Positions 1 through 64,000 of a stretch of DNA of 64,000 nucleotides are shown piece after piece. Numbering within the stretch: the first letter of the stretch is position 1; each line of letters opens with the position of its first letter. The stretch spans positions 1,352,995 through 1,416,994 of the forward strand of contig NC_016940.1 of the NCBI RefSeq assembly GCF_000250635.1, in the 5' to 3' direction. A program made the position numbers and the translations under genes. The stretch comes from Saprospira grandis str. Lewin. GTDB taxonomy: Bacteria > Bacteroidota > Bacteroidia > Chitinophagales > Saprospiraceae. The notes below the pieces were generated by a model. The model was not told the origin of the DNA, ran no database searches, and was given only the letters and a program-made list of their open reading frames with translations.

Positions 1-625
1 GGCGGGCCGCGGCCAAAAAGGCAACAACTGGTTATCGGAAGCGGGACAGAATATAGCTCTAAGCCTTATTTTACGGCCAAAGTTCCTGCTGGTTAAAGAA
101 CAATTCCTATGGAACATGGCTATTTCCTTGGCCGTGCATGAGGTCCTGACAAATTGCCAGCTTCAACTGCCGCATTATATTAAGTGGCCCAATGATATTT
201 ATGTGGGCAACTTTAAGGTGGGGGGCATCCTCATAGAGAACCAGCTGCGGGGCAGCTACCTCGATTGGTCTGTGGTGGGCATAGGCTTAAATATATTTCA
301 AAAAGATTTCTCTCCTAAATTGCCCAATCCCAGCTCATTAGCCCTACTGACAGAAAAAAAATTGAACATAGATTCAATTCTGTCACAACTATATGCGGCC
401 ATAGAACGTCTATACCTCAAACTGCGGCAAGGCCGCGGCCAAGAACTTTGGTCCTTATATGAAAGCAAACTTTGGCGCTATAAGGAATGGTCCAAATTTA
501 AGTGGCAGGAAAAGGAGCATGAAGGCCGAATTTGGGGCGTAGCCCCCAATGGCCAACTTAAGATTATAGACCGAAAAGGACAGCTGCATTTATTCAACTT
601 TAAGGAAGTTCAATATATACTATAA
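1..625 (+). CDS. birA: Biotin--[acetyl-CoA-carboxylase] ligase BirA, 5'-truncated by window edge
   Basis: Frame 2 is open from position 2 with no upstream stop. The translation contains GRGQ...W and a KWPNDIY...GGILIE ligase core. A listed ORF at 116..625 is the in-window tail. Confidence 0.6.
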   Translation, partial: AGRGQKGNNWLSEAGQNIALSLILRPKFLLVKEQFLWNMAISLAVHEVLTNCQLQLPHYIKWPNDIYVGNFKVGGILIENQLRGSYLDWSVVGIGLNIFQKDFSPKLPNPSSLALLTEKKLNIDSILSQLYAAIERLYLKLRQGRGQELWSLYESKLWRYKEWSKFKWQEKEHEGRIWGVAPNGQLKIIDRKGQLHLFNFKEVQYIL

Positions 626-732
626 TTCCTTTTTTTCGGGCATACTGTTTGATGTTAAGAATTTTACAATACTGACGATGTTGTAAGTTAGAGAATTCAA
701 GGGACGAGCTTGGATTCTCTTTTTTTTTGGTC

Positions 733-1194
733 CTATTGCAATATAGGAGGCTCATCTTTGCCCTCCTCCTTTACTTCCTCTATATCTGAAAAAGGAATAT
801 CTAAGGGTTTATTTTCTTTTTTTGATGGCAACAAGCGGCTGCTGCCAAAATCCCAAAGGGTTTTTAGGTATAAAAAACCTAAAAATGGGCTAAAAGCGGC
901 TAGGCCTAGTAAGCTTCCGCCTATTCCTAACCAAATATTTTTGGCATAGAGGCCTTTGATATAATTATACACTCTAAGCAGTAACTGCCGATTGATCAAT
1001 AAGACCCCAACAGATAAGGCGGCAACAATCCACCAAACAAACTGCTTGAGGAAACCAATCACCACATAAATTAGCACCGAGACAACAATTAGGGCCAATA
1101 ACAATTGTATAAAACGAGCCAAGGGGCTGCTCTTTTCTTTTTCTTCTAAGTTCAACATAGATCCGTATCTTTGGTCTGCTCTAAATATAGACAC
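733..1194 (-). CDS. hypothetical small membrane protein (2-3 predicted TM helices)
   Basis: 153-aa ORF with long hydrophobic stretches (LLLALIVVSVLIYVVIGFL, WWIVAALSVGVLLI). It sits between birA and uvrC. No recognised family. Confidence 0.4.
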   Translation of the reverse strand: MSIFRADQRYGSMLNLEEKEKSSPLARFIQLLLALIVVSVLIYVVIGFLKQFVWWIVAALSVGVLLINRQLLLRVYNYIKGLYAKNIWLGIGGSLLGLAAFSPFLGFLYLKTLWDFGSSRLLPSKKENKPLDIPFSDIEEVKEEGKDEPPILQ

Positions 1195-1237
1195 TTTTTA
1201 AAGGAGCTGCCTTATATTGGCCCCCTTTTTAGCCAGA

Positions 1238-1395
1238 GAAGGCGGCGCAGCCGCCGCAGAGGAGCGCAGCGACTGGCTGAGGGATGGATAGCAGTGGCCG
1301 TTAGGCCAGACCCAGCCGCCAAAGGCGGCGCAGGGCCGAGCGAACAGCGAGCTGCGACATAGCCCGACCCGACCGAAGGGAGGGGCAGCCCCAAA
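1238..1395 (-). repeat. GC-rich interspersed element, subfamily A1 (…CAGCAGTGGCC…GCAGGGCCGAGCGAACAGCGAGCTGCGAC…GGGGCAGCCCCAAAA)
   Basis: Near-identical copies at 19292, 46914, 58355 and 63196. Reverse-complement copies at 8691 and 18422. Ends 38 nt upstream of the uvrC ATG. Confidence 0.85.
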
Positions 1396-1432
1396 ACAAA
1401 ATGCTAAATAAGCCGCTAATTTTTAGTCTATT

Positions 1433-3244
1433 ATGAATAAAGAGGATTATAAAAAGCTTTTGCCCAGTTTGCCTACAGATCCGGGTGTTTACCGATTTAT
1501 TGGGGCCGATGAGGAGATTTTGTACATCGGGAAAGCCAAAAATCTCAAGAAGCGGATTGCCTCCTATTTTACGAGCCGCAAGGATATGCGCCGTAAGACG
1601 AAGCGGATGGTCATGGCTGCAAAAAAGCTGAATTATACGCTGGTAGAGACGGAGCAGGATGCCCTTTTGCTAGAGGCTACGCTGATCAAAAAGCATCAGC
1701 CGCGCTATAATGTGGCCCTAAAACACAGCCGGCCCTACCCTTATATTTGCATCAAAAAAGAGCGTTTTCCGAGGATTATGATTAGCCGAAAAGTGCTGCA
1801 GGATGGCTCTAAATACTATGGTCCTTATGTATCTAAAAAGCGGATGTACACGCTCTTAGAGCTAATTAAAGAATTGTTTCAACTGCGCAGTTGTGCCCTC
1901 AACTTATCGGAGGAAAGCATTGCGGCGGGCAAGCATAAAGTTTGCCTTGAGTACCATATCAAAAACTGCAAAGCGCCCTGTGTGGGTTTTGAATCGGAGG
2001 CCAATTATATGGACAAAATTGAGCAGGTCCAAAATATGCTAAAAGGCCAGTTGGGAGCGGTGCGCAAATACCTCAAATCGGAAATGGGGCGCTATGCCGA
2101 GGAGCTCAATTTTGAGCAGGCGCAGCGGACAAAAGTGCAATTGGCTTTGCTTGAAAACTATCAGGGAAAATCGACGGTGGTCAATGCCAATATCCGTGAT
2201 TTGGATGTCTTTACCCTGGCCCAAGATGAAAAAGGCGAGATGGCTTATATTAACTACCTCAAGGTGGTAGAGGGGGCAATTATCAACACCTTTATGCTGG
2301 AGCTCAAGCAGAATTTAGATACCGAAGCGGAGGATTTGCTGCTTTTTGGGATTCGAGAACTGCGAGAGAAATTCCAAAGTATTGCGCCTGAAATTGTTGT
2401 CCCCTTCGAGATTCAGCTGCCTTGGTCCGAGATCCAACTGACGGTCCCCAAAATTGGCGATAAGAAAAAACTGCTGGAGCTTTCTGAGAAAAATGCCAAG
2501 TATTTCATCCTCCAAAAGCAAAAACAAGCCTTGGCCAAGGCCAACAAAATGGGCAAAGCCGAGCAGCTGTTGGAGATCATGAAAAAAGACCTACAAATTG
2601 ATGATTTGCCCATTCATATTGAGTGTTTTGACAACTCCAATTTGCAGGGGAACCAGCCCGTTTCGGCCATGGTGGTTTTTAAAAATGGGCGACCTGCCAA
2701 AAAAGAATATCGGCATTATCATGTCAAAACGGTAGTGGGTCCAGATGATTTTGCCTCTATGGAAGAGGTCGTTTTTCGCCGATACAAGCGCCTTTTGGAA
2801 GAGAAAAAACCCCTCCCCCAACTAATTGTGATTGATGGAGGCAAGGGACAGCTTTCTGCGGCCGTCAAAAGCCTCAAAGCCCTAGGCATTTTTGAGCGTT
2901 TGGCCATTATTGGCATTGCCAAGCGGCTAGAAGAAATCTTCTTTCCCAATGATCCCGTACCGCTTTTGCTCTCTAAAAAATCGCCCACGCTCAAGGTCAT
3001 TCAGCAAGCCAGAGACGAGGCCCACCGCTTCGCTATTAGCTTCCACAGAGATGTTCGTTCTAAGCAATTTTTGCAAAATGAGCTGCGGCAAATTCCGGGC
3101 GTTGGCGAAAAAACCCAGGAGAAACTGCTCCTGGCCCTTGGCTCTGTCAAAGAGGTCAAGAAGGCCAATTTAAGCCAATTAGAGGCCATTGTTGGAGCAA
3201 ATTTGGCCAAAAAAATCCGTACTTACTTCGATGCCAAAAGCTGA
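1433..3244 (+). CDS. uvrC: excinuclease ABC subunit C (UvrC)
   Basis: N-terminal GIY-YIG motif (GVYRF...ILYIGKAKNLKKRIASYF). 603 aa with a C-terminal HhH region. Confidence 0.9.
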   Translation: MNKEDYKKLLPSLPTDPGVYRFIGADEEILYIGKAKNLKKRIASYFTSRKDMRRKTKRMVMAAKKLNYTLVETEQDALLLEATLIKKHQPRYNVALKHSRPYPYICIKKERFPRIMISRKVLQDGSKYYGPYVSKKRMYTLLELIKELFQLRSCALNLSEESIAAGKHKVCLEYHIKNCKAPCVGFESEANYMDKIEQVQNMLKGQLGAVRKYLKSEMGRYAEELNFEQAQRTKVQLALLENYQGKSTVVNANIRDLDVFTLAQDEKGEMAYINYLKVVEGAIINTFMLELKQNLDTEAEDLLLFGIRELREKFQSIAPEIVVPFEIQLPWSEIQLTVPKIGDKKKLLELSEKNAKYFILQKQKQALAKANKMGKAEQLLEIMKKDLQIDDLPIHIECFDNSNLQGNQPVSAMVVFKNGRPAKKEYRHYHVKTVVGPDDFASMEEVVFRRYKRLLEEKKPLPQLIVIDGGKGQLSAAVKSLKALGIFERLAIIGIAKRLEEIFFPNDPVPLLLSKKSPTLKVIQQARDEAHRFAISFHRDVRSKQFLQNELRQIPGVGEKTQEKLLLALGSVKEVKKANLSQLEAIVGANLAKKIRTYFDAKS

Positions 3245-3723
3245 GTGCTGGCCGTCTGCATCAAAATGCCAAAACTGACAGCTACGTTCAGACAAGAGGT
3301 TTGTCCATGCCCTTGAATATAAATTTTCTGGTCGATCAAGGGCGCAATGTCTTCGGGCAAACCCGTTTTTTCATTGCCTACAATTAGCAAATCTTGGGCT
3401 TCAAACTGGACCTCATGCAGCATTTTGGCGCTAGGATCTACCCAAGTGGCCATTTTTCGGCCTGGATAATTGGCCAGAAAATCGGCTACATCTAAAATGG
3501 GAATCACTTCAATGTGCTCAATAGCGCCAGCTGTCCACACCCTAGCCATTTTCTCCATTTCGGCTCTGGCAAATTTGCTTTTGCCTGGCGGTAGCAACAA
3601 ATCATTTTGGTCGTAGATATAGATTTTCTTCAAGCCATAAAACTCTGCGGTCCGAATCATCGAGGATAAGTTCGGGCGATATTGAGGCGCATGTAATAAG
3701 GCGGCAAGTTGAGGTACTGACAT
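3223..3723 (-). CDS. SpoU/TrmH-family RNA 2'-O-methyltransferase (SPOUT)
   Basis: 166 aa with an LLIVGNEKTGLPEDI motif typical of the SpoU methylase C-terminal knot region. Confidence 0.6.
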   Translation of the reverse strand: MSVPQLAALLHAPQYRPNLSSMIRTAEFYGLKKIYIYDQNDLLLPPGKSKFARAEMEKMARVWTAGAIEHIEVIPILDVADFLANYPGRKMATWVDPSAKMLHEVQFEAQDLLIVGNEKTGLPEDIAPLIDQKIYIQGHGQTSCLNVAVSFGILMQTASTQLLASK

Positions 3724-3736
3724 ATTTATTTTTGTT

Positions 3737-4087
3737 TTTTTGGGGCCTCCCGCCTTTGGCGGGCGCTACGTTTCGGGGCTCGCAGGTCTGCTCGGCCCTG
3801 CGGCCTGACGGCCTTGGTCTGCGGCTAAGCCGCCCCCCTACACATCGCTAGGCCATTTGGCCTGCGGCTAGGGCTACACATCGGTTACTCCCTTTGGTCA
3901 TCGAACTGGCGCCCCTATAGGGGCTGGTTGTTGGGGCTCGCTGTTACTTGCTTCGCTGCGTCGGCTCCCCTTGGTCGGGTCGCTCGGCCCTGCGGCCTGA
4001 CGGCCTTGGTCTGCGGCTAAGCCGCCCCCCTGCACATCGGTTATTCCCTTTGGTCATCGAAGACGGCCTAAAGGCCTTGTTGTGGCC
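3737..4087 (+). repeat. composite GC-rich interspersed element, subfamily A2 (TTTTGGGGCCTCC…CGCTACGTTTCG…CTCGGCCCTGCGGCCTGACGGCCTTGGTCTGCGGCT…CATCGCTAGGCC), with an internal partial duplication
   Basis: A full A2 unit is followed by the GGTTACTCCCTTTGGTCATCGAACTG sub-unit and a second partial A2 unit. Same family as 42783, 50327 and 55598, and as reverse copies at 7279, 26218, 30637, 40456 and 51411. Confidence 0.8.
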
Positions 4088-4147
4088 AAAAAAGAGAGCC
4101 CCCAGCTAGCTGCGCTGGCTGGGGGCTCTTGTGTAATAGAGCAAAGT

Positions 4148-5062
4148 CTAGAGCTTCACTTCCATCAAGTTTTGGAAAGCTTTCTTACGAGCGTCCAAAG
4201 CAGCCTCATCAATTTCTTTGAGGCGGTTAGGACCAAAAGCTTCTACACAGAAAGAAGCCACTACAGAACCGTAGACCAAAGCACGCTTCATGCTCTCCAA
4301 AGAGTGGTCATCTTCTTGGGCCAAATAGCCCATAAAGCCACCCGCAAAGCTATCGCCAGCTCCAGTAGGATCAAATACTTCTTCCAAAGGCAAAGCAGGA
4401 ACAAAGAAAGTAGATTCGCCATGGAACAACAAAGCGCCATGCTCCCCCTTCTTAATCACCAAATATTTGGGGCCCATCTCACGGATTACACGAGCCGCCT
4501 TTACTAGAGAGTACTCCCCAGACAACTGACGAGCTTCCTCATCATTGATAATTAGAATATCTACCTGCTTCAATACCGCCTTGAGCTCCTCCATGGCAAT
4601 ATCCATCCAGAAGTTCATGGTATCCATAGCAACCAATTTAGGGCGCTTTTCTAGTTGCTCCAACACCTGCATTTGAACAGCAGGCGCAAAGTTACCCAAC
4701 AAAAGGTATTCAGGGTTTTTATAGCCTTCGGGCAATTTGGGGCTATAGTTCTCCAATACATTGAGCTCTGTGGCCAAAGTATCCCGAGCATTCATATTCA
4801 TGTGATAGCGACCGGCCCAAAAGAAAGACTTTTCGCCTTCGCGCTTCTCCAATCCATCCAAATTAACGCCTCTGGCTTCCAAAGCAGCCAACTCCTCTGC
4901 AGGAAAATCCTCGCCAATTACAGATAGCAATTGCAAGTCTTTATGAAAATGAGAAGCCGCCCAAGCAATATAAGTACCAGCACCACCAATGATGCGGTCT
5001 GCCTTGCCAAAAGGAGTTTCAATGGTATCAAAGGCAACAGTGCCCAATGTCAATAAGCTCAT
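4148..5062 (-). CDS. PfkB-family carbohydrate kinase (ribokinase-like)
   Basis: DPTGAGDSFAGGF signature near the C-terminus. ATG at 5060-5062 gives MSLLTLGTVAFD. The listed ORF starts at an upstream GTG. Confidence 0.75.
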   Translation of the reverse strand: MSLLTLGTVAFDTIETPFGKADRIIGGAGTYIAWAASHFHKDLQLLSVIGEDFPAEELAALEARGVNLDGLEKREGEKSFFWAGRYHMNMNARDTLATELNVLENYSPKLPEGYKNPEYLLLGNFAPAVQMQVLEQLEKRPKLVAMDTMNFWMDIAMEELKAVLKQVDILIINDEEARQLSGEYSLVKAARVIREMGPKYLVIKKGEHGALLFHGESTFFVPALPLEEVFDPTGAGDSFAGGFMGYLAQEDDHSLESMKRALVYGSVVASFCVEAFGPNRLKEIDEAALDARKKAFQNLMEVKL

Positions 5063-5188
5063 AGTAAAATTGATTTTTTTTCTGGGCACAAAAAAACAGA
5101 AAAAGGCCGAAAAAACGGCAGCCTAGCCCCCTTTTTTTGCCTAGCCCAAAAGAAACTCCATTTTTTTTATGCCTTTTTTTGCAAAAAG

Positions 5189-5220
5189 TTTGGCAAAACC
5201 AAAAAGGGCTCCTATATTTG
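5189..5220 (+). promoter_or_regulatory. putative Bacteroidota sigma-A promoter for the tRNA-Asn pair (TTG … 21 nt … TATATTTG)
   Basis: TAnnTTTG -7 motif at 5213-5220 with TTG at 5189-5191, about 40 nt upstream of the first tRNA. Confidence 0.4.
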
Positions 5221-5260
5221 CATACGCAAAGAGGGAACAGCCCTCTAAAAGCAAACACAC

Positions 5261-5334
5261 GCTTCCATAGCTCAGTTGGTTAGAGCATCTGACTGTTAAT
5301 CAGAGGGTCCCTGGTTCGAGCCCAGGTGGGAGCG
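5261..5334 (+). tRNA. tRNA-Asn (anticodon GTT)
   Basis: Cloverleaf folds by hand. The 7-bp acceptor stem is GCTTCCA/TGGGAGC. D-arm is AGCTCAGTTGGTTAGAGC, anticodon loop is CTGTTAA, T-arm is GGTTCGAGCCC. CCA is not encoded. Confidence 0.85.
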
Positions 5335-5359
5335 CTACTCATACACAACAATATATTTT

Positions 5360-5433
5360 GCTTCCATAGCTCAGTTGGTTAGAGCATCTGACTGTTAATC
5401 AGAGGGTCCCTGGTTCGAGCCCAGGTGGGAGCG
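5360..5433 (+). tRNA. tRNA-Asn (anticodon GTT), second identical tandem copy
   Basis: Identical 74-nt sequence 25 nt downstream of the first copy. Confidence 0.85.
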
Positions 5434-5438
5434 CAAAA

Positions 5439-5470
5439 GCCCGACTTCATTTGAAGTTGGGCTTTTTTTT
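5439..5470 (+). terminator. rho-independent terminator of the tRNA-Asn operon
   Basis: GCCCGACTTC-ATTT-GAAGTTGGGC hairpin (10 bp, one G.U pair) followed by T8. Confidence 0.8.
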
Positions 5471-5507
5471 ATTAGCTTTACATATCAAACACATAAAAAA
5501 ACGAATT

Positions 5508-6266
5508 GTGTACTTTTGTTATGTAGATGAAAGTGGTAATCCTGGTCTTTATCAGGGCCAAAACTCTAAGCACTTCATATTAAGTGGCTTTATTATCCAT
5601 ATAAGTGATTGGCAAAATGGATTAGAGGAAATTAAAGTCCTAAGAAAAAAGGTCAATACTAAATACAATATTAGGTACAGAACTGAAATTCATGCTAGTG
5701 AACTAATTCGTATCTCGAAGCAGAAGGAATATCGAAAAATTCATAAGAGTCAAAGAATTGCTTTGCTCAAAGATATTAGCATAAGTATCCCTCAAATGTT
5801 TCCTAAAGCAAAAGTAATTAACATTAGCCTAGACAAGCTAGCCTTAGGCAACAAGGCTAATTTTCAAGAGGTAGCTTGGAGTCGCCTAATTCAAAGATTT
5901 AATAATTTTTTAGAGCGACAGTCCCCCTCTTCCTACGGTTTAATCATTGCAGATAATACAGACGAAAATACTATTCGATCTCTGCTTAGAAAAATGCGCT
6001 CCTACAACCCTATTCCTAAGGGTGCTGGCCAAACAGGATACTATCAAAAGCCCACTACAAAAATTTTAGAAGATCCTGTCCTTAGAGATTCTAAGCATTC
6101 TTACTTTATTCAAATTGCAGATTGTATTGCTCACCTTCTTTATCGAAAAGAATACCCCAAAGGAAGCCTTCGAAAATGGAATATTCATCGCCTATTTAAT
6201 TATCTGGACCCTATTCTCTTAAAAGCAGCTTCTCGTTCAGATGCAGAAGGAATTGTCCGTAAATAA
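5508..6266 (+). CDS. DUF3800-like protein (N-terminal YVDESG motif), AT-rich gene
   Basis: Probable GTG start at 5508 giving MYFCYVDESGNPG. The listed TTG start at 5451 lies inside the tRNA terminator hairpin. The gene is visibly AT-richer than its neighbours. Confidence 0.5.
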   Translation: MYFCYVDESGNPGLYQGQNSKHFILSGFIIHISDWQNGLEEIKVLRKKVNTKYNIRYRTEIHASELIRISKQKEYRKIHKSQRIALLKDISISIPQMFPKAKVINISLDKLALGNKANFQEVAWSRLIQRFNNFLERQSPSSYGLIIADNTDENTIRSLLRKMRSYNPIPKGAGQTGYYQKPTTKILEDPVLRDSKHSYFIQIADCIAHLLYRKEYPKGSLRKWNIHRLFNYLDPILLKAASRSDAEGIVRK

Positions 6267-6293
6267 AAATGCCCTAGTTTAAACAACTAGGGA
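6264..6293. terminator. possible bidirectional terminator hairpin (CCCTAGTT-TAAAC-AACTAGGG)
   Basis: 8-bp stem right after the 5508..6266 stop. An A-run on the + strand gives a T-run for the minus strand. Confidence 0.4.
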
Positions 6294-6413
6294 CTTTGTC
6301 GTGGCTCGCACTTTCTCAAATGGAGAAGCAAGTCACATTATATTTTATGAGCAGCAACTCAACAGATTAAATATACTCTTTTTATTTCAGCATACATAAA
6401 AATAGATTATTTT

Positions 6414-7262
6414 TTATTCCTGCAAGCGCTTTAAGGCCTTAGGCCGCAAGCGCCACAACTTGGCCCCCGATAAAATTGAGCGCTCTGTGGTTAAATACAG
6501 CTGCGCATCTGGTCCAAAACAAAGGGCCTCTTGCTGCCGCAAAGGCAGGCGTATGCGCTGCTCTAATGGACCAAAACGGCCCCGCTCAAAAGAAAAGCGG
6601 TACAAATGCCGCATACTTAATAAATAAAGACTTTGCTCTCCTTCTCGATAAGCTGCGGCCGTAACCGATTGCCATAAACCACCCTTTTTTAGCTGTATGC
6701 TATCGCAGAGGCGGGCCGCCTGCGGCCCCGCCTCTTTGCCCAAGGCATAGAGATAATGCCAGCCATCATGCGGACGATGGCGGTTTTTGGTCACTATATA
6801 CAAGCTGTCGCCTTGGGCAAAAAGGGCCTCCGCATCAAAGTGGCGCTGCCAAGAGGCGGCGGGAAAAGCAATTTGCTCTGGATAATAAAAGCTAATTTTT
6901 TGAGGCTGAATTTCTTTTTGGTCCAAAGCCGATTTGGGAAAAAAATAGATGCAAAGATCTTGGCGCTGATTTAAATTATTGCCCATATCGGCCAAATAAA
7001 TAAATGCGCTATCAGTAGCAAGCGCCTCCCAATCTACATTAGGCGCTAAAATGTTGATGCTGCGCTGCAAATGCCCTTTTTGGTCCAATTCATAGAGCAA
7101 AGGAGCGTTTCCACCATCATTATGGCTATAAAAACTGCCGCTGCTGTCGATCCAAAGACCAGAACTTTCCGAAATAGGCAGGCGGCCCAAAGAACTCAAA
7201 CGACAAGCCGACAAACTTAGGCAAAGGAGCAAAATGCCAATACAACTTTTCATAGACAGCAA
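6414..7262 (-). CDS. lipoprotein, possibly SdiA-regulated/phytase-like beta-propeller family
   Basis: Signal peptide with an LSAC lipobox if started at Met4 (7253). ESSGL...SHNDGG motif. Family assignment is tentative. Confidence 0.5.
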   Translation of the reverse strand: MLSMKSCIGILLLCLSLSACRLSSLGRLPISESSGLWIDSSGSFYSHNDGGNAPLLYELDQKGHLQRSINILAPNVDWEALATDSAFIYLADMGNNLNQRQDLCIYFFPKSALDQKEIQPQKISFYYPEQIAFPAASWQRHFDAEALFAQGDSLYIVTKNRHRPHDGWHYLYALGKEAGPQAARLCDSIQLKKGGLWQSVTAAAYREGEQSLYLLSMRHLYRFSFERGRFGPLEQRIRLPLRQQEALCFGPDAQLYLTTERSILSGAKLWRLRPKALKRLQE

Positions 7263-7278
7263 TTTTTGCGGTGGACAG

Positions 7279-7413
7279 GCGGCGAAGCCGCCGCAGGCCT
7301 AGCGATGCGGAGGGGTGGCCGAAGGCCAGACCAAGCCGCTCTAAGCGGCGAAGGGCCGAGCAGACCTGCGAGCCCCATAGCGTAGCGCCTGCCGAAGGCA
7401 GGAGGCCCCAAAT
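7279..7413 (-). repeat. GC-rich interspersed element, subfamily A2 (reverse orientation, ends GGAGGCCCCAAA)
   Basis: CCTAGCGATGCGG…GGCCAGACCAAGCCG…GGGCCGAGCAGACCTGCGAGC…CGTAGCGCCTGCC…GGAGGCCCC matches the reverse complement of the 42783 copy. Confidence 0.8.
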
Positions 7414-7450
7414 AAAAAGGCATCTAGCCGAAGCCAAATGCCTTTATCTC

Positions 7451-8593
7451 TTAATCGACAATCATGGTATTTTTATCCAATTCTTGTTGACGAATATTTT
7501 CGGGTAGTTCTAAATACTCGTATTCCTGATTGCGCAATTGCGGACGGAAACCCGCCTCGCGGATGGCGTCTTGAATCCCCTGGGCCGTAAATCGGAAGGC
7601 AGCACCAGCGGCAGAAACCACATTTTCCTCAATCATGATGCTTCCAAAATCGTTGGCGCCAGCATGTAGACAAGCTTGGGCCACCTGTTTCCCTACGGTC
7701 AGCCAAGAGGCCTGAATATTGGTCACATTGGGCAACATAATGCGGCTGAGGGCAATCATACGGATATATTCATCGCCGCTCACATCTCGGCGTTTGATTT
7801 TCAGGCGAGACAAAATCGTGTCTTCATCCATAAACGGCCAGGGAATAAAGGCCAAAAAGCCTTTGGCCTCCTTGGGTTTTTCGTTTTGCACCTCTCTCAA
7901 CCAAACCAAATGCTCCATGCGCTCATAATTGGTCTCGATATGGCCAAACATCATGGTGGCGCTGGTCGTCAGATGCAATTGATGGGCTGCCCGCATCACA
8001 TCTAGCCACTCTTGGCCCCCGCATTTTCCACGAGAAATACGGCGACGCACCCGATCATTGAGAATTTCGGCACCTGCCCCAGGCAAAGAATCTAGGCCCG
8101 CTTCTTTGAGGCGGCTGAGCACCTCTGTATGCGAAAGCTGATCAATTTTGGCGATATGCGCGATTTCGGGCGGGCCCAAAGCATGCAATTTGAGGTTAGG
8201 ATAAAGCGATTTGAGCTCCTTAAACAGATCACAATAGTAATCAATGCCCAAATCGGGATGGTGTCCACCTTGCAAAAGCAACTGCTGGCCGCCATACTCC
8301 ATCAACTCATCAATTTTGCGCTTATAAGTGTCAATAGACGTAATATATGACTCCTCATGGCCAGGGCGGCGGAAGAAATTACAGAACTTACAGTTGGCAA
8401 TACAAACGTTCGTGGTATTCGAGTTCCGGTCGATAATCCAGGTCACCACATCATTAGGGACATGATGCTGCCGCAGGCGGTTACCCACATACATCAACTC
8501 GGCGGTGCTTGCCTCTTCGAGCAAAAAAACACCCTCCTCAATACTGAGCTCTTCTAGTTGCAGGGCTCTATGCAATAAATCGCTTACATTCAT
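7451..8593 (-). CDS. radical SAM enzyme, MqnC/MqnE family (futalosine-pathway menaquinone biosynthesis) or close relative
   Basis: CIANCKFCNF CxxxCxxC cluster motif. About 380 aa from the ATG at 8591-8593 (MNVSDLL). Length and layout fit MqnC/MqnE/CofH-type enzymes. Confidence 0.55.
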   Translation of the reverse strand: MNVSDLLHRALQLEELSIEEGVFLLEEASTAELMYVGNRLRQHHVPNDVVTWIIDRNSNTTNVCIANCKFCNFFRRPGHEESYITSIDTYKRKIDELMEYGGQQLLLQGGHHPDLGIDYYCDLFKELKSLYPNLKLHALGPPEIAHIAKIDQLSHTEVLSRLKEAGLDSLPGAGAEILNDRVRRRISRGKCGGQEWLDVMRAAHQLHLTTSATMMFGHIETNYERMEHLVWLREVQNEKPKEAKGFLAFIPWPFMDEDTILSRLKIKRRDVSGDEYIRMIALSRIMLPNVTNIQASWLTVGKQVAQACLHAGANDFGSIMIEENVVSAAGAAFRFTAQGIQDAIREAGFRPQLRNQEYEYLELPENIRQQELDKNTMIVD

Positions 8594-8690
8594 AGCTTTT
8601 TGTTTCCAGATTCTCTCTTTTAACAGCCCTTTGGGCCTATGGTTGCTGCAAAGATACAACTTTTTTCATCTGTTATTGAAAGTAGGCATA

Positions 8691-8848
8691 TTTTGGGGCT
8701 TCCCCTGCGGCCTTCGGCCTTGGGTCGGGCTCTGTCGCAGCTCGCAGGCTTGCTCGGCCCTGCAGCGCTTCGCGCTTTGGTCTGGCCCTTCGGGCCACTG
8801 CTATCCATCCCTAAGCCAAGTCGCTTCGCTCCTTTCTACTGCTTGGAG
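8691..8848 (+). repeat. GC-rich interspersed element, subfamily A1 (TTTTGGGGCTTCCCC… orientation)
   Basis: Reverse complement of the 1238 type. The CCCCAAAA end faces the start of the radical-SAM gene. Confidence 0.85.
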
Positions 8849-8863
8849 CAGAGGGCTAGGCAC

Positions 8864-8901
8864 AAAAAAATGAGCAGCTACTTTCCCCAAAGTAGCTGCT
8901 C
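8864..8901 (-). terminator. rho-independent terminator for the 1056-aa gene
   Basis: GAGCAGCTACTTT-CCCC-AAAGTAGCTGCTC, a 13-bp stem. The A7 run at 8864-8870 gives a T-run on the minus strand. Confidence 0.75.
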
Positions 8902-9041
8902 TGTAATCCCCATGATTTACCCCAAACTTAATTGAAGTTAGAGCAAGTATTTCCTTTTGCTCTATTGCAAATTTAAGGGAGCAAACAATTAGTTTTCTAG
9001 GCCATTTAGGCAAAACTAAAAATTAGGTATTTCACTTAGAC

Positions 9042-12000
9042 TTAATTTTTCTCCAGTTTTTGGAGATAAGCGACCACCTCCATGGCCATATTGTCTAGTT
9101 CGGGCTGTTGGGCCTCTACGGCATTGCGCTCTTCTAGCCAAGCAAAGTATTTCTCCTCAAAAGCCTTCATCTCGTTAATGTCCAAATAATAGAAGTTGAT
9201 ATTGATATGCGCCGGAGCATTGATGCTAAAGACCGCATGCATAAGATCCTGGAAATCTTCATTTTGGAAACGAGAGGGCCAAGAGGGCAAAATGATACTC
9301 ATATCCAGAGAGTAGAAGTCATGGCGAACGTCTAGATTGGGGCGTTCCTCCAAAAAGAACTGAATATTGCTTTGCAAAGGAATAGCTCCTGATTTAAAGC
9401 TATACACATAGGCCACAATATCATCGATTTGTTCTTCGGCTCCTTCTCGGGTATAAAAGATTTCTGGACAGCGGGCAATCTTACGATCATACTCCTGCAA
9501 CACCACCTGATAGCTTTCGCCATCCTCTAGGGTTTCAATAATGAAGTTGTCCTTTTTGCTGGCCAACAAATCTAGTTGGTTACTGAGGTTGCGTTGCTCT
9601 TCAAAAGCGCCAAACTCATAGCTTTCTAGCAAGGGACGATCTTGGTCATTCACTAGACGGAAAGCGTGGCGGTCTTGGGCCTGCGGACGAAGCAAAATAT
9701 GCTCTACCACATGCATTCCCTCCGTTTGGTGGTTAATGCGGGCAAAAAACTTAATCAGCTTTTCCAACTCTACCTGAGCCGCCAAAATACTGCTATATTC
9801 TCTAATTTTCACGCAGCCCAAATCGGGATTCCCCTTATAGTAAACACTATACATTTCCTCCCCATCGCGCTCTTCCAAAAGGGCCAAATAGTTATAGCTA
9901 AATATACCATTGGCCAAAAGGTCTTGCATGAGCTCGTCCAAATCCTGCCCTCTAAAGATAAACTTAGAGCGGTAGTCTAGGGTTTCTGGCAAACGCTCAG
10001 GAGCGGGACCAGGATCTTCTCCCTTCTCAATTTTCTCCAAACGCTCTAGCTCTACATCTAAATCTATGTAGCCCTCAGGCAACATAGGCGACTCTAGCTG
10101 AATGAGGTCGTGAAAATTATCCACTCCTTCTATATGCGCATCTTCATTAAAGATGCGGACCAAAGATTCATTGCCTCCCTGATTGAGGTTAAGCAACAAA
10201 CAAACCCGACGTTCTAGACCTGCAACCTCCGTTTCTAAAAGCTCCAACATCTTTTTGGTAAACTTGAGGTTGGTTTCTGCTATCGCTTCAGTCAAGGTTT
10301 CAGGCAAATCGAGATCTTTGAGCATTTTTTTCGTCTGCTCCTTGGCCACATCCTCTGGTTTGCGATAGTTAATCGCCATAGAAAAAGCATCTCTCTGATG
10401 CTGACGAAGGCTGTAGTTTTCCCGCAATTGCTTGTACTGCTGGCGAATCAAATCTCTTTCTGCCTCTTCTTTATATTGCTTAATGAGCGGCTCAAATAGC
10501 TCAGCCCATTCTAGCTCTTGCTCATAAATGACATTATAAAGGGCCATGTAGTTGAATCCACGGCTACGGTTTCGACTAATGTCTACATAGTTGCGCAAAA
10601 ACTCCAATTTGGCATTGACTAGCTCATGCTCTGGACTCTTGGCCTCCCCTTCCGACATATCATAGCCCACATACTGGCTTACTTTCAATAAAAAGTCGGT
10701 GGTAAAACGCTCGCCAAAACGAGCCAGCAAATGGTCCAGTAAACGGTTGCGACGCTCCACAAAAGGATCAAATTCCTCTACCGTTTCTTCTAGCTTCTTT
10801 AACCTCGCCTCATTGTCTTTCCCCTTCAAGATGTATTGCATCTCAGGCATGTTCTCTGGCAACTGAGAGAAATAACTGCGGTCCAAATCGCTATCCAATG
10901 AAAAGAATTTCTTCACATTACCCAATTGGGCCAAGTAGTTGGCCATCAGCTGCTCAAAAAAGGATAGATACCCTCTGAGCTGCTTAATCATGCCCAAACG
11001 CTCCCGAGTAGGACGCACACTATTGGGCAAACCAAATGGACTCAAACCATAGGTGGCCGGAAAAGTATTTTGTACCGAGTAGTAACGCTTAATATCATCT
11101 TCCTTCAATACCGAAGGATAATCCTTCTCATTATAGAGCATCTTCATCTGATAGCCCTTCTTGTACCGAGCATAAAGCGAGTACAACAACTGACTGGCCG
11201 TGTTGAGGTCCAAATCATAGTTCAAACTCCCCCGCTGAAAACGAATCGGATAAGCATCGGTTTTCCAACGCGCATCAATAGTGTCCATATCCAAAACAGG
11301 ATAGGTCTTTTCCGCAATCCGAATCACATCTCCCTCTACGGGAAAACCATCTTTTTCTACCCGAAAATAATTGATGCGGCGAACGCCCTCAATATCCGAG
11401 ATGATTTCAATAATCTTAGAAATATAAACCTCCCGCTTCATCGCTCTGAGGTCCTCTTTCTTAATGATGCCATGCACCGGCACTGGCCCATCAAAAATCT
11501 CCTCAATGGCATAGCCCTCTTCCAAAAGTTCATCTATGGTGTGGTACTGAATAGATGGCGTGAGATGCTCCTCCAACTTGAAGAGAATTTCAGCCAATAC
11601 TTCCTCGGCCACCACATCAGAACTAATGTCCAAATCGGTATAAATAATAATCTTATCTACATCCAATACCTCAATGGCCTCCAAATCCTCGCAAAGGTTG
11701 CGATGCGCAGCAAATAAAGCATAGACCTCTCGCTTAATCTCTTGCAAACGCTGCGGCTGACGAGCACTATCACTCACCTGCAACAAAATTCGATACAAGC
11801 CCTTAATGCCTTGCAAATGATCCCGCACAGGCTCCACCCAGGCATTCTTCACCCCATTCACCCGATCAATAATCAAGCGGCGATAATCCTCTATGGTTAC
11901 CGGATTCGTCGGTAAAATCTCCGAAGCATCATAAAAGGTGTTGTTCAAAGCCTGCCGACGGCCCTTCCCTCTAGCATTCAATAAATCCTGAATGCTAAAA

Positions 12001-12212
12001 TCCGTGCGAAAGCCCAAATCGGCCAAAGCATAACAAAGTTGCTCCAAAATCGTCACCCCAGGATCATGGGTGTTGTAATCGGTCCAAACTTTACCCGATA
12101 GTTCTTGCACCATCTGCAAGCCCTCTTCCTTCAAAAAGAAGAAGTCCATACTCTTGTGCGGCGGGGTTTCGCGGAAAATCTGAATTGGTTTCTGCGCCAT
12201 AGGTCTTATCAA
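9042..12212 (-). CDS. large hypothetical cytoplasmic protein (1056 aa, acidic, no signal peptide), family not recognised
   Basis: Long uninterrupted ORF with a conserved-looking N-terminal WTDYNTHDPGVTILEQLCYALADLGFR motif. Followed by a clean terminator. Confidence 0.7.
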   Translation of the reverse strand: MIRPMAQKPIQIFRETPPHKSMDFFFLKEEGLQMVQELSGKVWTDYNTHDPGVTILEQLCYALADLGFRTDFSIQDLLNARGKGRRQALNNTFYDASEILPTNPVTIEDYRRLIIDRVNGVKNAWVEPVRDHLQGIKGLYRILLQVSDSARQPQRLQEIKREVYALFAAHRNLCEDLEAIEVLDVDKIIIYTDLDISSDVVAEEVLAEILFKLEEHLTPSIQYHTIDELLEEGYAIEEIFDGPVPVHGIIKKEDLRAMKREVYISKIIEIISDIEGVRRINYFRVEKDGFPVEGDVIRIAEKTYPVLDMDTIDARWKTDAYPIRFQRGSLNYDLDLNTASQLLYSLYARYKKGYQMKMLYNEKDYPSVLKEDDIKRYYSVQNTFPATYGLSPFGLPNSVRPTRERLGMIKQLRGYLSFFEQLMANYLAQLGNVKKFFSLDSDLDRSYFSQLPENMPEMQYILKGKDNEARLKKLEETVEEFDPFVERRNRLLDHLLARFGERFTTDFLLKVSQYVGYDMSEGEAKSPEHELVNAKLEFLRNYVDISRNRSRGFNYMALYNVIYEQELEWAELFEPLIKQYKEEAERDLIRQQYKQLRENYSLRQHQRDAFSMAINYRKPEDVAKEQTKKMLKDLDLPETLTEAIAETNLKFTKKMLELLETEVAGLERRVCLLLNLNQGGNESLVRIFNEDAHIEGVDNFHDLIQLESPMLPEGYIDLDVELERLEKIEKGEDPGPAPERLPETLDYRSKFIFRGQDLDELMQDLLANGIFSYNYLALLEERDGEEMYSVYYKGNPDLGCVKIREYSSILAAQVELEKLIKFFARINHQTEGMHVVEHILLRPQAQDRHAFRLVNDQDRPLLESYEFGAFEEQRNLSNQLDLLASKKDNFIIETLEDGESYQVVLQEYDRKIARCPEIFYTREGAEEQIDDIVAYVYSFKSGAIPLQSNIQFFLEERPNLDVRHDFYSLDMSIILPSWPSRFQNEDFQDLMHAVFSINAPAHININFYYLDINEMKAFEEKYFAWLEERNAVEAQQPELDNMAMEVVAYLQKLEKN

Positions 12213-12282
12213 TCTAAATAGGGCTCTGCCCTTGGGGTTCTGTTCCGTTCTAAAATATCTTGCGGTAGTGTGTGCTTGTCTC

Positions 12283-12465
12283 CTATTTGTCTAGTTGCTG
12301 CGGGGGGCTCTCTGCATGCATTTGGGCATTGGCCTGCTCATGAATCTTTCCAATCAACTCATATACTTCATTAAATGGCCGCTGGCCCAAGGCCTGCAAA
12401 ATCTTATTGATTTCTTGCATGTCTAGCTGCAATAGCAGGGGTTTCTCTTCTTTTGTCTTGCCCAT
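12283..12465 (-). CDS. small hypothetical protein (60 aa) immediately upstream of the 1056-aa gene
   Basis: ATG at 12463-12465 gives MGKTKEEKPLLLQLDMQEINKILQALGQRPF. The longer listed start would run into a repeat copy. Weak call. Confidence 0.3.
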   Translation of the reverse strand: MGKTKEEKPLLLQLDMQEINKILQALGQRPFNEVYELIGKIHEQANAQMHAESPPQQLDK

Positions 12466-12570
12466 CAGTCTCTTTTTTTGTAAAAGCCTAGCGAATTTAA
12501 GAAAAAAAGCGCTTTGTGCCAATTTATACAAATTTGATTACAGATGTAGGGATTCTTTTCACCTTTTTAT

Positions 12571-12730
12571 TTTTTTGGGGCTGCCCCGCCTTGCAGGCGG
12601 GTCGGGCTGTCTCAGGGCTCGCAGGCCTGCTCGGCCCTTCGCTTTTTTCGCTACGCTCAAAAAGCTCGGTCTGGCCCTGCGGGCCACCCTTGCCCATCCC
12701 TCAGCCATTAAAGGCTGGCTGCGCCAGCCC
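12571..12730 (+). repeat. GC-rich interspersed element, degenerate A1 copy
   Basis: TTTTTTGGGGCTGCCCCGCC…GGGCTCGCAGGCCTGCTCGGCCC…CCATCCCTCAGCC. Confidence 0.75.
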
Positions 12731-12796
12731 CCGCCCAAACAAAAAAAAGCCGCAGTTGAATACTCAACTGCGGCTTTTCGCGCTTATCTACTCCGC

Positions 12797-14164
12797 TTAT
12801 TCTGCATTGTTGATCTCCATGGCCCATTTGTCCCGATCATCAGGAGAAAAGGCCCAAGGCGCTCCATTGTTTTCAATGGTGTTAAACATACCGTTCCACT
12901 CTTCCGGAGAATCAGATTGCTCCAAAATGAGGTTGCGACGCAACTCTACAATAATATCTAAGGGGTTAATCAAAACCGGACAAGCTTCTACACAAGCATT
13001 ACATGAGGTACATGCCCGCAGCTCTTCTGTACTGATGTAGTCAAAAAGAGTTTTGCCATCATCGTAGTTCTCTGCCGTCAATTTAGAGGTTTCCGATTTC
13101 TGCTCCTCATTGATGAACTCGGTCTTGTTGAGGTCCAAATTATGCCCTACCTCATCTGCACGGTCCCGAACATCCATCATGATTTTACGTGGCGATAATT
13201 TCTTGCCCGTCAAGTTCGCCGGACACATAGAGGTGCATCGACCACATTCCGTACAAGTATAGGCACTCATGATCTGCTGACGCTTGAGGTCAAAGACATC
13301 ACTTACGCCAAATTTAGGAATCTCCTCCGATACTGGCGCATCAAAGGCAGCATTGGGGTCCATCATAGAAGCTACTTCTTCTTGTACTTCTTTCATGTTG
13401 GCCATCTCCCCCTTTTTGTTCAATCTGGCCCAAAAGGTATTGGGAAAGGCAAAGATGATGTGCAAATGCTTAGAATAAGGTAGGTAACCCAAAAAGACAA
13501 AGACCATCAAGATGTGGCCCCACCAACCAATGCGCTCCAAAATATGTAGGGTCTCATTGCTTACGCCCTCCCAAAGCGGAGAAATCAAACTACTGATCAA
13601 AAAGCCATATTCGTTGTGATGAATGGCCATATCGGTACTGTTCATCAAAAAGATGCAGAAGACCAAGATAATCTCGGCAAAGAGAATGAGGTTTGCATCC
13701 AATTTTGGCCAACCATTCATCTCCGACTTAACAAAACGAGGCAGCTTGAGCAAGTTACGTCTAGACAAAAAGGCAAAGGTAGCCACCAAAGCCATGACCG
13801 ACAAGACCTCAATGAAGCTCACGAGGAAGGTATAAAAGCCGCGAAGAAAGTCGCTGCCTTCCCACCAAGACCAAAATAAACGGTGCTGCCCCGTCAAGCC
13901 ATCAATGACAATCTCAATGAGCTCGATTTGCGTAACTAAGAAGGCTACATATACACAAAGGTGTAAGAAGGCCGCCAAGGGCCGCTTAAACATTTTTTGC
14001 TGGCCCAAGGCTACCATAATGGTATTGCGCCAACGCTCTGGACTAGGCTTGGCTTCCTCATCTACTTTACCCAGCTGTATGTTGCGAATCACAAAGCTGT
14101 ATTTTTTGTAGGAAAAGGCCGCCGTCCCTAGCAATACTAAGGCAAAAAGGATAGGTCCTATCAT
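12797..14164 (-). CDS. membrane-anchored (Fe-S)-binding protein (two CxxCxxCxxxCP 4Fe-4S motifs after an N-terminal multi-TM region)
   Basis: CTECGRCTSMCP and CTSCNACVEACP motifs. Hydrophobic N-terminal half. Resembles GlpC/HdrD/LutA-type membrane Fe-S subunits, but no CCG domain is seen. Confidence 0.6.
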   Translation of the reverse strand: MIGPILFALVLLGTAAFSYKKYSFVIRNIQLGKVDEEAKPSPERWRNTIMVALGQQKMFKRPLAAFLHLCVYVAFLVTQIELIEIVIDGLTGQHRLFWSWWEGSDFLRGFYTFLVSFIEVLSVMALVATFAFLSRRNLLKLPRFVKSEMNGWPKLDANLILFAEIILVFCIFLMNSTDMAIHHNEYGFLISSLISPLWEGVSNETLHILERIGWWGHILMVFVFLGYLPYSKHLHIIFAFPNTFWARLNKKGEMANMKEVQEEVASMMDPNAAFDAPVSEEIPKFGVSDVFDLKRQQIMSAYTCTECGRCTSMCPANLTGKKLSPRKIMMDVRDRADEVGHNLDLNKTEFINEEQKSETSKLTAENYDDGKTLFDYISTEELRACTSCNACVEACPVLINPLDIIVELRRNLILEQSDSPEEWNGMFNTIENNGAPWAFSPDDRDKWAMEINNAE

Positions 14165-14385
14165 GTTAAACTATTATTTTAATTGATTAATGGTGTCAGT
14201 GATTTATAGACAATAACTAAAGTCAAATCTTGACTCTAGGCAGTCTAGTCCAAAGACAAAATTAAATTTTTTATGCTAATTTTATAATTCCCCTCTCAGA
14301 ACTTTCTTCCGATTTGCTTATTTCTCCCCTGCCATTTGGGCCCAAAGCGCCCTTTCTCCCCCCCTTTTGGCCCAGCAGTATTGGC

Positions 14386-14517
14386 CCAGCGCTGCGAAGG
14401 GGTGGCCGCAAGGCCAGACCCAGGCGCTGAAAGCGCCGCAGGGCCGAGCAGACCTGCGAGCCCCGAAGCATAGCGGCGGCCGACCTAGGCGAAGCCTAGC
14501 CGGCCGCGGGCCCCAAA
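14386..14517 (-). repeat. GC-rich interspersed element, A2-like
   Basis: GGCCAGACCCAGGCG…GCAGGGCCGAGCAGACCTGCGAGCCCC…GGGCCCCAAAA. Ends 12 nt before the S8 peptidase ATG. Confidence 0.8.
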
Positions 14518-14528
14518 ATCATCTAATT

Positions 14529-16715
14529 ATGAAAGCGATTTATTTCCTTATTTTTCTGCTGCCTAGCGGCCTCTACGCTCAAAATACGAAGCTGAATATC
14601 GACCTTTTTCGCCTTTGGCAAGAGGGCGGAACGCAAAGCGTGGAGCTGATCGTTCAGGGCGAACCGCAAGCAATAAAAAAACTGGCCCAACAAACCGATA
14701 GCCAGTATAAATATGGCCTAAATGATTTGGCCGCCCTCTCTATTCCCTTGCAAAAGCTGCCCATTTGGTGGGAACATCCCGCTATTCAGGGCCTGCAAGC
14801 CCAGCGCCTTAGCCCCCAATATTTTTTTGAACAAGATAGCCTGATGCTGGCCAATAATAACGCCCGAGCCGCTCATGAAGGCTGGGGTTTGCCCCAATCT
14901 TTTGAGGGCGAAGGCGTGCTTGTCGGCATTATTGATGACGGCTACGAATGGCAACATCCCGATTTCTGGCAGCCCAATGATAGCAGTAGCCGATTTCTCA
15001 GCATCTGGGACCAAGACTATTTTTCGCCCAACTTTTTTATGGGCCAATATGGCTATGGCAGCTATTGGAATAAAGCCCAAATTGATTCGGGCCTGATCGC
15101 TCAGCCCCCAGGCGAACATGGCTCGCATGTGCTCGGTACCGCCGCCGGAAATGGTCTGGCCGCCCAAAAATATAAGGGCATTGCCCCCAAAGCCGAGCTG
15201 TTGGCCGTGGCCCTGAGCGAAGATGGACAGTTTTTGCCCCGCTTTGTGGATGCCGTCCACCATATTTTTCAAGAAGCTAAGCGATTGGGAAAAGCCTGCG
15301 CCATTAACTCTAGTGTAGGAGCCTATTATGGCTCGCATGATGGCCAAGACTTGTATACCGCTATGATTGAAGCGATGCTAGAGGAGGAAAACGGCCGAGC
15401 ATTGATTCAAGCAGGCGGCAATGCGCGGCAGGCAAAAATGCACTGGCAAAAGGCCCAAGCAGATAGCGGCTGTCTGGCCTTTTTGCCCCTCAATGGCCAA
15501 CTATTTCGCAGCTCGGCCTTTATTGATACAAGTGACTGGGCCCAATTGCATTGGCAATTTGAGCTCAAGGGGAGTCAGGGACAAACATTGGTCCTTAGTC
15601 GCCCATTTTCGCCTGCCGACCTGCCGCCGCATAGCCCCCTGCCCGCCCAAAGAATAGATACTATATATATAGGTTCACAAGGGCCCCTGATTTTAGTACA
15701 ATATTTAGCCGAATGGCAGGGCTGCCTAGAGTGGTCCTTTCAGCTACAGGGAAACAATTTGCAAAATCAACAGCTTTTTTTGCATTGGAGCGGAGCAGGC
15801 AAGGTAGATATTTGGAGCCATGAGCGCAATATGGGCCTTTCTGATATTGTTCTGCAGGCCAATGTCCCTCATTATATTGCGCCCGACAACCAACAAACCC
15901 TAGCCGCTTATTGGACCTGCTCGCCCAAGGTCATCACGGTGGCGGCCTACCAAAACCGAAACCAACTGCATAATTATGCTGGCGATACGGTGTCTTTGGC
16001 CTATGCGGGCTTTCCGATCTTTGGCATTGCCGATTTTTCTAGCCTCGGCCCTAGTCGAACCGGTCTGCAAAAGCCCGATTTAACAGCCCCTGGGGGGCAG
16101 GTCCTTTCGGCAGGCAGCCTGGCCGCCCTGCAAAACGCCAGAGCCAACAACTCCCCTTATTTGGACCAAGGCGGCTGGCATGTTTCGGCCAAAGGGACCT
16201 CTATGGCGGCGCCTATGGTTACGGGGGCCGCGGCCCTCTATTTTCAATGCCAACCCCAGGCCAATTGGGCCGAGCTCAAGGCCGCCCTGCTACAATCGGC
16301 CCGCAAAGATGCTTGGGTATATAGCGCTGGCGCTCCGCCCAATATAGACTGGGGAGCGGGCAAACTAGATGTGCAGGCGCTTTTGCAAAACTGCCTAAAG
16401 CCCGGCTGTCTAGACAGCAACGCCCTCAACTTTATGCCCAACGCTTGGGTAGAAGATGGCTCTTGCTACTACCCGAGTTCCACAGATTACTTGGGCGAGC
16501 AAGGGCCAAAGCTCTGGCCCAATCCCTTTAATGGCCAACTGCAAATAGAATTGCCCCAGGCGGGCCAGCTTTGCTTTTATAATGTGTTGGGCCAAGAAGT
16601 GGCTCGCTATATTTTGCCTGCTGGCCCAAAAACAATTCCTACCGAAGATTGGCCCAAGGGCAGTTACTTCTGGAAATGGGAAAATGGACAGAGCGGAAAG
16701 CTCATTAAGCAATAA
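14529..16715 (+). CDS. subtilisin-like S8 serine peptidase with T9SS C-terminal sorting domain
   Basis: Signal peptide MKAIYFLIFLLPSGLYAQ. Catalytic D (GIIDDG), H (GEHGSHV) and S (GTSMAAPMVTGAAAL) motifs. C-terminal LWPNPFNGQLQIELP…YNVLGQEV domain. Confidence 0.85.
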   Translation: MKAIYFLIFLLPSGLYAQNTKLNIDLFRLWQEGGTQSVELIVQGEPQAIKKLAQQTDSQYKYGLNDLAALSIPLQKLPIWWEHPAIQGLQAQRLSPQYFFEQDSLMLANNNARAAHEGWGLPQSFEGEGVLVGIIDDGYEWQHPDFWQPNDSSSRFLSIWDQDYFSPNFFMGQYGYGSYWNKAQIDSGLIAQPPGEHGSHVLGTAAGNGLAAQKYKGIAPKAELLAVALSEDGQFLPRFVDAVHHIFQEAKRLGKACAINSSVGAYYGSHDGQDLYTAMIEAMLEEENGRALIQAGGNARQAKMHWQKAQADSGCLAFLPLNGQLFRSSAFIDTSDWAQLHWQFELKGSQGQTLVLSRPFSPADLPPHSPLPAQRIDTIYIGSQGPLILVQYLAEWQGCLEWSFQLQGNNLQNQQLFLHWSGAGKVDIWSHERNMGLSDIVLQANVPHYIAPDNQQTLAAYWTCSPKVITVAAYQNRNQLHNYAGDTVSLAYAGFPIFGIADFSSLGPSRTGLQKPDLTAPGGQVLSAGSLAALQNARANNSPYLDQGGWHVSAKGTSMAAPMVTGAAALYFQCQPQANWAELKAALLQSARKDAWVYSAGAPPNIDWGAGKLDVQALLQNCLKPGCLDSNALNFMPNAWVEDGSCYYPSSTDYLGEQGPKLWPNPFNGQLQIELPQAGQLCFYNVLGQEVARYILPAGPKTIPTEDWPKGSYFWKWENGQSGKLIKQ

Positions 16716-16725
16716 ACAACCCTCA

Positions 16726-16760
16726 AAAAGGGGCAGAACTTAGGTTTTGCCCCTTTTTTT
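16726..16760 (+). terminator. rho-independent terminator of the S8 peptidase gene
   Basis: AAAGGGGCA…TGCCCCTTT hairpin followed by T7. Confidence 0.7.
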
Positions 16761-16882
16761 AGGCCCTAAAATCAATAAACCCCTAAATTTCGCCGCTAAG
16801 CGAGCCTAGCTAATCTCTAGTAGGGTCAGTCCAGAAAAAAAAGACAGGACCTTAGTGATACGCCCAGAGGAGTTTGTAAACT

Positions 16883-17169
16883 GCAAATTAGCTCTGGGCA
16901 TCGTTCAGAGCTGTTTTGCAAATGCAAATTAGCTCCGGGCATCGTTCAGAGGCGTTTTGCAAATGCAAATTAGCTCCGGGCATCGTTCAGAGCTGTTTTG
17001 CAAATGCAAATTAGCTCCGGGCATCGTTCAGAGCTGTTTTGCAAATGCAAATTAGCTCTGGGCATCGTTCAGAGGCGTTTTGCAAATGCAAATTAGCTCT
17101 GGGCATCGTTCAGAGGCGTTTTGCAAATGCAAATTAGCTCCGGGCATCGTTCAGAGCTGTTTTGCAAAT
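16883..17169. repeat. tandem array, 41-bp unit x7 (GCAAATTAGCTCyGGGCATCGTTCAGAGsyGTTTTGCAAAT)
   Basis: Seven head-to-tail units with only two variable positions. The unit contains the TTTGCAAA palindrome and a GCAAAT direct dyad. Related 26-27 nt sequences flank it at 16866 and 17196. Confidence 0.9.
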
Positions 17170-17243
17170 GAAAATAAAGGCTAGCGCCAAGCCAGAGGCA
17201 TTTGTAAACTGCAGATAGGTCCCAAACTCTTGTTTAGGGGCAT

Positions 17244-17279
17244 AAAAAAGGCCGCAGTTCCTTTTTAGGAACTGCGGCC
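17244..17279 (-). terminator. rho-independent terminator of the racemase-like gene
   Basis: GGCCGCAGTTCC-TTTTTA-GGAACTGCGGCC, a 12-bp stem. A6 upstream on the + strand gives T6 on the minus strand. Confidence 0.75.
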
Positions 17280-17298
17280 AAGGCATTGGCCCAAGGAT

Positions 17299-18375
17299 TT
17301 AGGCGGGAGCCAAGCGTTTTTCAATATATTTAGAATTCATGATGCGGAGGATCGCCATATAATCGAGTTTAAACTCGATCAGGTCGCCAACGCCCAGTCC
17401 ATCCTCATTAGTTCCTAGGTCGATAACCACCATATCGGAGGAGGCACCCAGCATTTTCTGTTTGGGGTCGGCCAATTGCAGATGGGCTTCATCTACATCT
17501 AGCAGGCCGAGGTCGATAATGGCGCGGACCGCCGTTTTTTGTCGAAGTTCATCTTTAAAAGTCACGGCTTCGCCCTTAAGATTAAGGCCCATATTGCCAT
17601 CGGGCACCAGTGGTTTTTCGTTCAGCTCGATGATTTGAGCATAAAGCTTAAAGACATCTTGGTGCATCCGTTCGTAGGTCCGATTATTATAGACATCGGT
17701 CCCTAAATAAAGGGTCTCTCCTACTCTAAAGTGATTGATTCCCGCAGGCAATAGGTTCTGAAAAATGAGGGGGATCGTCACAGAGGAGCCCCCAGACACC
17801 AGCGGAATTTCTCGGTTAAATTTGGCCTCTACCAGTTGTTCATAGAGGCAAAGTTGGATCAATTTATCTTGGCTGGGCAAAACGCCATACATACAAGTCA
17901 GGTTAGTTCCGATGCCCACCACTTGAATATTGGGCAATTTGAAGACCTGCTCATAAAAGTCCATAAATTCCTCTCGCATTACGCCTTCTCGCAGCTCGCC
18001 CATTTCGATCATAATGATCACTTTATGCAATTTATTTTGGCGGGCGGCCTCTTCGGAGAGCAGGCGGATGCTTTCGATCTCCGTATTAAAGGAGATATCG
18101 GCATATTGGACAATTTCGGGAATAATTTCTTGGGGGGGCGGCTTAATATAGATCGTCTCCACCTCTTCCGAGATAGATTTGATCATTTTGAGGTTACTCA
18201 GGCGGGAGTCGCAAAGTTGTTTGGCGCCTAATTTAATGAGTTCCTCTAGATAGAGGCGGTGGCCACAAAGCATTTTGGAGACCACGGCCCATTGGATATT
18301 TTTTTCTTGAAAAAGCTCGTCTAAGCGTTGGTAATTTTCGGCTAGTTTTTGACTATCTAAGGTGATAAATGCCAT
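17299..18375 (-). CDS. alanine-racemase-fold PLP enzyme (YhfX / amino-acid racemase-like)
   Basis: 358 aa. An N-terminal TIM-barrel-like region with a conserved K (VVSKMLCGH). Tentative family call. Confidence 0.45.
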   Translation of the reverse strand: MAFITLDSQKLAENYQRLDELFQEKNIQWAVVSKMLCGHRLYLEELIKLGAKQLCDSRLSNLKMIKSISEEVETIYIKPPPQEIIPEIVQYADISFNTEIESIRLLSEEAARQNKLHKVIIMIEMGELREGVMREEFMDFYEQVFKLPNIQVVGIGTNLTCMYGVLPSQDKLIQLCLYEQLVEAKFNREIPLVSGGSSVTIPLIFQNLLPAGINHFRVGETLYLGTDVYNNRTYERMHQDVFKLYAQIIELNEKPLVPDGNMGLNLKGEAVTFKDELRQKTAVRAIIDLGLLDVDEAHLQLADPKQKMLGASSDMVVIDLGTNEDGLGVGDLIEFKLDYMAILRIMNSKYIEKRLAPA

Positions 18376-18421
18376 TACAAATGGTTTACTGAAAAAATAG
18401 GTATGTATTTATCTAGGAGGG

Positions 18422-18585
18422 TTTTGGGGCTGCCCCTGCGGCCTTCGGCCTTGGGTCGGGCTGTGTCGCAGCTCGCAGGTCTGCTCGGCCCTGCGGCGGC
18501 TTTGCCGCCTGGGTCTGGCCTGCGGCCACTGCTATCCATCCCTCAGCCGCGTCGCTACGCTCCTTTGCGGCCCTTCGGGCCTGTA
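18422..18585 (+). repeat. GC-rich interspersed element, subfamily A1 (full-length reference copy)
   Basis: TTTTGGGGCTGCCCCTGCGGCCTTCGGCC…GCTCGCAGGTCTGCTCGGCCCTGCGGCGGCTTTGCCGCC…GGCCTGCGGCCACTGCTATCCATCCCTCAGCC…. It contains three GGCC-TTCG-GGCC-type mini-hairpins. Confidence 0.85.
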
Positions 18586-18599
18586 GGAGGCAGAGGGGT

Positions 18600-19043
18600 T
18601 TATTTTTTCAGTCGCATTTCGAGATAAGGATTAGTAAATCCTAATTTTTCATAAAGATGCTTAGCGGGATTATCTTTTTCTACATGCAGGGCGATATCTC
18701 CGGGGGTTTGCTCAATTGCTGCCTGCATTAGTTGTTTTCCTAGGCCTTTTCCTCTAAATTGCGCATCTACGGCAATATAGACCAGGATATTTTCGGGGAT
18801 ATAGCCGGTCATGCCTGTGCGGTTCAGCACAGTAGCGCCGGCCAATTGCCCTTGATGATAGATGCTAAAAATCTGGCCTCCAGCGGCTTGTTTTGTCTGG
18901 CCCAGGGAGTAGTCCATAGCGGCAAGAATTTGCTCTTTGGGGTCTCCGTATTGTTCTAGATGTTTAAATAAAAAGTTGGCTATTTCTTCTTTCTCCGTTT
19001 CAGTTGGCTGATTGTCAGGAGAGTAAGATTTGATCGTTGCCAT
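18600..19043 (-). CDS. GNAT-family N-acetyltransferase
   Basis: 147 aa with a QxxGxG/A-like region (RGKGLGKQLMQAAIE). Confidence 0.7.
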   Translation of the reverse strand: MATIKSYSPDNQPTETEKEEIANFLFKHLEQYGDPKEQILAAMDYSLGQTKQAAGGQIFSIYHQGQLAGATVLNRTGMTGYIPENILVYIAVDAQFRGKGLGKQLMQAAIEQTPGDIALHVEKDNPAKHLYEKLGFTNPYLEMRLKK

Positions 19044-19291
19044 TTTAAAAATAGGTATTTTAAGATTAGAAAATTTAAAAAGAACAACCCTTTAAGTTAT
19101 ACTTTGTTTTGTACAAAGGTAGGCTTTTCTGTCTGCAAAGCCAGTGAGCTAAAATACAGGAGCAGAAAAACAGTTGTCTTGAGGGGAGTTAAACTAAATT
19201 ATTATTCAAGAAATAACTAATTGTCAAACAGACTGTTAAGTAAAGATGAAAAAGCTTAAAATATAATTTGGGTTAAATTTTCTTAAGTTTT

Positions 19292-19456
19292 GCAGGGCCG
19301 AAGGCCCGCAAAGGAGCGTAGCGACGCGGCTGAGGGATGGACAGCAGTGGCCGAAGGCCAGACCCAGGCAGCTTTGCTGCCGCAGGGCCGAGCGAACAGC
19401 GAGCTGCGACACAGCCCGACCCAAGGCCGCAGGCCGCAGGGGCAGCCCCAACAAAA
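19292..19456 (-). repeat. GC-rich interspersed element, subfamily A1
   Basis: …GGATGGACAGCAGTGGCCGAAGGCCAGACCC…GCAGGGCCGAGCGAACAGCGAGCTGCGACACAGCCCGACCC…GGGGCAGCCCCAA. Ends 10 nt before the Smr-protein ATG. Confidence 0.85.
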
Positions 19457-19465
19457 AATAAAAAG

Positions 19466-20563
19466 ATGAAAGCAGGAGAAATTATACGATTTATCTATTC
19501 GGGTCAGCGGGCCGAGATTTTGGAAGATTATTTAGATGGCAGCTACCGGGTGTGGTTGTTGGAGGAAGATGAGGAGAGCATTGCCTTTGGGGATGATGTG
19601 GTGCCGGAGGCCCATTATACGGGTCCGCAGATTTCTGATATTCAGCGGGAGTTTGGCAAAAAGAAGCCGAAAAAAGCGCCTAAGGGCTTATCTACGGAAG
19701 AATTATTTTATACCAAGGAAGAGATAGAGGCTCGGAAAGCGGGTCGGCCATTGCCGAAAAAAGAGGCTCCTATTCCGGTTTATCAGGCCCCCAAGATTGA
19801 GGGCAAGGAAGCAGAAAACAAAGGCATTTACCTTGCGTTTTATCCTTATGCGCAGGGGCAATACAGCATCTATTTGGTCAATGATACGCCCTATGGATTT
19901 AACTTTGAGTTTGAGTTGCGGATTTTGCAGGAGCGGGCGCAGGAGCTCAAGCAGCATATTGGGCCACATGATTACTTTCCCATTGCGGAATTTGCGCATG
20001 CCAACTTAAATGATTCGCCTCAGCTTATTTTGCGTTTGCCTATTTTTGAGTTGGAGCACAGCTTTAAGCTCAAGTACAAGAAGTGGATCAAATTGCAGCA
20101 GGCCATTCCCCTATTGGGTTTGGAGCTAGAGGGTTATCCTTGCTTTAATTTGGCGGAGTTGGAGGCGCGCAAGGCGCAGCCCAAAACCAACTTAAAAAAG
20201 TACACCTTGGCGCAGCGCAAAAAGCAGATGCACAAGGAAATTCATCGCAGATATTACAACAAGCAAGATGCGCAGCGACTGGCGCATTTTGACTCTCGTT
20301 TAGATTTGCACATTGAGCTCATTTTTCCGGAAGACTACAAAGACCTACAGCCCTTTGAGTGTTTAGAATTTCAGATAGAGGCCTTAGAAGACTACCTCAA
20401 TCAGGCCTTAGAGATTGGCTTTTCGGGGCAGTTAGAGATCATACATGGCGTGGGCAAAGGTCGTTTGATGAAAGAAACGCATCGGCGTTTGGACCTTTTG
20501 AAGCGCAAAAAGATGATTCGGGGCTATCAGTGCGAGGGGGGCAACACCTTTGTAAAATTCTAG
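19466..20563 (+). CDS. Smr-domain protein (DUF2027-like N-terminal region plus C-terminal Smr nuclease domain)
   Basis: C-terminal LEIIHGVGKGRLMKE…L motif of Smr/MutS2 C-terminal domains. Start moved to the ATG at 19466 outside the repeat. Confidence 0.6.
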   Translation: MKAGEIIRFIYSGQRAEILEDYLDGSYRVWLLEEDEESIAFGDDVVPEAHYTGPQISDIQREFGKKKPKKAPKGLSTEELFYTKEEIEARKAGRPLPKKEAPIPVYQAPKIEGKEAENKGIYLAFYPYAQGQYSIYLVNDTPYGFNFEFELRILQERAQELKQHIGPHDYFPIAEFAHANLNDSPQLILRLPIFELEHSFKLKYKKWIKLQQAIPLLGLELEGYPCFNLAELEARKAQPKTNLKKYTLAQRKKQMHKEIHRRYYNKQDAQRLAHFDSRLDLHIELIFPEDYKDLQPFECLEFQIEALEDYLNQALEIGFSGQLEIIHGVGKGRLMKETHRRLDLLKRKKMIRGYQCEGGNTFVKF

Positions 20564-20598
20564 GCAATTTAGAATCAGGAAATTGGAGCAGAAAAGTT

Positions 20599-20628
20599 TT
20601 TGATATTAGAAAAATAAGCTTAAGTTTG
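20599..20628 (+). promoter_or_regulatory. putative promoter of the rpmI-rplT operon (TTTG … TAAGTTTG)
   Basis: TAnnTTTG motif at 20621-20628, about 40 nt upstream of the rpmI ATG. Confidence 0.35.
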
Positions 20629-20668
20629 CAGTCGATTTTCAAAAATCTGTTTAAAAAAACGTATTACC

Positions 20669-20863
20669 ATGCCTAAAGTAAAAACGCATTCAGGTGCTAA
20701 AAAACGCTTTTCGGTGACGGGTAGCGGCAAGATCAAACGTCGTCGTAGTGGAAAGAGCCACATTTTGACAAAAATGTCAAAGAAGCGTAAGCTTCGTCTA
20801 CGTCACGCAGGTCTTTGTGCTCCTGGCGATGCCAAGCGCGTGAAGAAGATGCTTAACATCTAG
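20669..20863 (+). CDS. rpmI: 50S ribosomal protein L35
   Basis: 64 aa starting [14 protein letters not shown]. Confidence 0.9.
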
Positions 20864-20972
20864 TATTAGCATCTCGAAACAATTAAGAGGCGCCTTAGTG
20901 GACAAGTTGTGGGTCCCTTCTCACCTGCACCCCAGGCCCTTATTTTATCTATCTATTTTAAACTATTAAGCT

Positions 20973-21320
20973 ATGCCACGTTCGGTAAATTCTGTAGCTT
21001 CAAGAAGAAGAAAGAAGAAAATTTTGAAGCAGGCCCGCGGTTACTTTGGAGCGAGATCTAAAGTGTATACCGTTGCCAAAAATGCGGTAGAGAAAGGTAT
21101 GCAGTATGCATACATCGGCCGTAAATTGAAAAAGCGCAGCTATCGTGCTCTTTGGATCCAGCGTATCAACGCTGCTGTTCGCCAAGAGGGCCTCAGCTAC
21201 TCTCGCTTTATGCACCTTTTGTCTCAGAGCGGTATCGAGCTCAACCGTAAAGTGTTGGCCGATCTAGCGATGAACGAGCCTGCTGCTTTCAAAGCTATCG
21301 TGAATGCGGTAAAGAAATAG
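20973..21320 (+). CDS. rplT: 50S ribosomal protein L20
   Basis: 115 aa starting [26 protein letters not shown]. Confidence 0.9.
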
Positions 21321-21360
21321 GCAATATTTCTTTGAGATGAATACCTTGAGTATTCTGCAG

Positions 21361-21399
21361 AAAAAAAGACCTCTACGCTTGGCGTAGAGGTCTTTTTTT
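21361..21399 (+). terminator. rho-independent terminator of the rpmI-rplT operon
   Basis: GACCTCTACGC-TTGG-GCGTAGAGGTC, an 11-bp perfect stem, followed by T7. Confidence 0.85.
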
Positions 21400-21450
21400 G
21401 TTGGTTTGTTCAGGATATTGTATATCTAAATAAGTTTAGGGAAGTAGAAT

Positions 21451-21627
21451 TTAGCCAATAGTCGCCTAGGGACAAGCCCCTAGGCTAATAAATGGAGTCA
21501 GCCCTAAAGGGCCTCAAGGTAAGATACTTTTTGACTTACTTGTTCTTGCGAAGAAAACAGCGTCCCTAAAGGCCCTCGCAGAGGGCTGTCTACAAAAGCT
21601 AGCCTAGGGGCTTGTCCCTAGGCAGCT
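21451..21627. mobile_element. MITE-like element, family B, with ~30-bp terminal inverted repeats (GCCAATAGTCGCCTAGGGACAAGCCCCTAGGCTA)
   Basis: The left end at 21451 and the reverse complement of the right end at 21597-21627 share CCTAGGGACAAGCCCCTAGGCTA. A matching solo end is at 30107. No ORF. Confidence 0.65.
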
Positions 21628-21654
21628 ACAACTTTTAAACAGGTCTTTTTTTGT

Positions 21655-22587
21655 TTAGCTCAGCACCATATCCTCATAGCGGATAAACTGCTCAAAGCCT
21701 TTTTTGGCAAAATAGGCTTTGGTTTCGGCCTCGCTGCGTTGGCTACTGACGAGGACGAAATCGCCGCCCCAGGCGCCTAGGGGTTTCACGGTTCCCCAGA
21801 AATCCTCAAAGAACTGAGCTTTGGGTCCTTCTTGGCCCAAGATGGCTTGCAAAAGGGCCTGATGTTCTTCGAGCAACTCCTCAAAATCTTCCAAATCCTT
21901 ACAGTATTGGGCCAGATTATGCGTAATCTGGCTAATTCTGGGAATGGGTGCTTCTCTTTCCTCTGCGGGTTTCACTTTATAGTGGACCAAAGCTTCGCGG
22001 CTGCTCTGCTTCTTATTGAGGTGCACAAAATAAAGCTGATCTTTAAACTTCGGGGCAAAGGGGGCGGGATAAGCCTGTGGTTGCCCATTAAACAAACGGT
22101 AAAGAATGGGTCCCTGGGCCTTGGCTGCGGCCAAATCATAGCCTGAGCCGCCAAAGCTTTCGGCCAGAAGTTGGTGGGCATCTACCTGCGCCCAATCGGC
22201 TAATAGACTGATTAAGGTAGAAGAAGAACCTAGGCCCCAATCTCTAGGAAACTCTAGTTTTGTGGTTACTTCTAGTCCTTGGCCATCCGCTAAAAAGTTC
22301 GGATTATGTTCTTGAGCAATTTGGAGCAAGATGAGTAGGCGCTCGGCCTCCTCGGCCTCGCCTTCAAACTTAATCAGTTCCAAATCGGGCAGGCTGACCC
22401 AAATCTCTAGCCAGCAATCGCCATTTTCTTCTAGGCTGCGCCAATGCAATTGGCCGGCCTTTTCGCCTTTTTCAACCTGCATACTTTGGCCCTTTTTGGT
22501 GGGCAATGCCAGAGCGGTAGCGCCCTCGGTCACAAAATACTCGGCCGTAAGCAAGAGCTTGCCTTTGGCATGTTGTGAAAAAATCAT
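21655..22587 (-). CDS. GHMP-kinase family protein
   Basis: GLGSSSTLISLLADWA ATP-binding motif. 310 aa. Confidence 0.6.
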   Translation of the reverse strand: MIFSQHAKGKLLLTAEYFVTEGATALALPTKKGQSMQVEKGEKAGQLHWRSLEENGDCWLEIWVSLPDLELIKFEGEAEEAERLLILLQIAQEHNPNFLADGQGLEVTTKLEFPRDWGLGSSSTLISLLADWAQVDAHQLLAESFGGSGYDLAAAKAQGPILYRLFNGQPQAYPAPFAPKFKDQLYFVHLNKKQSSREALVHYKVKPAEEREAPIPRISQITHNLAQYCKDLEDFEELLEEHQALLQAILGQEGPKAQFFEDFWGTVKPLGAWGGDFVLVSSQRSEAETKAYFAKKGFEQFIRYEDMVLS

Positions 22588-22609
22588 AGAGTTTAATTTA
22601 TTTAGTGTA

Positions 22610-23419
22610 CTATTTTCCTTCCTTCAATTCGGCCTTGCTATAATAGCTTTGGCCTCTACTATAATACTGCTCTTCCCAAGAGCGGATAGAATGCGGGAAT
22701 TTGGTTTCAAACTGAATTTTCAGGCTGCCTTTTCCCTGCGCATAAGTCAGCTGATAGTTGGCCAACTCTCCTTCTTCGCTGAGGCTTGCCTCTGCCGTTT
22801 TAGGGACCAAAAGACTGTGATACAATTGCGACAACAAACTAGAAGGCAAAAACTCAAAGCGGCCCAAAGGCAGCTTTTCTGGAGAAATGCGAATGAGCGC
22901 AAACAACTCATCTTGCAAAAGCACTTTAGGGAGGTCTCGCTGCTGATCGCCCTCCTTACTAGCATAAGAAAACTGCTGCTGCCGATAATTATAGGCCCTG
23001 AGGTTAATCTGATCAAAACGATGTCCCTCCCAGTTTTGTAAGCTATTGCTCACTTTATAACAAAAAGGCTCCGCCACCAAATCAATAGGGCGAAAAACCG
23101 ACTGCATCAACCGGTACTCCCCCTCCTTAAAACTCCGCAATTGATTGAGCTCCAAAACGGGCATAGCGCCCTCATCCTCGGCCTGCACTTCATGTTGTTT
23201 GGAGCGAGAAAAATACGCCGCCTTGAAAATAAGATGGGCTTGACCCTCATATTTTTGCCCATCTAACTCCTGGACCAAATCATAATGATTGACCTCCCGT
23301 TTGCCTGTTAACCAATAAGCCTTAAATTCTTTAGACGGCTGCCAATTAGGCCCAGCCAAAGAGGAAAAGCCCAAACAACTGGATAATAAGAAAACGGCTA
23401 AAACGGAAAACTGTCTCAT
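22610..23419 (-). CDS. hypothetical secreted protein
   Basis: N-terminal signal peptide (MRQFSVLAVFLLSSCLGFSSLA). Confidence 0.5.
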   Translation of the reverse strand: MRQFSVLAVFLLSSCLGFSSLAGPNWQPSKEFKAYWLTGKREVNHYDLVQELDGQKYEGQAHLIFKAAYFSRSKQHEVQAEDEGAMPVLELNQLRSFKEGEYRLMQSVFRPIDLVAEPFCYKVSNSLQNWEGHRFDQINLRAYNYRQQQFSYASKEGDQQRDLPKVLLQDELFALIRISPEKLPLGRFEFLPSSLLSQLYHSLLVPKTAEASLSEEGELANYQLTYAQGKGSLKIQFETKFPHSIRSWEEQYYSRGQSYYSKAELKEGK

Positions 23420-23537
23420 ATTTTGTGCTTGAAAAAGGATGAGCGAGCAAAAAAAGCAGAATATCTCTTATCTTCCCTTTAGTATGAAGTAGATTAGGAT
23501 GTTAAGACTCTCTAAATATAGCAAAAAATCAAAACTT

Positions 23538-24068
23538 ATGGCGAATTTCTCTTGGCTTCTTCTCTTGGGCTTTCTGACTTTTTCTCTATCCTATGCCAGT
23601 GCTCAAGAACTCATTAGCGACCCGGTCAGCTATGATGTTTTAGTTTTTGAACATTTCGAAAAAGGCAAAACTTACTTTATCCGAAAAGGCGGACGCATTA
23701 AGTACCGCCTCTACAACAGCCCCAAAACGACCTATAAGGGAGAGCTCCAAAAGGTCAATCGAGAAAGCATGATTGTAGATGGCCGAGAAATTCCCCTTAA
23801 AGACTGTAGCCTCATTGCGGGCCGAGTACGCAGCCCCAAAGAGTTTCAAGGCGCTATTCTCCTGGGCATGGGCGCTGGGGTCATCCCCCTATCGGCTGCC
23901 CTTTTGGGCGTCAACAGCATTGCTGGCCCTATTGTTATTGTCGGGGGCGTAGTGGTACTTACGGTAGGAATCATCCGATCTATGTCGGCCCGAAAGTTTA
24001 AAATGACTAAGGGCTGGGCTGCCTATGGCGGGCAACTACAATTTGACAGAAGTTATCAAAAACAATAA
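23538..24068 (+). CDS. hypothetical protein with signal peptide and C-terminal TM helices
   Basis: MANFSWLLLLGFLTFSLSYASAQ signal peptide. Hydrophobic block GAGVIPLSAALLGV…GPIVIVGGVVVLTVGII. Confidence 0.5.
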   Translation: MANFSWLLLLGFLTFSLSYASAQELISDPVSYDVLVFEHFEKGKTYFIRKGGRIKYRLYNSPKTTYKGELQKVNRESMIVDGREIPLKDCSLIAGRVRSPKEFQGAILLGMGAGVIPLSAALLGVNSIAGPIVIVGGVVVLTVGIIRSMSARKFKMTKGWAAYGGQLQFDRSYQKQ

Positions 24069-24069
24069 A

Positions 24070-24885
24070 ATGCTAAAATCCTGGACCTATAAAGAGCAAG
24101 GCCTCGATGCCAAAGTAGAACTCTTTCACGATCATGTTCTCTGGACCAAAACGACCGAACAACTTTATTTTTCACTGGAAGAGGCCCTTTGTCGCCCAGT
24201 TCCCATTGGGCCAAACTGGATTGATGCCGAGCTGATCGACTACCTGCAGTTGCTGCTAGACGAAGTAGAACTATCCGAGGCGGGCCAACTTATTTTTGCC
24301 TTCTACAAGGGCTTGCAAAGCCATAAACTAGTAGAACAAAGCTTCTTTTGGCCAAAACTGGAGGAAAAACAACTGCAGGCCCATTTTTCGGCCCAAGGAC
24401 TACAGCTCCTAGAAGAAAGCCCCTACCAAATTCTGCCCCTGCAAGCACAAAGACTTTGGCATTTTTATCTGCAAGGAAGCAATATCCCCGGCCTGCCCTT
24501 TAAGGAAAGAAGACTTTGGAGCGACCAAATTAAACAGCAGCTCCGCTGGCCCCAACTCGCCCCTCCTTTTGCCTTGCTCGACTATAGCCGCCTGCCCCAA
24601 AAACGCTATGAGGCCCAAGACGAAAATAATGAGCTGCATTTCCTTTGGCTAGAAGAGGATTTTGCCCGAATTGGACAGGGCCGAGGCAGCCAAAGCCGTA
24701 GCGAAAAACGAAGCTACGAACAGTTGCTCCGAGAAGGCGAAAAAGGCCTGCCCAACTGCCTAGCGGCCTATTGGCCCATGCTCTACAAACTCCTCCAAAG
24801 GATGTATATTCGAGGCCAAATGCCCCAGCATCAGGACAAACCCAGCTATGAAGGGCCCGCCCCCGGACAAGCCCCTCCTGCCTAG
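24070..24885 (+). CDS. hypothetical protein
   Basis: 272-aa ORF overlapping the previous stop by 1 nt (ATG at 24070). Confidence 0.45.
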   Translation: MLKSWTYKEQGLDAKVELFHDHVLWTKTTEQLYFSLEEALCRPVPIGPNWIDAELIDYLQLLLDEVELSEAGQLIFAFYKGLQSHKLVEQSFFWPKLEEKQLQAHFSAQGLQLLEESPYQILPLQAQRLWHFYLQGSNIPGLPFKERRLWSDQIKQQLRWPQLAPPFALLDYSRLPQKRYEAQDENNELHFLWLEEDFARIGQGRGSQSRSEKRSYEQLLREGEKGLPNCLAAYWPMLYKLLQRMYIRGQMPQHQDKPSYEGPAPGQAPPA

Positions 24886-24905
24886 TTATTGATCTTCTCT
24901 ATTTC

Positions 24906-25066
24906 TTTTTTTTGGGGCTGCCCCTTCGCTTCGCTGCGGGTCGGGCCATTGCGCAGCTCGCAGGTATGCTCGGCCCTGCACAGGCTGCGCCTGTTTGGTC
25001 TGCCGCCTGCGGCGGCCCTGCTACAGCCCCTCAGCCGATAGGCTGGGGCTTCGCCCCAGCCCCATA
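24906..25066 (+). repeat. GC-rich interspersed element, A1-like with divergent 3' half
   Basis: TTTTTTGGGGCTGCCCCTTCGC…CAGCTCGCAGGTATGCTCGGCCCTGC…CCCCTCAGCC. Confidence 0.75.
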
Positions 25067-25149
25067 AGGTATATGGCTGCGCCATATATTTAGTAAAAAA
25101 TAATTTGGCCCAGCCCAAAATAAGCCCCCAATCAAATTTATTTGCCAAC

Positions 25150-26217
25150 ATGAAATGGTTCCAACGTATCCGAAAAGCCTTTGAGGCCCTTCTAGAAGAA
25201 GATATCGAAAACGATTATGTAGATGATGGCCGCCCTTTCCGAATCTTGAGCCAAGAACGCTCCTTTTTACCCAATTCGGCCAAAGGAGACTTTAGACTCT
25301 ACCGCCTCCACCAAAGCTTTTGCGCCTGCTGGTACGAACTACTGGTCGTCCGCTCCGATGATGGCAACCTCCGTTATGAATTGCCCGGCTGGGGCCGTGC
25401 CGTAGCCATTAGCCCCGATAAAAGCAAGCTCTTAGCCGCCCGAAATAAACAGCTGGCCATATTTAATGCCGCTACCGGCCAAATGATTGGCCAAGAAAAA
25501 ACCCTAGATGCCTTTATCGATTTCCTGCTCTGGCTGCCCAATGAACAAATTGCCGCCACCGATGGAGAAAAAATCTATCTGCTCGACCAAGAGCTAGAAC
25601 TTAAAGCCATTATTCATGACCCCATAGATAAAGGAGGATTTATTGCGGGGATGCAGCTGGGCCAACATCCCCATGAAGTCATTATCCTTGATTTTAATCA
25701 TCAACAACTGAGAAAAATAGACCTGCGATCGGGGGCCATACTCAAAGAATCAACGGCCCAATATGCCGAACAACTGTTTCGACAAGATGACCGCCTCTGG
25801 ACCGCCGTAGTCAATGGGACCCAACTCCAAGAAATTCGCTTTTATAGCCTAGAAAAATTAGAAGAAAAATATGCCCTGCCCTTTAGAGGCAAAAAGGGCA
25901 TCCGCTTCGCCAACCAGCCCCCTTCCGATATTAGTTATCATCATTGGACCTCTTTGCCAGTTCTTTCTCCAGAAGAACAATTCCTGCTGGTGAATGATAA
26001 TGCCGGCCTGCTCTGGCTGCTCGATGCCCATACCGGAGACCACCGCCGGACCTTCTCGCCAAAATTGTTGCCCTATGTCTATGCCTGCCTCTGGCTCAAT
26101 GAAGAAGAATTTGTGGTCCTTTTAGAAGATGGATTTGTGGCCAAGATGAATATCCGATCTAAATCCCTTATGTTTAAACAACAAGATTTTGACCCTCAGC
26201 AAAATCGCTTCTTTTAG
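25150..26217 (+). CDS. hypothetical protein (possible beta-propeller-like)
   Basis: 356-aa ORF from the ATG at 25150. No recognised motifs. Confidence 0.5.
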   Translation: MKWFQRIRKAFEALLEEDIENDYVDDGRPFRILSQERSFLPNSAKGDFRLYRLHQSFCACWYELLVVRSDDGNLRYELPGWGRAVAISPDKSKLLAARNKQLAIFNAATGQMIGQEKTLDAFIDFLLWLPNEQIAATDGEKIYLLDQELELKAIIHDPIDKGGFIAGMQLGQHPHEVIILDFNHQQLRKIDLRSGAILKESTAQYAEQLFRQDDRLWTAVVNGTQLQEIRFYSLEKLEEKYALPFRGKKGIRFANQPPSDISYHHWTSLPVLSPEEQFLLVNDNAGLLWLLDAHTGDHRRTFSPKLLPYVYACLWLNEEEFVVLLEDGFVAKMNIRSKSLMFKQQDFDPQQNRFF

Positions 26218-26354
26218 AGGCGCGAAGCGCCTGGCCTAGCGATGTGCAGCAGTGCGGCGAAGCCGCAGACCAAGGCCGTCAGGCCGCAGGGCCGAGCGAA
26301 CAGCGAGCTGCGAAACGTAGCGCAGCAAGGCGAAGCCGCAGCTGAGGCCCCAAA
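26218..26354 (-). repeat. GC-rich interspersed element, subfamily A2
   Basis: GGCCTAGCGATGTGCAGCAGTGCGGCGAAGCCGCAGACCAAGGCCGTCAGGCCGCAGGGCCGAGCGAACAGCGAGCTGCGAAACGTAGCG…GAGGCCCCAAAA. Ends 40 nt before the helicase ATG. Confidence 0.85.
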
Positions 26355-26394
26355 ACAGACAGACAAAAAAACCTAACCCAACAATTATATTTTT

Positions 26395-29300
26395 ATGCAA
26401 AAAAAAGCAACAGAAGCGCAGTTCTTCTTTTCTCAACTGCTCAAGCTACAGCAAGTAGACCAACCTTTGGGGGCCAAATATCAGGCATTAGATGCCCTTT
26501 TGGTCCAGCTATTTTTACAATTGACCGAAAAAGAGCGCCTACATTTTAGTGATCGCTCGGCACGGATTGCCTTTTTGTCTCATAAAGAAGACCTCAGTCG
26601 CTCGGTTCAATGGCGGATCTACCAAATTATCAAGCGGGCCAAATGGATTCGCAGAAAAGAGCTGGAGCCTACGGCTGGCCAATACGCCTCGGCCCTAAAA
26701 ACCGTGGCCTTTGCCATTGCGGCCCTTTGTCATGTTCCTTTGCCCGAAGAATTGCGGGCCTATTTGCCCAGCGATGAGGAAGAAGAGCAGGAAGACCGCA
26801 ACCCCTTCCCTATTAAAGAAGGCATTATTGAGGAGCTCAAAGTGGTGGTTTTGCAAATTGATGCCGAGCAAGAGCTCATCATCTGCCAACCTTATGGAGA
26901 GGGCTATACCGACCAGCTCAGGCTGCGTTATAATGTGCCCGAAATCAATGCGCAGTTTAACTCGACCATTGAGCTGATGCAAGATCATTTTCCCGCTGGG
27001 GCCATTTTGCAATTGCTGCAGGTCTTGGTAGAAGAATCGGGAATTTTGCTGCCCAAACGCATCATCTTAGAGCCCGACTACTTGGTCGATGTGACCAGCA
27101 TTGCCGAATGTTTTCAGCCACAGGGCGCTTCGCCCTACCTCTTTTTGCTCAAAAAGTTTTCGGCCTATGAAAATAGCCTGCCGCTGATGCTGGGAAATAT
27201 TGCCAACCGCTTTTTGGACCTCTTGAGCAAGAACCCCAAGCTGAGCTTTCAGGAAGAATTCAAGAAGCTCTTTAGCCTCAATCCCTTGGGCTTTGCCGAC
27301 TTTAAGGATACCGATATTCGCAAGACCTATCATGAGGCCAAAAACCACTTTATCAACCTGCAGCATATTATCCTCAATGAGTTTCCCAAGCAGGGCATCG
27401 AGCGAGAGCGCATTTTGTTAGAGCCCTCTTTTTACTCTGCCCTTTATGGGATTCAGGGACGTTTGGACCTCTGGCAGCCGCCAGTAGAAGGCGATGATAA
27501 GGCCTTGATTGTGGAATTGAAGAGTGGCAAAACCTTTATGCCCAATAAGTATAACCTCAATCATAATCACTATGTACAGACCTTGCTCTATGGCTTGCTG
27601 ACCAAATCGGTTTATCCTAGCTATAAGAGTTTGGCCCATATTCTTTACTCCAAATTGCAAGAAAAACCGCTGCGTCTAGCCCCTAGCACGCAGTTTAAGG
27701 AGGATGAAGCCTTGGCCCTTCGCAACCAGATGGTGATGATCGAGCGGCAGCTGGCCCAATTGGACCAAAAATCACTGGAAGAATATGGCCTTTTGCATCA
27801 GTTAGGGCCTGCAATTATGCCCAAAGCTAGCGGCTATACCGCCAGAGGATTGGAAGAATTTGAGGCCTGCTTTTCTAAGCTAAGCGAGCTAGAACGCCGC
27901 TACTTTATTGCCTTTTGTAGCTTTATTGCCAAAGAACAAATTTTGGCCAAAACGGGGGTAGAAGGAAATGAACGCGCCAATGGACAAGCAGGGCTCTGGC
28001 TTAGCGAAAGAGCCGATAAAGACGAACATTTTGAGCTTTTGGCGGGGCTAGAACTACTAGAAAACAATAGCGAACAGGATCCCCCTATTCTCCGCTTTAA
28101 GCGAACGGAAAATACCAACCCCTTGGCCAATTTCAGACAGGGCGATATTGCTATTTTGTATCCCGAAATGGGCCAGGATGACAATGTCTTGAAGCATCAG
28201 ATTTTTAAGGGCTCTATTTCTCAAATCAATGCCGAAGAGCTTTGCTTCAAGCTTTACTCTCCCCAATGTAGCGGCAGCGTTTTTGAGGCGGCCAAAAGCT
28301 GGAGCTTAGAACACGATATGCTCGATAAGGGCTTTACGGTCCAATATCAATCGCTCTTCAAATTCATGAATTTCCATCCGGCCAAGCGACAGCTTTTATT
28401 GGGCCAAAGGGCCCCGCAAAAAAGCAGCGCTCCCCAAAATCGGAGCTTTATGCAGCCCTATTTGGGCGAAGACCAAAAGAGGATCCTCAACAAGGCCTTG
28501 GATGCCCAAGACTACTTTTTGTTGGTGGGCCCTCCGGGCACGGGCAAAACCAAGTTTATGCTGGCCCAAATGGTCGAATATCTCCACCGAAATAGCCAAG
28601 AAAACATCTTGCTTTTGGCCTATACCAACCGAGCTGTAGATGAAATTTGCGAAGCCATTGAGGAAGTGGGTATCCATGATTATCTGCGCATGGGCAGCCG
28701 CTATTCTTGCGATCCTCGCTTTGAACATCGGATGTTTTCGGTGCAAACAGAAGCCCTAGCTAGCCGCAAAGATCTGCGAGCGACCATCGACAAGCATCGA
28801 GTGTTTGTCTCTACGGTTTCTAGCATGCTCAACCGCCCACTTTTGCTCAAGCTCAAGCAATTTAATACTGTCATTATTGATGAGGCTTCACAGATTTTGG
28901 AGCCCATGTTGCTCGGTTTGCTTCCGCATTTTCAGCGCTTTGTGCTTATTGGCGACCATAAGCAGTTGCCGGCGGTAGTTTTGCAAGACAAAGAGCAGTC
29001 GGCGGTTAAAGATGAGTTGCTCCAAAGTATTGGCTTGCGCAATCGCCGCAACTCCCTCTTTGAGCGCTTGTTTGAGCAGGCCCAAAAAGAAGGCTGGACC
29101 CATTGCTACGATCAATTGCAGCATCAGGGGCGGATGCATGCCGAAATAGCCCGCTTTCCCAGCCAATTTTTCTATGATAATAAGTTGTTGGAACTGCCAG
29201 AAGACAATCCTATTGGCGACTGGCAGCAGCAGCCCCTGCCCTTCCGTCCGATGCCCCAGGCCTCTGCTTTGGAGCAGCTTTTGGCCCAGCATCGTCTGCT

Positions 29301-29778
29301 CTTTATTCCCAGTCAATCGGATTATCAGGGCAACAGCAAAACCAATGAAGAGGAAGCCATTCGGGTGGGCGAGCTGGTCCATGCTTTTCGGAACTTATAC
29401 GAGCAGCAGGGTGGCGGTTTTGCGCCAGAGGACCTTGGCATCATCACGCCTTTTCGGGCGCAGATTGCCCAGATTCGCCATGTTTTGGCCCAATATAATA
29501 TGGGTTATGAGCAGTGCAGCATTGATACGGTGGAGCGTTATCAGGGGGGCGCGCGCAAAATCATTCTCTTGTCTTTGGCCATCAATATGAGTCATCAATT
29601 GCCGGCCATTGTCTCTCTTTCCGATGATGAGCAGGTAGACCGCAAGCTCAATGTGGCCCTTACTCGGGCTCGGCAGCAGCTGGTGGTTTTGGGCAATCCC
29701 AAGCTACTGGCCAATGATCCTCGTTATGCGGCCCTAATGGCCTGGATTAAGGAGCGGGGCGGCTACTTTACCCCTTAG
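26395..29778 (+). CDS. Dna2/Bad-like nuclease-helicase: N-terminal RecB/Cas4-like PD-(D/E)xK nuclease plus C-terminal Upf1-like SF1B helicase
   Basis: Nuclease motifs D…ELK…QTLLY (RLDLWQ…LIVELKSGK…YVQTLLYGLL). Helicase motifs LLVGPPGTGKTK (Walker A), IIDEASQ (motif II), LIGDHKQLPAVV, ITPFRAQ, VERYQGG and NVALTRAR. Confidence 0.8.
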   Translation: MQKKATEAQFFFSQLLKLQQVDQPLGAKYQALDALLVQLFLQLTEKERLHFSDRSARIAFLSHKEDLSRSVQWRIYQIIKRAKWIRRKELEPTAGQYASALKTVAFAIAALCHVPLPEELRAYLPSDEEEEQEDRNPFPIKEGIIEELKVVVLQIDAEQELIICQPYGEGYTDQLRLRYNVPEINAQFNSTIELMQDHFPAGAILQLLQVLVEESGILLPKRIILEPDYLVDVTSIAECFQPQGASPYLFLLKKFSAYENSLPLMLGNIANRFLDLLSKNPKLSFQEEFKKLFSLNPLGFADFKDTDIRKTYHEAKNHFINLQHIILNEFPKQGIERERILLEPSFYSALYGIQGRLDLWQPPVEGDDKALIVELKSGKTFMPNKYNLNHNHYVQTLLYGLLTKSVYPSYKSLAHILYSKLQEKPLRLAPSTQFKEDEALALRNQMVMIERQLAQLDQKSLEEYGLLHQLGPAIMPKASGYTARGLEEFEACFSKLSELERRYFIAFCSFIAKEQILAKTGVEGNERANGQAGLWLSERADKDEHFELLAGLELLENNSEQDPPILRFKRTENTNPLANFRQGDIAILYPEMGQDDNVLKHQIFKGSISQINAEELCFKLYSPQCSGSVFEAAKSWSLEHDMLDKGFTVQYQSLFKFMNFHPAKRQLLLGQRAPQKSSAPQNRSFMQPYLGEDQKRILNKALDAQDYFLLVGPPGTGKTKFMLAQMVEYLHRNSQENILLLAYTNRAVDEICEAIEEVGIHDYLRMGSRYSCDPRFEHRMFSVQTEALASRKDLRATIDKHRVFVSTVSSMLNRPLLLKLKQFNTVIIDEASQILEPMLLGLLPHFQRFVLIGDHKQLPAVVLQDKEQSAVKDELLQSIGLRNRRNSLFERLFEQAQKEGWTHCYDQLQHQGRMHAEIARFPSQFFYDNKLLELPEDNPIGDWQQQPLPFRPMPQASALEQLLAQHRLLFIPSQSDYQGNSKTNEEEAIRVGELVHAFRNLYEQQGGGFAPEDLGIITPFRAQIAQIRHVLAQYNMGYEQCSIDTVERYQGGARKIILLSLAINMSHQLPAIVSLSDDEQVDRKLNVALTRARQQLVVLGNPKLLANDPRYAALMAWIKERGGYFTP

Positions 29779-29833
29779 TTTTCTCCTTTCTGATCTTAAT
29801 TTATCCCGCTAGTCATCATGACTAGGGGGATAT

Positions 29834-29987
29834 TTTTTTGGGGCCTGCCGCCTTTGGCGGCCGGGCCCTTGCAGGGCTCGCAGGTCTGCTCGGCCCTGCG
29901 TCGCCTTCGGCTCCTTGGTCTGGCCTGCGGCCACCCTTTCAGGCCCCTAGGCCGTTTGGCCTTCGGCCATGGGGCGGCGAAGCCGCC
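29834..29987 (+). repeat. GC-rich interspersed element, hybrid subtype (TTTTGGGGCCTGCCGCC… with an A1-like GGTCTGGCCTGCGGCCACC 3' part)
   Basis: Shares its architecture with the copy at 62963. Confidence 0.8.
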
Positions 29988-30106
29988 TGTTTAAATAGTC
30001 TCATGGGCTGTTTAGAGCCATGGGCTGAAGCCCTTGTTTGCTGAGGGGGCGGGACTGCTCAGGATTTTGTGTATCCGAATAAAATTTGGGCTTTTAGCTT
30101 GTTAGG

Positions 30107-30183
30107 ATTTGGCCAATAGTCGCCTAGGGACAAGCCCCTAGGCTAGCTTTTTCAGACAGCCCTCTAAAGAGGGCCTTTGGATG
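30107..30183. mobile_element. solo terminal fragment of family B MITE-like element
   Basis: GCCAATAGTCGCCTAGGGACAAGCCCCTAGGCTAGCTTTTTCAGACAGCCCTCT…GAGGGCC matches the right arm of 21451..21627. Confidence 0.6.
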
Positions 30184-30252
30184 AGATTCAGCTCTGCTAT
30201 AACGACTGGTCAAGGACCTGTATATCAACCTTTGGGGCTAAGCAGTTTACTT

Positions 30253-30563
30253 CCAGACCGAACTAGTTCACCGCCAGACCGAACTAGTTTACCTCCAGAC
30301 CGAACTAGTTCACTTCCAGACCGAACTAGTTCACCGCCAGACCGAACTAGTTTACCTCCAGACCGAACTAGTTCACTTCCAGACCGAACTAGTTCACTTC
30401 CAGACCGAACTAGTTCACCGCCAGACCGAACTAGTTCACCGCCAGACCGAACTAGTTTACCTCCAGACCGAACTAGTTTACCTCCAGACCGAACTAGTTT
30501 ACTTCCAGACCTAACTAGTTCACTTCCAGACATAACTAGTTCACTTCCAGACATAACTTTTGC
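30253..30563. repeat. tandem array, 21-bp unit x~15 (CCAGACCGAACTAGTTCACyk), each unit carrying the 10-bp perfect palindrome GAACTAGTTC
   Basis: Three unit variants differ only in the last 5 nt. The last 3 units degenerate (CTAACTAG, ATAACTAG). The array is open in several frames, giving a spurious PDRTSS-repeat ORF. Confidence 0.9.
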
Positions 30564-30636
30564 CTTTTTTCATTTTGTTGCGTTTTTTTTAGTTTTTAAC
30601 AAATCTCTAACAATTCAGTATAAAAAAAGGGGGATG

Positions 30637-30756
30637 AGCGGCCTAGCGATGCGGAAGGGGGCGGCGAAGCCGCAGACCAAGGCCGTCAGGCCGCAGGGCC
30701 GAGCAGCCTTGCGAGCCCTGCAGCGTAGCGCCTGCCGCAGGCAGGAGGCCCCAAAA
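30637..30756 (-). repeat. GC-rich interspersed element, subfamily A2
   Basis: GGCCTAGCGATGCGGAAGGGGGCGGCGAAGCCGCAGACCAAGGCCGTCAGGCCGCAGGGCCGAGCAGCCTTGCGAGCCC…GGAGGCCCCAAAA. Confidence 0.85.
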
Positions 30757-30813
30757 CAAAAAAGGCCAGCCCCAGAGGAGCTGACCTTCGTCAGTAATTA
30801 GTTAGCTAAGTCA

Positions 30814-33800
30814 TTAAGGCTTAACGACTTCAAAGTTCAGTTGGCTTTGCACGGCCTCGATATGAACATTAAGATAATAAGTACCTGCGGGTAGGTTTTG
30901 GATAGCATCTAGGGTAATGAGGTCGCCGGGGCGGACCGTTTGGCTGCTGCTAAAGACTTGGCGGCCGAGTACATCTAGGAGTTTGAAATTCACTTGGCTC
31001 GTTGTTTTGAGCTGGCTAAAGCGGATATTTACAAAATCGCTAGCGGGGTTCGGGAAGACCGTCACATCTAGTTCTGAGCTATTATTGACGGCACGGACCT
31101 CAGCGTACTCAAAGTCTCCGTTAAAGTCGACTTGTCGCAGGCGGTAGTAAGTTGTATTCTCGTAGCTATTATAGTCGGTATAGCTATAGTAGTTGGCGGT
31201 TGAGCTATTGCCTTGACCTTGGACAAAATCGATTTGGCTAAAGTCGGTTTCATAGTCAAACATGCGTTCTACCTCAAAGCCGCGGTTATCTCTTTCTGTT
31301 TCGCTGGCCCAAGAGAGGAGCACTTCAGAAGAAGACTGGCGTTCGGCATCGAAGAAGAGCCATTCGATGGGGAAATCGACATAAGTATTGGCATCGCGCC
31401 AGTCATTATCGTCGAGTCCGTCATTGTTGGGAGTTGGAGCGGTAGTACCGAGGGCGCTACCATTCACATTATCGTCAAAAATATCGGCGAGACCATCATT
31501 ATCGGCATCGATCCAGAAAGGAGAGTTAGGATCGAGGAAAGGAGGTGTTTGGTTATTGGTATAGCCATCTCCGTTGAGGTTATCTAGCCAATCGGGTAGG
31601 CCATCGCCATCGCTATCGGTATTGGGATAGTGAGCGGGGTTACCGCCGTTGGCGACATAGGCTGTGGCCATTTGGATAATTTCGTCGGCGGCATTGCCAT
31701 CGCCAGCGGTGGCGGTACCGAAGCCATTATCAAAGCCTTCGGCCCAGTCGAAGCCGCTATCATTATCAGAGTCGAGATCTAGATAATCTGCGGGAGCGGT
31801 GCCATCATTATTATCCTCATTGGGCGTAGCGCCGATATTTGCGCCTGCTGCTTGGTTGGCAGCATCTAGGCCTTCGTAGATATCGAGTACACCGTTTCCA
31901 TTAGCATCGGCGCCAGAAGGCGTCATGCCGAAGGTGGGGCAAGTTGAGCAAACGGCTTCTAGATAATCTGGGATACCGTCATTATCGGCATCGATATCAT
32001 AGAGGTCGGCAATACCGTCGCCATCTGTATCTAGGAGGTTAATGGTTCCATTTTGGAGGTCAGACCAGCCGTCGTTATTAGCGTCGGTAATGGGACCATC
32101 TTCAATTTGGCCATCGAGGGTACCGTTGGCGGGAGAATCGGTATTAGCGGCTCCGGTTACTGCTCCTGCTGCGGCTTCTACTACATCGGTAACTCCATCA
32201 TTATCGCTATCGAGATCGAGGAAGTTAGGTGTAGCGTCGGCATCTGCATTAGCATTTGGATAGCTATCTGGAGTGCCATCATTGTTATTGTCGGCGCCAG
32301 TCAAAATGAGTACGGCAGCGCTATTATCGGCAGTACCATCATTATTGGGGTCACCGTCTACGGCATCGGCAAAGCCATCGCCATCGGCATCAGTAAAGAC
32401 ATCTACTTGGCCGTCTCCATCGGCATCCGTTCCATAGGCTTCTAGAATATCTTGGACTCCATCGTTATCGCTATCGAGGTCATAGATATTAAGAATACCG
32501 TCGGCATCGAAATCGCCATTGGGGTAGCTATCGGGTTCGCCATCATTATTATTATCGGCTCCAGTAAGGATAAGGACTTGGGCGCTATTCTCGGCGGTAC
32601 CGTCGTTTCCGACATCGCCATCGAGGACATCATGCAGGCCGTCATTATCGGTATCGACAAAGTCGTCGGCAAAACCGTCTCCGTTGGTATCGGTTCCGCC
32701 AGCTTCTACCACATCTGCGATACCGTCATTATCGCTATCGAGATCATAGATATTAAGGACTCCATCGCTATCTGCGTCTCCGTTAGGGTAATTATCGGGG
32801 GCACCGTCATTATTGACATCATTGCCTGTAAGGATAAGAGCTTGAGCGCTGTTTTCTGCGGTGCCATCGTTTCCGACATCTCCATCGATAACATCATGCA
32901 AACCGTCGTTATCGGTATCGACAAAGTTATCGGCTAGGCCATCGCCATCGGCATCTGTTCCGCCGGCTTCTACTAGATCGGGTATACCGTCATTATCGCT
33001 ATCAAGATCGAGGTTATTCGGAATACCGTCACCATCGACATCATTGTTAAGATAACTATCGGCTAGGCCATCATTGTTATTATCGGCACCAGTAAGTTGG
33101 AGTGCATTAGCGGTATTTTCGGCGGTGCCATCGTTTCCGACATCGCCATCTACGGCATCATGAATACCATCGCCATCGGCATCGACAAAGTTATCGATTC
33201 TGCCATCGCCATCGGCATCAGTTCCGCCGGCTTCTACGGCGTCTGGAATACCGTCATTATCGCTATCGAGGTCAAATTGGTTAGGAATGCCATCGCCATC
33301 ATTATCGGCGAGGAATTCATTGCTACCGTCGGCATCGCGGTCGAGCAATACAGAAGTAGAATTAGCGGCAAGGCAGCTAGGTTGGGGGCCACAGGGGCTA
33401 GTGCCTTCTGGGCCATCGGTATCATCATTATCTACTGCATCGGGAAGGCCATCGCCATCCGAGTCCGTTAAATCATCGAGAATACCGTCTCCATTGGTAT
33501 CTACGCCACCAACTTCAACTAGGTCAGGAATACCGTCATTATCGTTATCCAGATCTAGGTGATTGGGTACGCCATCGCCGTCGAGGTCGAGGTTAGAGCA
33601 AGTCCCGTTAGCGTTGAGTCCGCCACAAGTGGGGAAATCAACATCGGCATAATTGGGTGTGCCATCGCCATCTAGGTCGCCATCGGGATCGGGGAGGCCA
33701 TTGGCACAGCTCCAGCCGTTCACGCCATCGAAGAAGGCGGCGCAATAATCGGGATCGGCATAATCGGGAGTACCGTCGCCATCATGGTCACCATTATAGG

Positions 33801-36800
33801 CTTCCACTGCATCGGGGATACCGTCATTATCTTGGTCGAGATCAGCTTTAGGATCTCTCCAATCGAGTTCGGCATTACCGGCATCTGCATCGGGATGGCT
33901 ATTGGGAGTAAGTCCTGTATTTGTAGCATCTGTGCTGCTGGTATTATTATCAAAACCATCAAGGAGGCCATCGCCATCGGCATCAACAGCCCCTCCGACA
34001 CCTGTATTAGCATTGGGGCTATCGCTAGCATCTACAAGGCCATCGCCATTTGTATCATGTCCTTCGATAAGGTCGCCTTCACCGTCATTATCGGTATCGA
34101 GGTCGAGATAATCGGGATTATCGGTAGCATCTGTATTTACGGGAGTAAGGCCAGAATTATCGCCACCGAAGAGGCCATCATTATTATCGTAAGCATCATC
34201 GATACCGTCGCCATCGGCATCGCTACCTGTGGGAGCGATATAGCTGCCTGTAGCTTGGGCTTCTGTATTATCTACGATACCATCATTATCGGCGTCAATA
34301 TCGAGGAAATTGGGATTATTATCGCCATCCTGATTAGCTGTAGTATAGCTATCGGGATAGCCATCATTATTGCCATCGGTAGTTGTAATGGGCGTAGTTC
34401 CAGCATTAGCGGCATCGCTAGTATTTGACCAACCGTTGCCATCGGCATCATTAGTAGTGGCATCATCCATTTGGCCATCGGCATTAGCGTCAGAGGCGGC
34501 TAGGCCAGCTTCAACGATATCGAGGATACCGTCATTATCGCTATCGAGGTCATAGAGGTTGAGTACGCCGTCGCCATCGAAGTCGCCTTCATTGTAGTTA
34601 TCTGGGCGGCCATCGCTTCCAGCATCGGGACCGGTAGCAATCAATGGGTTAGTGCCTGCGTCGCCAGCTACGCTATCATTATTGGCATCTGAGTCATATT
34701 GGTTAGAGAAACCGTCATTATCAGTATCTGTAAAGTTATCTACTTGGCCGTTGCCATCTACATCAGCTCCTCCAGCCTCTACTAAATCAGGAATACCATC
34801 ATTATCTGAGTCTAGATCATAAGCGTTGAGGTAATTATCGCCATCGGCATCGGCTGTAGGATAACTATCGGGATGGCCATCATTATTGCCATCGGGGCCA
34901 GTAACTACCAGGGCGCCGGCTGTATTTTCGGCGGTACCATCGTTTCCGACATCGCCATCTACAGCATCATAAAAGCCATCATTGTCCGTATCGCTAAAGC
35001 CATCAATAACGCCATCGCCGTCGGCATCTACGCCACCAGCTTCTACCACATCAGGGATACCATCATTATCGGCATCTAGGTCTAGATGATTGAGCAGGCC
35101 ATCACCATCGGCGTCGGCATTGGGGTAGCTATCGGGAGCGCCATCATTATCATTATCGGCTCCAGTAAGGACAAGGGCATTATTAAAGTTATCGGCAATA
35201 CCGTCATTATCGGGATCTCCATCAATAGGATCATGGAAACCATCGCCATCGGCATCGGCAAAAGCATCGACTTGGCCATCGCCATCGGTGTCTGTTCCGC
35301 CAGCTTCTACCAAATCGGGAATACCATCATTATCGGCATCTAGGTCATAAACATCTAGGATACCGTCGCCATCAAAGTCTCCTTGAGGAAAATCATCGGG
35401 TTGGCCGTCGTTATTGCCATCGGCACCTGTAGGTTGAAGGGCTTGAGCTAGGTTTTCTGCGGTGCCATCATTACCTACATCACCATCAACAACATCATTG
35501 AATCCGTCTCGGTCTGTATCTACATAATTGTCCGAAATACCATCGCCATCAGTATCTGTTCCCCCTGCTTCGACAACATCGGGAATACCATCATTATCAG
35601 CATCTAAATCCAAATAATTAGGAACACCATCATTGTCGGTATCTAGGTTGGCGATAGGAGTGCCAGCAGGCAGGCCTAAAGTATACTCCAAAGACACAGA
35701 TTGTACACAAGAAGAAATTGTATTTCCTCCACAAGTTGTATTTACGTTATTATTTGCATCCAAAGTCAACTGAATAGTCCCATCATCATTCCAACTATTC
35801 CATAAAGCAACTGGAATAGTAAATGCAAAATTCATATACGGGGTTACACAGTCAGCATAAGCAGGATTATCAGAATTAGAGCGATCTATAGTTAGTAATA
35901 CATTGCCCAATTCATCTAGAAGTGAAATCTCTTCTCCTGCGTTACCATAGTCTCCAGCCAAGGAAAATCGCCAAACAGCATTCGTAGTAATATCAACGGT
36001 TGATACAGTAAAATTCATTACATGATTAGGACCATTTCCCCCCAAACATTCATCAGGAGAAGTCGCAACCTCATTGGTAACAAGTAAATCATCATAAGCA
36101 TCCGCCAGACCATCGGCATCAGCATCTACAAAAGTATCTACTCGGCCATCGCCATCAGTGTCTACTCCTCCAGCTTCCACTATGTCAGGAATACCATCAC
36201 CATCGGCATCAAGATCATAGGCATTGATAATACCATCGCCATCAGCATCATAAAAATCGCTAACGCCATCAAAATCGGCATCTACAAAGTTTACATCATC
36301 GGGGTCGAGATAGTTGGGGATACCATCACCATCAGTATCATCTTCAGGATCTAAACCATTATGTTCTAAAAGGTCTGGAATACCATCATTATCATCATCA
36401 GTATCTACAGCATCGGCGATACCATCACCATCAGCATCACAATCAGGTGTACTTCTAGTAAAGGGAGCAGATGAAACATCGTAAGACCAGAACCAAGTAA
36501 CAATAGTTCGGGCATTACCATAGTCATCGCAAAGGTCTGCAGGAGTTGCTGAGCCAGCTCCTGCTGTAGGGGCAGGAGAGGCAAAGGTAGCTGCTCCATC
36601 CCAAGCATGTGTTGGGCCTAAGAAGCCCTCCAACATATTTGTTGAAGCCACACCAGTGGCTGTACTGTTGTGATTACCTACATCAGAACAGTCTCCGATA
36701 GGGTTTAAGTTAGTATCATCCCAATAAAGTTTTCTATTTCCTAAAGCTGGAAAAAAAGCATTTACAGAAAATCCACTAGAGTTTAGCTCGGCATCATGCA

Positions 36801-37974
36801 TAGGAATAGCTGTTCGCCCTCGAAAAAGAGTAGCCGTAATTTCAAAGCTAGTGGCTCCAGAAACAGGGTTTCCTTGGCCATCTAGACCATCCCAGTTTAG
36901 TACGTGATTACCTGCGGCTAAATCATAAGCCTCAAGAACTCTATCTGCCGTTCCTGACTGATAGCCTGCAACACCATTTAAATCTAAAAGAAGTGCCGCA
37001 TCTCCTGGATCAGGTAAAAACAAAGGGATATAGTATGCACCTGGACAACCATATACATTGGCTGGAATAGCTGGGGCAGCTGAAGGAGGTACTACACGAA
37101 AAATGCTTGTATCAGGCACTGCCAAAAAAACCTCATAGCCATCAGCAAATGCAGGGGAGTTTTGTCCCGAATAAACTGAAGCCCGATCATTGACAAAATC
37201 TCCATTATCAACAACTCCATACTTGTTCATCGCCAATACATATCCCAAAGGGCGAAAGCCAGTTTGAAAATTCATCCGAACAACAGAGCTATCTGAAGTA
37301 TACGCATAATAATCTCCTTCAAAAGAAAAGTTAATAGAAGGCGTAAAGTCTGGACTTGCAGGGTCATATGTAATAAATGACCAGCGCTGACAGTGTAAAC
37401 GTCCCTCTAAGAAAGTATTGGTCCCATTCTCTGCTACTGTAATATCAAAGTAGGGAAAAAAGATTTCGCCGTTGGCAGAGGCATCTGCTGTAGCTCCACC
37501 ATCTGTACTTTGAAATAGCTCAATACGATAATCCCCGTTTTGAGTGGGGGTAAATGTAAGCGGAGTATAGCCAGCAGGATTTGTTCCTCCAATATTTGGC
37601 CCTGCTACTGCTTCATTATAGGTATTGATGAAGCCAGCTCCTGCTGTTTGTAATAAAAAGGCTGGAACGACTACAGTACCTAAGGGGTCGATAACTCGAA
37701 TATAGACATTATTAGGTCTGCTCACTGCAGGAAGCCGCTCGTACATATTAAAGCCCAAATAAATTGTCTCCGTACTAAAGTCAGAAATAGAGACCTTTAA
37801 GCCATTGTTTACCCCAGAGTTGAGGTAAGAGCCATTTCCCAAGGACTGCCGAATCCAGAGGGCCGTTCCATTGGTACTGTTAGGCATTACCTGGGCTGTC
37901 CCTTCTGCTCTTAACTGGGCAGAAAAGAACAAAAGCAATGCACTTAAAATTAAGTGATAGTAAATTCTTTTCAT
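30814..37974 (-). CDS. giant (2386 aa) secreted protein with dozens of thrombospondin type-3 (calcium-binding DxDxDGxxDxxD) repeats and a T9SS C-terminal sorting domain
   Basis: Signal peptide [24 protein letters not shown] ~100-aa module ([25 protein letters not shown]…[12 protein letters not shown]…[10 protein letters not shown]) is repeated more than 10 times. C-terminal [14 protein letters not shown]…LDVLGRQV is CTD-like. Confidence 0.85.
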
Positions 37975-38490
37975 ATTGGTGGTTTTGGTTTAGTAATCGA
38001 CTAGGCAATACAAATATGATACGATTAGGGCGATTTTGTGACATAATCAAAATCTAAAAAACTCATTCATTATCAATACCCTAAATTTCACTGATCAACA
38101 TATATAACATAAAATCATGAGAACAAATAATTTAAGCTGTAAAATGTGACTGAGTTTTTTATCTCTGCAGAGATCCTCTCCTTTCCAATGCGTCACTTTT
38201 TTCAAATTTTATTTTCATATATTTTTTTACCTAAATTATAATAAATATCATATTTTATCAAAACAATTTAATAAAGTCCAAAAACAAGGCTTTTCAGCTT
38301 ATACAGTCCTTTCTCCAAACTGTACAAATACTGGACAGGCCCCTCTTTTATAGTCTTCTCTGCCATTACGACTATTTTGTACCTACGGACTTCTAAGCAG
38401 AAATAAAAATCTGATAATCAGCAAAAACAAGGGGTTGGCCCGCATTATAATGCGGGCCAACCCCTAAATACGAGCTGCCTATTTTAGATC

Positions 38491-40431
38491 CTAGCGATTG
38501 AGGATGATGATCTCTACCTTCCGCTTTTGATGCTTGGCCATATTACTTTCTATTACGCCTCGGCCATCGGTTGTAATTTGGGCGCTTGTGATGCCCAGCT
38601 CCTTCATAAACTTAGTGACATAACCCGCCCGTTTCTGCGAAAGGGATAGATTGAACTCCTTATCCCCCACATCATCGGCAAAGCCTGTTACCTGAATTTT
38701 TAGACTTTCTGGATCTTCAAATTGCTCTAGTAGTTTTTGTATTTGCTCTTTTTGCAACTCACTCAAATCATATTTTCCGGTCTCAAAGTAGACCGATAAG
38801 TTTTTGCGCAAACGAGGCTTGGGCGGCTCGGCCATTACGGGCTCTTCTTCAGGGATTTTTCCGTTGGGGCTGAGCTGTACATCTATTCGCTTGATGGCCT
38901 CCCCTGCCGCTCGCTCAAAGTAGTCGGCCCCAATAAAGTTATCATAGCCCTCTTTAGAAATAATATAGGAGTAAGAAGCTCCACTAGGCAAACAAAGGAA
39001 AAATCGGCCCGCCTTATCCGTTTCAAAGATGCCAATGTTTTCGCCTTCATTTCTCAGGCGAACTCTAGCCCCGGCCAAAGGTTCGGCTGTGGCCTCATCA
39101 TAGAGGTAGCCATCCAAAAATACATGCTCTACGGCAGGAGCCATAGCAGCGGGAATATGACAGCTATAAAGGTCCAAGCCCCCTTTTCCTTCTGGTCGGT
39201 CAGAAGAAAAGTAGGCATACTCGCCATCAGGAGAGACCACAATGCCCGCTTCGCGGAAAGGAGAGTTGACGCCCTCTCCCATATTTACTGGTCTAGACCA
39301 TTCACCATTTTCTAATAATAAGGTCCGAAAAGCATCGGCTTCGCCCAATCCCGGATGTCCATCAGACACAAAGTAGAGGGTTTGACCATCTGGCGCAATA
39401 AAAGGCGCTTCTTCATCTCCTTCTGTGTTGATTTTTGGTCCCAAGTTCTCAGGCACTCCCCAACGCCCATCGGCCATTAGCTCCGAAACCCAGATATCGC
39501 TGCCGCCAAAGCCCCCCTCTCGAGTAGAGACAAAGTACATTTTATAGCCATCGCAACTAATAGAGGGCTGAGAGTCCCAGGCTTCGCTATTTAGGCCTAT
39601 TGCTGGCCCCACGCTATCTACTATTTCATTTTCGCTATCATATTCGGCCACATAAATATCGCAGCCGCCCTGCACATTTTCCCAGGCACAGGCGGCAAAG
39701 AAAATCCGTCGACCACAAACTGTAAACTTGGCCATGCCTTCATTATAAGGTGTATTGATGGCTGGTCCAATAGATTTTGGCGATTTCCATTCGCCCTTCT
39801 CGTTTTTGCGCAGCATCAAAATATCTTCATCTCCCGAGCGGTTGGAGGTATAGAGGAGCATATCGCCATTGGCCCGCAAGGTGGGCAAAAACTCATCAAA
39901 TTTGGAGTTGGCCATGCCGGGCAAAAGCTCGGCCTTGCCCGTAGAGCCGGTATATTCCATTTCTATAGCATATTCGCAGCTCTTAATGTTTCGGTCCAAA
40001 TACGCATCATAGTTGCGGGCCGCCCCCTCTTCTTTGATGCTATAGTTTTTGGGGTCTGCATATTTGTAGAGCTCAAAGTACTCTAAGGCTTTAATATAAT
40101 TATAGGCCTTCATCTGTAGTTCGGCGGCCTCAAAATAGGCAGATCTAGACAAAAGCGGATTTTGCTTAAAGAGCTGCTCATAAGCCATTCTTGCCGTTTC
40201 ATAATCGCCTGTTTCTTTGGCCACCACCCCCAACAAGCGCTGAGCCGCAGCAAAGTTGGGCTTTTGCTTAATGGCTTGCTTTAGACTAGCTGCAGCCGCC
40301 TCATATTTGGCATTATTAAAATAGTATTCGGCATCTTCCATATGTTCTTTGGCCGATTTGCTCAGGGGCTGGGCCCTAAGACTGAGGCTACAGAAGAGCA
40401 GTAAAAAAAGGAGGTGTATAGCTTTCATCAT
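38491..40431 (-). CDS. porE: PorE-like T9SS-associated protein (TPR, TolB-like beta-propeller, carboxypeptidase-regulatory-like domain, OmpA C-terminal peptidoglycan-binding domain)
   Basis: Four-domain order read from the sequence. N-terminal TPR helices, PD40-like repeats (YFSSDRPEG, YFVSDGHPG), a VRLRNEGENIGIFETDKAGRF CRD-like segment, and a C-terminal FNLSLSQKRAGYVTKFM…TTDGRG OmpA_C domain. Matches the architecture described for P. gingivalis PorE. Confidence 0.55.
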   Translation of the reverse strand: MMKAIHLLFLLLFCSLSLRAQPLSKSAKEHMEDAEYYFNNAKYEAAAASLKQAIKQKPNFAAAQRLLGVVAKETGDYETARMAYEQLFKQNPLLSRSAYFEAAELQMKAYNYIKALEYFELYKYADPKNYSIKEEGAARNYDAYLDRNIKSCEYAIEMEYTGSTGKAELLPGMANSKFDEFLPTLRANGDMLLYTSNRSGDEDILMLRKNEKGEWKSPKSIGPAINTPYNEGMAKFTVCGRRIFFAACAWENVQGGCDIYVAEYDSENEIVDSVGPAIGLNSEAWDSQPSISCDGYKMYFVSTREGGFGGSDIWVSELMADGRWGVPENLGPKINTEGDEEAPFIAPDGQTLYFVSDGHPGLGEADAFRTLLLENGEWSRPVNMGEGVNSPFREAGIVVSPDGEYAYFSSDRPEGKGGLDLYSCHIPAAMAPAVEHVFLDGYLYDEATAEPLAGARVRLRNEGENIGIFETDKAGRFFLCLPSGASYSYIISKEGYDNFIGADYFERAAGEAIKRIDVQLSPNGKIPEEEPVMAEPPKPRLRKNLSVYFETGKYDLSELQKEQIQKLLEQFEDPESLKIQVTGFADDVGDKEFNLSLSQKRAGYVTKFMKELGITSAQITTDGRGVIESNMAKHQKRKVEIIILNR

Positions 40432-40455
40432 GATTATTGTTTGCCTTAGTTTGTT

Positions 40456-41010
40456 TGGCGGTCTGGGCGGGCCGAAGGCCCGCCGGCCTAGCGATGTGCA
40501 GCAGTGCGGCGCAGCCGCAGACCCAGGCCGTCAGGCCGCAGGGCCGAGCAGACCTGCGAGCTGCGGAACGTAGCGCCGACGAGCGAAGGGAGGCGGAGGC
40601 CCCAAAACAGCAGCGAGCTGCGACAACCAGCCTCGAAGAGGCGCCAGTTCGACGACCAAAGGGAGTAAACGTAGCGCCGACGACCGAAGGGAGGCGGAGG
40701 CCCCAAAATAGCAGCGAGCTGCGACAACCAGCCTCGAAGAGGCGCCAGTTCGACGACCAAAGGGAGTAAACGTAGCGCCGACGAGCGAAGCGAGGCGGAG
40801 GCCCCAAAATAGCAGCGAGCTGCGACAACCAGCCTCGAAGAGGCGCCAGTTCGACGACCAAAGGGAGTAAACGTAGCGCCGACGAGCGAAGCGAGGCGGA
40901 GGCCCCAAAATAGCAGCGAGCTGCGACAACCAGCCTCGAAGAGGCGCCAGTTCGACGACCAAAGGGAGTAAACGTAGCGCCGACGAGCGAAGGGAGGCGG
41001 AGGCCCCAAA
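40456..41010 (-). repeat. GC-rich interspersed element (A2) expanded by four tandem copies of an internal ~101-bp sub-unit
   Basis: The A2 head (GGCCTAGCGATGTGCAGCAGTGCGGCGCAGCCGCAGACCCAGGCCGTCAGGCCGCAGGGCCGAGCAGACCTGCGAGCTGCGGAACGTAGCGCCG) is followed by four copies of GAGGCGGAGGCCCCAAAAyAGCAGCGAGCTGCGACAACCAGCCTCGAAGAGGCGCCAGTTCGACGACCAAAGGGAGTAAACGTAGCGCCGACGAsCGAAG. The period of 101 bp was counted at 40591, 40692 and 40793. Confidence 0.85.
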
Positions 41011-41084
41011 TCTCCTACAGCATTTTATAATAAACGCTTCTGCCATAAAAAAAAGGGCCAAAAGGCCCTAAAGTTCTCTTAAAA

Positions 41085-41642
41085 TCAGCCTCTTGGCTTC
41101 CAAAGTACTTCTTCTGCCTGATGGCAATGGGCGGCAAAGCGGCCAAAAATAAAGAGGTAATCGGATAGGCGATTGAGGTATTGCAAGACCACCGCAGGCA
41201 GGGCCTGTTCTTCATTTAGGGCCACGGCTAGGCGCTCGGCACGGCGGCAAACGGTACGGGCAATATTGGCCCGAGACACCTGTGGGTGCCCACCTGGCAA
41301 AACAAAATTTTTGAGGGGCGCCAAATGTTCATCCATGGCATCCATCCAGTTTTCGAGCTGCAAAACATCCTCGGGCAAAACATCGGGCTGCTTGACCTTA
41401 TCGGCCTTTTCGGGGGCGGTGGCCATGATGGTCCCTAGACTAAACAAACGTTCCTGAATCTGCAAAAGCTGCTGCCGCTGTTCTTCCTGCTCGCAAAAAT
41501 CTCTTAACAATCCTAAGTTCGCATTCAGCTCGTCTAGGCTGCCATAGGCCTCAATTCTCAAATGGTATTTGGGTAGGCGCCCCCCGCCCCAAAGTGCGGT
41601 AGTCCCCTTATCTCCAGTTTTGGTATAAATCTTAAACGACAT
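41085..41642 (-). CDS. ATP:cob(I)alamin adenosyltransferase, PduO-type (MMAB family)
   Basis: N-terminal IYTKTGDKGTTAL motif. 185 aa. Confidence 0.8.
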   Translation of the reverse strand: MSFKIYTKTGDKGTTALWGGGRLPKYHLRIEAYGSLDELNANLGLLRDFCEQEEQRQQLLQIQERLFSLGTIMATAPEKADKVKQPDVLPEDVLQLENWMDAMDEHLAPLKNFVLPGGHPQVSRANIARTVCRRAERLAVALNEEQALPAVVLQYLNRLSDYLFIFGRFAAHCHQAEEVLWKPRG

Positions 41643-41648
41643 AATTTA

Positions 41649-42215
41649 CTATACTTCTCCCTTTTGCTCCCGATAGCGCTTATAGGCCTTAATGCCTATC
41701 ATCAGGCTTATTCCAAAGGCAATCAAACTCAAAAAGGCAATCAAAAAATCAGTTCTACTTTTATAAACGGCCAAAAGCACAATGGCCAAGAGCAAGAGGG
41801 TGGCAATCTCATTGTACATCCTAAATTTGGCCGAACTCATCACAAATTCATTGCGGGCCAAACGCTGCATAATGCCCTTGCTGTAATAATGATACCAGAC
41901 CAAAAGCACAATAAATCCCAGCTTCCAGTGCATCCAGATATTGGCCACAAACCAATCCCAACCATAATAAATGAGCATCATGCTCCCCCCAAAAAAGGTA
42001 ATAAACATGGCCGGCGTCATAATAATATGATACAATCGGCGCTGCATAATGGCGTATTGCTCCGTCAAAACTCCCCGCTCTGCCTCGGGCCGCTCCAAAG
42101 CCTCGGTATGATAAATAAATAGACGAGGCAGGTAAAATAGGGCCGCAAACCAGCTAATGAGCCCAATAAAGTGAATAACTTTACCCAAGTTATAGAGCCA
42201 TGGCGTATCAAACAT
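41649..42215 (-). CDS. hemJ: protoporphyrinogen IX oxidase HemJ (CopD-like membrane protein)
   Basis: N-terminal KVIHFIGLISWFAALFYLPRLFIYH, which is the hallmark HemJ motif. 188 aa with 4-5 TM helices. Confidence 0.75.
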   Translation of the reverse strand: MFDTPWLYNLGKVIHFIGLISWFAALFYLPRLFIYHTEALERPEAERGVLTEQYAIMQRRLYHIIMTPAMFITFFGGSMMLIYYGWDWFVANIWMHWKLGFIVLLVWYHYYSKGIMQRLARNEFVMSSAKFRMYNEIATLLLLAIVLLAVYKSRTDFLIAFLSLIAFGISLMIGIKAYKRYREQKGEV

Positions 42216-42280
42216 ATTGCTTAGTTATTTTTTTCAAGGGCGAAGATAAGGATTATTAACGCTCAAAATTGTGATTTTCT

Positions 42281-42694
42281 ATGTCTATTCAACATCATTC
42301 TATTGCTCTTCGGGCCAAAAGCCGAGGCTTCCACCTCATTACCGCAGAGGTTTTGCAACAATTGCCGGCCCTACCTCAAAACGGACTGCTACAGCTTTTT
42401 ATCCAACATACTTCGGCCGGCCTGACCATTAACGAGAATGCCGATCCCGATGTCCGTATGGATTTTGAAACGATTTTTAATCGCCTGGTCCCCGAAAACC
42501 AAAAGGGCCTTTTGCATACCCTAGAAGGCCCCGACGATATGCCCGCCCACATTAAAACCGCTTTTACAGGCACAAGTTTAAGTATTCCCATTATTCAAGG
42601 CCAACTCGCCCTAGGTACTTGGCAGGGCCTCTATCTTTGCGAGTTCAGAAACCAAGGCGGCCGCCGAAAACTGATCGCTACGATTATGGATTAG
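42281..42694 (+). CDS. YjbQ/UPF0047-family protein (secondary thiamine-phosphate synthase-like)
   Basis: HTSAGLTINENADPDV … PAHIKTAFTGTSLSIPI … LGTWQGLYLCEF motifs. Confidence 0.8.
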   Translation: MSIQHHSIALRAKSRGFHLITAEVLQQLPALPQNGLLQLFIQHTSAGLTINENADPDVRMDFETIFNRLVPENQKGLLHTLEGPDDMPAHIKTAFTGTSLSIPIIQGQLALGTWQGLYLCEFRNQGGRRKLIATIMD

Positions 42695-42782
42695 GATTTG
42701 GGAAGTCTGTTTATTATCTCTGTAGGTTAAAACCTCATAAAGCTAATCCTTTGAATATACAGGATAGTGAATAGTTGGGGAT

Positions 42783-42917
42783 TTTGGGGCCTCCTGCCTG
42801 CGGCAGGCGCTACGTTTCGCAGCTCGCTATTCGCTCGGCCCTGCGGCCTGACGGCCTTGGTCTGCGGCTGTGCCGCACTGCTGCACATCGCTAGGCCAGG
42901 CTGGCCGAAGGCCAGCC
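42783..42917 (+). repeat. GC-rich interspersed element, subfamily A2 (compact reference copy)
   Basis: TTTTGGGGCCTCCTGCCTGCGGCAGGCGCTACGTTTCGCAGCTCGCTATTCGCTCGGCCCTGCGGCCTGACGGCCTTGGTCTGCGGCTGTGCCGCACTGCTGCACATCGCTAGGCCAGGCTGGCCGAAGGCCAGCC. Confidence 0.85.
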
Positions 42918-43047
42918 TTCTAGATCCAAACAGATTTGGCCCTTTCTACAGACTTTTGTAATTTTTTAGGCCCTTAGGGCTAACCATCAGCCCCTTTGGG
43001 GTATTACTCATTGAGCCCACAAGCTTACCCCCAGAAACCTCTTTTTT

Positions 43048-43620
43048 ATGGATATTTCAATTGCGGCCCTTCGGGCTGGAGACCAAAGGGCCTACAAAGC
43101 CCTCTATGAACAGGCCTATTGGTATTGTGCTAGTTATTTGCTCCAACAGGGCGCCCAAGAAACCGATGCCAAAGCCACTTTTAATCGTGCCCTAGAGATT
43201 TTTTGGACCAAAATGCAAACGCCCGATTTCGAGCTCAGTTGCCAACCCAAAACCTATCTCTATGCCGTTTGCCGAAACCTCTGGCTCAAACAGCTCCGCA
43301 AACAAAAGAAAAACCCCATCCTCCAAGATGAGGAACGCCTGCTGCAAGAGCCCCTCCCCCATTTGGTCCAAGAAGAGGTCTACTTTTTAGAAGAAGAAGA
43401 GGCCGACCCCCTACTCATGACCGCCATGAAAGCCCTAAGCAGCATGAAGAATACCGATTGCCAAAAAGTGCTGGAGCTCTACTATTTTGAGAAGAAGTCG
43501 CATCGAGAAATTGAGCAAATTATGGGCTTTGCCGATAATTACTCTAAGGTGAAGAAAAATAGCTGTATCAAACAGCTCAAAAAACAATTGCTGCGCCTGC
43601 TGGGCCAGCCCAAAGCCTAA
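43048..43620 (+). CDS. ECF-type RNA polymerase sigma-70 family factor
   Basis: 190 aa. Region-2-like segment (YLYAVCRNLWLKQLRK) and a C-terminal region-4 HTH (SHREIEQIMGFADNYSKVKK). Confidence 0.65.
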   Translation: MDISIAALRAGDQRAYKALYEQAYWYCASYLLQQGAQETDAKATFNRALEIFWTKMQTPDFELSCQPKTYLYAVCRNLWLKQLRKQKKNPILQDEERLLQEPLPHLVQEEVYFLEEEEADPLLMTAMKALSSMKNTDCQKVLELYYFEKKSHREIEQIMGFADNYSKVKKNSCIKQLKKQLLRLLGQPKA

Positions 43621-43624
43621 ATTT

Positions 43625-44515
43625 ATGGATTTTCATAGCCCCGAATGGCTGGATGCTTTCCAGCAAAACCAACTCTCTGCCGAAGAGCGAGCCGCTACCC
43701 TTGCCTTGGCCCAAAAAGATGCCGCCTATGCCGCCCAGCTGCAGGCCCATGGCATCGCTATCCAAGCTATTCAGGCTTTTGGCCGCCAAACTGCCGTAGA
43801 AAAAATGGCCCAAGAACTTGAGGAGGAAGGCCTTTTTGAACGCCCCATAGAACAAGCCCTACAGACCCAAGCCGCACAAAACCAAATTGGCCAAATTGCC
43901 CAAGAGTTAGAAGCAGAAGGCTTTTTTGCCCAAAAAGAAGAAAAGGAAGAGGAGATTAAGGTGCGCCCCCTCCCCCGCTGGCGCCCAATTATGGGTATTG
44001 CCGCTAGCCTAATTTTATTGGTGAGTCTAGGCTATTGGTGGCAGAAGTCGCAAAGCCTGCCCAGCTGGTCTCAAGAATATGCTATCGCTAGCGCAGAGTC
44101 TACCCAAAAAGAATTACAACTGCTTTTAGGCGCCCAAGGCTTTGGCCAAAATGAAGAAGCCCTCAGACAGTTGCAGCTTGGCCTCGATGCCTATGAGAAA
44201 AAGGATTGGACCAAAGCCAAAACAGAGTTGCTGGCCTACCAAAAGGCCAATTCTATCTTTGCCCAAGAAGAAACCCAGTTTTATCTGGGCCATATCGCTT
44301 TTGAGCAAGGAGAACTAGGCAGCGCAAAGTCCTACTGGCAAGAGCTGGCCCAATTGCCTAGCCTGCCCCCCCATATTTCCGAAAAACTCAGTTGGTATCA
44401 GGCGCTCTTGGCCCTACGCGAAAACCAAAAAGAACTGGCCAAAAGCTACCTGAAAAAGGTCCCTCAAGGCCCCTATCAAGAAAAAGCCAAAGAGCTCTTG
44501 CAAACGCTAGAGTAA
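43625..44515 (+). CDS. putative anti-sigma factor (single TM helix, C-terminal TPR-like region)
   Basis: Starts 4 nt after the sigma gene. TM segment IMGIAASLILLVSLGYWW. C-terminal helical repeats. Confidence 0.5.
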   Translation: MDFHSPEWLDAFQQNQLSAEERAATLALAQKDAAYAAQLQAHGIAIQAIQAFGRQTAVEKMAQELEEEGLFERPIEQALQTQAAQNQIGQIAQELEAEGFFAQKEEKEEEIKVRPLPRWRPIMGIAASLILLVSLGYWWQKSQSLPSWSQEYAIASAESTQKELQLLLGAQGFGQNEEALRQLQLGLDAYEKKDWTKAKTELLAYQKANSIFAQEETQFYLGHIAFEQGELGSAKSYWQELAQLPSLPPHISEKLSWYQALLALRENQKELAKSYLKKVPQGPYQEKAKELLQTLE

Positions 44516-44550
44516 TACAAGGCCTTGCTCCTTAGTAGAATATTAGATGA

Positions 44551-44576
44551 TCCCCTCCTCGGAGGGGATTTTTTTT
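44551..44576 (+). terminator. rho-independent terminator of the sigma/anti-sigma operon
   Basis: TCCCCTCC-TC-GGAGGGGA followed by T8. Confidence 0.8.
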
Positions 44577-44579
44577 GTC

Positions 44580-45127
44580 CCCTATTCGATAGAGATCAAA
44601 TACCCCATCAAGGGCTTGATGCCCTATTCGACAGAGATCAAATACCCCATCAAAGGCTTGATGCCCTATTCGACAGAGATCAAATACCCCATCAAAGGCT
44701 TGATGCCCTATTCGACAGAGATCAAATACCCCATCAAAGGCTTGATGCCCTAGTTGACAGAGATCAAATACCCCATCAAAGGCTTGATGCCCTATTCGAT
44801 AGAGATCAAACACCCCATAAAAGGCTTGATGCCCTATTCGATAGAGATCAAATACCTCATAAAAGGCTTGATGCCCTATTCGACAGAGATCAAATACCCC
44901 ATCAAAGGCTTGATGCCCTATTCGACAGAGATCAAATACCCCATCAAAGGCTTGATGCCCTAGTTGACAGAGATCAAACACCCCATCAAAGGCTTGATGC
45001 CCTATTCGACAGAGATCAAATACCCCATCAAAGGCTTGATGCCCTAGTTGACAGAGATCAAACACCCCATCAAAGGCTTGATGCCCTATTCGACAGAGAT
45101 CAAATACCCCATCAAAGGCTTGATGCC
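44580..45127. repeat. tandem array, 42-bp unit x13 (CCCTATTCGACAGAGATCAAATACCCCATCAAAGGCTTGATG)
   Basis: 13 head-to-tail units with sparse variants (ATACC/ACACC, TTCGAC/GTTGAC, CATCAA/CATAAA). The unit contains the CATCAA-AGGC-TTGATG inverted repeat and a GATC site. It is open in several frames, giving a spurious DALFDRDQIPHQRL-repeat ORF. Confidence 0.9.
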
Positions 45128-45138
45128 CTAATTGGTCC

Positions 45139-45178
45139 AAAAACAAAAGGGGCTGCTCGATATCGAGCAGCCCCTTTG
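45139..45178 (-). terminator. rho-independent terminator of the OMP gene (perfect 15-bp palindrome AAAGGGGCTGCTCGA|TATCGAGCAGCCCCTTT)
   Basis: Hairpin immediately downstream of the stop at 45198. An A-rich run on the + strand gives a T-run on the minus strand. Confidence 0.75.
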
Positions 45179-45197
45179 CAGCAGGTCCTAAGCGATC

Positions 45198-46880
45198 TTA
45201 GAACTTAGCAATGACACCAATTTTTCCATTGATGCCCAATTGCTGATAGAGGTACCAGCGTTGGTATTTGTTATTGAGCAAATTGTTGCCTTCTACAAAG
45301 AAAGCAAAGCGTTGTTGCTCTCCTTTTCCTAGCCAATAAGTAGCATTGAGGTTAAGGTCAAACAAACCGCCAAGGGTTTCGCTTTCAGTGCCTAAGGCAG
45401 GAAGATAAGGCACGCCAGCATTGACAAAGAGGTCGGCCCCAACTTCTAGATTACCTTTTTTATATTTTAGGCCAAAGCTAGACTCCAAAACAGGCAGATG
45501 ATAAGCCACTTCAGCCGTTCCGCCGCTATAATTATTGAAAGCTAGCGCCCCCTTAAAGTAGAGTTCCTCCATAATTTGGAGCTCCACATCTGCGGCCACA
45601 GTCAAGCGGCTGAGTGTATCATAGGCCAGACCAAATTTCAGATAATTGCTTTCTACGGTATTATAGAAAAGGGGTTGTTGGCTCAAATTGGCATAAGAGA
45701 CATTAAAGTCGTAGCCTAGGCGCTTAATCTTCCCTTTGAGTCCCCCATAAAAGCGGCTTTCTTGGGTATGTTCCCAATGCAGGCGCTCTGTATCCAAGAA
45801 AGGATTATAAGTAGAGAGCTGCATGAGGGTATTTTCACGGATACTGCCCGACCAACCTGCATAGGGAATAAATTGGCCCCCTAAAACGGCATAGCTAAGC
45901 TCGATATCGGGCAAAACGAAGAACTGTCCGGCATTGCTTCCTAAGCGGGCGCCCAAACGGCTCTTAAAGTTGCCAAAATTGAGGTCGGCTCCAGCATGCA
46001 ATTGGGCCAGGCTGCGGCTTTGGCTGCTATCGGTGGTGGTATAGCGGCTATACAGCAGCTCGGCATTGGCAAAGAGGCGATGTTGGGGGCTGCGGCTATT
46101 GCCCAACCATTTTTCAAAAACAAGGCGGGGGCGGATATTGAGTTCGCCAACGCCATGATAAGAACTGGTATTATAGAGGTCCAAATCGGCTCTATAGTTC
46201 ATCTCTTGTTTATTGCTTTTGGCATTAAAGAGATGAATATTGGCCCCTACCGTAAGGTAGCGCTGTTTGAGGCTATCTTCGGCTAGGCCAGAGCTATCTT
46301 GAGCGAAGGGATAAAGGCTATCGCCTAGATTTTCGAGCAGTTGGTGGTAGCCATAATAGCGATAATTATTGAGGTCCATATTTAGGGCACCGCCAACAGC
46401 AAGGCCATTAGACAGAAAATAATCGCCCTGTAGATTTAGCGAAGTTTCGCCAAAAACTTGGTCCTCTAAGTTACCTTGGCTGCTATGGTGTTTGGCTGTT
46501 GCCCCAAAGCGAAATTTATCGCTATTGCTATTGTGGTAAGAGAGTTCTAGCAAGGGGGAAAGCGGGTAACCAATGCCAGCCTTTGTATAAAAGTTGAGAC
46601 TTTTGGGCGGCTTAGGCACGGGCATAGCCAGCGGGCGGATATTGGGTTCTGGATAATTAACCGAGACGATCCGTTCGGGGACCAAATAAGTTATTTTTTG
46701 GCCAGCGCTGGTATCCAAATCGGGTAAAAGAGGCTGAGCCTCCTGCTTTTTACTTTCGGCCAATTGGGCCTTAAAGGGTTTGACTAGCTCGGTCCCTACA
46801 TCATTGATTTGGGCCTTTAGGCTGGGGGCAAACAGCCCAACAGCCAAAGCTAAACAAAGAGATTTACTATATTTTATCAT
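45198..46880 (-). CDS. outer-membrane beta-barrel protein (signal peptide, C-terminal Phe)
   Basis: Start moved to the ATG at 46878-46880 (MIKYSKSLCLALAVGLFAPSLKAQ). Alternating amphipathic beta-strand pattern. Ends …GVIAKF. Confidence 0.65.
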   Translation of the reverse strand: MIKYSKSLCLALAVGLFAPSLKAQINDVGTELVKPFKAQLAESKKQEAQPLLPDLDTSAGQKITYLVPERIVSVNYPEPNIRPLAMPVPKPPKSLNFYTKAGIGYPLSPLLELSYHNSNSDKFRFGATAKHHSSQGNLEDQVFGETSLNLQGDYFLSNGLAVGGALNMDLNNYRYYGYHQLLENLGDSLYPFAQDSSGLAEDSLKQRYLTVGANIHLFNAKSNKQEMNYRADLDLYNTSSYHGVGELNIRPRLVFEKWLGNSRSPQHRLFANAELLYSRYTTTDSSQSRSLAQLHAGADLNFGNFKSRLGARLGSNAGQFFVLPDIELSYAVLGGQFIPYAGWSGSIRENTLMQLSTYNPFLDTERLHWEHTQESRFYGGLKGKIKRLGYDFNVSYANLSQQPLFYNTVESNYLKFGLAYDTLSRLTVAADVELQIMEELYFKGALAFNNYSGGTAEVAYHLPVLESSFGLKYKKGNLEVGADLFVNAGVPYLPALGTESETLGGLFDLNLNATYWLGKGEQQRFAFFVEGNNLLNNKYQRWYLYQQLGINGKIGVIAKF

Positions 46881-46913
46881 TTGATTTTTCTTTAGACGAT
46901 CTATTTTGGAGAG

Positions 46914-47077
46914 GACAGGTGGCGAAGCCGCCGCAAAGGAGCGCAGCGACGCGGCTGAGGGATGGGCAGCAGTGGCCCGCGGGGCCAGACCCAGCCGCCA
47001 AAGGCGGCGCAGGGCCGAGCGAATAGCGAGCTGCGATACAGCCCGACCCGCCCGCAGGGCGGGGCAGCCCCAAAAAA
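46914..47077 (-). repeat. GC-rich interspersed element, subfamily A1
   Basis: …GGGATGGGCAGCAGTGGCCCGCGGGGCCAGACCCAGCCGCC…GCAGGGCCGAGCGAATAGCGAGCTGCGATACAGCCCGACCCG…GGGGCAGCCCCAAAAAAA. Lies between the TPR gene stop and the OMP gene start. Confidence 0.85.
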
Positions 47078-47085
47078 AGAAAGAT

Positions 47086-50000
47086 TTAATCAATCATTTC
47101 TAGTTCGCCATTGCCATCATTTCGGCGCAGGCGGCTATTAGAAGAAATAGCTTGCTTGACTTGGGCCAGTTTATCTTGGGCCTCCTTCACAATTTCGGCT
47201 TCTCCGTCGAAGTTGCCCAAAAGGCTTTCTAGAGTACCTTTGGCCGCATCTAGTTTGCCTTGTTCGGCATAGATATCGGCGATGAGGATAAAGTTGCGCG
47301 CCAACCAATTGAGGTGTTGGCCCAGCAGCTTATTGTTTTGGAAGGCCAGCTCTAGAGCGCCATCCAAATCGCGTTGGATATAAGTAATTTTGGCGATTTG
47401 GTAATGGGCTTCAGAGGCGTTGATATCGTCATCGACCAGCTTGAGGCTCTCCTTATAAGACTGCATCGCCTTGGCATTATCGCCAGCGGCTTGTTGGGCC
47501 TTAGCGAGATAAAAATGGGCCTCGGCCTTGTTGGCAGCGCTAGCATTGGGTTCTTTGAGGAAGTTGGTGGCCAGTCCCTTTAGCGACTGATAATTTTGGC
47601 CATAATAGGCAGAGCGCATACCGAATAGGCGAGCTTCCGATCGGTTTTCGGGGCTAGAAGCAAACTGTTCTAGGCCTTGAAAATAAGTGAGGGCCTTGGC
47701 ATAATCCTCCGTAATATGGTAACAAATTCGGCCTGCCAAGAGGTTGGCTTCCTCCGCCATAGCGGGGGGCGCTTTGGGGTCCTTGGCCTCTGCCACATAG
47801 GCAAAATCGCCTAGTGCTTTGGGGTATTCCTTGAGATTATAGTAGGCAATCCCTCGGTTGAGGTGGGCCGACATACTATTGAGGCCCTTTGGAAAGCGAT
47901 CGAGATATTTGCTGTAATTATCCGCAGCGGCTGGCCAGTTTTCCTGATCGAAAGAAGAGGCGGCCGACTCATAAAGGAGCGAATCTGCGGCCATATCGGA
48001 GAAATTATAGCCCTGCAAAGTAGAGGCATAAGCCATAAAGCCGTCGGGATCGCCTTGATCGATATAGATTTTTCGGATAAAATTGAGGGCCGCTTTGGCT
48101 TCCTCTGTTTGGACATTATTGCTCACCACCGTCTTAAAATAATCGAGGGCTTCGCGGTTCATATCGCGGCTATAAGAGAGCACGCCCAATTTGTAGAGGG
48201 CTTTGGCGGTATACTCGCTATCGGGATATTTCACGATCAATTGGTCAAAACTTCCTTTAGCCTGATCGAATTCATTTTGGTTAATCTGCGTGCTCCCCAT
48301 GGCATAAAGCGCATCATCGGCATAGATTGAACTGGGGTGTTGGCCCACCAAATCGGCTAGGGTGCGCAGTTGCTTTTGGGCTTGATTGGTCAAGCTATAA
48401 ATCAGGCTCAGCTGATACATGGCATAATCCTCATTGGGGAAATTATTGGCCACAATCCGCTCATAATAGCCAGCGGCGGCCGTATAATTATTCGTTCCGC
48501 CCAAATAAAGGTAGCAATCGCCAGCCCGGCCGAGGGCATCGGGATAGACAAAATTAGAGACATGTCGATCATTGATTTTGCTCAGGCGGGGCTCAATATA
48601 TTTAACCGCCTTCACGAACTCGCCCACGGCATTATCGTAGCTATTTTTGCGAAGATAATTGTAGCCTAGGCCATAATGGGCCGTTCCTTTAGAGGAATTG
48701 GCGGGTAATTGGGGGGCCGCAGCCGCTACCGTCGTAAAGCGGTTATACTCATCAATACTTTTATCAAATTGGTCCAATTGGAAAAGCGCCTCGGCTTTCC
48801 AGAAATGGGCCAGGGCCGTGGTTTCGGTATGCACGGCAGAGCCCAGAGACTCATTAAAGCGCTCTACGGCCTTGGTAAAATTACTGGCCTTATAATGCTG
48901 CACGCCACGGAAATAGGCCACTTTTTGGAAAGCCTCTTTGAGAGAGGGCTCGCTGCGGTCGATTGTTCTTAGGATGCTCAGGGCTTTTTCATAATCGCGA
49001 GTATTGAGGAAGAGCTGGCTCATCAAATTTTGCGACTCGTTGCTGTATTTTGTATTGAGTAGCTCCATAAAAGCCGAAATAGCGTCATTGTCTAGGCCCA
49101 ATTCATAAGACAATTTGGCATAATTCATTTTAGCGTCAATCTGCAGCTCTTTGTCCTGCTTCATTTCTGCGGCCTGCTTAAAGGAAAGGCGGGCCTCCTC
49201 TTTTCGGCCTAATTTGAGTTGGCAATCGGCCAGATTGTAGCGGGCATTTTGGCCCAACTTATTATCTAATCGAGCAATTTGCTCAAAGTTACCAGCGGCA
49301 TCCTCATATTTTCCAGCTCGATATTGGGTATAAGCCAATTGATAGAAGATATCTTCTGTCATTTTTGGCGTCTTGCTGGCGTATTCTTCCATAAAAGGAA
49401 GCGCTTTTTGGTAATTCTTCTTTTCGTAATAGGCTTGGCCCACCGCCTGTACAATTGTCATACGTTCCCGCACCGTATTGCTTTTGGTGTAGGGTTCTCC
49501 GTAGGCAATTGTTTTATCATAATCCTTTTTCATGAAATGGATCTGCGTGATATAGGTAGGGACCACCTTTTCGTAGCGGCTCGACTTATTGGCAATTTCA
49601 AAGCTAGCCAGGGCGGCATCAAAGTCTTTGAGGAAGAAAGAGCAGAGGCCATAATAGTAATTGGCGGGAAAAGTATACTCGCTTTTGGTCCCTTTGATTT
49701 GGGCAAAAACGGGTTGGGCTTTTCTAAAGTCCTTAGAGACAAAATAGCAATAGGCCAGTTGGAACTTGGCCTCGATCAGCTCCTCATTGCTCAGGTCATT
49801 GAGGTCCTTAAAATTGATGCTACTGAGGTATTTAATAGCCTTTTTATAATCTCTTTGGGCATAATAATAACGGCCCACCTCCAATTTGGCCTGAGCGGCC
49901 ACCGACATAGGCTCATATTTCTTAATCAGGACCAAAAGTTTGTTTTCGGCATCGGGCCGTTCCAAGCGCAGGGCGGCCAGAGCGGCATAAAGTTCTGCTT

Positions 50001-50235
50001 TGGGGCGGTAGGATTCGGGCAAATCCCAATCATCATAAAGGGCTTGATCGGGGGCGAGCAATTGGCCCAATTCATCTTCGGCCTTGCCATAAAGGGCTTG
50101 TTCATAAAATTCGATGGCGGCATGATATGCGGCCTGGGGGTCTTTATAGACGGCTGTTTGCTGCGCTTGTATGCCCTGCAAACTTGCAAGACTCAGCAGT
50201 CCGCCATAGACCAGTTTTTTCAGCTTTGGTTGCAT
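47086..50235 (-). CDS. large TPR-repeat protein with signal peptide (1049 aa)
   Basis: MQPKLKKLVYGGLLSLASLQGIQAQQ signal peptide. TPR-like helical repeats run through the whole protein (AxxYYxxxxYxxA patterns). A PorW/SprE-like role is possible but unproven. Confidence 0.75.
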   Translation of the reverse strand: MQPKLKKLVYGGLLSLASLQGIQAQQTAVYKDPQAAYHAAIEFYEQALYGKAEDELGQLLAPDQALYDDWDLPESYRPKAELYAALAALRLERPDAENKLLVLIKKYEPMSVAAQAKLEVGRYYYAQRDYKKAIKYLSSINFKDLNDLSNEELIEAKFQLAYCYFVSKDFRKAQPVFAQIKGTKSEYTFPANYYYGLCSFFLKDFDAALASFEIANKSSRYEKVVPTYITQIHFMKKDYDKTIAYGEPYTKSNTVRERMTIVQAVGQAYYEKKNYQKALPFMEEYASKTPKMTEDIFYQLAYTQYRAGKYEDAAGNFEQIARLDNKLGQNARYNLADCQLKLGRKEEARLSFKQAAEMKQDKELQIDAKMNYAKLSYELGLDNDAISAFMELLNTKYSNESQNLMSQLFLNTRDYEKALSILRTIDRSEPSLKEAFQKVAYFRGVQHYKASNFTKAVERFNESLGSAVHTETTALAHFWKAEALFQLDQFDKSIDEYNRFTTVAAAAPQLPANSSKGTAHYGLGYNYLRKNSYDNAVGEFVKAVKYIEPRLSKINDRHVSNFVYPDALGRAGDCYLYLGGTNNYTAAAGYYERIVANNFPNEDYAMYQLSLIYSLTNQAQKQLRTLADLVGQHPSSIYADDALYAMGSTQINQNEFDQAKGSFDQLIVKYPDSEYTAKALYKLGVLSYSRDMNREALDYFKTVVSNNVQTEEAKAALNFIRKIYIDQGDPDGFMAYASTLQGYNFSDMAADSLLYESAASSFDQENWPAAADNYSKYLDRFPKGLNSMSAHLNRGIAYYNLKEYPKALGDFAYVAEAKDPKAPPAMAEEANLLAGRICYHITEDYAKALTYFQGLEQFASSPENRSEARLFGMRSAYYGQNYQSLKGLATNFLKEPNASAANKAEAHFYLAKAQQAAGDNAKAMQSYKESLKLVDDDINASEAHYQIAKITYIQRDLDGALELAFQNNKLLGQHLNWLARNFILIADIYAEQGKLDAAKGTLESLLGNFDGEAEIVKEAQDKLAQVKQAISSNSRLRRNDGNGELEMID

Positions 50236-50326
50236 GAAGTTCTATTTAATTTTAAAGGAGTCTTTCCTAGAGAATCATTCTAATAAGTTCTTAGCTCAAG
50301 ATACAGTTTTTTAACTGTTTTATGAT

Positions 50327-50482
50327 TTTGGGGCCTCCGCTGCGGCTTCGCCTTGCGGCGCTACGTTTCGCAGCTCGCTGATCGCTCGGCCCTGCGCCAG
50401 CAAGCTGGCTAGGTCTGGCCTACGGCCACTGCTGCACATCGCTAGGCCAGATGGCCTACGGCCAAGGCGGCTTTGCCGCCTT
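50327..50482 (+). repeat. GC-rich interspersed element, A2/hybrid
   Basis: TTTTGGGGCCTCCGCTGCGGC…CGCTACGTTTCGCAGCTCGCTGATCGCTCGGCCCTGCG…GGTCTGGCCTACGGCCACTGCTGCACATCGCTAGGCC…. Confidence 0.8.
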
Positions 50483-50537
50483 CTGCTCCAAGAAATCAGT
50501 TTAGTTATTTAGGCCCAAAAATAATGCCTTGAGGGCA

Positions 50538-50576
50538 TAAAAAAAGCGGCCCGGCGAATAATCGTCGGCCCGCTTT
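50538..50576 (-). terminator. probable terminator of tsaB
   Basis: Imperfect GC-rich hairpin (GCGGCCCGGCG…CGTCGGCCCGC) with A8 upstream on the + strand, giving T8 on the minus strand. Confidence 0.55.
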
Positions 50577-50652
50577 GATGAATCTTTTTCATTAGCCCTA
50601 GCGATTAAAAGTTTTCTATGGCAGAGCTTTTGGCAGTTCAGAGAAAGTCAGG

Positions 50653-51363
50653 CTATTTTTTGCTAAAAAACTTATTCTTTTTTGGCTTAGTCAGATGTGG
50701 GGCCCTTAAATAGAAGGGTTCGGAGTAGGCGAGCTCGGCAAATTCTTGTTTTTCGTAGGCATTTTGGGCCAATTGTTCAAAAAAGCGGGCAGATGCGGTT
50801 TTTAGGGGCAACAATTCTAAATTACATTCTGGCATCAGTTCTTGGTAACTCCTAGCAGCAGAGCCTAGTACATACAGACTATGCTCTTGTTGATAAATAC
50901 TCAGGTCTAATTCTTTTAGTGACACAAAAAAGGGGGATTTGATAATTTCTAGTTGGCTATTATAGATAGCGGCATAGGCATTTCCACGGCGGGCATCTTC
51001 TAGGCAGATCAGCAAGCTATTTTTGGGCAGGCTTTGGTTCCATTTTGCGCCATAGGCCAGGGCGGCTAGGGTATCGAGGGCCAAGAGGGGGAGTTGCCAG
51101 GCAAAGGCCAGGCCTTTGGCGGTAGAATAGGCAATGCGCAGGCCGGTATAAGAGCCGGGGCCTTTGCTCAGGGCAATAGCGGCCAGATCTGTTCCTTTGC
51201 ATTTGGCTCGCTGCAGTATTTTTTGGACAAAGAGCGTAAGTTCTGCGGCGGGGTCGCCAGCATCAAGAGAACTTTCTTCTACTAGCCAGCAGTGGCCATT
51301 TTTAATCAGTGCCACCGAAGTTTTTCGGCTGCTGCTTTCTAAAACGAGTATCAATTGGTCCAT
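50653..51363 (-). CDS. tsaB: tRNA threonylcarbamoyladenosine biosynthesis protein TsaB (YeaZ)
   Basis: Start moved to the ATG at 51361-51363 (MDQLILVLESSSRKTSVALI). The longer listed ORF runs into a repeat copy. 237 aa. Confidence 0.75.
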   Translation of the reverse strand: MDQLILVLESSSRKTSVALIKNGHCWLVEESSLDAGDPAAELTLFVQKILQRAKCKGTDLAAIALSKGPGSYTGLRIAYSTAKGLAFAWQLPLLALDTLAALAYGAKWNQSLPKNSLLICLEDARRGNAYAAIYNSQLEIIKSPFFVSLKELDLSIYQQEHSLYVLGSAARSYQELMPECNLELLPLKTASARFFEQLAQNAYEKQEFAELAYSEPFYLRAPHLTKPKKNKFFSKK

Positions 51364-51410
51364 AACAAATATAGATTCTAGCGTGGTGGGCAAAATAAGG
51401 GCTGGGCTGG

Positions 51411-51536
51411 GGCGCCAATGGCCTAGCGATGCGAAAGGGTGGCCGTCAGGCCAGACCGAGGCGCTTTGCGCCGAAGGGCCGAGCAGAGCTGCGAGCCCTG
51501 TAGCGTAGCGCCTGCCGCAGGCAGGAGGCCCCAAAA
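51411..51536 (-). repeat. GC-rich interspersed element, subfamily A2
   Basis: GGCCTAGCGATGCGAAAGGGTGGCCGTCAGGCCAGACCGAGGCG…GGGCCGAGCAGAGCTGCGAGCCC…CGTAGCGCCTGCCGCAGGCAGGAGGCCCCAAAA. Confidence 0.85.
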
Positions 51537-51550
51537 ATAACAGCAGTAAG

Positions 51551-51597
51551 TTAAAAAACAAAATAGCCCCTCAATTTGCATTGAGAGGCTAGGGGCT
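51551..51597 (-). terminator. probable terminator of rpsA
   Basis: Nested hairpin AGCCCCTCAAT-TTGC-ATTGAGAGGCTAGGGGCT with an A-rich tract on the + strand. Confidence 0.5.
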
Positions 51598-51627
51598 TTA
51601 TTATGAATCGGAATGAGGAGTTAGATC

Positions 51628-53475
51628 TTACTCTTCGTCCTGATTATCTTTCTCTTGATTTTCGATTTGCTCACGCAATTGGGCAAAAACGTTGAGGTCA
51701 CCCATAGTGCTACGCTCTACTTTATCTTGCTGTTTGCGGAGTTCATCTTGTGCTTCGCGGTTTTGGCGACGTTTGTCATCGCGTTCTTGGCGGTCAGCAT
51801 CTTTCTTGCTATCGTTGTAGTAGCGAGAGTGAGACACGAGGATACGCTTATCATCGCGGTTAAACTCGATTACTTTGAATAGCAAAGTTTCCTCTACTTC
51901 TGCGAGGCTACCATCTTCTTTCTTCACATGGCGGAGGGGAGCGAAAGCCTCTAGGCCGTAAGGAAGTTGAACGATAGCACCACGGTCGTCACGGCGGAGG
52001 ACAGTGGCTTCATGCACAGAGCCTACAGGGAAAACATTCTCGAAAGTATCCCAAGGGTTTTCTTCGAGTTGTTTGTGGCCCAAAGAAAGTTTGCGATTCT
52101 CTACATCGATGTCAAGGATCATGATATCTAGAGTCTCCCCTACTTTGGTAAACTCGGCAGGGTGGCCATAGCGCTTCGTCCAAGAAAGGTCAGAGATATG
52201 GATCATACCGCCGATACCTTCTTCGAGCTCCAAGAATACGCCATAAGGAGTAAGGTTTTTGACCTCGCCCTTGTGCGTGCTATTTTTGGGATAGCGCTCT
52301 TCGATAGTTGCCCAAGGATCATCGCTAAGCTGCTTAAGGCTTAGAGACATCTTGCGCTCTTCGCGGTCGATAGTTACCACTTTAGCTTCGTGGATAGTTC
52401 CTTCTTTGAAGTAATCGCGAGAGTTGATAGGCTGGCTGCTCCAAGATACCTCAGAAACGTGGATAAGCCCTTCAACACCGGGAGTGATTTCTAGGAAAGC
52501 ACCATAATCCTCGATGTTTACGATACGGCCTTTAACGGTAGAACCGGGCTGCACGTCTTCAGGCAATACGTCCCATGGATGGGGCTGTAGTTGCTTGAGG
52601 CCCAAAGAGATACGTTTTTTGTCATCATTGAAGTCAAGAACAACAACGTTGAGCTTCTGGCCATTCTCTAGTACATCGCTGGGGTGCTTGATACGGCCCC
52701 AAGAGATGTCCGTGATATAAAGAAGACCATCTACACCACCCAAATCGAGGAAGGCACCAAAGTCGGTAAGGTTCTTTACAGTACCTTCTAGGACCTGACC
52801 GCGCTCCAATTTAGAGATGATTTCTTGACGTTGAGCTTCCAAGTCGCTTTCGATAAGCGCTTTGTGAGAAACAACAGCGTTTTTGATCGCTTCGTTGATT
52901 TTCACTACCTTGAACTCCATAGTTTTACCTACGTATGCATCATAATCAACGATAGGCTTGATGTCGATTTGAGAACCGGGCAAGAAAGTTTCTAGACCCT
53001 GAACGTCTACGATCATACCACCTTTCGTCTTGCTGATGATATGTCCTTTAACGACAGTACCTTCGTTGTAAGCGTTAACGATGCTTTCCCAAGCGCGAAG
53101 CAATTTCGCTTTGCGGCGAGACAAAACAAGCTGTCCACGCTTATCCTCTTGAGTTTCTACGTATACCTCAACAACATCGCCTACGGCGAGGTCGGGCATA
53201 TCGCGGAATTCTGAAGTAGGCACCAATCCGTCAGACTTGTAGTTCAAGTCGATAACTACATCGCCATCTTGGATAGCTACTACACGACCACCAACGATTT
53301 CGTACTCTTTTACAGAGCTCAAAGTTTCGTCGTACTCGGCAGTTAGTTTGGCCATTTCTTCAGCAGAGTAAGCTGATTCACCAGACTTGCTAGAGTTCCA
53401 ATCAAAATCGTCGTGAGCAACTACTACTTGCTCTTGCTGGTTCTCCAGCTCCTGATTATTAGTTTCGTTTTCCAT
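51628..53475 (-). CDS. rpsA: 30S ribosomal protein S1
   Basis: 615 aa with six consecutive S1 domains (repeating GxVxGxVxxIxxxGxFVxL patterns). Confidence 0.9.
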   Translation of the reverse strand: MENETNNQELENQQEQVVVAHDDFDWNSSKSGESAYSAEEMAKLTAEYDETLSSVKEYEIVGGRVVAIQDGDVVIDLNYKSDGLVPTSEFRDMPDLAVGDVVEVYVETQEDKRGQLVLSRRKAKLLRAWESIVNAYNEGTVVKGHIISKTKGGMIVDVQGLETFLPGSQIDIKPIVDYDAYVGKTMEFKVVKINEAIKNAVVSHKALIESDLEAQRQEIISKLERGQVLEGTVKNLTDFGAFLDLGGVDGLLYITDISWGRIKHPSDVLENGQKLNVVVLDFNDDKKRISLGLKQLQPHPWDVLPEDVQPGSTVKGRIVNIEDYGAFLEITPGVEGLIHVSEVSWSSQPINSRDYFKEGTIHEAKVVTIDREERKMSLSLKQLSDDPWATIEERYPKNSTHKGEVKNLTPYGVFLELEEGIGGMIHISDLSWTKRYGHPAEFTKVGETLDIMILDIDVENRKLSLGHKQLEENPWDTFENVFPVGSVHEATVLRRDDRGAIVQLPYGLEAFAPLRHVKKEDGSLAEVEETLLFKVIEFNRDDKRILVSHSRYYNDSKKDADRQERDDKRRQNREAQDELRKQQDKVERSTMGDLNVFAQLREQIENQEKDNQDEE

Positions 53476-53604
53476 AATTATGGAAGTTTCCCTTCCGGGA
53501 CGGTTTAAAAATGTGAATAAATTAATTTACAATTCCTCTAAAAGGAAAATGCCTGCAAAAATAAGCTTTTCAAGCTTCTTTTACAAGCTATTATAGGTTT
53601 ATTT

Positions 53605-55545
53605 TTAGTCCTCTTCCCAAAAGGCTTCTAGGGCCAATTCGGCGGCTTCCCATTTTTCCATGGCCTCTTCTGTAGCCGCTTCATTTTCTTGATGTTTGGC
53701 TAGGGCCTTTTCATAATCGGGGGTTCCAAATTTGCTGCTATCGCCCAATATTTTTTCCAGCTTATTTTTCTCTTCTTCTAGGCGCTGAAGTTGCCGCTCT
53801 GCATTCTGGATATTTCTTTTGAGTTGTTTGAGGGCCTGTTTGACGGCAGGATCGTTTTCGTCTTTTTTGGGCTTGGCTTTTTTGCTGCTGCCACTGCTGT
53901 TGGCCGTTTTGCCCAAAGAAACATCTCGAAGGCTGCCGTATTGGCGTTTTTCTAGGAAGTATTCAGAGTCGCCCAAATAGGTTTTGAGCTTCTTTTGGTC
54001 AAATTCAATGACTTTATCGGTCAAGCCATCCAAAAAGTCTCTATCGTGAGAAACCACCACCAAGGTCCCATCATAATGCAAAAGGGCCTCTTTCAAAATG
54101 GCTTTAGAAAGCATATCGAGGTGGTTGGTGGGTTCATCCAGTACCAATAAGTTGATCGGGTGCAAAAGCAAGCAGGCCATGGCTAGACGCGCCCGTTCTC
54201 CTCCCGATAAAACCGATACTTTTTTGTCTACATCCTCCCCCTTAAAGAGAAAGGAGCCCAAAATAGCCCGTAAGCGGGGACGCAGCTCAAAGGGGGCATC
54301 TTGTTCTATGGTTTCTAAAACGGTCTTTTTGGGGTCTAGGGCTTCGGCCTGGTTCTGTGCATAATAGCCCAAATGGACATTATGGCCCAATTCGCTTGTT
54401 CCGCCTGTGGGCAGTTGCTGGCCCACCATTATTTTTACCAAGGTCGATTTTCCCTCTCCGTTTTTGCCCATAAAGGCCAGGCGTTCGCCTCGGATGATGG
54501 TCAAATCTACCTCATTCAAGATCAAATTATCGCCATAGCTTTTGCTTAGGCCCTTTACAATGGCCACTCTTTCTCCAGAGCGAGGTGCTGGCGGAAACTG
54601 CAAACGCATCCGACTGCTATCGCCATCTTCTAGCTCGATCCGCTGCATGCGGTCCAATTCCTTGATGAGCGATTGGGCCATTTTAGCCTTATTGGCCTTG
54701 GCTCTAAATTTATCGACTAGGGCTTCTTTGCGGGCAATTTCTTTTTGCTGCTGCTGAAAAGCCGACTGCATTTGGGCTTGTCGCTCTTCTCGCAATTCTA
54801 AATATCGAGAGTAGTTGGCTTTATAATCATGCACTTTGCCCAACTCAATCTCAATGGTGCGCTGCGTCACCTTATCCAAAAAGGCTTTATCGTGAGAAAT
54901 CACAATCACAGCCCCTTCATAAGGCTGCAAAAACTGCTCGAGCCAAATGATAGATTCAATATCCAAGTGGTTGGTCGGCTCATCCAAAAGCAGGAGCTGT
55001 GGCCGCTGCAAGAGGATTTTGGCCAGTTCGATCCGCATTTGCCAGCCCCCACTAAAGGTGGTAGTTTGTCGATCAAAATCAGTAACTGAAAAGCCCAAGC
55101 CCATCAAAATTTTCTCGGCTTCGGCTTGCAAACTTTGGCCACCAATCAAGGCCAGACGGTCGTTTAATTCCGATAATTCATGAATCAGCTCCATATAGCC
55201 ATCGCTGCTATAATCGGTCCGCTCCTCCATTTCTTGCTGAATCTCTTCTAGGCGTTTTTCCATGGCCTGCGCCTTGGCAAAGGCCGTCATGGCCTCTTCC
55301 AAAACCGTTTTGCCCTTGGGCAAGAGCATATCTTGATGCAAAAACCCGATGCTTAGGTCTTTAGGGGCGGCAATATTGCCTTGCATGGGCGCAATTTGCC
55401 CCGCAATAATCTTAAGCATAGTCGATTTGCCCGCTCCATTTCGGCCCGTCAGACCAATGCGGTCTTTTTCTCGCACCGTAAAGGAAACCTGGTCCAACAA
55501 TCGGCGATCGCCATATTGTACATATATATTCTGAAGGTTCAGCAT
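53605..55545 (-). CDS. ABC-F family ATPase (two tandem ABC ATPase domains, no TMD)
   Basis: Two Walker A motifs (GRNGAGKST, GKNGEGKST) and two LSGG signatures. The inter-domain linker and C-terminal coiled-coil arm are typical of ABC-F translation factors. Confidence 0.85.
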   Translation of the reverse strand: MLNLQNIYVQYGDRRLLDQVSFTVREKDRIGLTGRNGAGKSTMLKIIAGQIAPMQGNIAAPKDLSIGFLHQDMLLPKGKTVLEEAMTAFAKAQAMEKRLEEIQQEMEERTDYSSDGYMELIHELSELNDRLALIGGQSLQAEAEKILMGLGFSVTDFDRQTTTFSGGWQMRIELAKILLQRPQLLLLDEPTNHLDIESIIWLEQFLQPYEGAVIVISHDKAFLDKVTQRTIEIELGKVHDYKANYSRYLELREERQAQMQSAFQQQQKEIARKEALVDKFRAKANKAKMAQSLIKELDRMQRIELEDGDSSRMRLQFPPAPRSGERVAIVKGLSKSYGDNLILNEVDLTIIRGERLAFMGKNGEGKSTLVKIMVGQQLPTGGTSELGHNVHLGYYAQNQAEALDPKKTVLETIEQDAPFELRPRLRAILGSFLFKGEDVDKKVSVLSGGERARLAMACLLLHPINLLVLDEPTNHLDMLSKAILKEALLHYDGTLVVVSHDRDFLDGLTDKVIEFDQKKLKTYLGDSEYFLEKRQYGSLRDVSLGKTANSSGSSKKAKPKKDENDPAVKQALKQLKRNIQNAERQLQRLEEEKNKLEKILGDSSKFGTPDYEKALAKHQENEAATEEAMEKWEAAELALEAFWEED

Positions 55546-55597
55546 GATTATTTTCTTTTAGTCGCCGCAAAAATAGCCTTTTTCTTTGGAATAATAA

Positions 55598-55840
55598 TTT
55601 TTTGGGGCCTCCGCTGCGGCCTGCGGCCTTGCGGCGGTTACTCCCTTTGGTCGTCGAACTGCGCCCTAAAGGGCTTGTTGTCGTTGCGCAGCTCGCTGCT
55701 ATTTTGGGGCCTCCGCCTCCCTTCGGTCGTCGGCGCTACGTTGCGCAGCTCGCTGTTCGCTCGGCCCTGCGGCCTGACGGCCTAGGTCTGCGGCTGCGCC
55801 GCACTGCTGCACATCGCTAGGCCGAATGGCCTTCGGCCAT
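55598..55840 (+). repeat. GC-rich interspersed element (A2) containing ~1.5 copies of the 101-bp internal sub-unit
   Basis: TTTTTTGGGGCCTCCGCTGCGGCC…GGTTACTCCCTTTGGTCGTCGAACTGCGCC…GCTGCTATTTTGGGGCCTCCGCCTCCCTTCGGTCGTCGGCGCTACGTTGCGCAGCTCGCTG…CATCGCTAGGCCGAATGGCCTTCGGCC. Confidence 0.85.
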
Positions 55841-55918
55841 TTTTGGATAAAAATTTCAAACTTATTTTGCGTTTATAAATTAAAGTTATTACCTTTATGT
55901 AAACACAAAAACAAAGCA

Positions 55919-58171
55919 ATGAAAGCATTAGCCATTTTTCTCTTATCCAGTTTATTTTTTGGCCACCTAAATCTATTACAGATGAACCAGCGAGAACTTT
56001 TTTTGGCAAAACAGCAGCAGTATCAAGAAGATACAGCCCTTTATGAAGAAACCTTGGCCCAATATCAAGAACTCTATTCACTTTATCAGGAACTTCCGGC
56101 AGAGGACCCTGATCGCCCGAGCCTAAAGGCGGCTTTGCTCAAGACCAAAGAGGGTCTAAAGGCCTTTAAGCCACAGCTCAAAATGGATAAGGCCAATTTG
56201 GAGCAACTATTTTTGGCCCTTAAGGAAGAAGAAATTCCCAAAACTGATTTTTTATTAGAGTTTGCTCAGAATGCTCTAGACCTAGCAGATAAAGCAAGAA
56301 ATCTGAAGGGTAATATAAAAAATGACCAGTGGGCAAAAACTAGTACTTTAAATCATTTATACATTAAATTCAAGGAAGGTAAAAAGCTCAAAGTTTGCCG
56401 TCTGATTGCGGCAGATATTAAGGCTTTAGTAGAGCAGGCAGACAACAAGCCACCTAGTATATTCTTAGAAGAGTTGGCCCAAATTTTTGAGCGTTATGAT
56501 GCAGTAGAAAAGATTAAGAAGTATAGAGCTAAATCCCGCTTTATTGAGTCCACCATTGCGCCTTATGTCCTTTCCCCTAACCAACTAGAAAGCATTTTGG
56601 ACCAAGCCCTGGCCAAGGATGACTTTTTGACGGAAGAGGAGTTGGAGGAGAAGGAAAAAGAATTGGAGGAGACGAGAAAGGAGAAAGAAAAAGAGAAAGA
56701 AATGGCTATAGAGAAATGGACTGCAAAAGTTGAAAACTGGAAAACCCAAAGCATAAAAACTATTTATGAGCTGATGGTCTTAGATACGCTAGAAAAATAC
56801 CGCGATCTAAAAATTAACGCTATCTATGTATTAGAAGAAATAAAAGAATGGGATAAAGTTGATGACCCCAAAGTCGTTCAGCTAATTTTTGATTACAGCC
56901 GTAAACTCCTTCCGAAAGGACAACTAAGCAATGAAGATGTATCCAGTAATATGATTAAGGTCATCGATAAAACAGCTACCTTTTTAATTGCGCATCCTGA
57001 AGCATGGTATGAAAATCACAATAAAGTAGTGCTACCCAACCTTCACAAAATTCTAGCTCTTCTTGCAAGAATAGATGGTGCAAGAGCAAAATTTAACTGC
57101 TATGATATTTACTTAGATTGGGTAAGGCAGTCTAATGTTTTTGCAACTGACAATAGCGTCTATAAGCTAGATTGTTTAACTGAAAAATTAACCGCCTATT
57201 TCAAAAAAGAAGCCGCAATGGCTGCTTTTGCTCCAGCCTTGGAGGCAGAGCTTAAACAACTCAAAGCAAGCCTTAAGGGCAGAAATATAATTTTAGCCCG
57301 TCATCTTATACAGCCTTATAAAAAAGCTATAGGCAATACTTTTTTCCATAAAGAAAAAAATGGGCTAATCAGCTATATAAAAGCAAATAGGGCTAATGCA
57401 ACATTGGCTGAAGACTTAGCACTAATTCTCGCTCATAATTTTCAGGAGGAAAACATAAAAGAGGCCATAAAAAGCTGTCAACAAGCAGTAGTGCAATGGG
57501 TCCCTAGCCATACCGAAGATAGCTTAACTCAAAATATTCTACTCTCTAATGATAGTACCCTCTCGCTTACTATCAAATTTCAGTTGAATAAAAACAACGG
57601 GCAGTATGCGGCAAAAGCCACAGCTCTAAGCATGAATGTTAGTCAAAAGAAGGGGCCTGACTATGAAATCAAAGCCAGTTTTAATGCTCCGCTAATTGTG
57701 GAAGCTGATGGTACTGCTTATCATGAATTTTCTGCAGAGATTAGCTACAAAATAGCTGCGGATCAAAGAACTGTAAATATAGGTGCAGAGGCTGGAGGGG
57801 AATTCGGGAATAGTAAAACAGAAACTGATAGTTGGAACTATAGTCGAACAGGTGGTTTAAGTGAAATTTTAGAATATACGCACACTAGAGAAGATGGTGG
57901 AGAAACTGCCGACGAAACCTTTAGTTCAGGAAATGTTAGTATAAATGCCTCTGTAGCTAATACAAAGACAGATGGAATGCAAGAAGGTTTTTTCAAACTT
58001 GTTAAGGGGAGCTTACAAACGGTAAAGAAAGGAAATAGCGTAGAAGTACAATGGCTACTGCTTGATCCTATTGATAACTTTGTGTATCCAAATGGAGGAA
58101 TATCGGTTAAACAGGTCTTATCCAATAATGCTGATCAATTGATTAAAGAAATTCCACTCCATAAAAAATAA
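55919..58171 (+). CDS. hypothetical secreted protein (750 aa), AT-rich gene with coiled-coil EKEKE region and a Ser/Thr/Gly-rich C-terminal half
   Basis: Start at the ATG at 55919 (MKALAIFLLSSLFFGHLNLLQ signal peptide). The gene is markedly more A/T-rich than its neighbours. Confidence 0.6.
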   Translation: MKALAIFLLSSLFFGHLNLLQMNQRELFLAKQQQYQEDTALYEETLAQYQELYSLYQELPAEDPDRPSLKAALLKTKEGLKAFKPQLKMDKANLEQLFLALKEEEIPKTDFLLEFAQNALDLADKARNLKGNIKNDQWAKTSTLNHLYIKFKEGKKLKVCRLIAADIKALVEQADNKPPSIFLEELAQIFERYDAVEKIKKYRAKSRFIESTIAPYVLSPNQLESILDQALAKDDFLTEEELEEKEKELEETRKEKEKEKEMAIEKWTAKVENWKTQSIKTIYELMVLDTLEKYRDLKINAIYVLEEIKEWDKVDDPKVVQLIFDYSRKLLPKGQLSNEDVSSNMIKVIDKTATFLIAHPEAWYENHNKVVLPNLHKILALLARIDGARAKFNCYDIYLDWVRQSNVFATDNSVYKLDCLTEKLTAYFKKEAAMAAFAPALEAELKQLKASLKGRNIILARHLIQPYKKAIGNTFFHKEKNGLISYIKANRANATLAEDLALILAHNFQEENIKEAIKSCQQAVVQWVPSHTEDSLTQNILLSNDSTLSLTIKFQLNKNNGQYAAKATALSMNVSQKKGPDYEIKASFNAPLIVEADGTAYHEFSAEISYKIAADQRTVNIGAEAGGEFGNSKTETDSWNYSRTGGLSEILEYTHTREDGGETADETFSSGNVSINASVANTKTDGMQEGFFKLVKGSLQTVKKGNSVEVQWLLLDPIDNFVYPNGGISVKQVLSNNADQLIKEIPLHKK

Positions 58172-58184
58172 AAAACAGCTACTC

Positions 58185-58220
58185 AAAGCCCCAAACTTCC
58201 GTTTGGGGCTTTGTTCTTTC
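58185..58220 (+). terminator. rho-independent terminator of the 55919..58171 gene
   Basis: AAAGCCCCAAAC-TTCC-GTTTGGGGCTTT, a 12-bp stem, followed by a T-rich tail. Confidence 0.6.
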
Positions 58221-58227
58221 AATAAAA

Positions 58228-58343
58228 GATTGCGAAGCAATACCATCTGGCTGTAGGTTTCAACCTAAGTTCAATTCATGAGGGTTTTAACCCTCATTCA
58301 TAGTTCATTGCGAAGCAATACCATCTGGCTGTAGGTTTCAACC
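58228..58343. other. hairpin cluster: 39-nt direct repeat (ATTGCGAAGCAATACCATCTGGCTGTAGGTTTCAACCTA) x2 flanking an ATGAGGGTT-TT-AACCCTCAT hairpin
   Basis: Each repeat holds the ATTGC-GAA-GCAAT and CTGTAGGTT-TC-AACCTACAG stem-loops. Five hairpins lie within 116 nt. Confidence 0.6.
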
Positions 58344-58354
58344 TACAGTTAAAA

Positions 58355-58496
58355 GGGCCGAAGGCCCGAAGACTGAGGGGCTGTAGCAGGGCCGCCGCAG
58401 GCGGCAGACCGAGGCGCTTTGCGCCGAAGGGCCGAGCAGACCTGCGAGCTGCGAAATGGCCCGACCCAGCCAAAGGCTGGGGCAGCCCCAAAAAAA
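58355..58496 (-). repeat. GC-rich interspersed element, subfamily A1
   Basis: GGCCGAAGGCCC…CAGGGCCGCCGCAGGCGGCAGACCGAGGCG…GGGCCGAGCAGACCTGCGAGCTGCGAAATGGCCCGACCC…GGGGCAGCCCCAAAAAAA. Confidence 0.85.
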
Positions 58497-58527
58497 GAAA
58501 AGGTCCAGCACCGAAGCACTGGACCTT
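58491..58527 (-). terminator. rho-independent terminator of the MAM-domain T9SS cargo gene
   Basis: AGGTCCAG…CTGGACCT hairpin. The + strand A-run/AAGAAAA gives a T-rich tail on the minus strand. Confidence 0.6.
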
Positions 58528-58553
58528 TAAAGGCTTAGCAAAAGCTAATTAAA

Positions 58554-61500
58554 CTATTTGGCCAAAACGAAAGGCAATTGTAGGCGGCCATCCTTACCTT
58601 CTAGTTGAAGGATATATTGGCCAGCGGGCAAATTGCTAAGGTTAAAGTCATATTGTTGTTGGATGCTTGCGGTTTGCGTCCAAACTACTTGGCCCAAAGT
58701 ATTGAAGATGCGGATTTGTTGTGCACCCTCTAGGGCTTGTTCCAGTTGGAGTTGGAACTGACCGTTGTTGGGGTTGGGGAAGAGCTTGATATTTTGCTCA
58801 TTCCAAGCGGTGATGCTCGTGCTACAGTCAATGAAAGCAATGTTAATGCTAGCGCTGTTGCTACAAGCACCAGCTGTAGTATAAGTAACACTGTGGTTAG
58901 CATTGATTGGGCTATTATCAAAGTCAATTGTTCCAGTATTAGGATCAAGAACTAGGCCTGTACTACTACTGAAGGTTCCGCCTGAAACCATTGTAGTTGG
59001 CAAAGTGATAGCTTGAGTTCCTAGGCAGAAAGTTGTGGTATCATAGACAAAGCTAGCGTCATCACGAGCATTAAGTACGAGCATAACGGTATCTACATCG
59101 GGGCAATTCCCTTGTGTAGTATAAGAAATCACATAAGCACCCGCTTGGCTATTGGCGAGGTCAATAGTACCACCAAAGCTCTCGATAGCGATACCAGCTG
59201 TAGAGCTAAACAAACCGTTATTGCTGCCATTGATTTGCGCAATGGGGTTGGTTCCATCTAGGCAATAGCTGCTCATGGCATAGCTAATATCTGCGGTATC
59301 GGCTACATCGATATTGATAACAAAAGTATCGAGATCGGCACAAGCGTTGGGCGTAGTATAGACGATAGCGTGAAGACCAGCACTAGAGTTATCTACATTG
59401 ACAGCACCAGTAGTAGGATCGAGATCAACTACATTAGAGAGGCTGCTAAAGCTCCCCCCTTGAGTAGCTGCAATAGTAGGCGTAACAGTACCCGCACCAA
59501 AGCAATAATTAGCCATAGGATAGCTAATATCTGCGGTGTCGGCATCTGCGATAGCTACAGCAACAGTGTCATAATCCATACAGCTCATGTTTGGACCAAC
59601 AGCATAAATAACGTTGTAGGCTCCAATTGCAGAAGAACCAGCAGAAATCTCACCCGTTAGGCTATCAATGCTGAGTCCTGTAGTGCTCATGTAAGTACCG
59701 CCAAAACTACCGTTGTTAGTCACAGCAACTTGTCCAGAGTTTTGGCAAAAAGATGCAAAAGGATAGCTAATATCAGCAGAGGGACTCTCTGCATTTTGCG
59801 TGATGTTTAGGACATAAGCTCCCGTATTTGTACCTAGTCCTTCTACCATTACATAGAAAGTGTCTTGGTAGGTAACAGGCGTGCCCAAAATTTCTGAGCG
59901 CGTGCCACAGTTATCATCATTGTCAGCAAGCTGGTTGATTCCAGCATCATAGATACGGAGATAAGTATCAAAGCTAGAGCCACAAAGTGAGGCATCAATA
60001 GTGGTCACACAAGGATCAGTGATAATCAGTTGATACCATACATCAGCTGATGAATACCCCATAAAGTCCGTATAGCAACTAGCGGTACTGCTTGTATCAT
60101 TAAAAGTAGCCGTAGATACCATAATAGGATCTGTGGGCGTATCTCCGTTAACAGCACAAAGTGTAGTGAAACGAGTCATCGTCCAAGCAGAGGTATCGCC
60201 AGGAGTACAAACTGCACGAACATAAACATCATAGGTTGTATTATCCATCAGGCCTGTTTGGCTGCTACTATTTGTATTGATTACTGCAGTAGTTCCTGTG
60301 GGAGTATTTCCTGCCATCACTACTTCTACTTGGAAGTTAGTTGCAGCAGCTGTCCAGTTCAAATCAGCAGAAGTAGCTGTAATATTACTTGCTGTTAGGC
60401 CAGAAACAGGCACACAAGTAGGCAAGTCATCAAATGCAACATCATCAATTAGGATGTCATTTTCAAAAGGACTGCTAGGAGCATCTTCTACTACGGTAAA
60501 ACGGGCTTGTACAGGGCCCGTAATTGTAAATAGGCTCAAATCGACCATCACCTCATGCCAGTTGAGAAAGTCTTGGCGGATAGTATCTACAGTGGTCCAG
60601 TTGGCCCCATCATAGATATCAATAATCAAGGTATTATTTACCCCTGGATCATCTGTATTATTAGAGTATACCCAGAAAATAAGGCCTGGGCGAGTCAAGG
60701 CCGTAACATCTACTAGAGGAGTTTCTAGTGTAGAAATCTGAGTAGGGCCATTAGGCGTAGAACCATCAATCCAAGCATAATTTCCACCATTCCCCGTATG
60801 GTCGCCAGCATTTGCAGCGGCATAATCGGCAGCAGTGCTATACTTCCAAGCCTCAGAACCACTCTCGGTCCAACAGTTAGGCGTAGCAGAACCATCAAAG
60901 GTTTCTAGATAAGGTGCAGAGAATACACTACAAGCTGTTGTGAAGCTTCCTGCAATAAAACTATAACTAGAAGTATCTCCCACAGCACAAATTGCACGAA
61001 CATAAAACTCATAGTCAGTACTTGCAGCAAGGCCAGTAAGAGTAAAAGGTAGCGTGTTAGCCAATACTGAAGTTCCAGTTCCTTGAGCAAATCCCAATGG
61101 TCCATACTCAACTACATAAGAACCCGCAGCAATAGCATTATTATCTGTCCAACTTAAATCCACTGTAGTTGCACTAATATTTGAAGCAGTCAACACCGAT
61201 GGAGTAATACAAGAAGGTGCCTCCCCTACAACTACATCATCAATAGCCATATCACCAGTATAGCTAATTCCATGTATTCCTGTAAAGCGAAATTGTACAG
61301 AATCTAAACCCGCATAAGCAGCTAAACTAACGGTTTGTACCTGCCAAACATCATTATCATCTGTAAAAGGGCCAAAAACAGAGGTCCAAGCCCCCATGCT
61401 TCCAACATGTGCTTCAACAGTTAGGTCGCCCATCGTGGCCCCATACATATGCAAGGCAAAACTAAGTTGAGGAGCTGTTAAAGCTGTAAAATCAAAATAA

Positions 61501-61826
61501 GGGCTGCTCAGTATTGCACTACCACCTATTGTTCCCCCTGTAGTTTCTATGTAAAGGTACTGCCCAGTAGAATTACCTGGATTAAAATCAACAGAAGGAC
61601 CTGTTGACGAAGAGGTTGTCCCCCCAGCATCAGGCAACCAGTCTTGGTTGTCTGTTGTTTCATTTGTCCATCCTGCAGCAGCCATCGTATGAGCTGTAGT
61701 GGAGCTAGTACCGCTAGGCGTTTCTCCCTCAAAATCCTGCGTATAGGGAAAAGTATTTACAACCTGCGCCCTCAAGCCGGCAATGCTCAAAAAGAGACAG
61801 GCCGCAATTAGCGTATAAATTCTCAT
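58554..61826 (-). CDS. secreted multidomain protein (MAM domains, fibronectin-III-like domains) with T9SS C-terminal sorting domain
   Basis: Signal peptide MRIYTLIAACLFLSIAGLRAQ. MAM-like segment (NQDW…YLYIETTGG…). FN3-like LTASNISATTVDLSWT. C-terminal KLFPNPNNGQFQLQLE…IRIFNTLGQVV. Confidence 0.8.
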   Translation of the reverse strand: MRIYTLIAACLFLSIAGLRAQVVNTFPYTQDFEGETPSGTSSTTAHTMAAAGWTNETTDNQDWLPDAGGTTSSSTGPSVDFNPGNSTGQYLYIETTGGTIGGSAILSSPYFDFTALTAPQLSFALHMYGATMGDLTVEAHVGSMGAWTSVFGPFTDDNDVWQVQTVSLAAYAGLDSVQFRFTGIHGISYTGDMAIDDVVVGEAPSCITPSVLTASNISATTVDLSWTDNNAIAAGSYVVEYGPLGFAQGTGTSVLANTLPFTLTGLAASTDYEFYVRAICAVGDTSSYSFIAGSFTTACSVFSAPYLETFDGSATPNCWTESGSEAWKYSTAADYAAANAGDHTGNGGNYAWIDGSTPNGPTQISTLETPLVDVTALTRPGLIFWVYSNNTDDPGVNNTLIIDIYDGANWTTVDTIRQDFLNWHEVMVDLSLFTITGPVQARFTVVEDAPSSPFENDILIDDVAFDDLPTCVPVSGLTASNITATSADLNWTAAATNFQVEVVMAGNTPTGTTAVINTNSSSQTGLMDNTTYDVYVRAVCTPGDTSAWTMTRFTTLCAVNGDTPTDPIMVSTATFNDTSSTASCYTDFMGYSSADVWYQLIITDPCVTTIDASLCGSSFDTYLRIYDAGINQLADNDDNCGTRSEILGTPVTYQDTFYVMVEGLGTNTGAYVLNITQNAESPSADISYPFASFCQNSGQVAVTNNGSFGGTYMSTTGLSIDSLTGEISAGSSAIGAYNVIYAVGPNMSCMDYDTVAVAIADADTADISYPMANYCFGAGTVTPTIAATQGGSFSSLSNVVDLDPTTGAVNVDNSSAGLHAIVYTTPNACADLDTFVINIDVADTADISYAMSSYCLDGTNPIAQINGSNNGLFSSTAGIAIESFGGTIDLANSQAGAYVISYTTQGNCPDVDTVMLVLNARDDASFVYDTTTFCLGTQAITLPTTMVSGGTFSSSTGLVLDPNTGTIDFDNSPINANHSVTYTTAGACSNSASINIAFIDCSTSITAWNEQNIKLFPNPNNGQFQLQLEQALEGAQQIRIFNTLGQVVWTQTASIQQQYDFNLSNLPAGQYILQLEGKDGRLQLPFVLAK

Positions 61827-62064
61827 AAAGTATATGATTTAATATGAATGAAAAAGGCTTATCCAAACAAATGCTCAAAGCCTGCTATCGCTTTGAGCTC
61901 CTTACAAATTTAATCTTTTTTAGACAAAAAATTAAGCTTCTGCTCATTTAGCCCAAAACCAAAGCTTTAGCAAAAGCTTAAGTCTTTTTTGGTCAAGTTA
62001 TTGCAACATTGTTGCATTTATATTTATCTTTGCCCTTATTAACACTTGTTGAAATCCATTTATC

Positions 62065-62472
62065 ATGAACAAAACTTTATCCCTCTTGCTTTTGCTGGGC
62101 CTGTTTTTTTCTTTTTCGGCCTGTAGCAAGGAAGAGGAGGACATCCAAATCACAGAGTTTCAGGTCAGTTTTATTAGCCCCTCGGCCAATGAAACCCTAG
62201 CCGATCCCGCCAACGCCAATTTCCAACTAGAGGTCTCCACTCCAGAAAATATCCATGGGGTACAGGTTTTTCTCTACCTAGACGGAGACAGCAGCTATAT
62301 CGCCCCTTTTTCTCCTTCTAGAACGCCCCGAGATGGCGATCTCTTAGAGATTAACGAGCAAATTGACCTTTCGGCCTTTCCCGCCGGTAGCCAATTTCGC
62401 CTAGAGGTAAAGGGCTGCCTAGAACATGGCTGCCCCCAACCCATTATCCAAAGTATTCCTTTTAATATCTAA
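62065..62472 (+). CDS. small lipoprotein (135 aa), paralog 1 of a tandem pair
   Basis: MNKTLSLLLLLGLFFSFSAC lipobox followed by an acidic KEEEED linker. Shares the FLYLDGDSSYIAPF / LEVKGC motifs with the next gene. Confidence 0.65.
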   Translation: MNKTLSLLLLLGLFFSFSACSKEEEDIQITEFQVSFISPSANETLADPANANFQLEVSTPENIHGVQVFLYLDGDSSYIAPFSPSRTPRDGDLLEINEQIDLSAFPAGSQFRLEVKGCLEHGCPQPIIQSIPFNI

Positions 62473-62485
62473 AATAGCATCAATC

Positions 62486-62905
62486 ATGAAACTTTCTTAT
62501 TCTTGGCCCCTACTGCTTTTTGTCCTTCTTTTTGGCTTTTCTTCTTGCGAAAAGGAAGAAGAGGATGAGGACGATCACGACCATGCAGAAGTAAGCATCA
62601 ATTTCCTTTCTCCTGCCAATGAGGGGACCGTGGCCGACCCCAGCCAAACGCATATCCATGTTCAAGTTACCTCTGATGAGGACCTACACGATATTTATGT
62701 CTATCTCCAAGTGGAGGGCGACAGCAGTTATATCGCTCCTTTTGGCCCCATGACGGTGCATGAGCATGCCACTACCGTAGACATCGAAGAGGATATCGAC
62801 CTCTCTAGCTATCCCGCCGGTACCGAGTTTCACCTAGAGGTTGAAGCTTGTGAGGGCCATGATTGCGACGAAAAAGAAACCCAACATATTCACTTTTCTA
62901 TCTAG
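62486..62905 (+). CDS. small His/Asp/Glu-rich lipoprotein (139 aa), paralog 2
   Basis: MKLSYSWPLLLFVLLFGFSSC lipobox. EEEDEDDHDHAE, HIHVQV, HEHATT and CEGHDCDE…HIHF motifs. Paralogous to 62065..62472. Confidence 0.65.
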   Translation: MKLSYSWPLLLFVLLFGFSSCEKEEEDEDDHDHAEVSINFLSPANEGTVADPSQTHIHVQVTSDEDLHDIYVYLQVEGDSSYIAPFGPMTVHEHATTVDIEEDIDLSSYPAGTEFHLEVEACEGHDCDEKETQHIHFSI

Positions 62906-62934
62906 GTTTTAGTCTAGCCTACTTTCTACTAGGA

Positions 62935-62969
62935 CAGCAGCTACTGATGCAGTAGTTGCTGTTTTTTTT
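62935..62969 (+). terminator. rho-independent terminator of the lipoprotein pair
   Basis: CAGCAGCTACTG-ATG-CAGTAGTTGCTG, a 12-bp stem, followed by T8. Confidence 0.8.
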
Positions 62970-63116
62970 GGGGCCTGCCGCCTGCGGCGGCCGGGCCCTT
63001 GCAGGGCTCGCAGCTCTGCTCGGCCCTTCAGCCCTTCGGGCTTCGGTCTGGCCTGCGGCCACCCTTTCAGGCCCCTAGGCCAGTCGCTGCGCTCCTTTGC
63101 GGCGGCTCCGCCGCCT
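62963..63116 (+). repeat. GC-rich interspersed element, hybrid subtype
   Basis: TTTTTTTTGGGGCCTGCCGCCTGCGGCGGCCGGGCCCTTGCAGGGCTCGCAGCTCTGCTCGGCCC…GGTCTGGCCTGCGGCCACCCTTTCAGGCCCCTAGGCC…. Same architecture as 29834. Confidence 0.8.
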
Positions 63117-63136
63117 GTCTGACGCAATTGGACCAA

Positions 63137-63173
63137 TAAAAAAAGCGCTGCTAAACGAAGTTTAGTCAGCGCT
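63137..63173 (-). terminator. probable terminator of the OmpA-family gene, separated from its stop by a repeat copy
   Basis: GCGCTGCTAAAC-GAAG-TTTAGTCAGCGC hairpin with A8 on the + strand, giving T8 on the minus strand. Confidence 0.5.
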
Positions 63174-63195
63174 TGGGCGCTGGCTGGCCAGCGCT

Positions 63196-63339
63196 AGGGC
63201 CGCAAGGCCCTCATCGGCTTAGGGATGGATAGCAGTGGCCCGAAGGGCCAGACCTAGCGGGCGCAGCCCGCGCAGGGCCGAGCAGACCTGCGAGCTGCGA
63301 CACAGCCCGACCCGACCAAAGGGAGGGGAAGCCCCAAAA
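63196..63339 (-). repeat. GC-rich interspersed element, subfamily A1
   Basis: …AGGGATGGATAGCAGTGGCCCGAAGGGCCAGACC…GCAGGGCCGAGCAGACCTGCGAGCTGCGACACAGCCCGACCCGACC…GGGGAAGCCCCAAAA. Confidence 0.85.
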
Positions 63340-63343
63340 CCCC

Positions 63344-64000
63344 TTAATCCAACTCCAATACCTTCAATTCAATTCTTCGATTAAAGGCACGGCCTTCTTC
63401 TGTTTCATTGCTGGCCGCAGGATCATTTTCCCCATAGCCTTTGGCCTTCATGCGCTTAGCCGAAATTCCATGCTCTTTGAGGTAATCCACTACGGCCTTT
63501 GCCCGATTATTCGAAAGCGTTTGGTTGGCGGCCAAGCTTCCTCGGCTGTCGGTATGTCCCCCAATTTCAATCTTCATTTCTGGATATTGGGCCATTAGGG
63601 CCAAGAGGCGGTCCAGTTCTTTTTGGCCCTCTTCCTTGAGGTTATACTTATTGGTATCAAAGAAAATGTTGTTGAGGCGAATCTTGGCCCCCTTCTGAAT
63701 GGGGTGCAAATAAAGGTCTACCACCACTTCTTTATATTCTCCGCCCTTGGGCAAATCAATTGATTTACTTTCCGAAAGGAATTTCTCCTTTTGGGCCAAA
63801 AATCCGTAGTTAGTCCCTGAAGGCAAAACCAAGCTATAGGCCCCCGTTTGAGGGTTGGAGCGGGCAATGCCAGAAGGCCCCTCTTTGCCCAAGCTTTCGT
63901 ACTGCACCGAGGCCGCCAAAGGCGTGCTGTCTAGGGCATTAAATACTCGGCCACGGACCAATAATACGGCCTCTGGACGAGCCGACTCGGGCAATTGTAC
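63344..64000 (-). CDS. OmpA-family protein (C-terminal OmpA peptidoglycan-binding domain), N-terminus beyond window
   Basis: NIFFDTNKYNL…GHTDSRGS…NQTLSNNRAKAVVDYL…NRRIELKVL is a classic OmpA_C domain. The ORF stays open to the window edge. Confidence 0.8.
   Translation of the reverse strand, partial: VQLPESARPEAVLLVRGRVFNALDSTPLAASVQYESLGKEGPSGIARSNPQTGAYSLVLPSGTNYGFLAQKEKFLSESKSIDLPKGGEYKEVVVDLYLHPIQKGAKIRLNNIFFDTNKYNLKEEGQKELDRLLALMAQYPEMKIEIGGHTDSRGSLAANQTLSNNRAKAVVDYLKEHGISAKRMKAKGYGENDPAASNETEEGRAFNRRIELKVLELD

Follow-up and report, generated by a model that had tools for sequence, protein, structure and literature searches.

A 21-bp tandem array with a palindromic core in Saprospira grandis Lewin is probably a strain-specific minisatellite expanded in place

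Introduction

Several described systems are built from short repeats that are clustered in bacterial DNA. Plasmid iterons, such as those of pSC101, R6K, P1, F and RK2, typically lack palindromes, and each replicon has a fixed number of them. In partition sites, repeats or palindromes recruit a dimeric protein, and some of these sites are tandem arrays. Mycobacterial MIRUs (40–100 bp) lie within operons and often overlap the stop or start codons of the flanking genes, and classic contingency repeats have units of 1–9 bp within promoters or reading frames. Minisatellites or variable-number tandem repeats (VNTRs), finally, consist of head-to-tail repeats of a unit of ~10–100 bp, the copy number of which is polymorphic at an orthologous locus.

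The locus described here lies in a 64-kb stretch of Saprospira grandis Lewin (hereafter the window) and consists of a 21-bp unit with a palindromic core, repeated head to tail between two convergent genes. A preliminary description, made from the letters alone, had read it as a phased binding array of the kind seen in iterons, parS-like sites or nucleoid-protein binding sites. Comparison with sister strains leads to a different reading: with a probability of roughly 0.78, the array is a strain-specific, non-coding minisatellite that has expanded in place. Nothing was found in the literature on tandem repeats in Saprospira.

Setting of the array

The spacer and the genes on either side contain the following features:

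26395–29778, plus strand: helicase gene (1127 aa, superfamily 1, AAA_11/AAA_12; Pfam)
29805–29839, plus strand: hairpin CCCGCTAGTCATCATGACTAGGGGG then ATATTTTTTT, right after the helicase stop codon (by-eye reading)
29833–29968, plus strand: GC-rich dispersed element (REP/MITE-like), left arm of an inverted pair bracketing the spacer
30056–30178, plus strand: second dispersed element (“family B”), also at 21407–21623
30145–30243, plus strand: left flank of the array, unique in the window and kept at the orthologous locus
30244–30552, no strand: 21-bp tandem array, 14.7 copies (Tandem Repeats Finder limits, unit table)
30253–30546, plus strand: 14 full in-register units, CCAGACCGAACTAGTT[C/T]AC[C/T][G/T] (unit table)
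30260, 30302, 30323, 30365, 30386, 30407 and 30428: perfect palindromes GAACTAGTTC
30547–30632, plus strand: truncated last unit CCAGACATAACT and conserved AT-rich tail TTTGCCTTTTTTCATTTTGTTGCG...TTTTTAACAAATCTCTAACAATT
30640–30763, minus strand: GC-rich dispersed element, inverted copy
30761–30789, minus strand: intrinsic-terminator-like hairpin and T-run right after the adhesin stop codon
30814–37974, minus strand: T9SS adhesin gene (2386 aa, T9SS C-terminal sorting domain; Pfam)

The array is located between the 3′ ends of the helicase gene and the T9SS adhesin gene. The preliminary description had placed it in a convergent intergenic region between a nuclease-helicase and a giant adhesin gene, a spacer packed with two A-family elements and a family-B element, and this picture is borne out: the helicase and T9SS-tail genes meet 3′ to 3′, and two inverted GC-rich copies and the second dispersed element are present between them. 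The arms of the inverted pair (29833–29900 and 30692–30759) are 79% complementary. The GC-rich element is ~125 bp long and occurs in more than 15 copies in the window (for example at 3731–3868, 7296–7421, 42782–42897, 51417–51537 and 62963–63081), almost always intergenic and found in either orientation, and Saprospira short-read contigs regularly stop within it.

On the adhesin side, the array lies ~210 bp beyond the terminator-like hairpin at 30761–30789. The hairpin at 29805–29839, which the scan did not call and which was recognised by eye, is the probable terminator of the helicase gene and is kept in four other strains (L004, L005, L006 and L010, see below). Because a hairpin and T-run directly follow each of the flanking genes, the array lies outside both transcription units. 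The second dispersed element bears a further terminator-like hairpin at 30122–30143. A promoter scan found no sigma-70-like promoter in the spacer, and a pattern scan found no Bacteroidetes-type promoter (TTTG-N15-23-TAnnTTTG) near the array.

Structure of the array

According to Tandem Repeats Finder, the array extends from 30244 to 30552 with a period of 21 bp, 14.7 copies, 92% matches and 0% indels. When up to two mismatches are allowed, CCAGACCGAACTAGTTCAC matches 14 units, which follow each other in exact 21-bp steps, where none would be expected by chance; a degenerate form of the unit is CCAGACNNARCYAGTT. The perfect 10-bp palindrome GAACTAGTTC is present in half of the full units (7/14), and the imperfect cores are GAACTAGTTT in five units and TAACTAGTTC in two, the 8-bp palindrome AACTAGTT being kept in all 14. 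The array was first described as 15 copies of a perfect palindrome spaced two helical turns apart. The exact 21-bp register stands, but only seven of the 14 full units carry GAACTAGTTC, and the fifteenth is a 12-bp stump, CCAGACATAACT, that merges into the flank; the helical turns are arithmetic (21/10.5) and no measurement. At the left edge, the nine bases 30244–30252 (AGTTTACTT) are already a partial unit. Outside the array, neither GAACTAGTTC nor the 8-bp palindrome AACTAGTT occurs in the 64-kb window; for GAACTAGTTC, base composition predicts 0.07 copies in the whole window, and within the window, the check on palindrome density proposed in the preliminary description thus turned out in its favour.

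The units fall into variants A (..TTCACCG), B (..TTTACCT) and C (..TTCACTT), which together with some further forms are arranged in the order A B C A B C C A A B B B′ D E. The ABC-ABC start indicates the duplication of a 63-bp block, and the order as a whole suggests that one to three units at a time were duplicated again and again. Divergence is greatest in the two 3′-most units, which have CT and AT at positions 7–8. Slippage or unequal exchange typically leaves such an ordering of variants and such decay at the edge.

Of the six reading frames, three stay open throughout the array, with a 206-aa ORF on the plus strand and a 109-aa ORF on the minus strand. The array could accordingly be suspected to encode a small protein of heptad repeats, PDRTSSP on the plus or SELVRSG on the minus strand: the period is a multiple of three, both ORFs begin with ATG, and a central T-to-C change in a related metagenome array (L024, see below) is synonymous in the plus frame. 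However, the plus frame has no match in 5.8 billion protein clusters, and the sole Pfam match of the minus ORF, Grass antifreeze beta roll, is repeat-driven and scores 27.5 bits against a cut-off of 30. Start codons are not conserved in strain DSM 2844, from which the ATG of the plus ORF is absent, and the ATGs of the minus strand derive from CAT variants in the final two units of the Lewin array. The plus ORF runs on through the tail and the GC-rich element to an end that differs in each strain, the differences between units are mostly non-synonymous (S/L, P/L, R/L/I, R/Q), and a 42-bp version of the repeat on another metagenome contig (L022) has stops in all three plus frames. A coding repeat is close to refuted and barely credible. 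The earlier verdict that no protein-coding sense is possible is too strong for the sequence alone, given its open frames, but that the array is non-coding holds on comparative grounds.

Avoidance of the restriction site ACTAGT, which every unit contains, was considered and rejected: the hexamer is found twice outside the array, against 17 copies expected from composition and 4.7 from a Markov model, and many other 6-bp palindromes are equally rare. ACGCGT, CACGTG, CCCGGG, CGTACG and GACGTC are each absent from the 64 kb (11–14 expected from base composition), and ATTAAT occurs twice (22 expected from composition, 15 from a Markov model). The scarcity of 6-bp palindromes, checked on the window and on L004, L005, L002 and L074, may be due to depletion of CG-containing words or to restriction avoidance in Saprospira DNA.

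The same locus in other strains

The helicase encoded in the window is identical to that of strain Lewin. The regions downstream of its gene were compared across the rest of the cluster formed by this helicase at 90% identity. Many short-read helicase contigs end in the GC-rich element before the array and are uninformative on unit number. The loci are:

Lewin (window): 14.7 units
DSM 2844 (L006): two full units, each with the core GAACTAGTTT; identity of the flanks 85% (left) and 92% (right)
Metagenome strain L010: one full unit, CCAGACACAACTAGTTTACCG, with a partial one on either side; flanks 95–97% identical
Saprospira sp. CCB-QB6 (L004): no unit, although the two flanking genes are there
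S. grandis CP110854 (L005) and ERZ28505417 (L009): neither adhesin nor array

Unit number thus differs between Saprospira strains (0, 1, 2 and 14.7), which is what the comparison suggested in the preliminary description was meant to reveal. The core of the single unit in L010 is CAACTAGTTT and imperfect, and the left flank (30145–30243) is 97% identical in this strain and 85% in DSM 2844. In a three-way alignment of Lewin, DSM 2844 and L010, the Lewin array appears as one clean insertion of whole units, the rest being collinear. An insertion of whole units between collinear flanks is the mark of an expansion that took place on the spot and in one lineage.

In CP110854, 8.5 kb of the window are replaced by ~140 bp, and the metagenome strain ERZ28505417 has the same adhesin-less gene order. 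The breakpoints, 29966 and 38473, were mapped against CP110854 only:

29967–38472: strain-variable 8.5-kb segment with dispersed elements, array, tail, T9SS adhesin gene and its upstream region

One breakpoint of this presence/absence polymorphism coincides with the border of a GC-rich element, and the upstream region of the adhesin gene is AT-rich. Where the adhesin is present, its product measures 1672 aa in DSM 2844, 2451 aa in CCB-QB6 and 2386 aa in Lewin. The array is dispensable: CCB-QB6 has both genes without any unit, and CP110854 and ERZ28505417 lack adhesin and array together.

Copy number that varies strongly between strains, within a strain-variable segment that encodes a surface adhesin, could also mark a contingency (phase-variation) locus, at which unit number would tune a nearby gene, for example that of the T9SS adhesin, via a promoter, an antisense RNA or read-through; the related array on L022 indeed starts ~100 bp upstream of an outer-membrane beta-barrel gene. 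The Lewin array, however, faces the 3′ ends of both its neighbours from beyond their terminators, neither type of promoter consensus is present in the spacer, and a 21-bp unit departs from the 1–9 bp of classic contingency units. A role of this kind is very unlikely.

Other arrays in the window

The window contains four non-coding arrays, the 21-bp array and three more:

16873–17175: 41-bp array, 7.4 copies, between the genes for a peptidase S8 and an alanine racemase, with a leader at 16716–16872
40567–41010: 101-bp array, 4.4 copies
44580–45130: 42-bp array, 13.1 copies, in another convergent spacer

The 42-bp unit is present in single copy in strains in which the adjacent 190-aa protein is identical (L074 2200–2260 and L076 1700–1760), and the 101-bp array is unexpanded in L005 and L009 (8700–8850 in both), where one plain GC-rich element is found. 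All three comparable arrays (21, 42 and 101 bp), which lie within 15 kb, are thus expanded only in Lewin relative to other S. grandis strains. The amplification of unrelated units in Lewin speaks for an expansion process that is general and not tied to the 21-bp site. Short-read assemblies of Saprospira break in these regions because contigs end inside the arrays or the neighbouring dispersed repeats.

As to the units themselves, the 42-bp unit holds a hairpin, CATCAAAGGCTTGATG, and its single copy in L074 and L076 is bounded by a short direct repeat, CCCTAT/CCCTAA, which is a plausible seed for the first duplication. The 101-bp unit consists of the 3′ part of the GC-rich dispersed element and ~60 bp of extra sequence. 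The 41-bp array has a counterpart in CCB-QB6 (L004 588–857) that shares its position and its period but consists of 6.6 copies of strongly diverged sequence, which suggests concerted evolution; unlike the 21-bp array, it looks maintained across species. Its upstream leader (~150 bp) is 89% conserved in CCB-QB6, and part of it recurs in the helicase–adhesin spacer of that strain (L004 13887–13953), followed by two ATGCATTTTGCA(A/G)G repeats.

A unit-plus-tail family

On its right side, the array passes through the truncated unit into a tail, the stretch 30553–30632 of which is 75% A+T. The tail (~75 bp) accompanies the 21-bp unit at every related locus found. Six tails align well, and their profile scores 63–80 bits on each of them (nhmmer E 8e-18 to 3e-23) and finds no further copy in the 64-kb window, in 23 kb of CCB-QB6 or in the other Saprospira loci examined. 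The unit itself occupies one locus in the window. When 185,579 full genomes, one for each species, were scanned for exact 19-mers only, it was found at the orthologous locus of DSM 2844, its one place in that genome, and as one chance match in an Acidobacteria MAG. A metagenome scan returned 59 loci, of which 56 are single chance matches.

Three metagenome contigs from one sample (L019, L022 and L024) carry the unit together with the Saprospira GC-rich element. L024 ends within an array of at least 7.7 units, mostly CCAGACC[G/A]AACCAGTTCACCT, the core of which is mostly AACCAGTT and not palindromic. L019 starts within such an array, which is followed by the same AT-rich tail as in Lewin and then by a different gene. 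L022 has 7.5 copies of a 42-bp repeat made of two diverged 21-bp subunits, then the same tail and, ~250 bp beyond it, two inverted units with a second tail. The left flank of the Lewin array (30145–30243) is absent from the other loci of the family. Unit and tail together form a small, low-copy dispersed repeat family of Saprospira, with a copy number of 2 to ~15 depending on the locus, and their presence at several unrelated loci makes the Lewin array one locus of this family.

Where the L022 units are inverted relative to the tail (3975–4040), they meet it in a hairpin, GTTCAGT-AAAAT-ACTGAAC, suggestive of a rearrangement by way of the palindromic core. A by-eye reading of the tail shows a minus-strand mini-ORF of 10 codons, MKKGKS(Y/S)VW(K/G/R), at 30573–30602; in Lewin, L006, L010 and L019 alike, it starts in the tail and is closed by a TGA or TAA that belongs to the first repeat unit. 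It is probably a by-product of conserved DNA.

The conserved core and tail are also what a binding array would offer. The palindromic core would be the site of a putative dimeric protein, the 21-bp phase would bring the sites onto one face of the helix, and the tail would serve as a region of unwinding or bending. Such an array would agree with the retention of AACTAGTT in 14/14 units and of GAACTAGTTC in seven, with a period of exactly 21 bp without indels, with the absence of the palindrome elsewhere in the 64 kb and with the conserved tail of 75% A+T (30553–30632) that adjoins the repeats wherever the family occurs. It is at odds with the sister strains, which have one or two units with imperfect cores, none in CCB-QB6 and a deleted locus in two cases, as well as with the mostly non-palindromic core AACCAGTT of L024, the inversion of units relative to the tail in one copy (L022 3975–4015) and the expansion of unrelated units in the same window of the same strain. 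The locus lies ~26–31% along the sister-strain records, that is, at neither origin nor terminus if these records start near the origin.

Nor do the neighbouring genes point to a binding protein. Pfam detects no Rep, winged-helix initiator, ParA, ParB, ParR or HTH domain in the genes within ~10 kb, and no Rep, winged-helix initiator, ParB, ParR or HTH domain in those beside the metagenome copies, several neighbouring genes being without any Pfam match. By blastn with the array and its tail, 72,556 plasmids (PLSDB) and 50,697 phages gave no match, and IMG/VR gave no exact match to the tail pattern. The phased binding array of the preliminary description, modelled on iterons, parS or nucleoid-protein sites, is hence not upheld, with zero to two imperfect units in the sister strains and no Rep, ParB or HTH gene nearby, and its proposed check for a dimeric HTH or ParB-like protein came back empty for the genes within ~10 kb. 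Binding arrays are an unlikely explanation.

Conservation of the tail across loci is not explained by a purely neutral model. Unit and tail could conceivably be a Saprospira-specific cis-acting module, either a platform for a putative dimeric protein or the end of a non-autonomous mobile element, which would disperse to new loci and have its repeat number tuned in each strain. On this view, the Lewin array would represent not junk but an extreme allele of a functional site; we consider this distinctly unlikely.

Origin of the array

A minisatellite expanded in place could have arisen in the following manner. The seed, about two degenerate copies of the 21-bp unit, would have lain beyond the terminators of two convergent genes, and as AGTTTACTT / CCAGACACAACTAGTTTACCG / CCAAACATAACT it is still visible in a metagenome strain. 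In the Lewin lineage, this seed has expanded in place until 14.7 copies were reached, presumably through slipped-strand mispairing at replication, unequal recombination between sister copies, or both. Single units and blocks of two or three units were presumably duplicated repeatedly, yielding the order ABC-ABC-C-AA-BBB, and the oldest and most diverged units would be those at the 3′ edge. The palindrome would be a property of the amplified seed and not a selected binding site, and the array may well have no function.

The palindrome may nevertheless contribute to amplification, which would be its only likely mechanical role. As single-stranded DNA, the array folds with -44.5 kcal/mol, compared with -15.8 ± 3.2 kcal/mol for shuffled sequences (z = -9.1), which is due entirely to pairing between neighbouring units (-6 to -8 kcal/mol per pair). 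Neighbouring cores would pair through stems of 9–10 bp with loops of 11 nt, and this pairing might stabilise slipped intermediates and render the array unstable. The 41- and 42-bp units, however, are not more stably folded than shuffled sequences (z = -0.4 and -1.6), so that hairpins can at most have been a helper in the expansion of the 21-bp array. The L024 array, with its mostly non-palindromic core, is also expanded, and hairpins are not required for the expansion of arrays in the Lewin genome.

The strong fold (z = -9 as DNA) might also be taken as the mark of a structured non-coding RNA or a terminator-like element transcribed from the spacer. It is, however, the trivial result of repeating a palindrome; no Rfam family matches at E ≤ 1, no promoter consensus is found in the spacer, and sister strains with one or two units cannot form the structure (z = +0.4 in L010). 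A structured RNA is extremely unlikely.

An eye-catching array of phased palindromes can thus arise by simple amplification of a seed that happens to bear a palindrome, and for arrays of this kind sister strains should be compared before a binding function is proposed. For typing of S. grandis, the 21-bp locus and likewise the 42- and 101-bp arrays would be good length markers.

Comparison with known systems

Partition sites (chromosomal parS, parC of R1, type Ib parH and parS) resemble the array in their clustered short repeats or palindromes. Yet the core GAACTAGTTC differs from the consensus of parS, TGTTNCACGTGAAACA, no adjoining par operon was found, with neither parAB nor parMR nearby, and the site is absent or in single copy in sister strains. 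The locus is also away from the start of the record, and hence from the origin if the records of the sister strains start there.

Plasmid iterons are likewise helix-phased direct repeats of 17–22 bp beside an A+T-rich stretch, and the 21-bp unit with its tail of 75% A+T has just this layout. In contrast to iterons, the Saprospira locus is chromosomal and without a rep gene: no Rep initiator gene is seen among the genes within ~10 kb or beside the metagenome copies, and PLSDB, the phage records and IMG/VR give no sign of residence in, or descent from, a plasmid or phage. Repeat number and sequence are not conserved (0, 1, 2 and 14.7 units among Saprospira strains), and no DnaA box was noticed when the spacer was read by eye.

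By analogy, the unit-plus-tail family may be likened to the mycobacterial MIRU-VNTR loci. In both, one short family of units occupies several intergenic loci with a copy number that varies by locus and strain, the Saprospira unit being found in at least three further contexts that are unlinked (L019/L024 and twice on L022). The differences are that the Saprospira unit is 21 bp long, is coupled to an AT-rich tail, lies outside transcription units, is without sequence similarity to MIRUs and belongs to a family known from about four contexts.

Closest are the VNTRs or minisatellites used in MLVA. The array is non-coding, intergenic and head-to-tail (period 21, 14.7 copies, 0 indels), with a unit in the range of 10–100 bp; at the orthologous locus, its copy number is 14.7, 2 or 1 between conserved flanks (85–97% identical), its variants are arranged in blocks and its edge units are degenerate. 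What sets it apart from such loci is the palindromic core, the period of exactly 21 bp and the expansion of several unrelated arrays in Lewin alone. The array looks like an ordinary, though tidy, VNTR.

Follow-up and report, generated by a model that had tools for sequence, protein, structure and literature searches.

Intergenic tandem arrays of 40–100-bp units with a variable copy number are known from the mycobacterial interspersed repetitive units (MIRU), a single family with dozens of dispersed loci, whose members are often situated inside operons and contain short ORFs that are coupled to the neighbouring genes. Bacterial minisatellite (VNTR) loci are used in MLVA typing and are collected in the Microorganisms Tandem Repeat Database (PMC2884548). 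In the sopC locus of the F plasmid, a direct repeat of 43 bp occurs 12 times, and SopB binds the 16-bp inverted repeat of each copy (PMC3177203). The REP, BIME and SPRITE elements are present as hundreds of dispersed copies with GC-rich, stable hairpins in alternating orientation (PMC3184786; bioRxiv 10.64898/2026.03.23.713779). About 60% of the REPs of E. coli lie between convergent genes, ~40% between genes in tandem and ~1% between divergent ones (bioRxiv 10.64898/2026.03.23.713779), and a convergent or 3′-end bias has been described for REP in Pseudomonas syringae and for SPRITE in pneumococcus (PMC3184786).

The locus described here, a 42-bp tandem array in the chromosome of Saprospira grandis str. 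Lewin, lies in a window of 64,000 nucleotides (i.e., the whole stretch of DNA that was analysed, to which all coordinates refer). It resembles the VNTR loci most closely, with head-to-tail units of tens of bp in an intergenic position, a strain-variable unit number, interspersed unit variants and the traces of slippage or unequal recombination; the difference is that a birth series of 0, 1, 3, 8 and 13 units can be traced here among sequenced relatives. Unlike the MIRU, which occupy many loci, the 42-bp unit was found at a single locus, between two terminators. With REP, BIME and SPRITE it shares the extragenic habitat at gene 3′ ends, especially between convergent genes, and the palindromic nature of its units, but it is not a dispersed family, and instead of a ~35-bp GC-rich palindrome it has a weak, AT-rich stem of 6 bp, with all units in direct orientation. 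No description of this locus or of tandem arrays in Saprospira was found in the searchable literature. With high confidence, we regard the array as a young, lineage-specific and near-neutral minisatellite (VNTR) of the S. grandis chromosome that has no sequence-specific function.

The array and its boundaries

The first-pass annotation, which had been made from the letters of the DNA, described thirteen head-to-tail 42-bp units boxed in by two convergent terminators, and both parts of this description were borne out. Tandem Repeats Finder placed the array at 44580–45130, with a period of 42, 13.1 copies, 94% matches, zero indels and a score of 990, and a repeat search returned 13 copies in register, spaced by exactly 42 bp and with 88–100% identity to the reference copy. 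A 30-nt core gave 13 matches in the array versus none in 100 shuffles. The 13 complete units, a number that is the count in the assembly and of which an independent short-read contig (L004) covers the array start only, extend over 44580..45125 without an assigned strand; their consensus is CCCTATTCGACAGAGATCAAATACCCCATCAAAGGCTTGATG, and they come in six variants. After unit 13, the array ends with a partial 14th unit of 12 bp, CCCTAATTGGTC (45126..45137, again without a strand), which alignment with zero-copy and one-copy strains showed to be homologous to the first 9–12 nt of the unit plus the tail of the ancestral spacer. Runs of identical units are also present, and units 10–11 are the same as units 12–13, i.e., an exact block duplication of 84 bp. 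The array thus has the head-to-tail units of ~10–100 bp by which a minisatellite or VNTR is recognized.

Each unit holds one GATC and the dyad CATCAA-AGGC-TTGATG, which has a 6-bp stem and a 4-nt loop. Both had been attributed to the unit in general; this stood for the GATC, which is found in every unit, whereas the dyad is intact in 11 of the 13 Lewin units, with units 6 and 7 reading CATAAA.

The left boundary of the array is an intrinsic-terminator-like hairpin, GATCCCCTCC-TCGG-AGGGGATT, followed by a T run (44549..44579, + strand), which belongs to a sigma-like/anti-sigma-like gene pair; the terminator scan gave nine pairs, a loop of 4 and the tail TTTTTTGTCC for the hairpin at 44549–44570. 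On the right, the boundary is a perfect palindrome that resembles an intrinsic terminator, AAAGGGGCTGCTCGA-TA-TCGAGCAGCCCCTTT, and has a T-rich tail (45136..45177, − strand); it serves the gene of an outer-membrane protein (OMP). Its arms are 17 nt long and 100% complementary by repeat search, and the terminator scan read it on the − strand (45177–45146) as 14 pairs, nine of them G-C, with a loop of 4 and then TGTTTTTGG. Essentially all of the space between the two terminators is taken up by the array, and both terminators are kept in all of the strains compared.

The flanking genes lie outside the repeat and serve as context. Upstream, an ORF of 190 aa (43048..43620, + strand) encodes an ECF-sigma-like protein, with sub-threshold Pfam matches only (Sigma70_r2, E = 0.0026; Sigma70_r4_2, E = 0.0043), and in all strains compared it adjoins the gene of a putative anti-sigma-like protein of 296 aa (43625..44515, + strand), the 3′ end of which points towards the array. 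The latter ORF matched no Pfam family at E ≤ 0.001, and a gene call is present for it in the orthologous loci. Downstream, the OMP of 560 aa is encoded on the − strand (45198..46880); its GenBank version has 631 aa and extends to 47093 through a GC-rich repeat. This longer ORF (45198–47093) and AFC24114.1 of S. grandis str. Lewin are identical. There was no Pfam match for the OMP gene product, and the name TonB-dependent receptor comes from the source records alone. The gene labels used in the first-pass annotation (sigma, anti-sigma, OMP) are therefore softer than it had implied.

The orthologous gap in related strains

The copy-number comparison among strains that the first-pass annotation had proposed as a check was carried out by locating orthologous gaps via homologues of the OMP gene and exact-protein look-ups, which yielded six further strain backgrounds with the same flanking genes and a range of 0–13 units. 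Lewin has 13 units, and DSM 2844 has 8.2, together with a MITE-like insertion of ~276 bp between the T run of the terminator and the array. Among the Brazilian metagenome scaffolds, one (L023) shows three units and another (L022) has an N-gap within the array. Exactly one unit is present both in S. grandis CP110854 and in an ENA metagenome contig from ERZ28505417 (L024), and there is none in Saprospira sp. CCB-QB6 or in the JGI, ENA and Logan contigs L005–L007. The orthologous locus is therefore polymorphic in copy number across seven strain backgrounds (13, 8, at least 3, 1, 1, 0 and 0), as a VNTR is expected to be. The locus is chromosomal, and it is syntenic in four genomes. The MITE-like insertion, which is unrelated to the array, occurs in the anti-sigma/OMP gap of CCB-QB6 as well as in that of DSM 2844.

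Pairwise comparison of the OMP gene (1683 bp) placed the unit-bearing strains 3–5% apart, and the two zero-copy lineages 8–10% from these and from each other; L024 aside, the closest sequenced relative of Lewin is CP110854. Since the unit-bearing strains form a clade and the zero-copy strains fall outside it at this greater distance, a single gain is the most parsimonious account.

The variants within the units tell of what may have followed. Three polymorphisms are common to Lewin and DSM 2844, i.e., ATTC/AGTT (positions 6–8), T/C (position 22) and CATCAA/CATAAA (position 30), which argues that the array was already multi-unit and heterogeneous in the ancestor of these two strains. At position 19, on the other hand, every one of the 13 Lewin units has A and every Brazilian unit has T, which is also found in 4 of the 8 units of DSM 2844, a pattern which indicates that each array has probably been homogenized within itself, as in concerted evolution. 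The strains with one unit have the left half in common (ATTCGAT) and differ in the right half (ATACCTC vs ACAGCCC), so that their single units would be the products of independent collapses, in which the first unit recombined with a later one. The signs by which slippage or unequal exchange is known in VNTR loci were thus all found: the 84-bp block duplication, the strain-fixed position 19 and the chimeric single units. Two motifs, AGAGATC (which holds the GATC) and CCCTA, are invariant across the units, and so is GGCTTGATG outside the Brazilian strain. This invariance could mean constraint instead of recent common descent.

The zero-copy strains make it possible to propose where the unit came from. 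Their spacer of ~35 bp aligns to positions 1–20 of the unit (CCCT.G.TGAC.GA.A.CTAA) plus a tail (..TTGG.C) and is without the 22 nt that carry the hairpin. In the one-unit form, these 22 nt are present, and a direct repeat, CCCTA.TTG, stands at both ends of the 42-bp segment; this repeat is likely to have been the seed, or natural substrate, for the first slippage duplication. In the history that we favor, the ancestral spacer between the convergent terminators would have been ~35 bp long, as it is in CCB-QB6 and several metagenome strains, and the ~22 extra bases would have arisen in the ancestor of the Lewin / CP110854 / DSM 2844 clade, creating the CATCAA/TTGATG hairpin and the direct repeat of 9–12 bp (CCCTA.TTG) around a 42-bp segment. 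The first duplication may then have come about by slippage during replication, or by unequal recombination between sister strands, at this direct repeat, and the expansion, up to 8 units in DSM 2844 and 13 in Lewin, by further out-of-register events. The same events would account for the within-strain homogenization and the block duplication, and the array would have collapsed repeatedly to a single unit (CP110854, ERZ28505417). We infer in this way the direction of the change (from 0 to 1 to many, with collapses), the mechanism of slippage or recombination, and neutrality. The array presumably persists because it comes after both terminators, in a gap between convergent genes where there is no promoter, operator or ribosome-binding site to be disrupted; little transcription would be expected in such a terminator-bounded gap.

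Tests for function and rival readings

The dyad was followed through all 26 units of the arrays compared. It is intact in 20 of these (11/13 in Lewin, 6/8 in DSM 2844, both of the single ones and 1/3 in the Brazilian strain); in the latter strain the right arm has changed from TTGATG to TTTTTG with the left arm unchanged, i.e., there is no compensation. As far as aligned units can tell, this shows the dyad to be under no constraint. Random 42-mers of the same composition contain a perfect 6-bp inverted repeat (3–8-nt loop) in ~5% of cases and a GATC in ~15%, and each of the two features is for this reason unremarkable alone. When three units were folded as single-stranded DNA, the energy was −11 kcal/mol (z = −1.45), which is not unusual. 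Signalling of the GATC/Dam type was judged unlikely, given that GATC is expected in ~15% of random units and is under-represented in the window outside the array, with an observed/expected ratio of 0.64. An Rfam search of the window returned two tRNAs only, neither of them in the array, and a known RNA family was discarded on this basis. Inside the array there is neither a sigma-70-like promoter nor a Bacteroidetes-type TAnnTTTG motif, and the ORFs of the array had no Pfam match on either strand; the anti-sigma/OMP gap has no gene call in any orthologous locus. A CRISPR array was dismissed because the units abut without spacers and no protein of the window has a Cas domain.

The unit was also searched for elsewhere. 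In a scan of one genome per species, its 22-nt core was found in S. grandis DSM 2844 and as two single matches in Sphaerochaeta, which are taken to be chance; in the 4.4-Mb scaffold of DSM 2844, the core occurs at the orthologous locus only. No unit junction was found in the metagenome or viral contig collections, the dyad has no further copy in the 64-kb window even when one mismatch is allowed, and the fetched loci contain no conserved core outside the orthologous arrays. A dispersed family was rejected accordingly, the unit having been found in the genome, metagenome and viral collections at the orthologous S. grandis locus only. A blastn search against 72,556 plasmid and 50,697 phage records gave no match, and a Pfam search of the ~40 proteins of the window revealed no ParA, CbiA, ParBc, replication initiator, recombinase or Cas domain. 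A plasmid or phage origin or centromere was set aside for want of a plasmid or phage match and of par genes in the window.

In its geometry the array comes strikingly close to sopC, with ~12–13 direct repeats of 42–43 bp and a 16-bp dyad region that is intact here in 20 of the 26 units, and this raises the possibility of phased binding sites for a DNA-binding protein, i.e., a sopC-like centromere or a nucleoid-organizing or titration array, where the dyad CATCAA N4 TTGATG recurs every four helical turns (42 bp = 4 × 10.5 bp), which would place bound proteins on one face of the DNA, and a nucleoprotein complex is assembled in a silent gap. A portion of the unit does not vary among the 26 units, and the two terminators shield the array from transcription. 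The array nevertheless differs from sopC in other respects. No operon of the sopA/sopB type is near it, and neither ParA, ParB, a replication protein nor any other partner gene is found among the ~40 genes of the window; it is not on a low-copy plasmid or prophage but on the chromosome, with neighbours of a housekeeping type (sigma-like, anti-sigma-like, OMP and TPR genes), and neither sopC nor any plasmid or phage record is similar to it in sequence. The dyad, of a kind that is expected in ~5% of random 42-mers, has no other copies in the window or the fetched loci and is broken in 6 of the 26 units, including two of the three Brazilian ones, without compensation, and close relatives carry one unit or none. 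Phased sites are therefore very improbable. On the comparative data alone, a strain-specific function keeps a small probability, as does a strain-specific role in protein binding in view of the constant AGAGATC and CCCTA blocks and the period of four turns. A bolder version, in which a DNA-binding protein would find in the array a platform that is strain-specific and phased with the helix, i.e., a chromosomal array of the sopC type or a nucleoid anchor, strikes us as very improbable; if it were true, two other arrays of the window, described below, one of 21 bp (two turns) and one of 41 bp, would be further examples, and the gaps between convergent terminators would be where Saprospira makes such platforms de novo.

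Could the array instead act as RNA, either as a 3′ UTR reached by read-through or as a small RNA with its own promoter? The thirteen hairpins would then guard the convergent mRNAs from 3′ exonucleases or back up bidirectional termination, and REP arrays between convergent genes of E. coli have been reported as terminators and decay blocks (bioRxiv 10.64898/2026.03.23.713779). A 6-bp hairpin can form in each unit, but the hairpins are weak, as the folding of three units showed, lack a T run and have not been conserved, and little read-through is expected in an array that is distal to strong intrinsic terminators on both sides. The lack of an Rfam match and of a promoter-like site within the array, and the intact flanking genes of relatives with 0–1 units, also make this reading hard to sustain, and we give it very little credence. 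The length of the unit, which is 14 codons, would allow a repeat protein, and in fact an ORF of 227 aa with the repeat DALFDRDQIPHQRL runs along the + strand (44525–45208), its frame being open in DSM 2844 too, and one of 204 aa along the − strand. Yet the + strand ORF runs from a TTG within the upstream terminator to the inside of the 3′ end of the OMP gene, and open frames on both strands are expected for about half of stop-free 42-mers. The differences among the units are mostly amino-acid-changing in the + frame (F/V, I/T, Q/K, Q/L, R/G), the protein would shrink to one repeat or none in close relatives, and it has neither a Pfam match nor a gene call at any orthologous locus; a coding role is thus extremely unlikely. 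The array, or its length, might finally be an artefact of mis-joined reads. Short-read assemblies do break in the array (L004, in unit 2) or are scaffolded with N (L022), and the figure of 13 depends on the finishing of the Lewin genome. Homologous arrays are, however, present at the same site in independent assemblies (8 units in DSM 2844, and the Brazilian scaffolds), and contig L004, assembled from an independent set of short reads, agrees exactly with the window across the left junction, through unit 1 and into the start of unit 2, where it ends; the interspersed unit variants, moreover, make the array structure assemblable. An artefact is accordingly very unlikely.

Other arrays of the window and the meaning of the locus

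Three further intergenic arrays are present in the window: one of 41 bp × 7.4 (16873–17175) and one of 21 bp × 14.7 (30244–30552), both in convergent gaps, and one of 101 bp × 4.4 (40567–41010) in a co-directional gap. The first-pass annotation had stated that all three arrays of the window lie in convergent gaps; this is correct for the 41-, 21- and 42-bp arrays, but the fourth, co-directional one of 101 bp had been omitted. The gap census covered the 41 genes of the window, cross-checked with orthologous gene calls, and its 40 gaps comprise 9 convergent, 8 divergent and 23 co-directional ones. Of the four arrays, three fall into convergent gaps and the fourth into a co-directional one, with the divergent gaps left free; chance would put three or more of four into convergent gaps with P = 0.03 if the gaps are counted and P = 0.07 if their length is taken into account, for a sample of four and post hoc. 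An enrichment of arrays in the convergent gaps of the window is thus suggestive only, and the placement agrees with the documented habitat of other non-coding repeats.

By the same kind of strain comparison, the other arrays are apparently no less dispensable. Three relatives carry 7.3, 5.6 and 6.6 copies in the 41-bp array, and in DSM 2844 its gap has been cleanly deleted between two AGGGGCA repeats. CP110854 lacks the segment of ~8.7 kb in which the 21-bp array sits. In other strains the 101-bp repeat occurs as a single copy; its source is a dispersed GC-rich element, which has at least 11 copies in the window and is a better REP analogue in the S. grandis genome than the 42-bp unit. Across the region compared, arrays are both more numerous and longer in Lewin than in its relatives. 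The first-pass annotation had suggested a common mode of origin or function for the arrays on the strength of their shared placement and design. A common origin found no support at the level of sequence when the consensus units were inspected by eye: they are without evident similarity, the 101-bp array goes back to the dispersed element, and the 42-bp unit was found at its own locus only. Of the two ideas which the annotation had offered as examples, a tolerated satellite niche is supported by the range of 0–13 copies, by the MITE-like insertions and by the deletion of the 41-bp array gap in DSM 2844, and organized protein-binding sites, with the dyad broken in 6 of 26 units, are not supported.

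The array does not point to a new mechanism, its closest known kind being the bacterial minisatellite or VNTR, and it matters mostly in practice and as an illustration. For the typing of S. grandis strains, the locus would be a good VNTR marker, and short-read assemblies are likely to break at it; two of them do break or are scaffolded here. It also offers an unusually complete view of the birth of a minisatellite, from an empty 35-bp spacer through one unit with a short direct repeat to expanded arrays and independent collapses. Gaps next to the 3′ ends of genes, above all those between convergent genes, are known to tolerate non-coding repeats in bacteria, and to this the locus adds a small data point from Saprospira.

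The 41-bp array in related strains

The 41-bp array, which in Lewin occupies a convergent gap (window 16873-17175), was found in the same convergent gap in S. grandis CP110854 (5.6 copies, L010 11235-11463), in Saprospira sp. CCB-QB6 (6.6 copies, L015 11202-11471) and in an ENA contig (7.3 copies, L016 11204-11503), the L-numbers denoting the loci fetched from these relatives. The unit sequence differs from strain to strain among these four, and a GC-rich hairpin is kept in every version, in the form of AGCTCTG..CAGAGCT, CTCTGGCG-CCA-CGCCAGAG or TGGGCG-CCA-CGCCCA; the hairpin changes between the versions look compensatory. The array is absent from S. grandis DSM 2844, where a deletion between two AGGGGCA repeats has removed the entire inter-terminator segment and the remaining gap measures 75 bp (L012 11078-11152).

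A dispersed GC-rich element and its neighbors

A GC-rich intergenic element of ~120 bp, which resembles a REP or MITE, is present in at least 12 copies within the 64-kb window, at positions 3735-3854, 3982-4039, 7296-7412, 14383-14482, 26233-26357, 29833-29922, 30640-30760, 40485-40609, 42782-42897, 51420-51536, 55702-55823 and 62962-63050. It was found in gaps of every orientation class and in all strains examined. Spurious open reading frames arise from it, among them the N-terminal extension in the annotation of the OMP gene. RefSeq annotates this protein with 560 aa and GenBank, in AFC24114.1, with 631 aa, the GenBank start being a TTG that lies 71 codons farther upstream. The extension (window 46881-47093) is unusually rich in Ala, Arg and Gly, and it resembles the dispersed GC-rich repeats in translation; the form conserved in all relatives is that of 560 aa.

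The copy at 40485-40609 is adjoined by a fourth intergenic array (window 40567-41010; 101 bp x 4.4, 98% identical), which lies in a co-directional gap. Its unit is also similar to window 55639-55742 (87%) and 3886-3943, both beside other copies of the GC-rich element, and the other strains carry one copy of the unit at the orthologous gap.

The 21-bp array, its surroundings and window composition

CP110854 is without a segment of ~8.7 kb (window 29779-38490 versus L008 17485-17834) that contains the 21-bp array and the gene of a 2386-aa type IX secretion substrate; the helicase and OmpA-like genes are directly convergent there. This 2386-aa Por_Secre_tail gene holds 3.1 copies of a 264-bp unit (76% identical, window 32465-33274), a coding domain repeat as opposed to an intergenic array.

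A MITE-like element with the terminal inverted repeats CTGTTyArrATTTTGTGT was located at window 30050-30243 and 21407-21623, in DSM 2844 between the terminator T run and the 42-bp array (L002 3832-4107), flanked by a GGGATT duplication, and as a shorter copy after the anti-sigma stop codon in CCB-QB6 (L009, about 11845-11975). One window copy adjoins the 21-bp array, and this array may have arisen by internal amplification of the MITE-like element.

Among palindromic tetranucleotides, the observed/expected ratios in the whole window outside the 42-bp array were 0.33 for CCGG, 0.34 for CGCG, 0.64 for GATC and 1.2 for GGCC, figures that hint at restriction-modification pressure.
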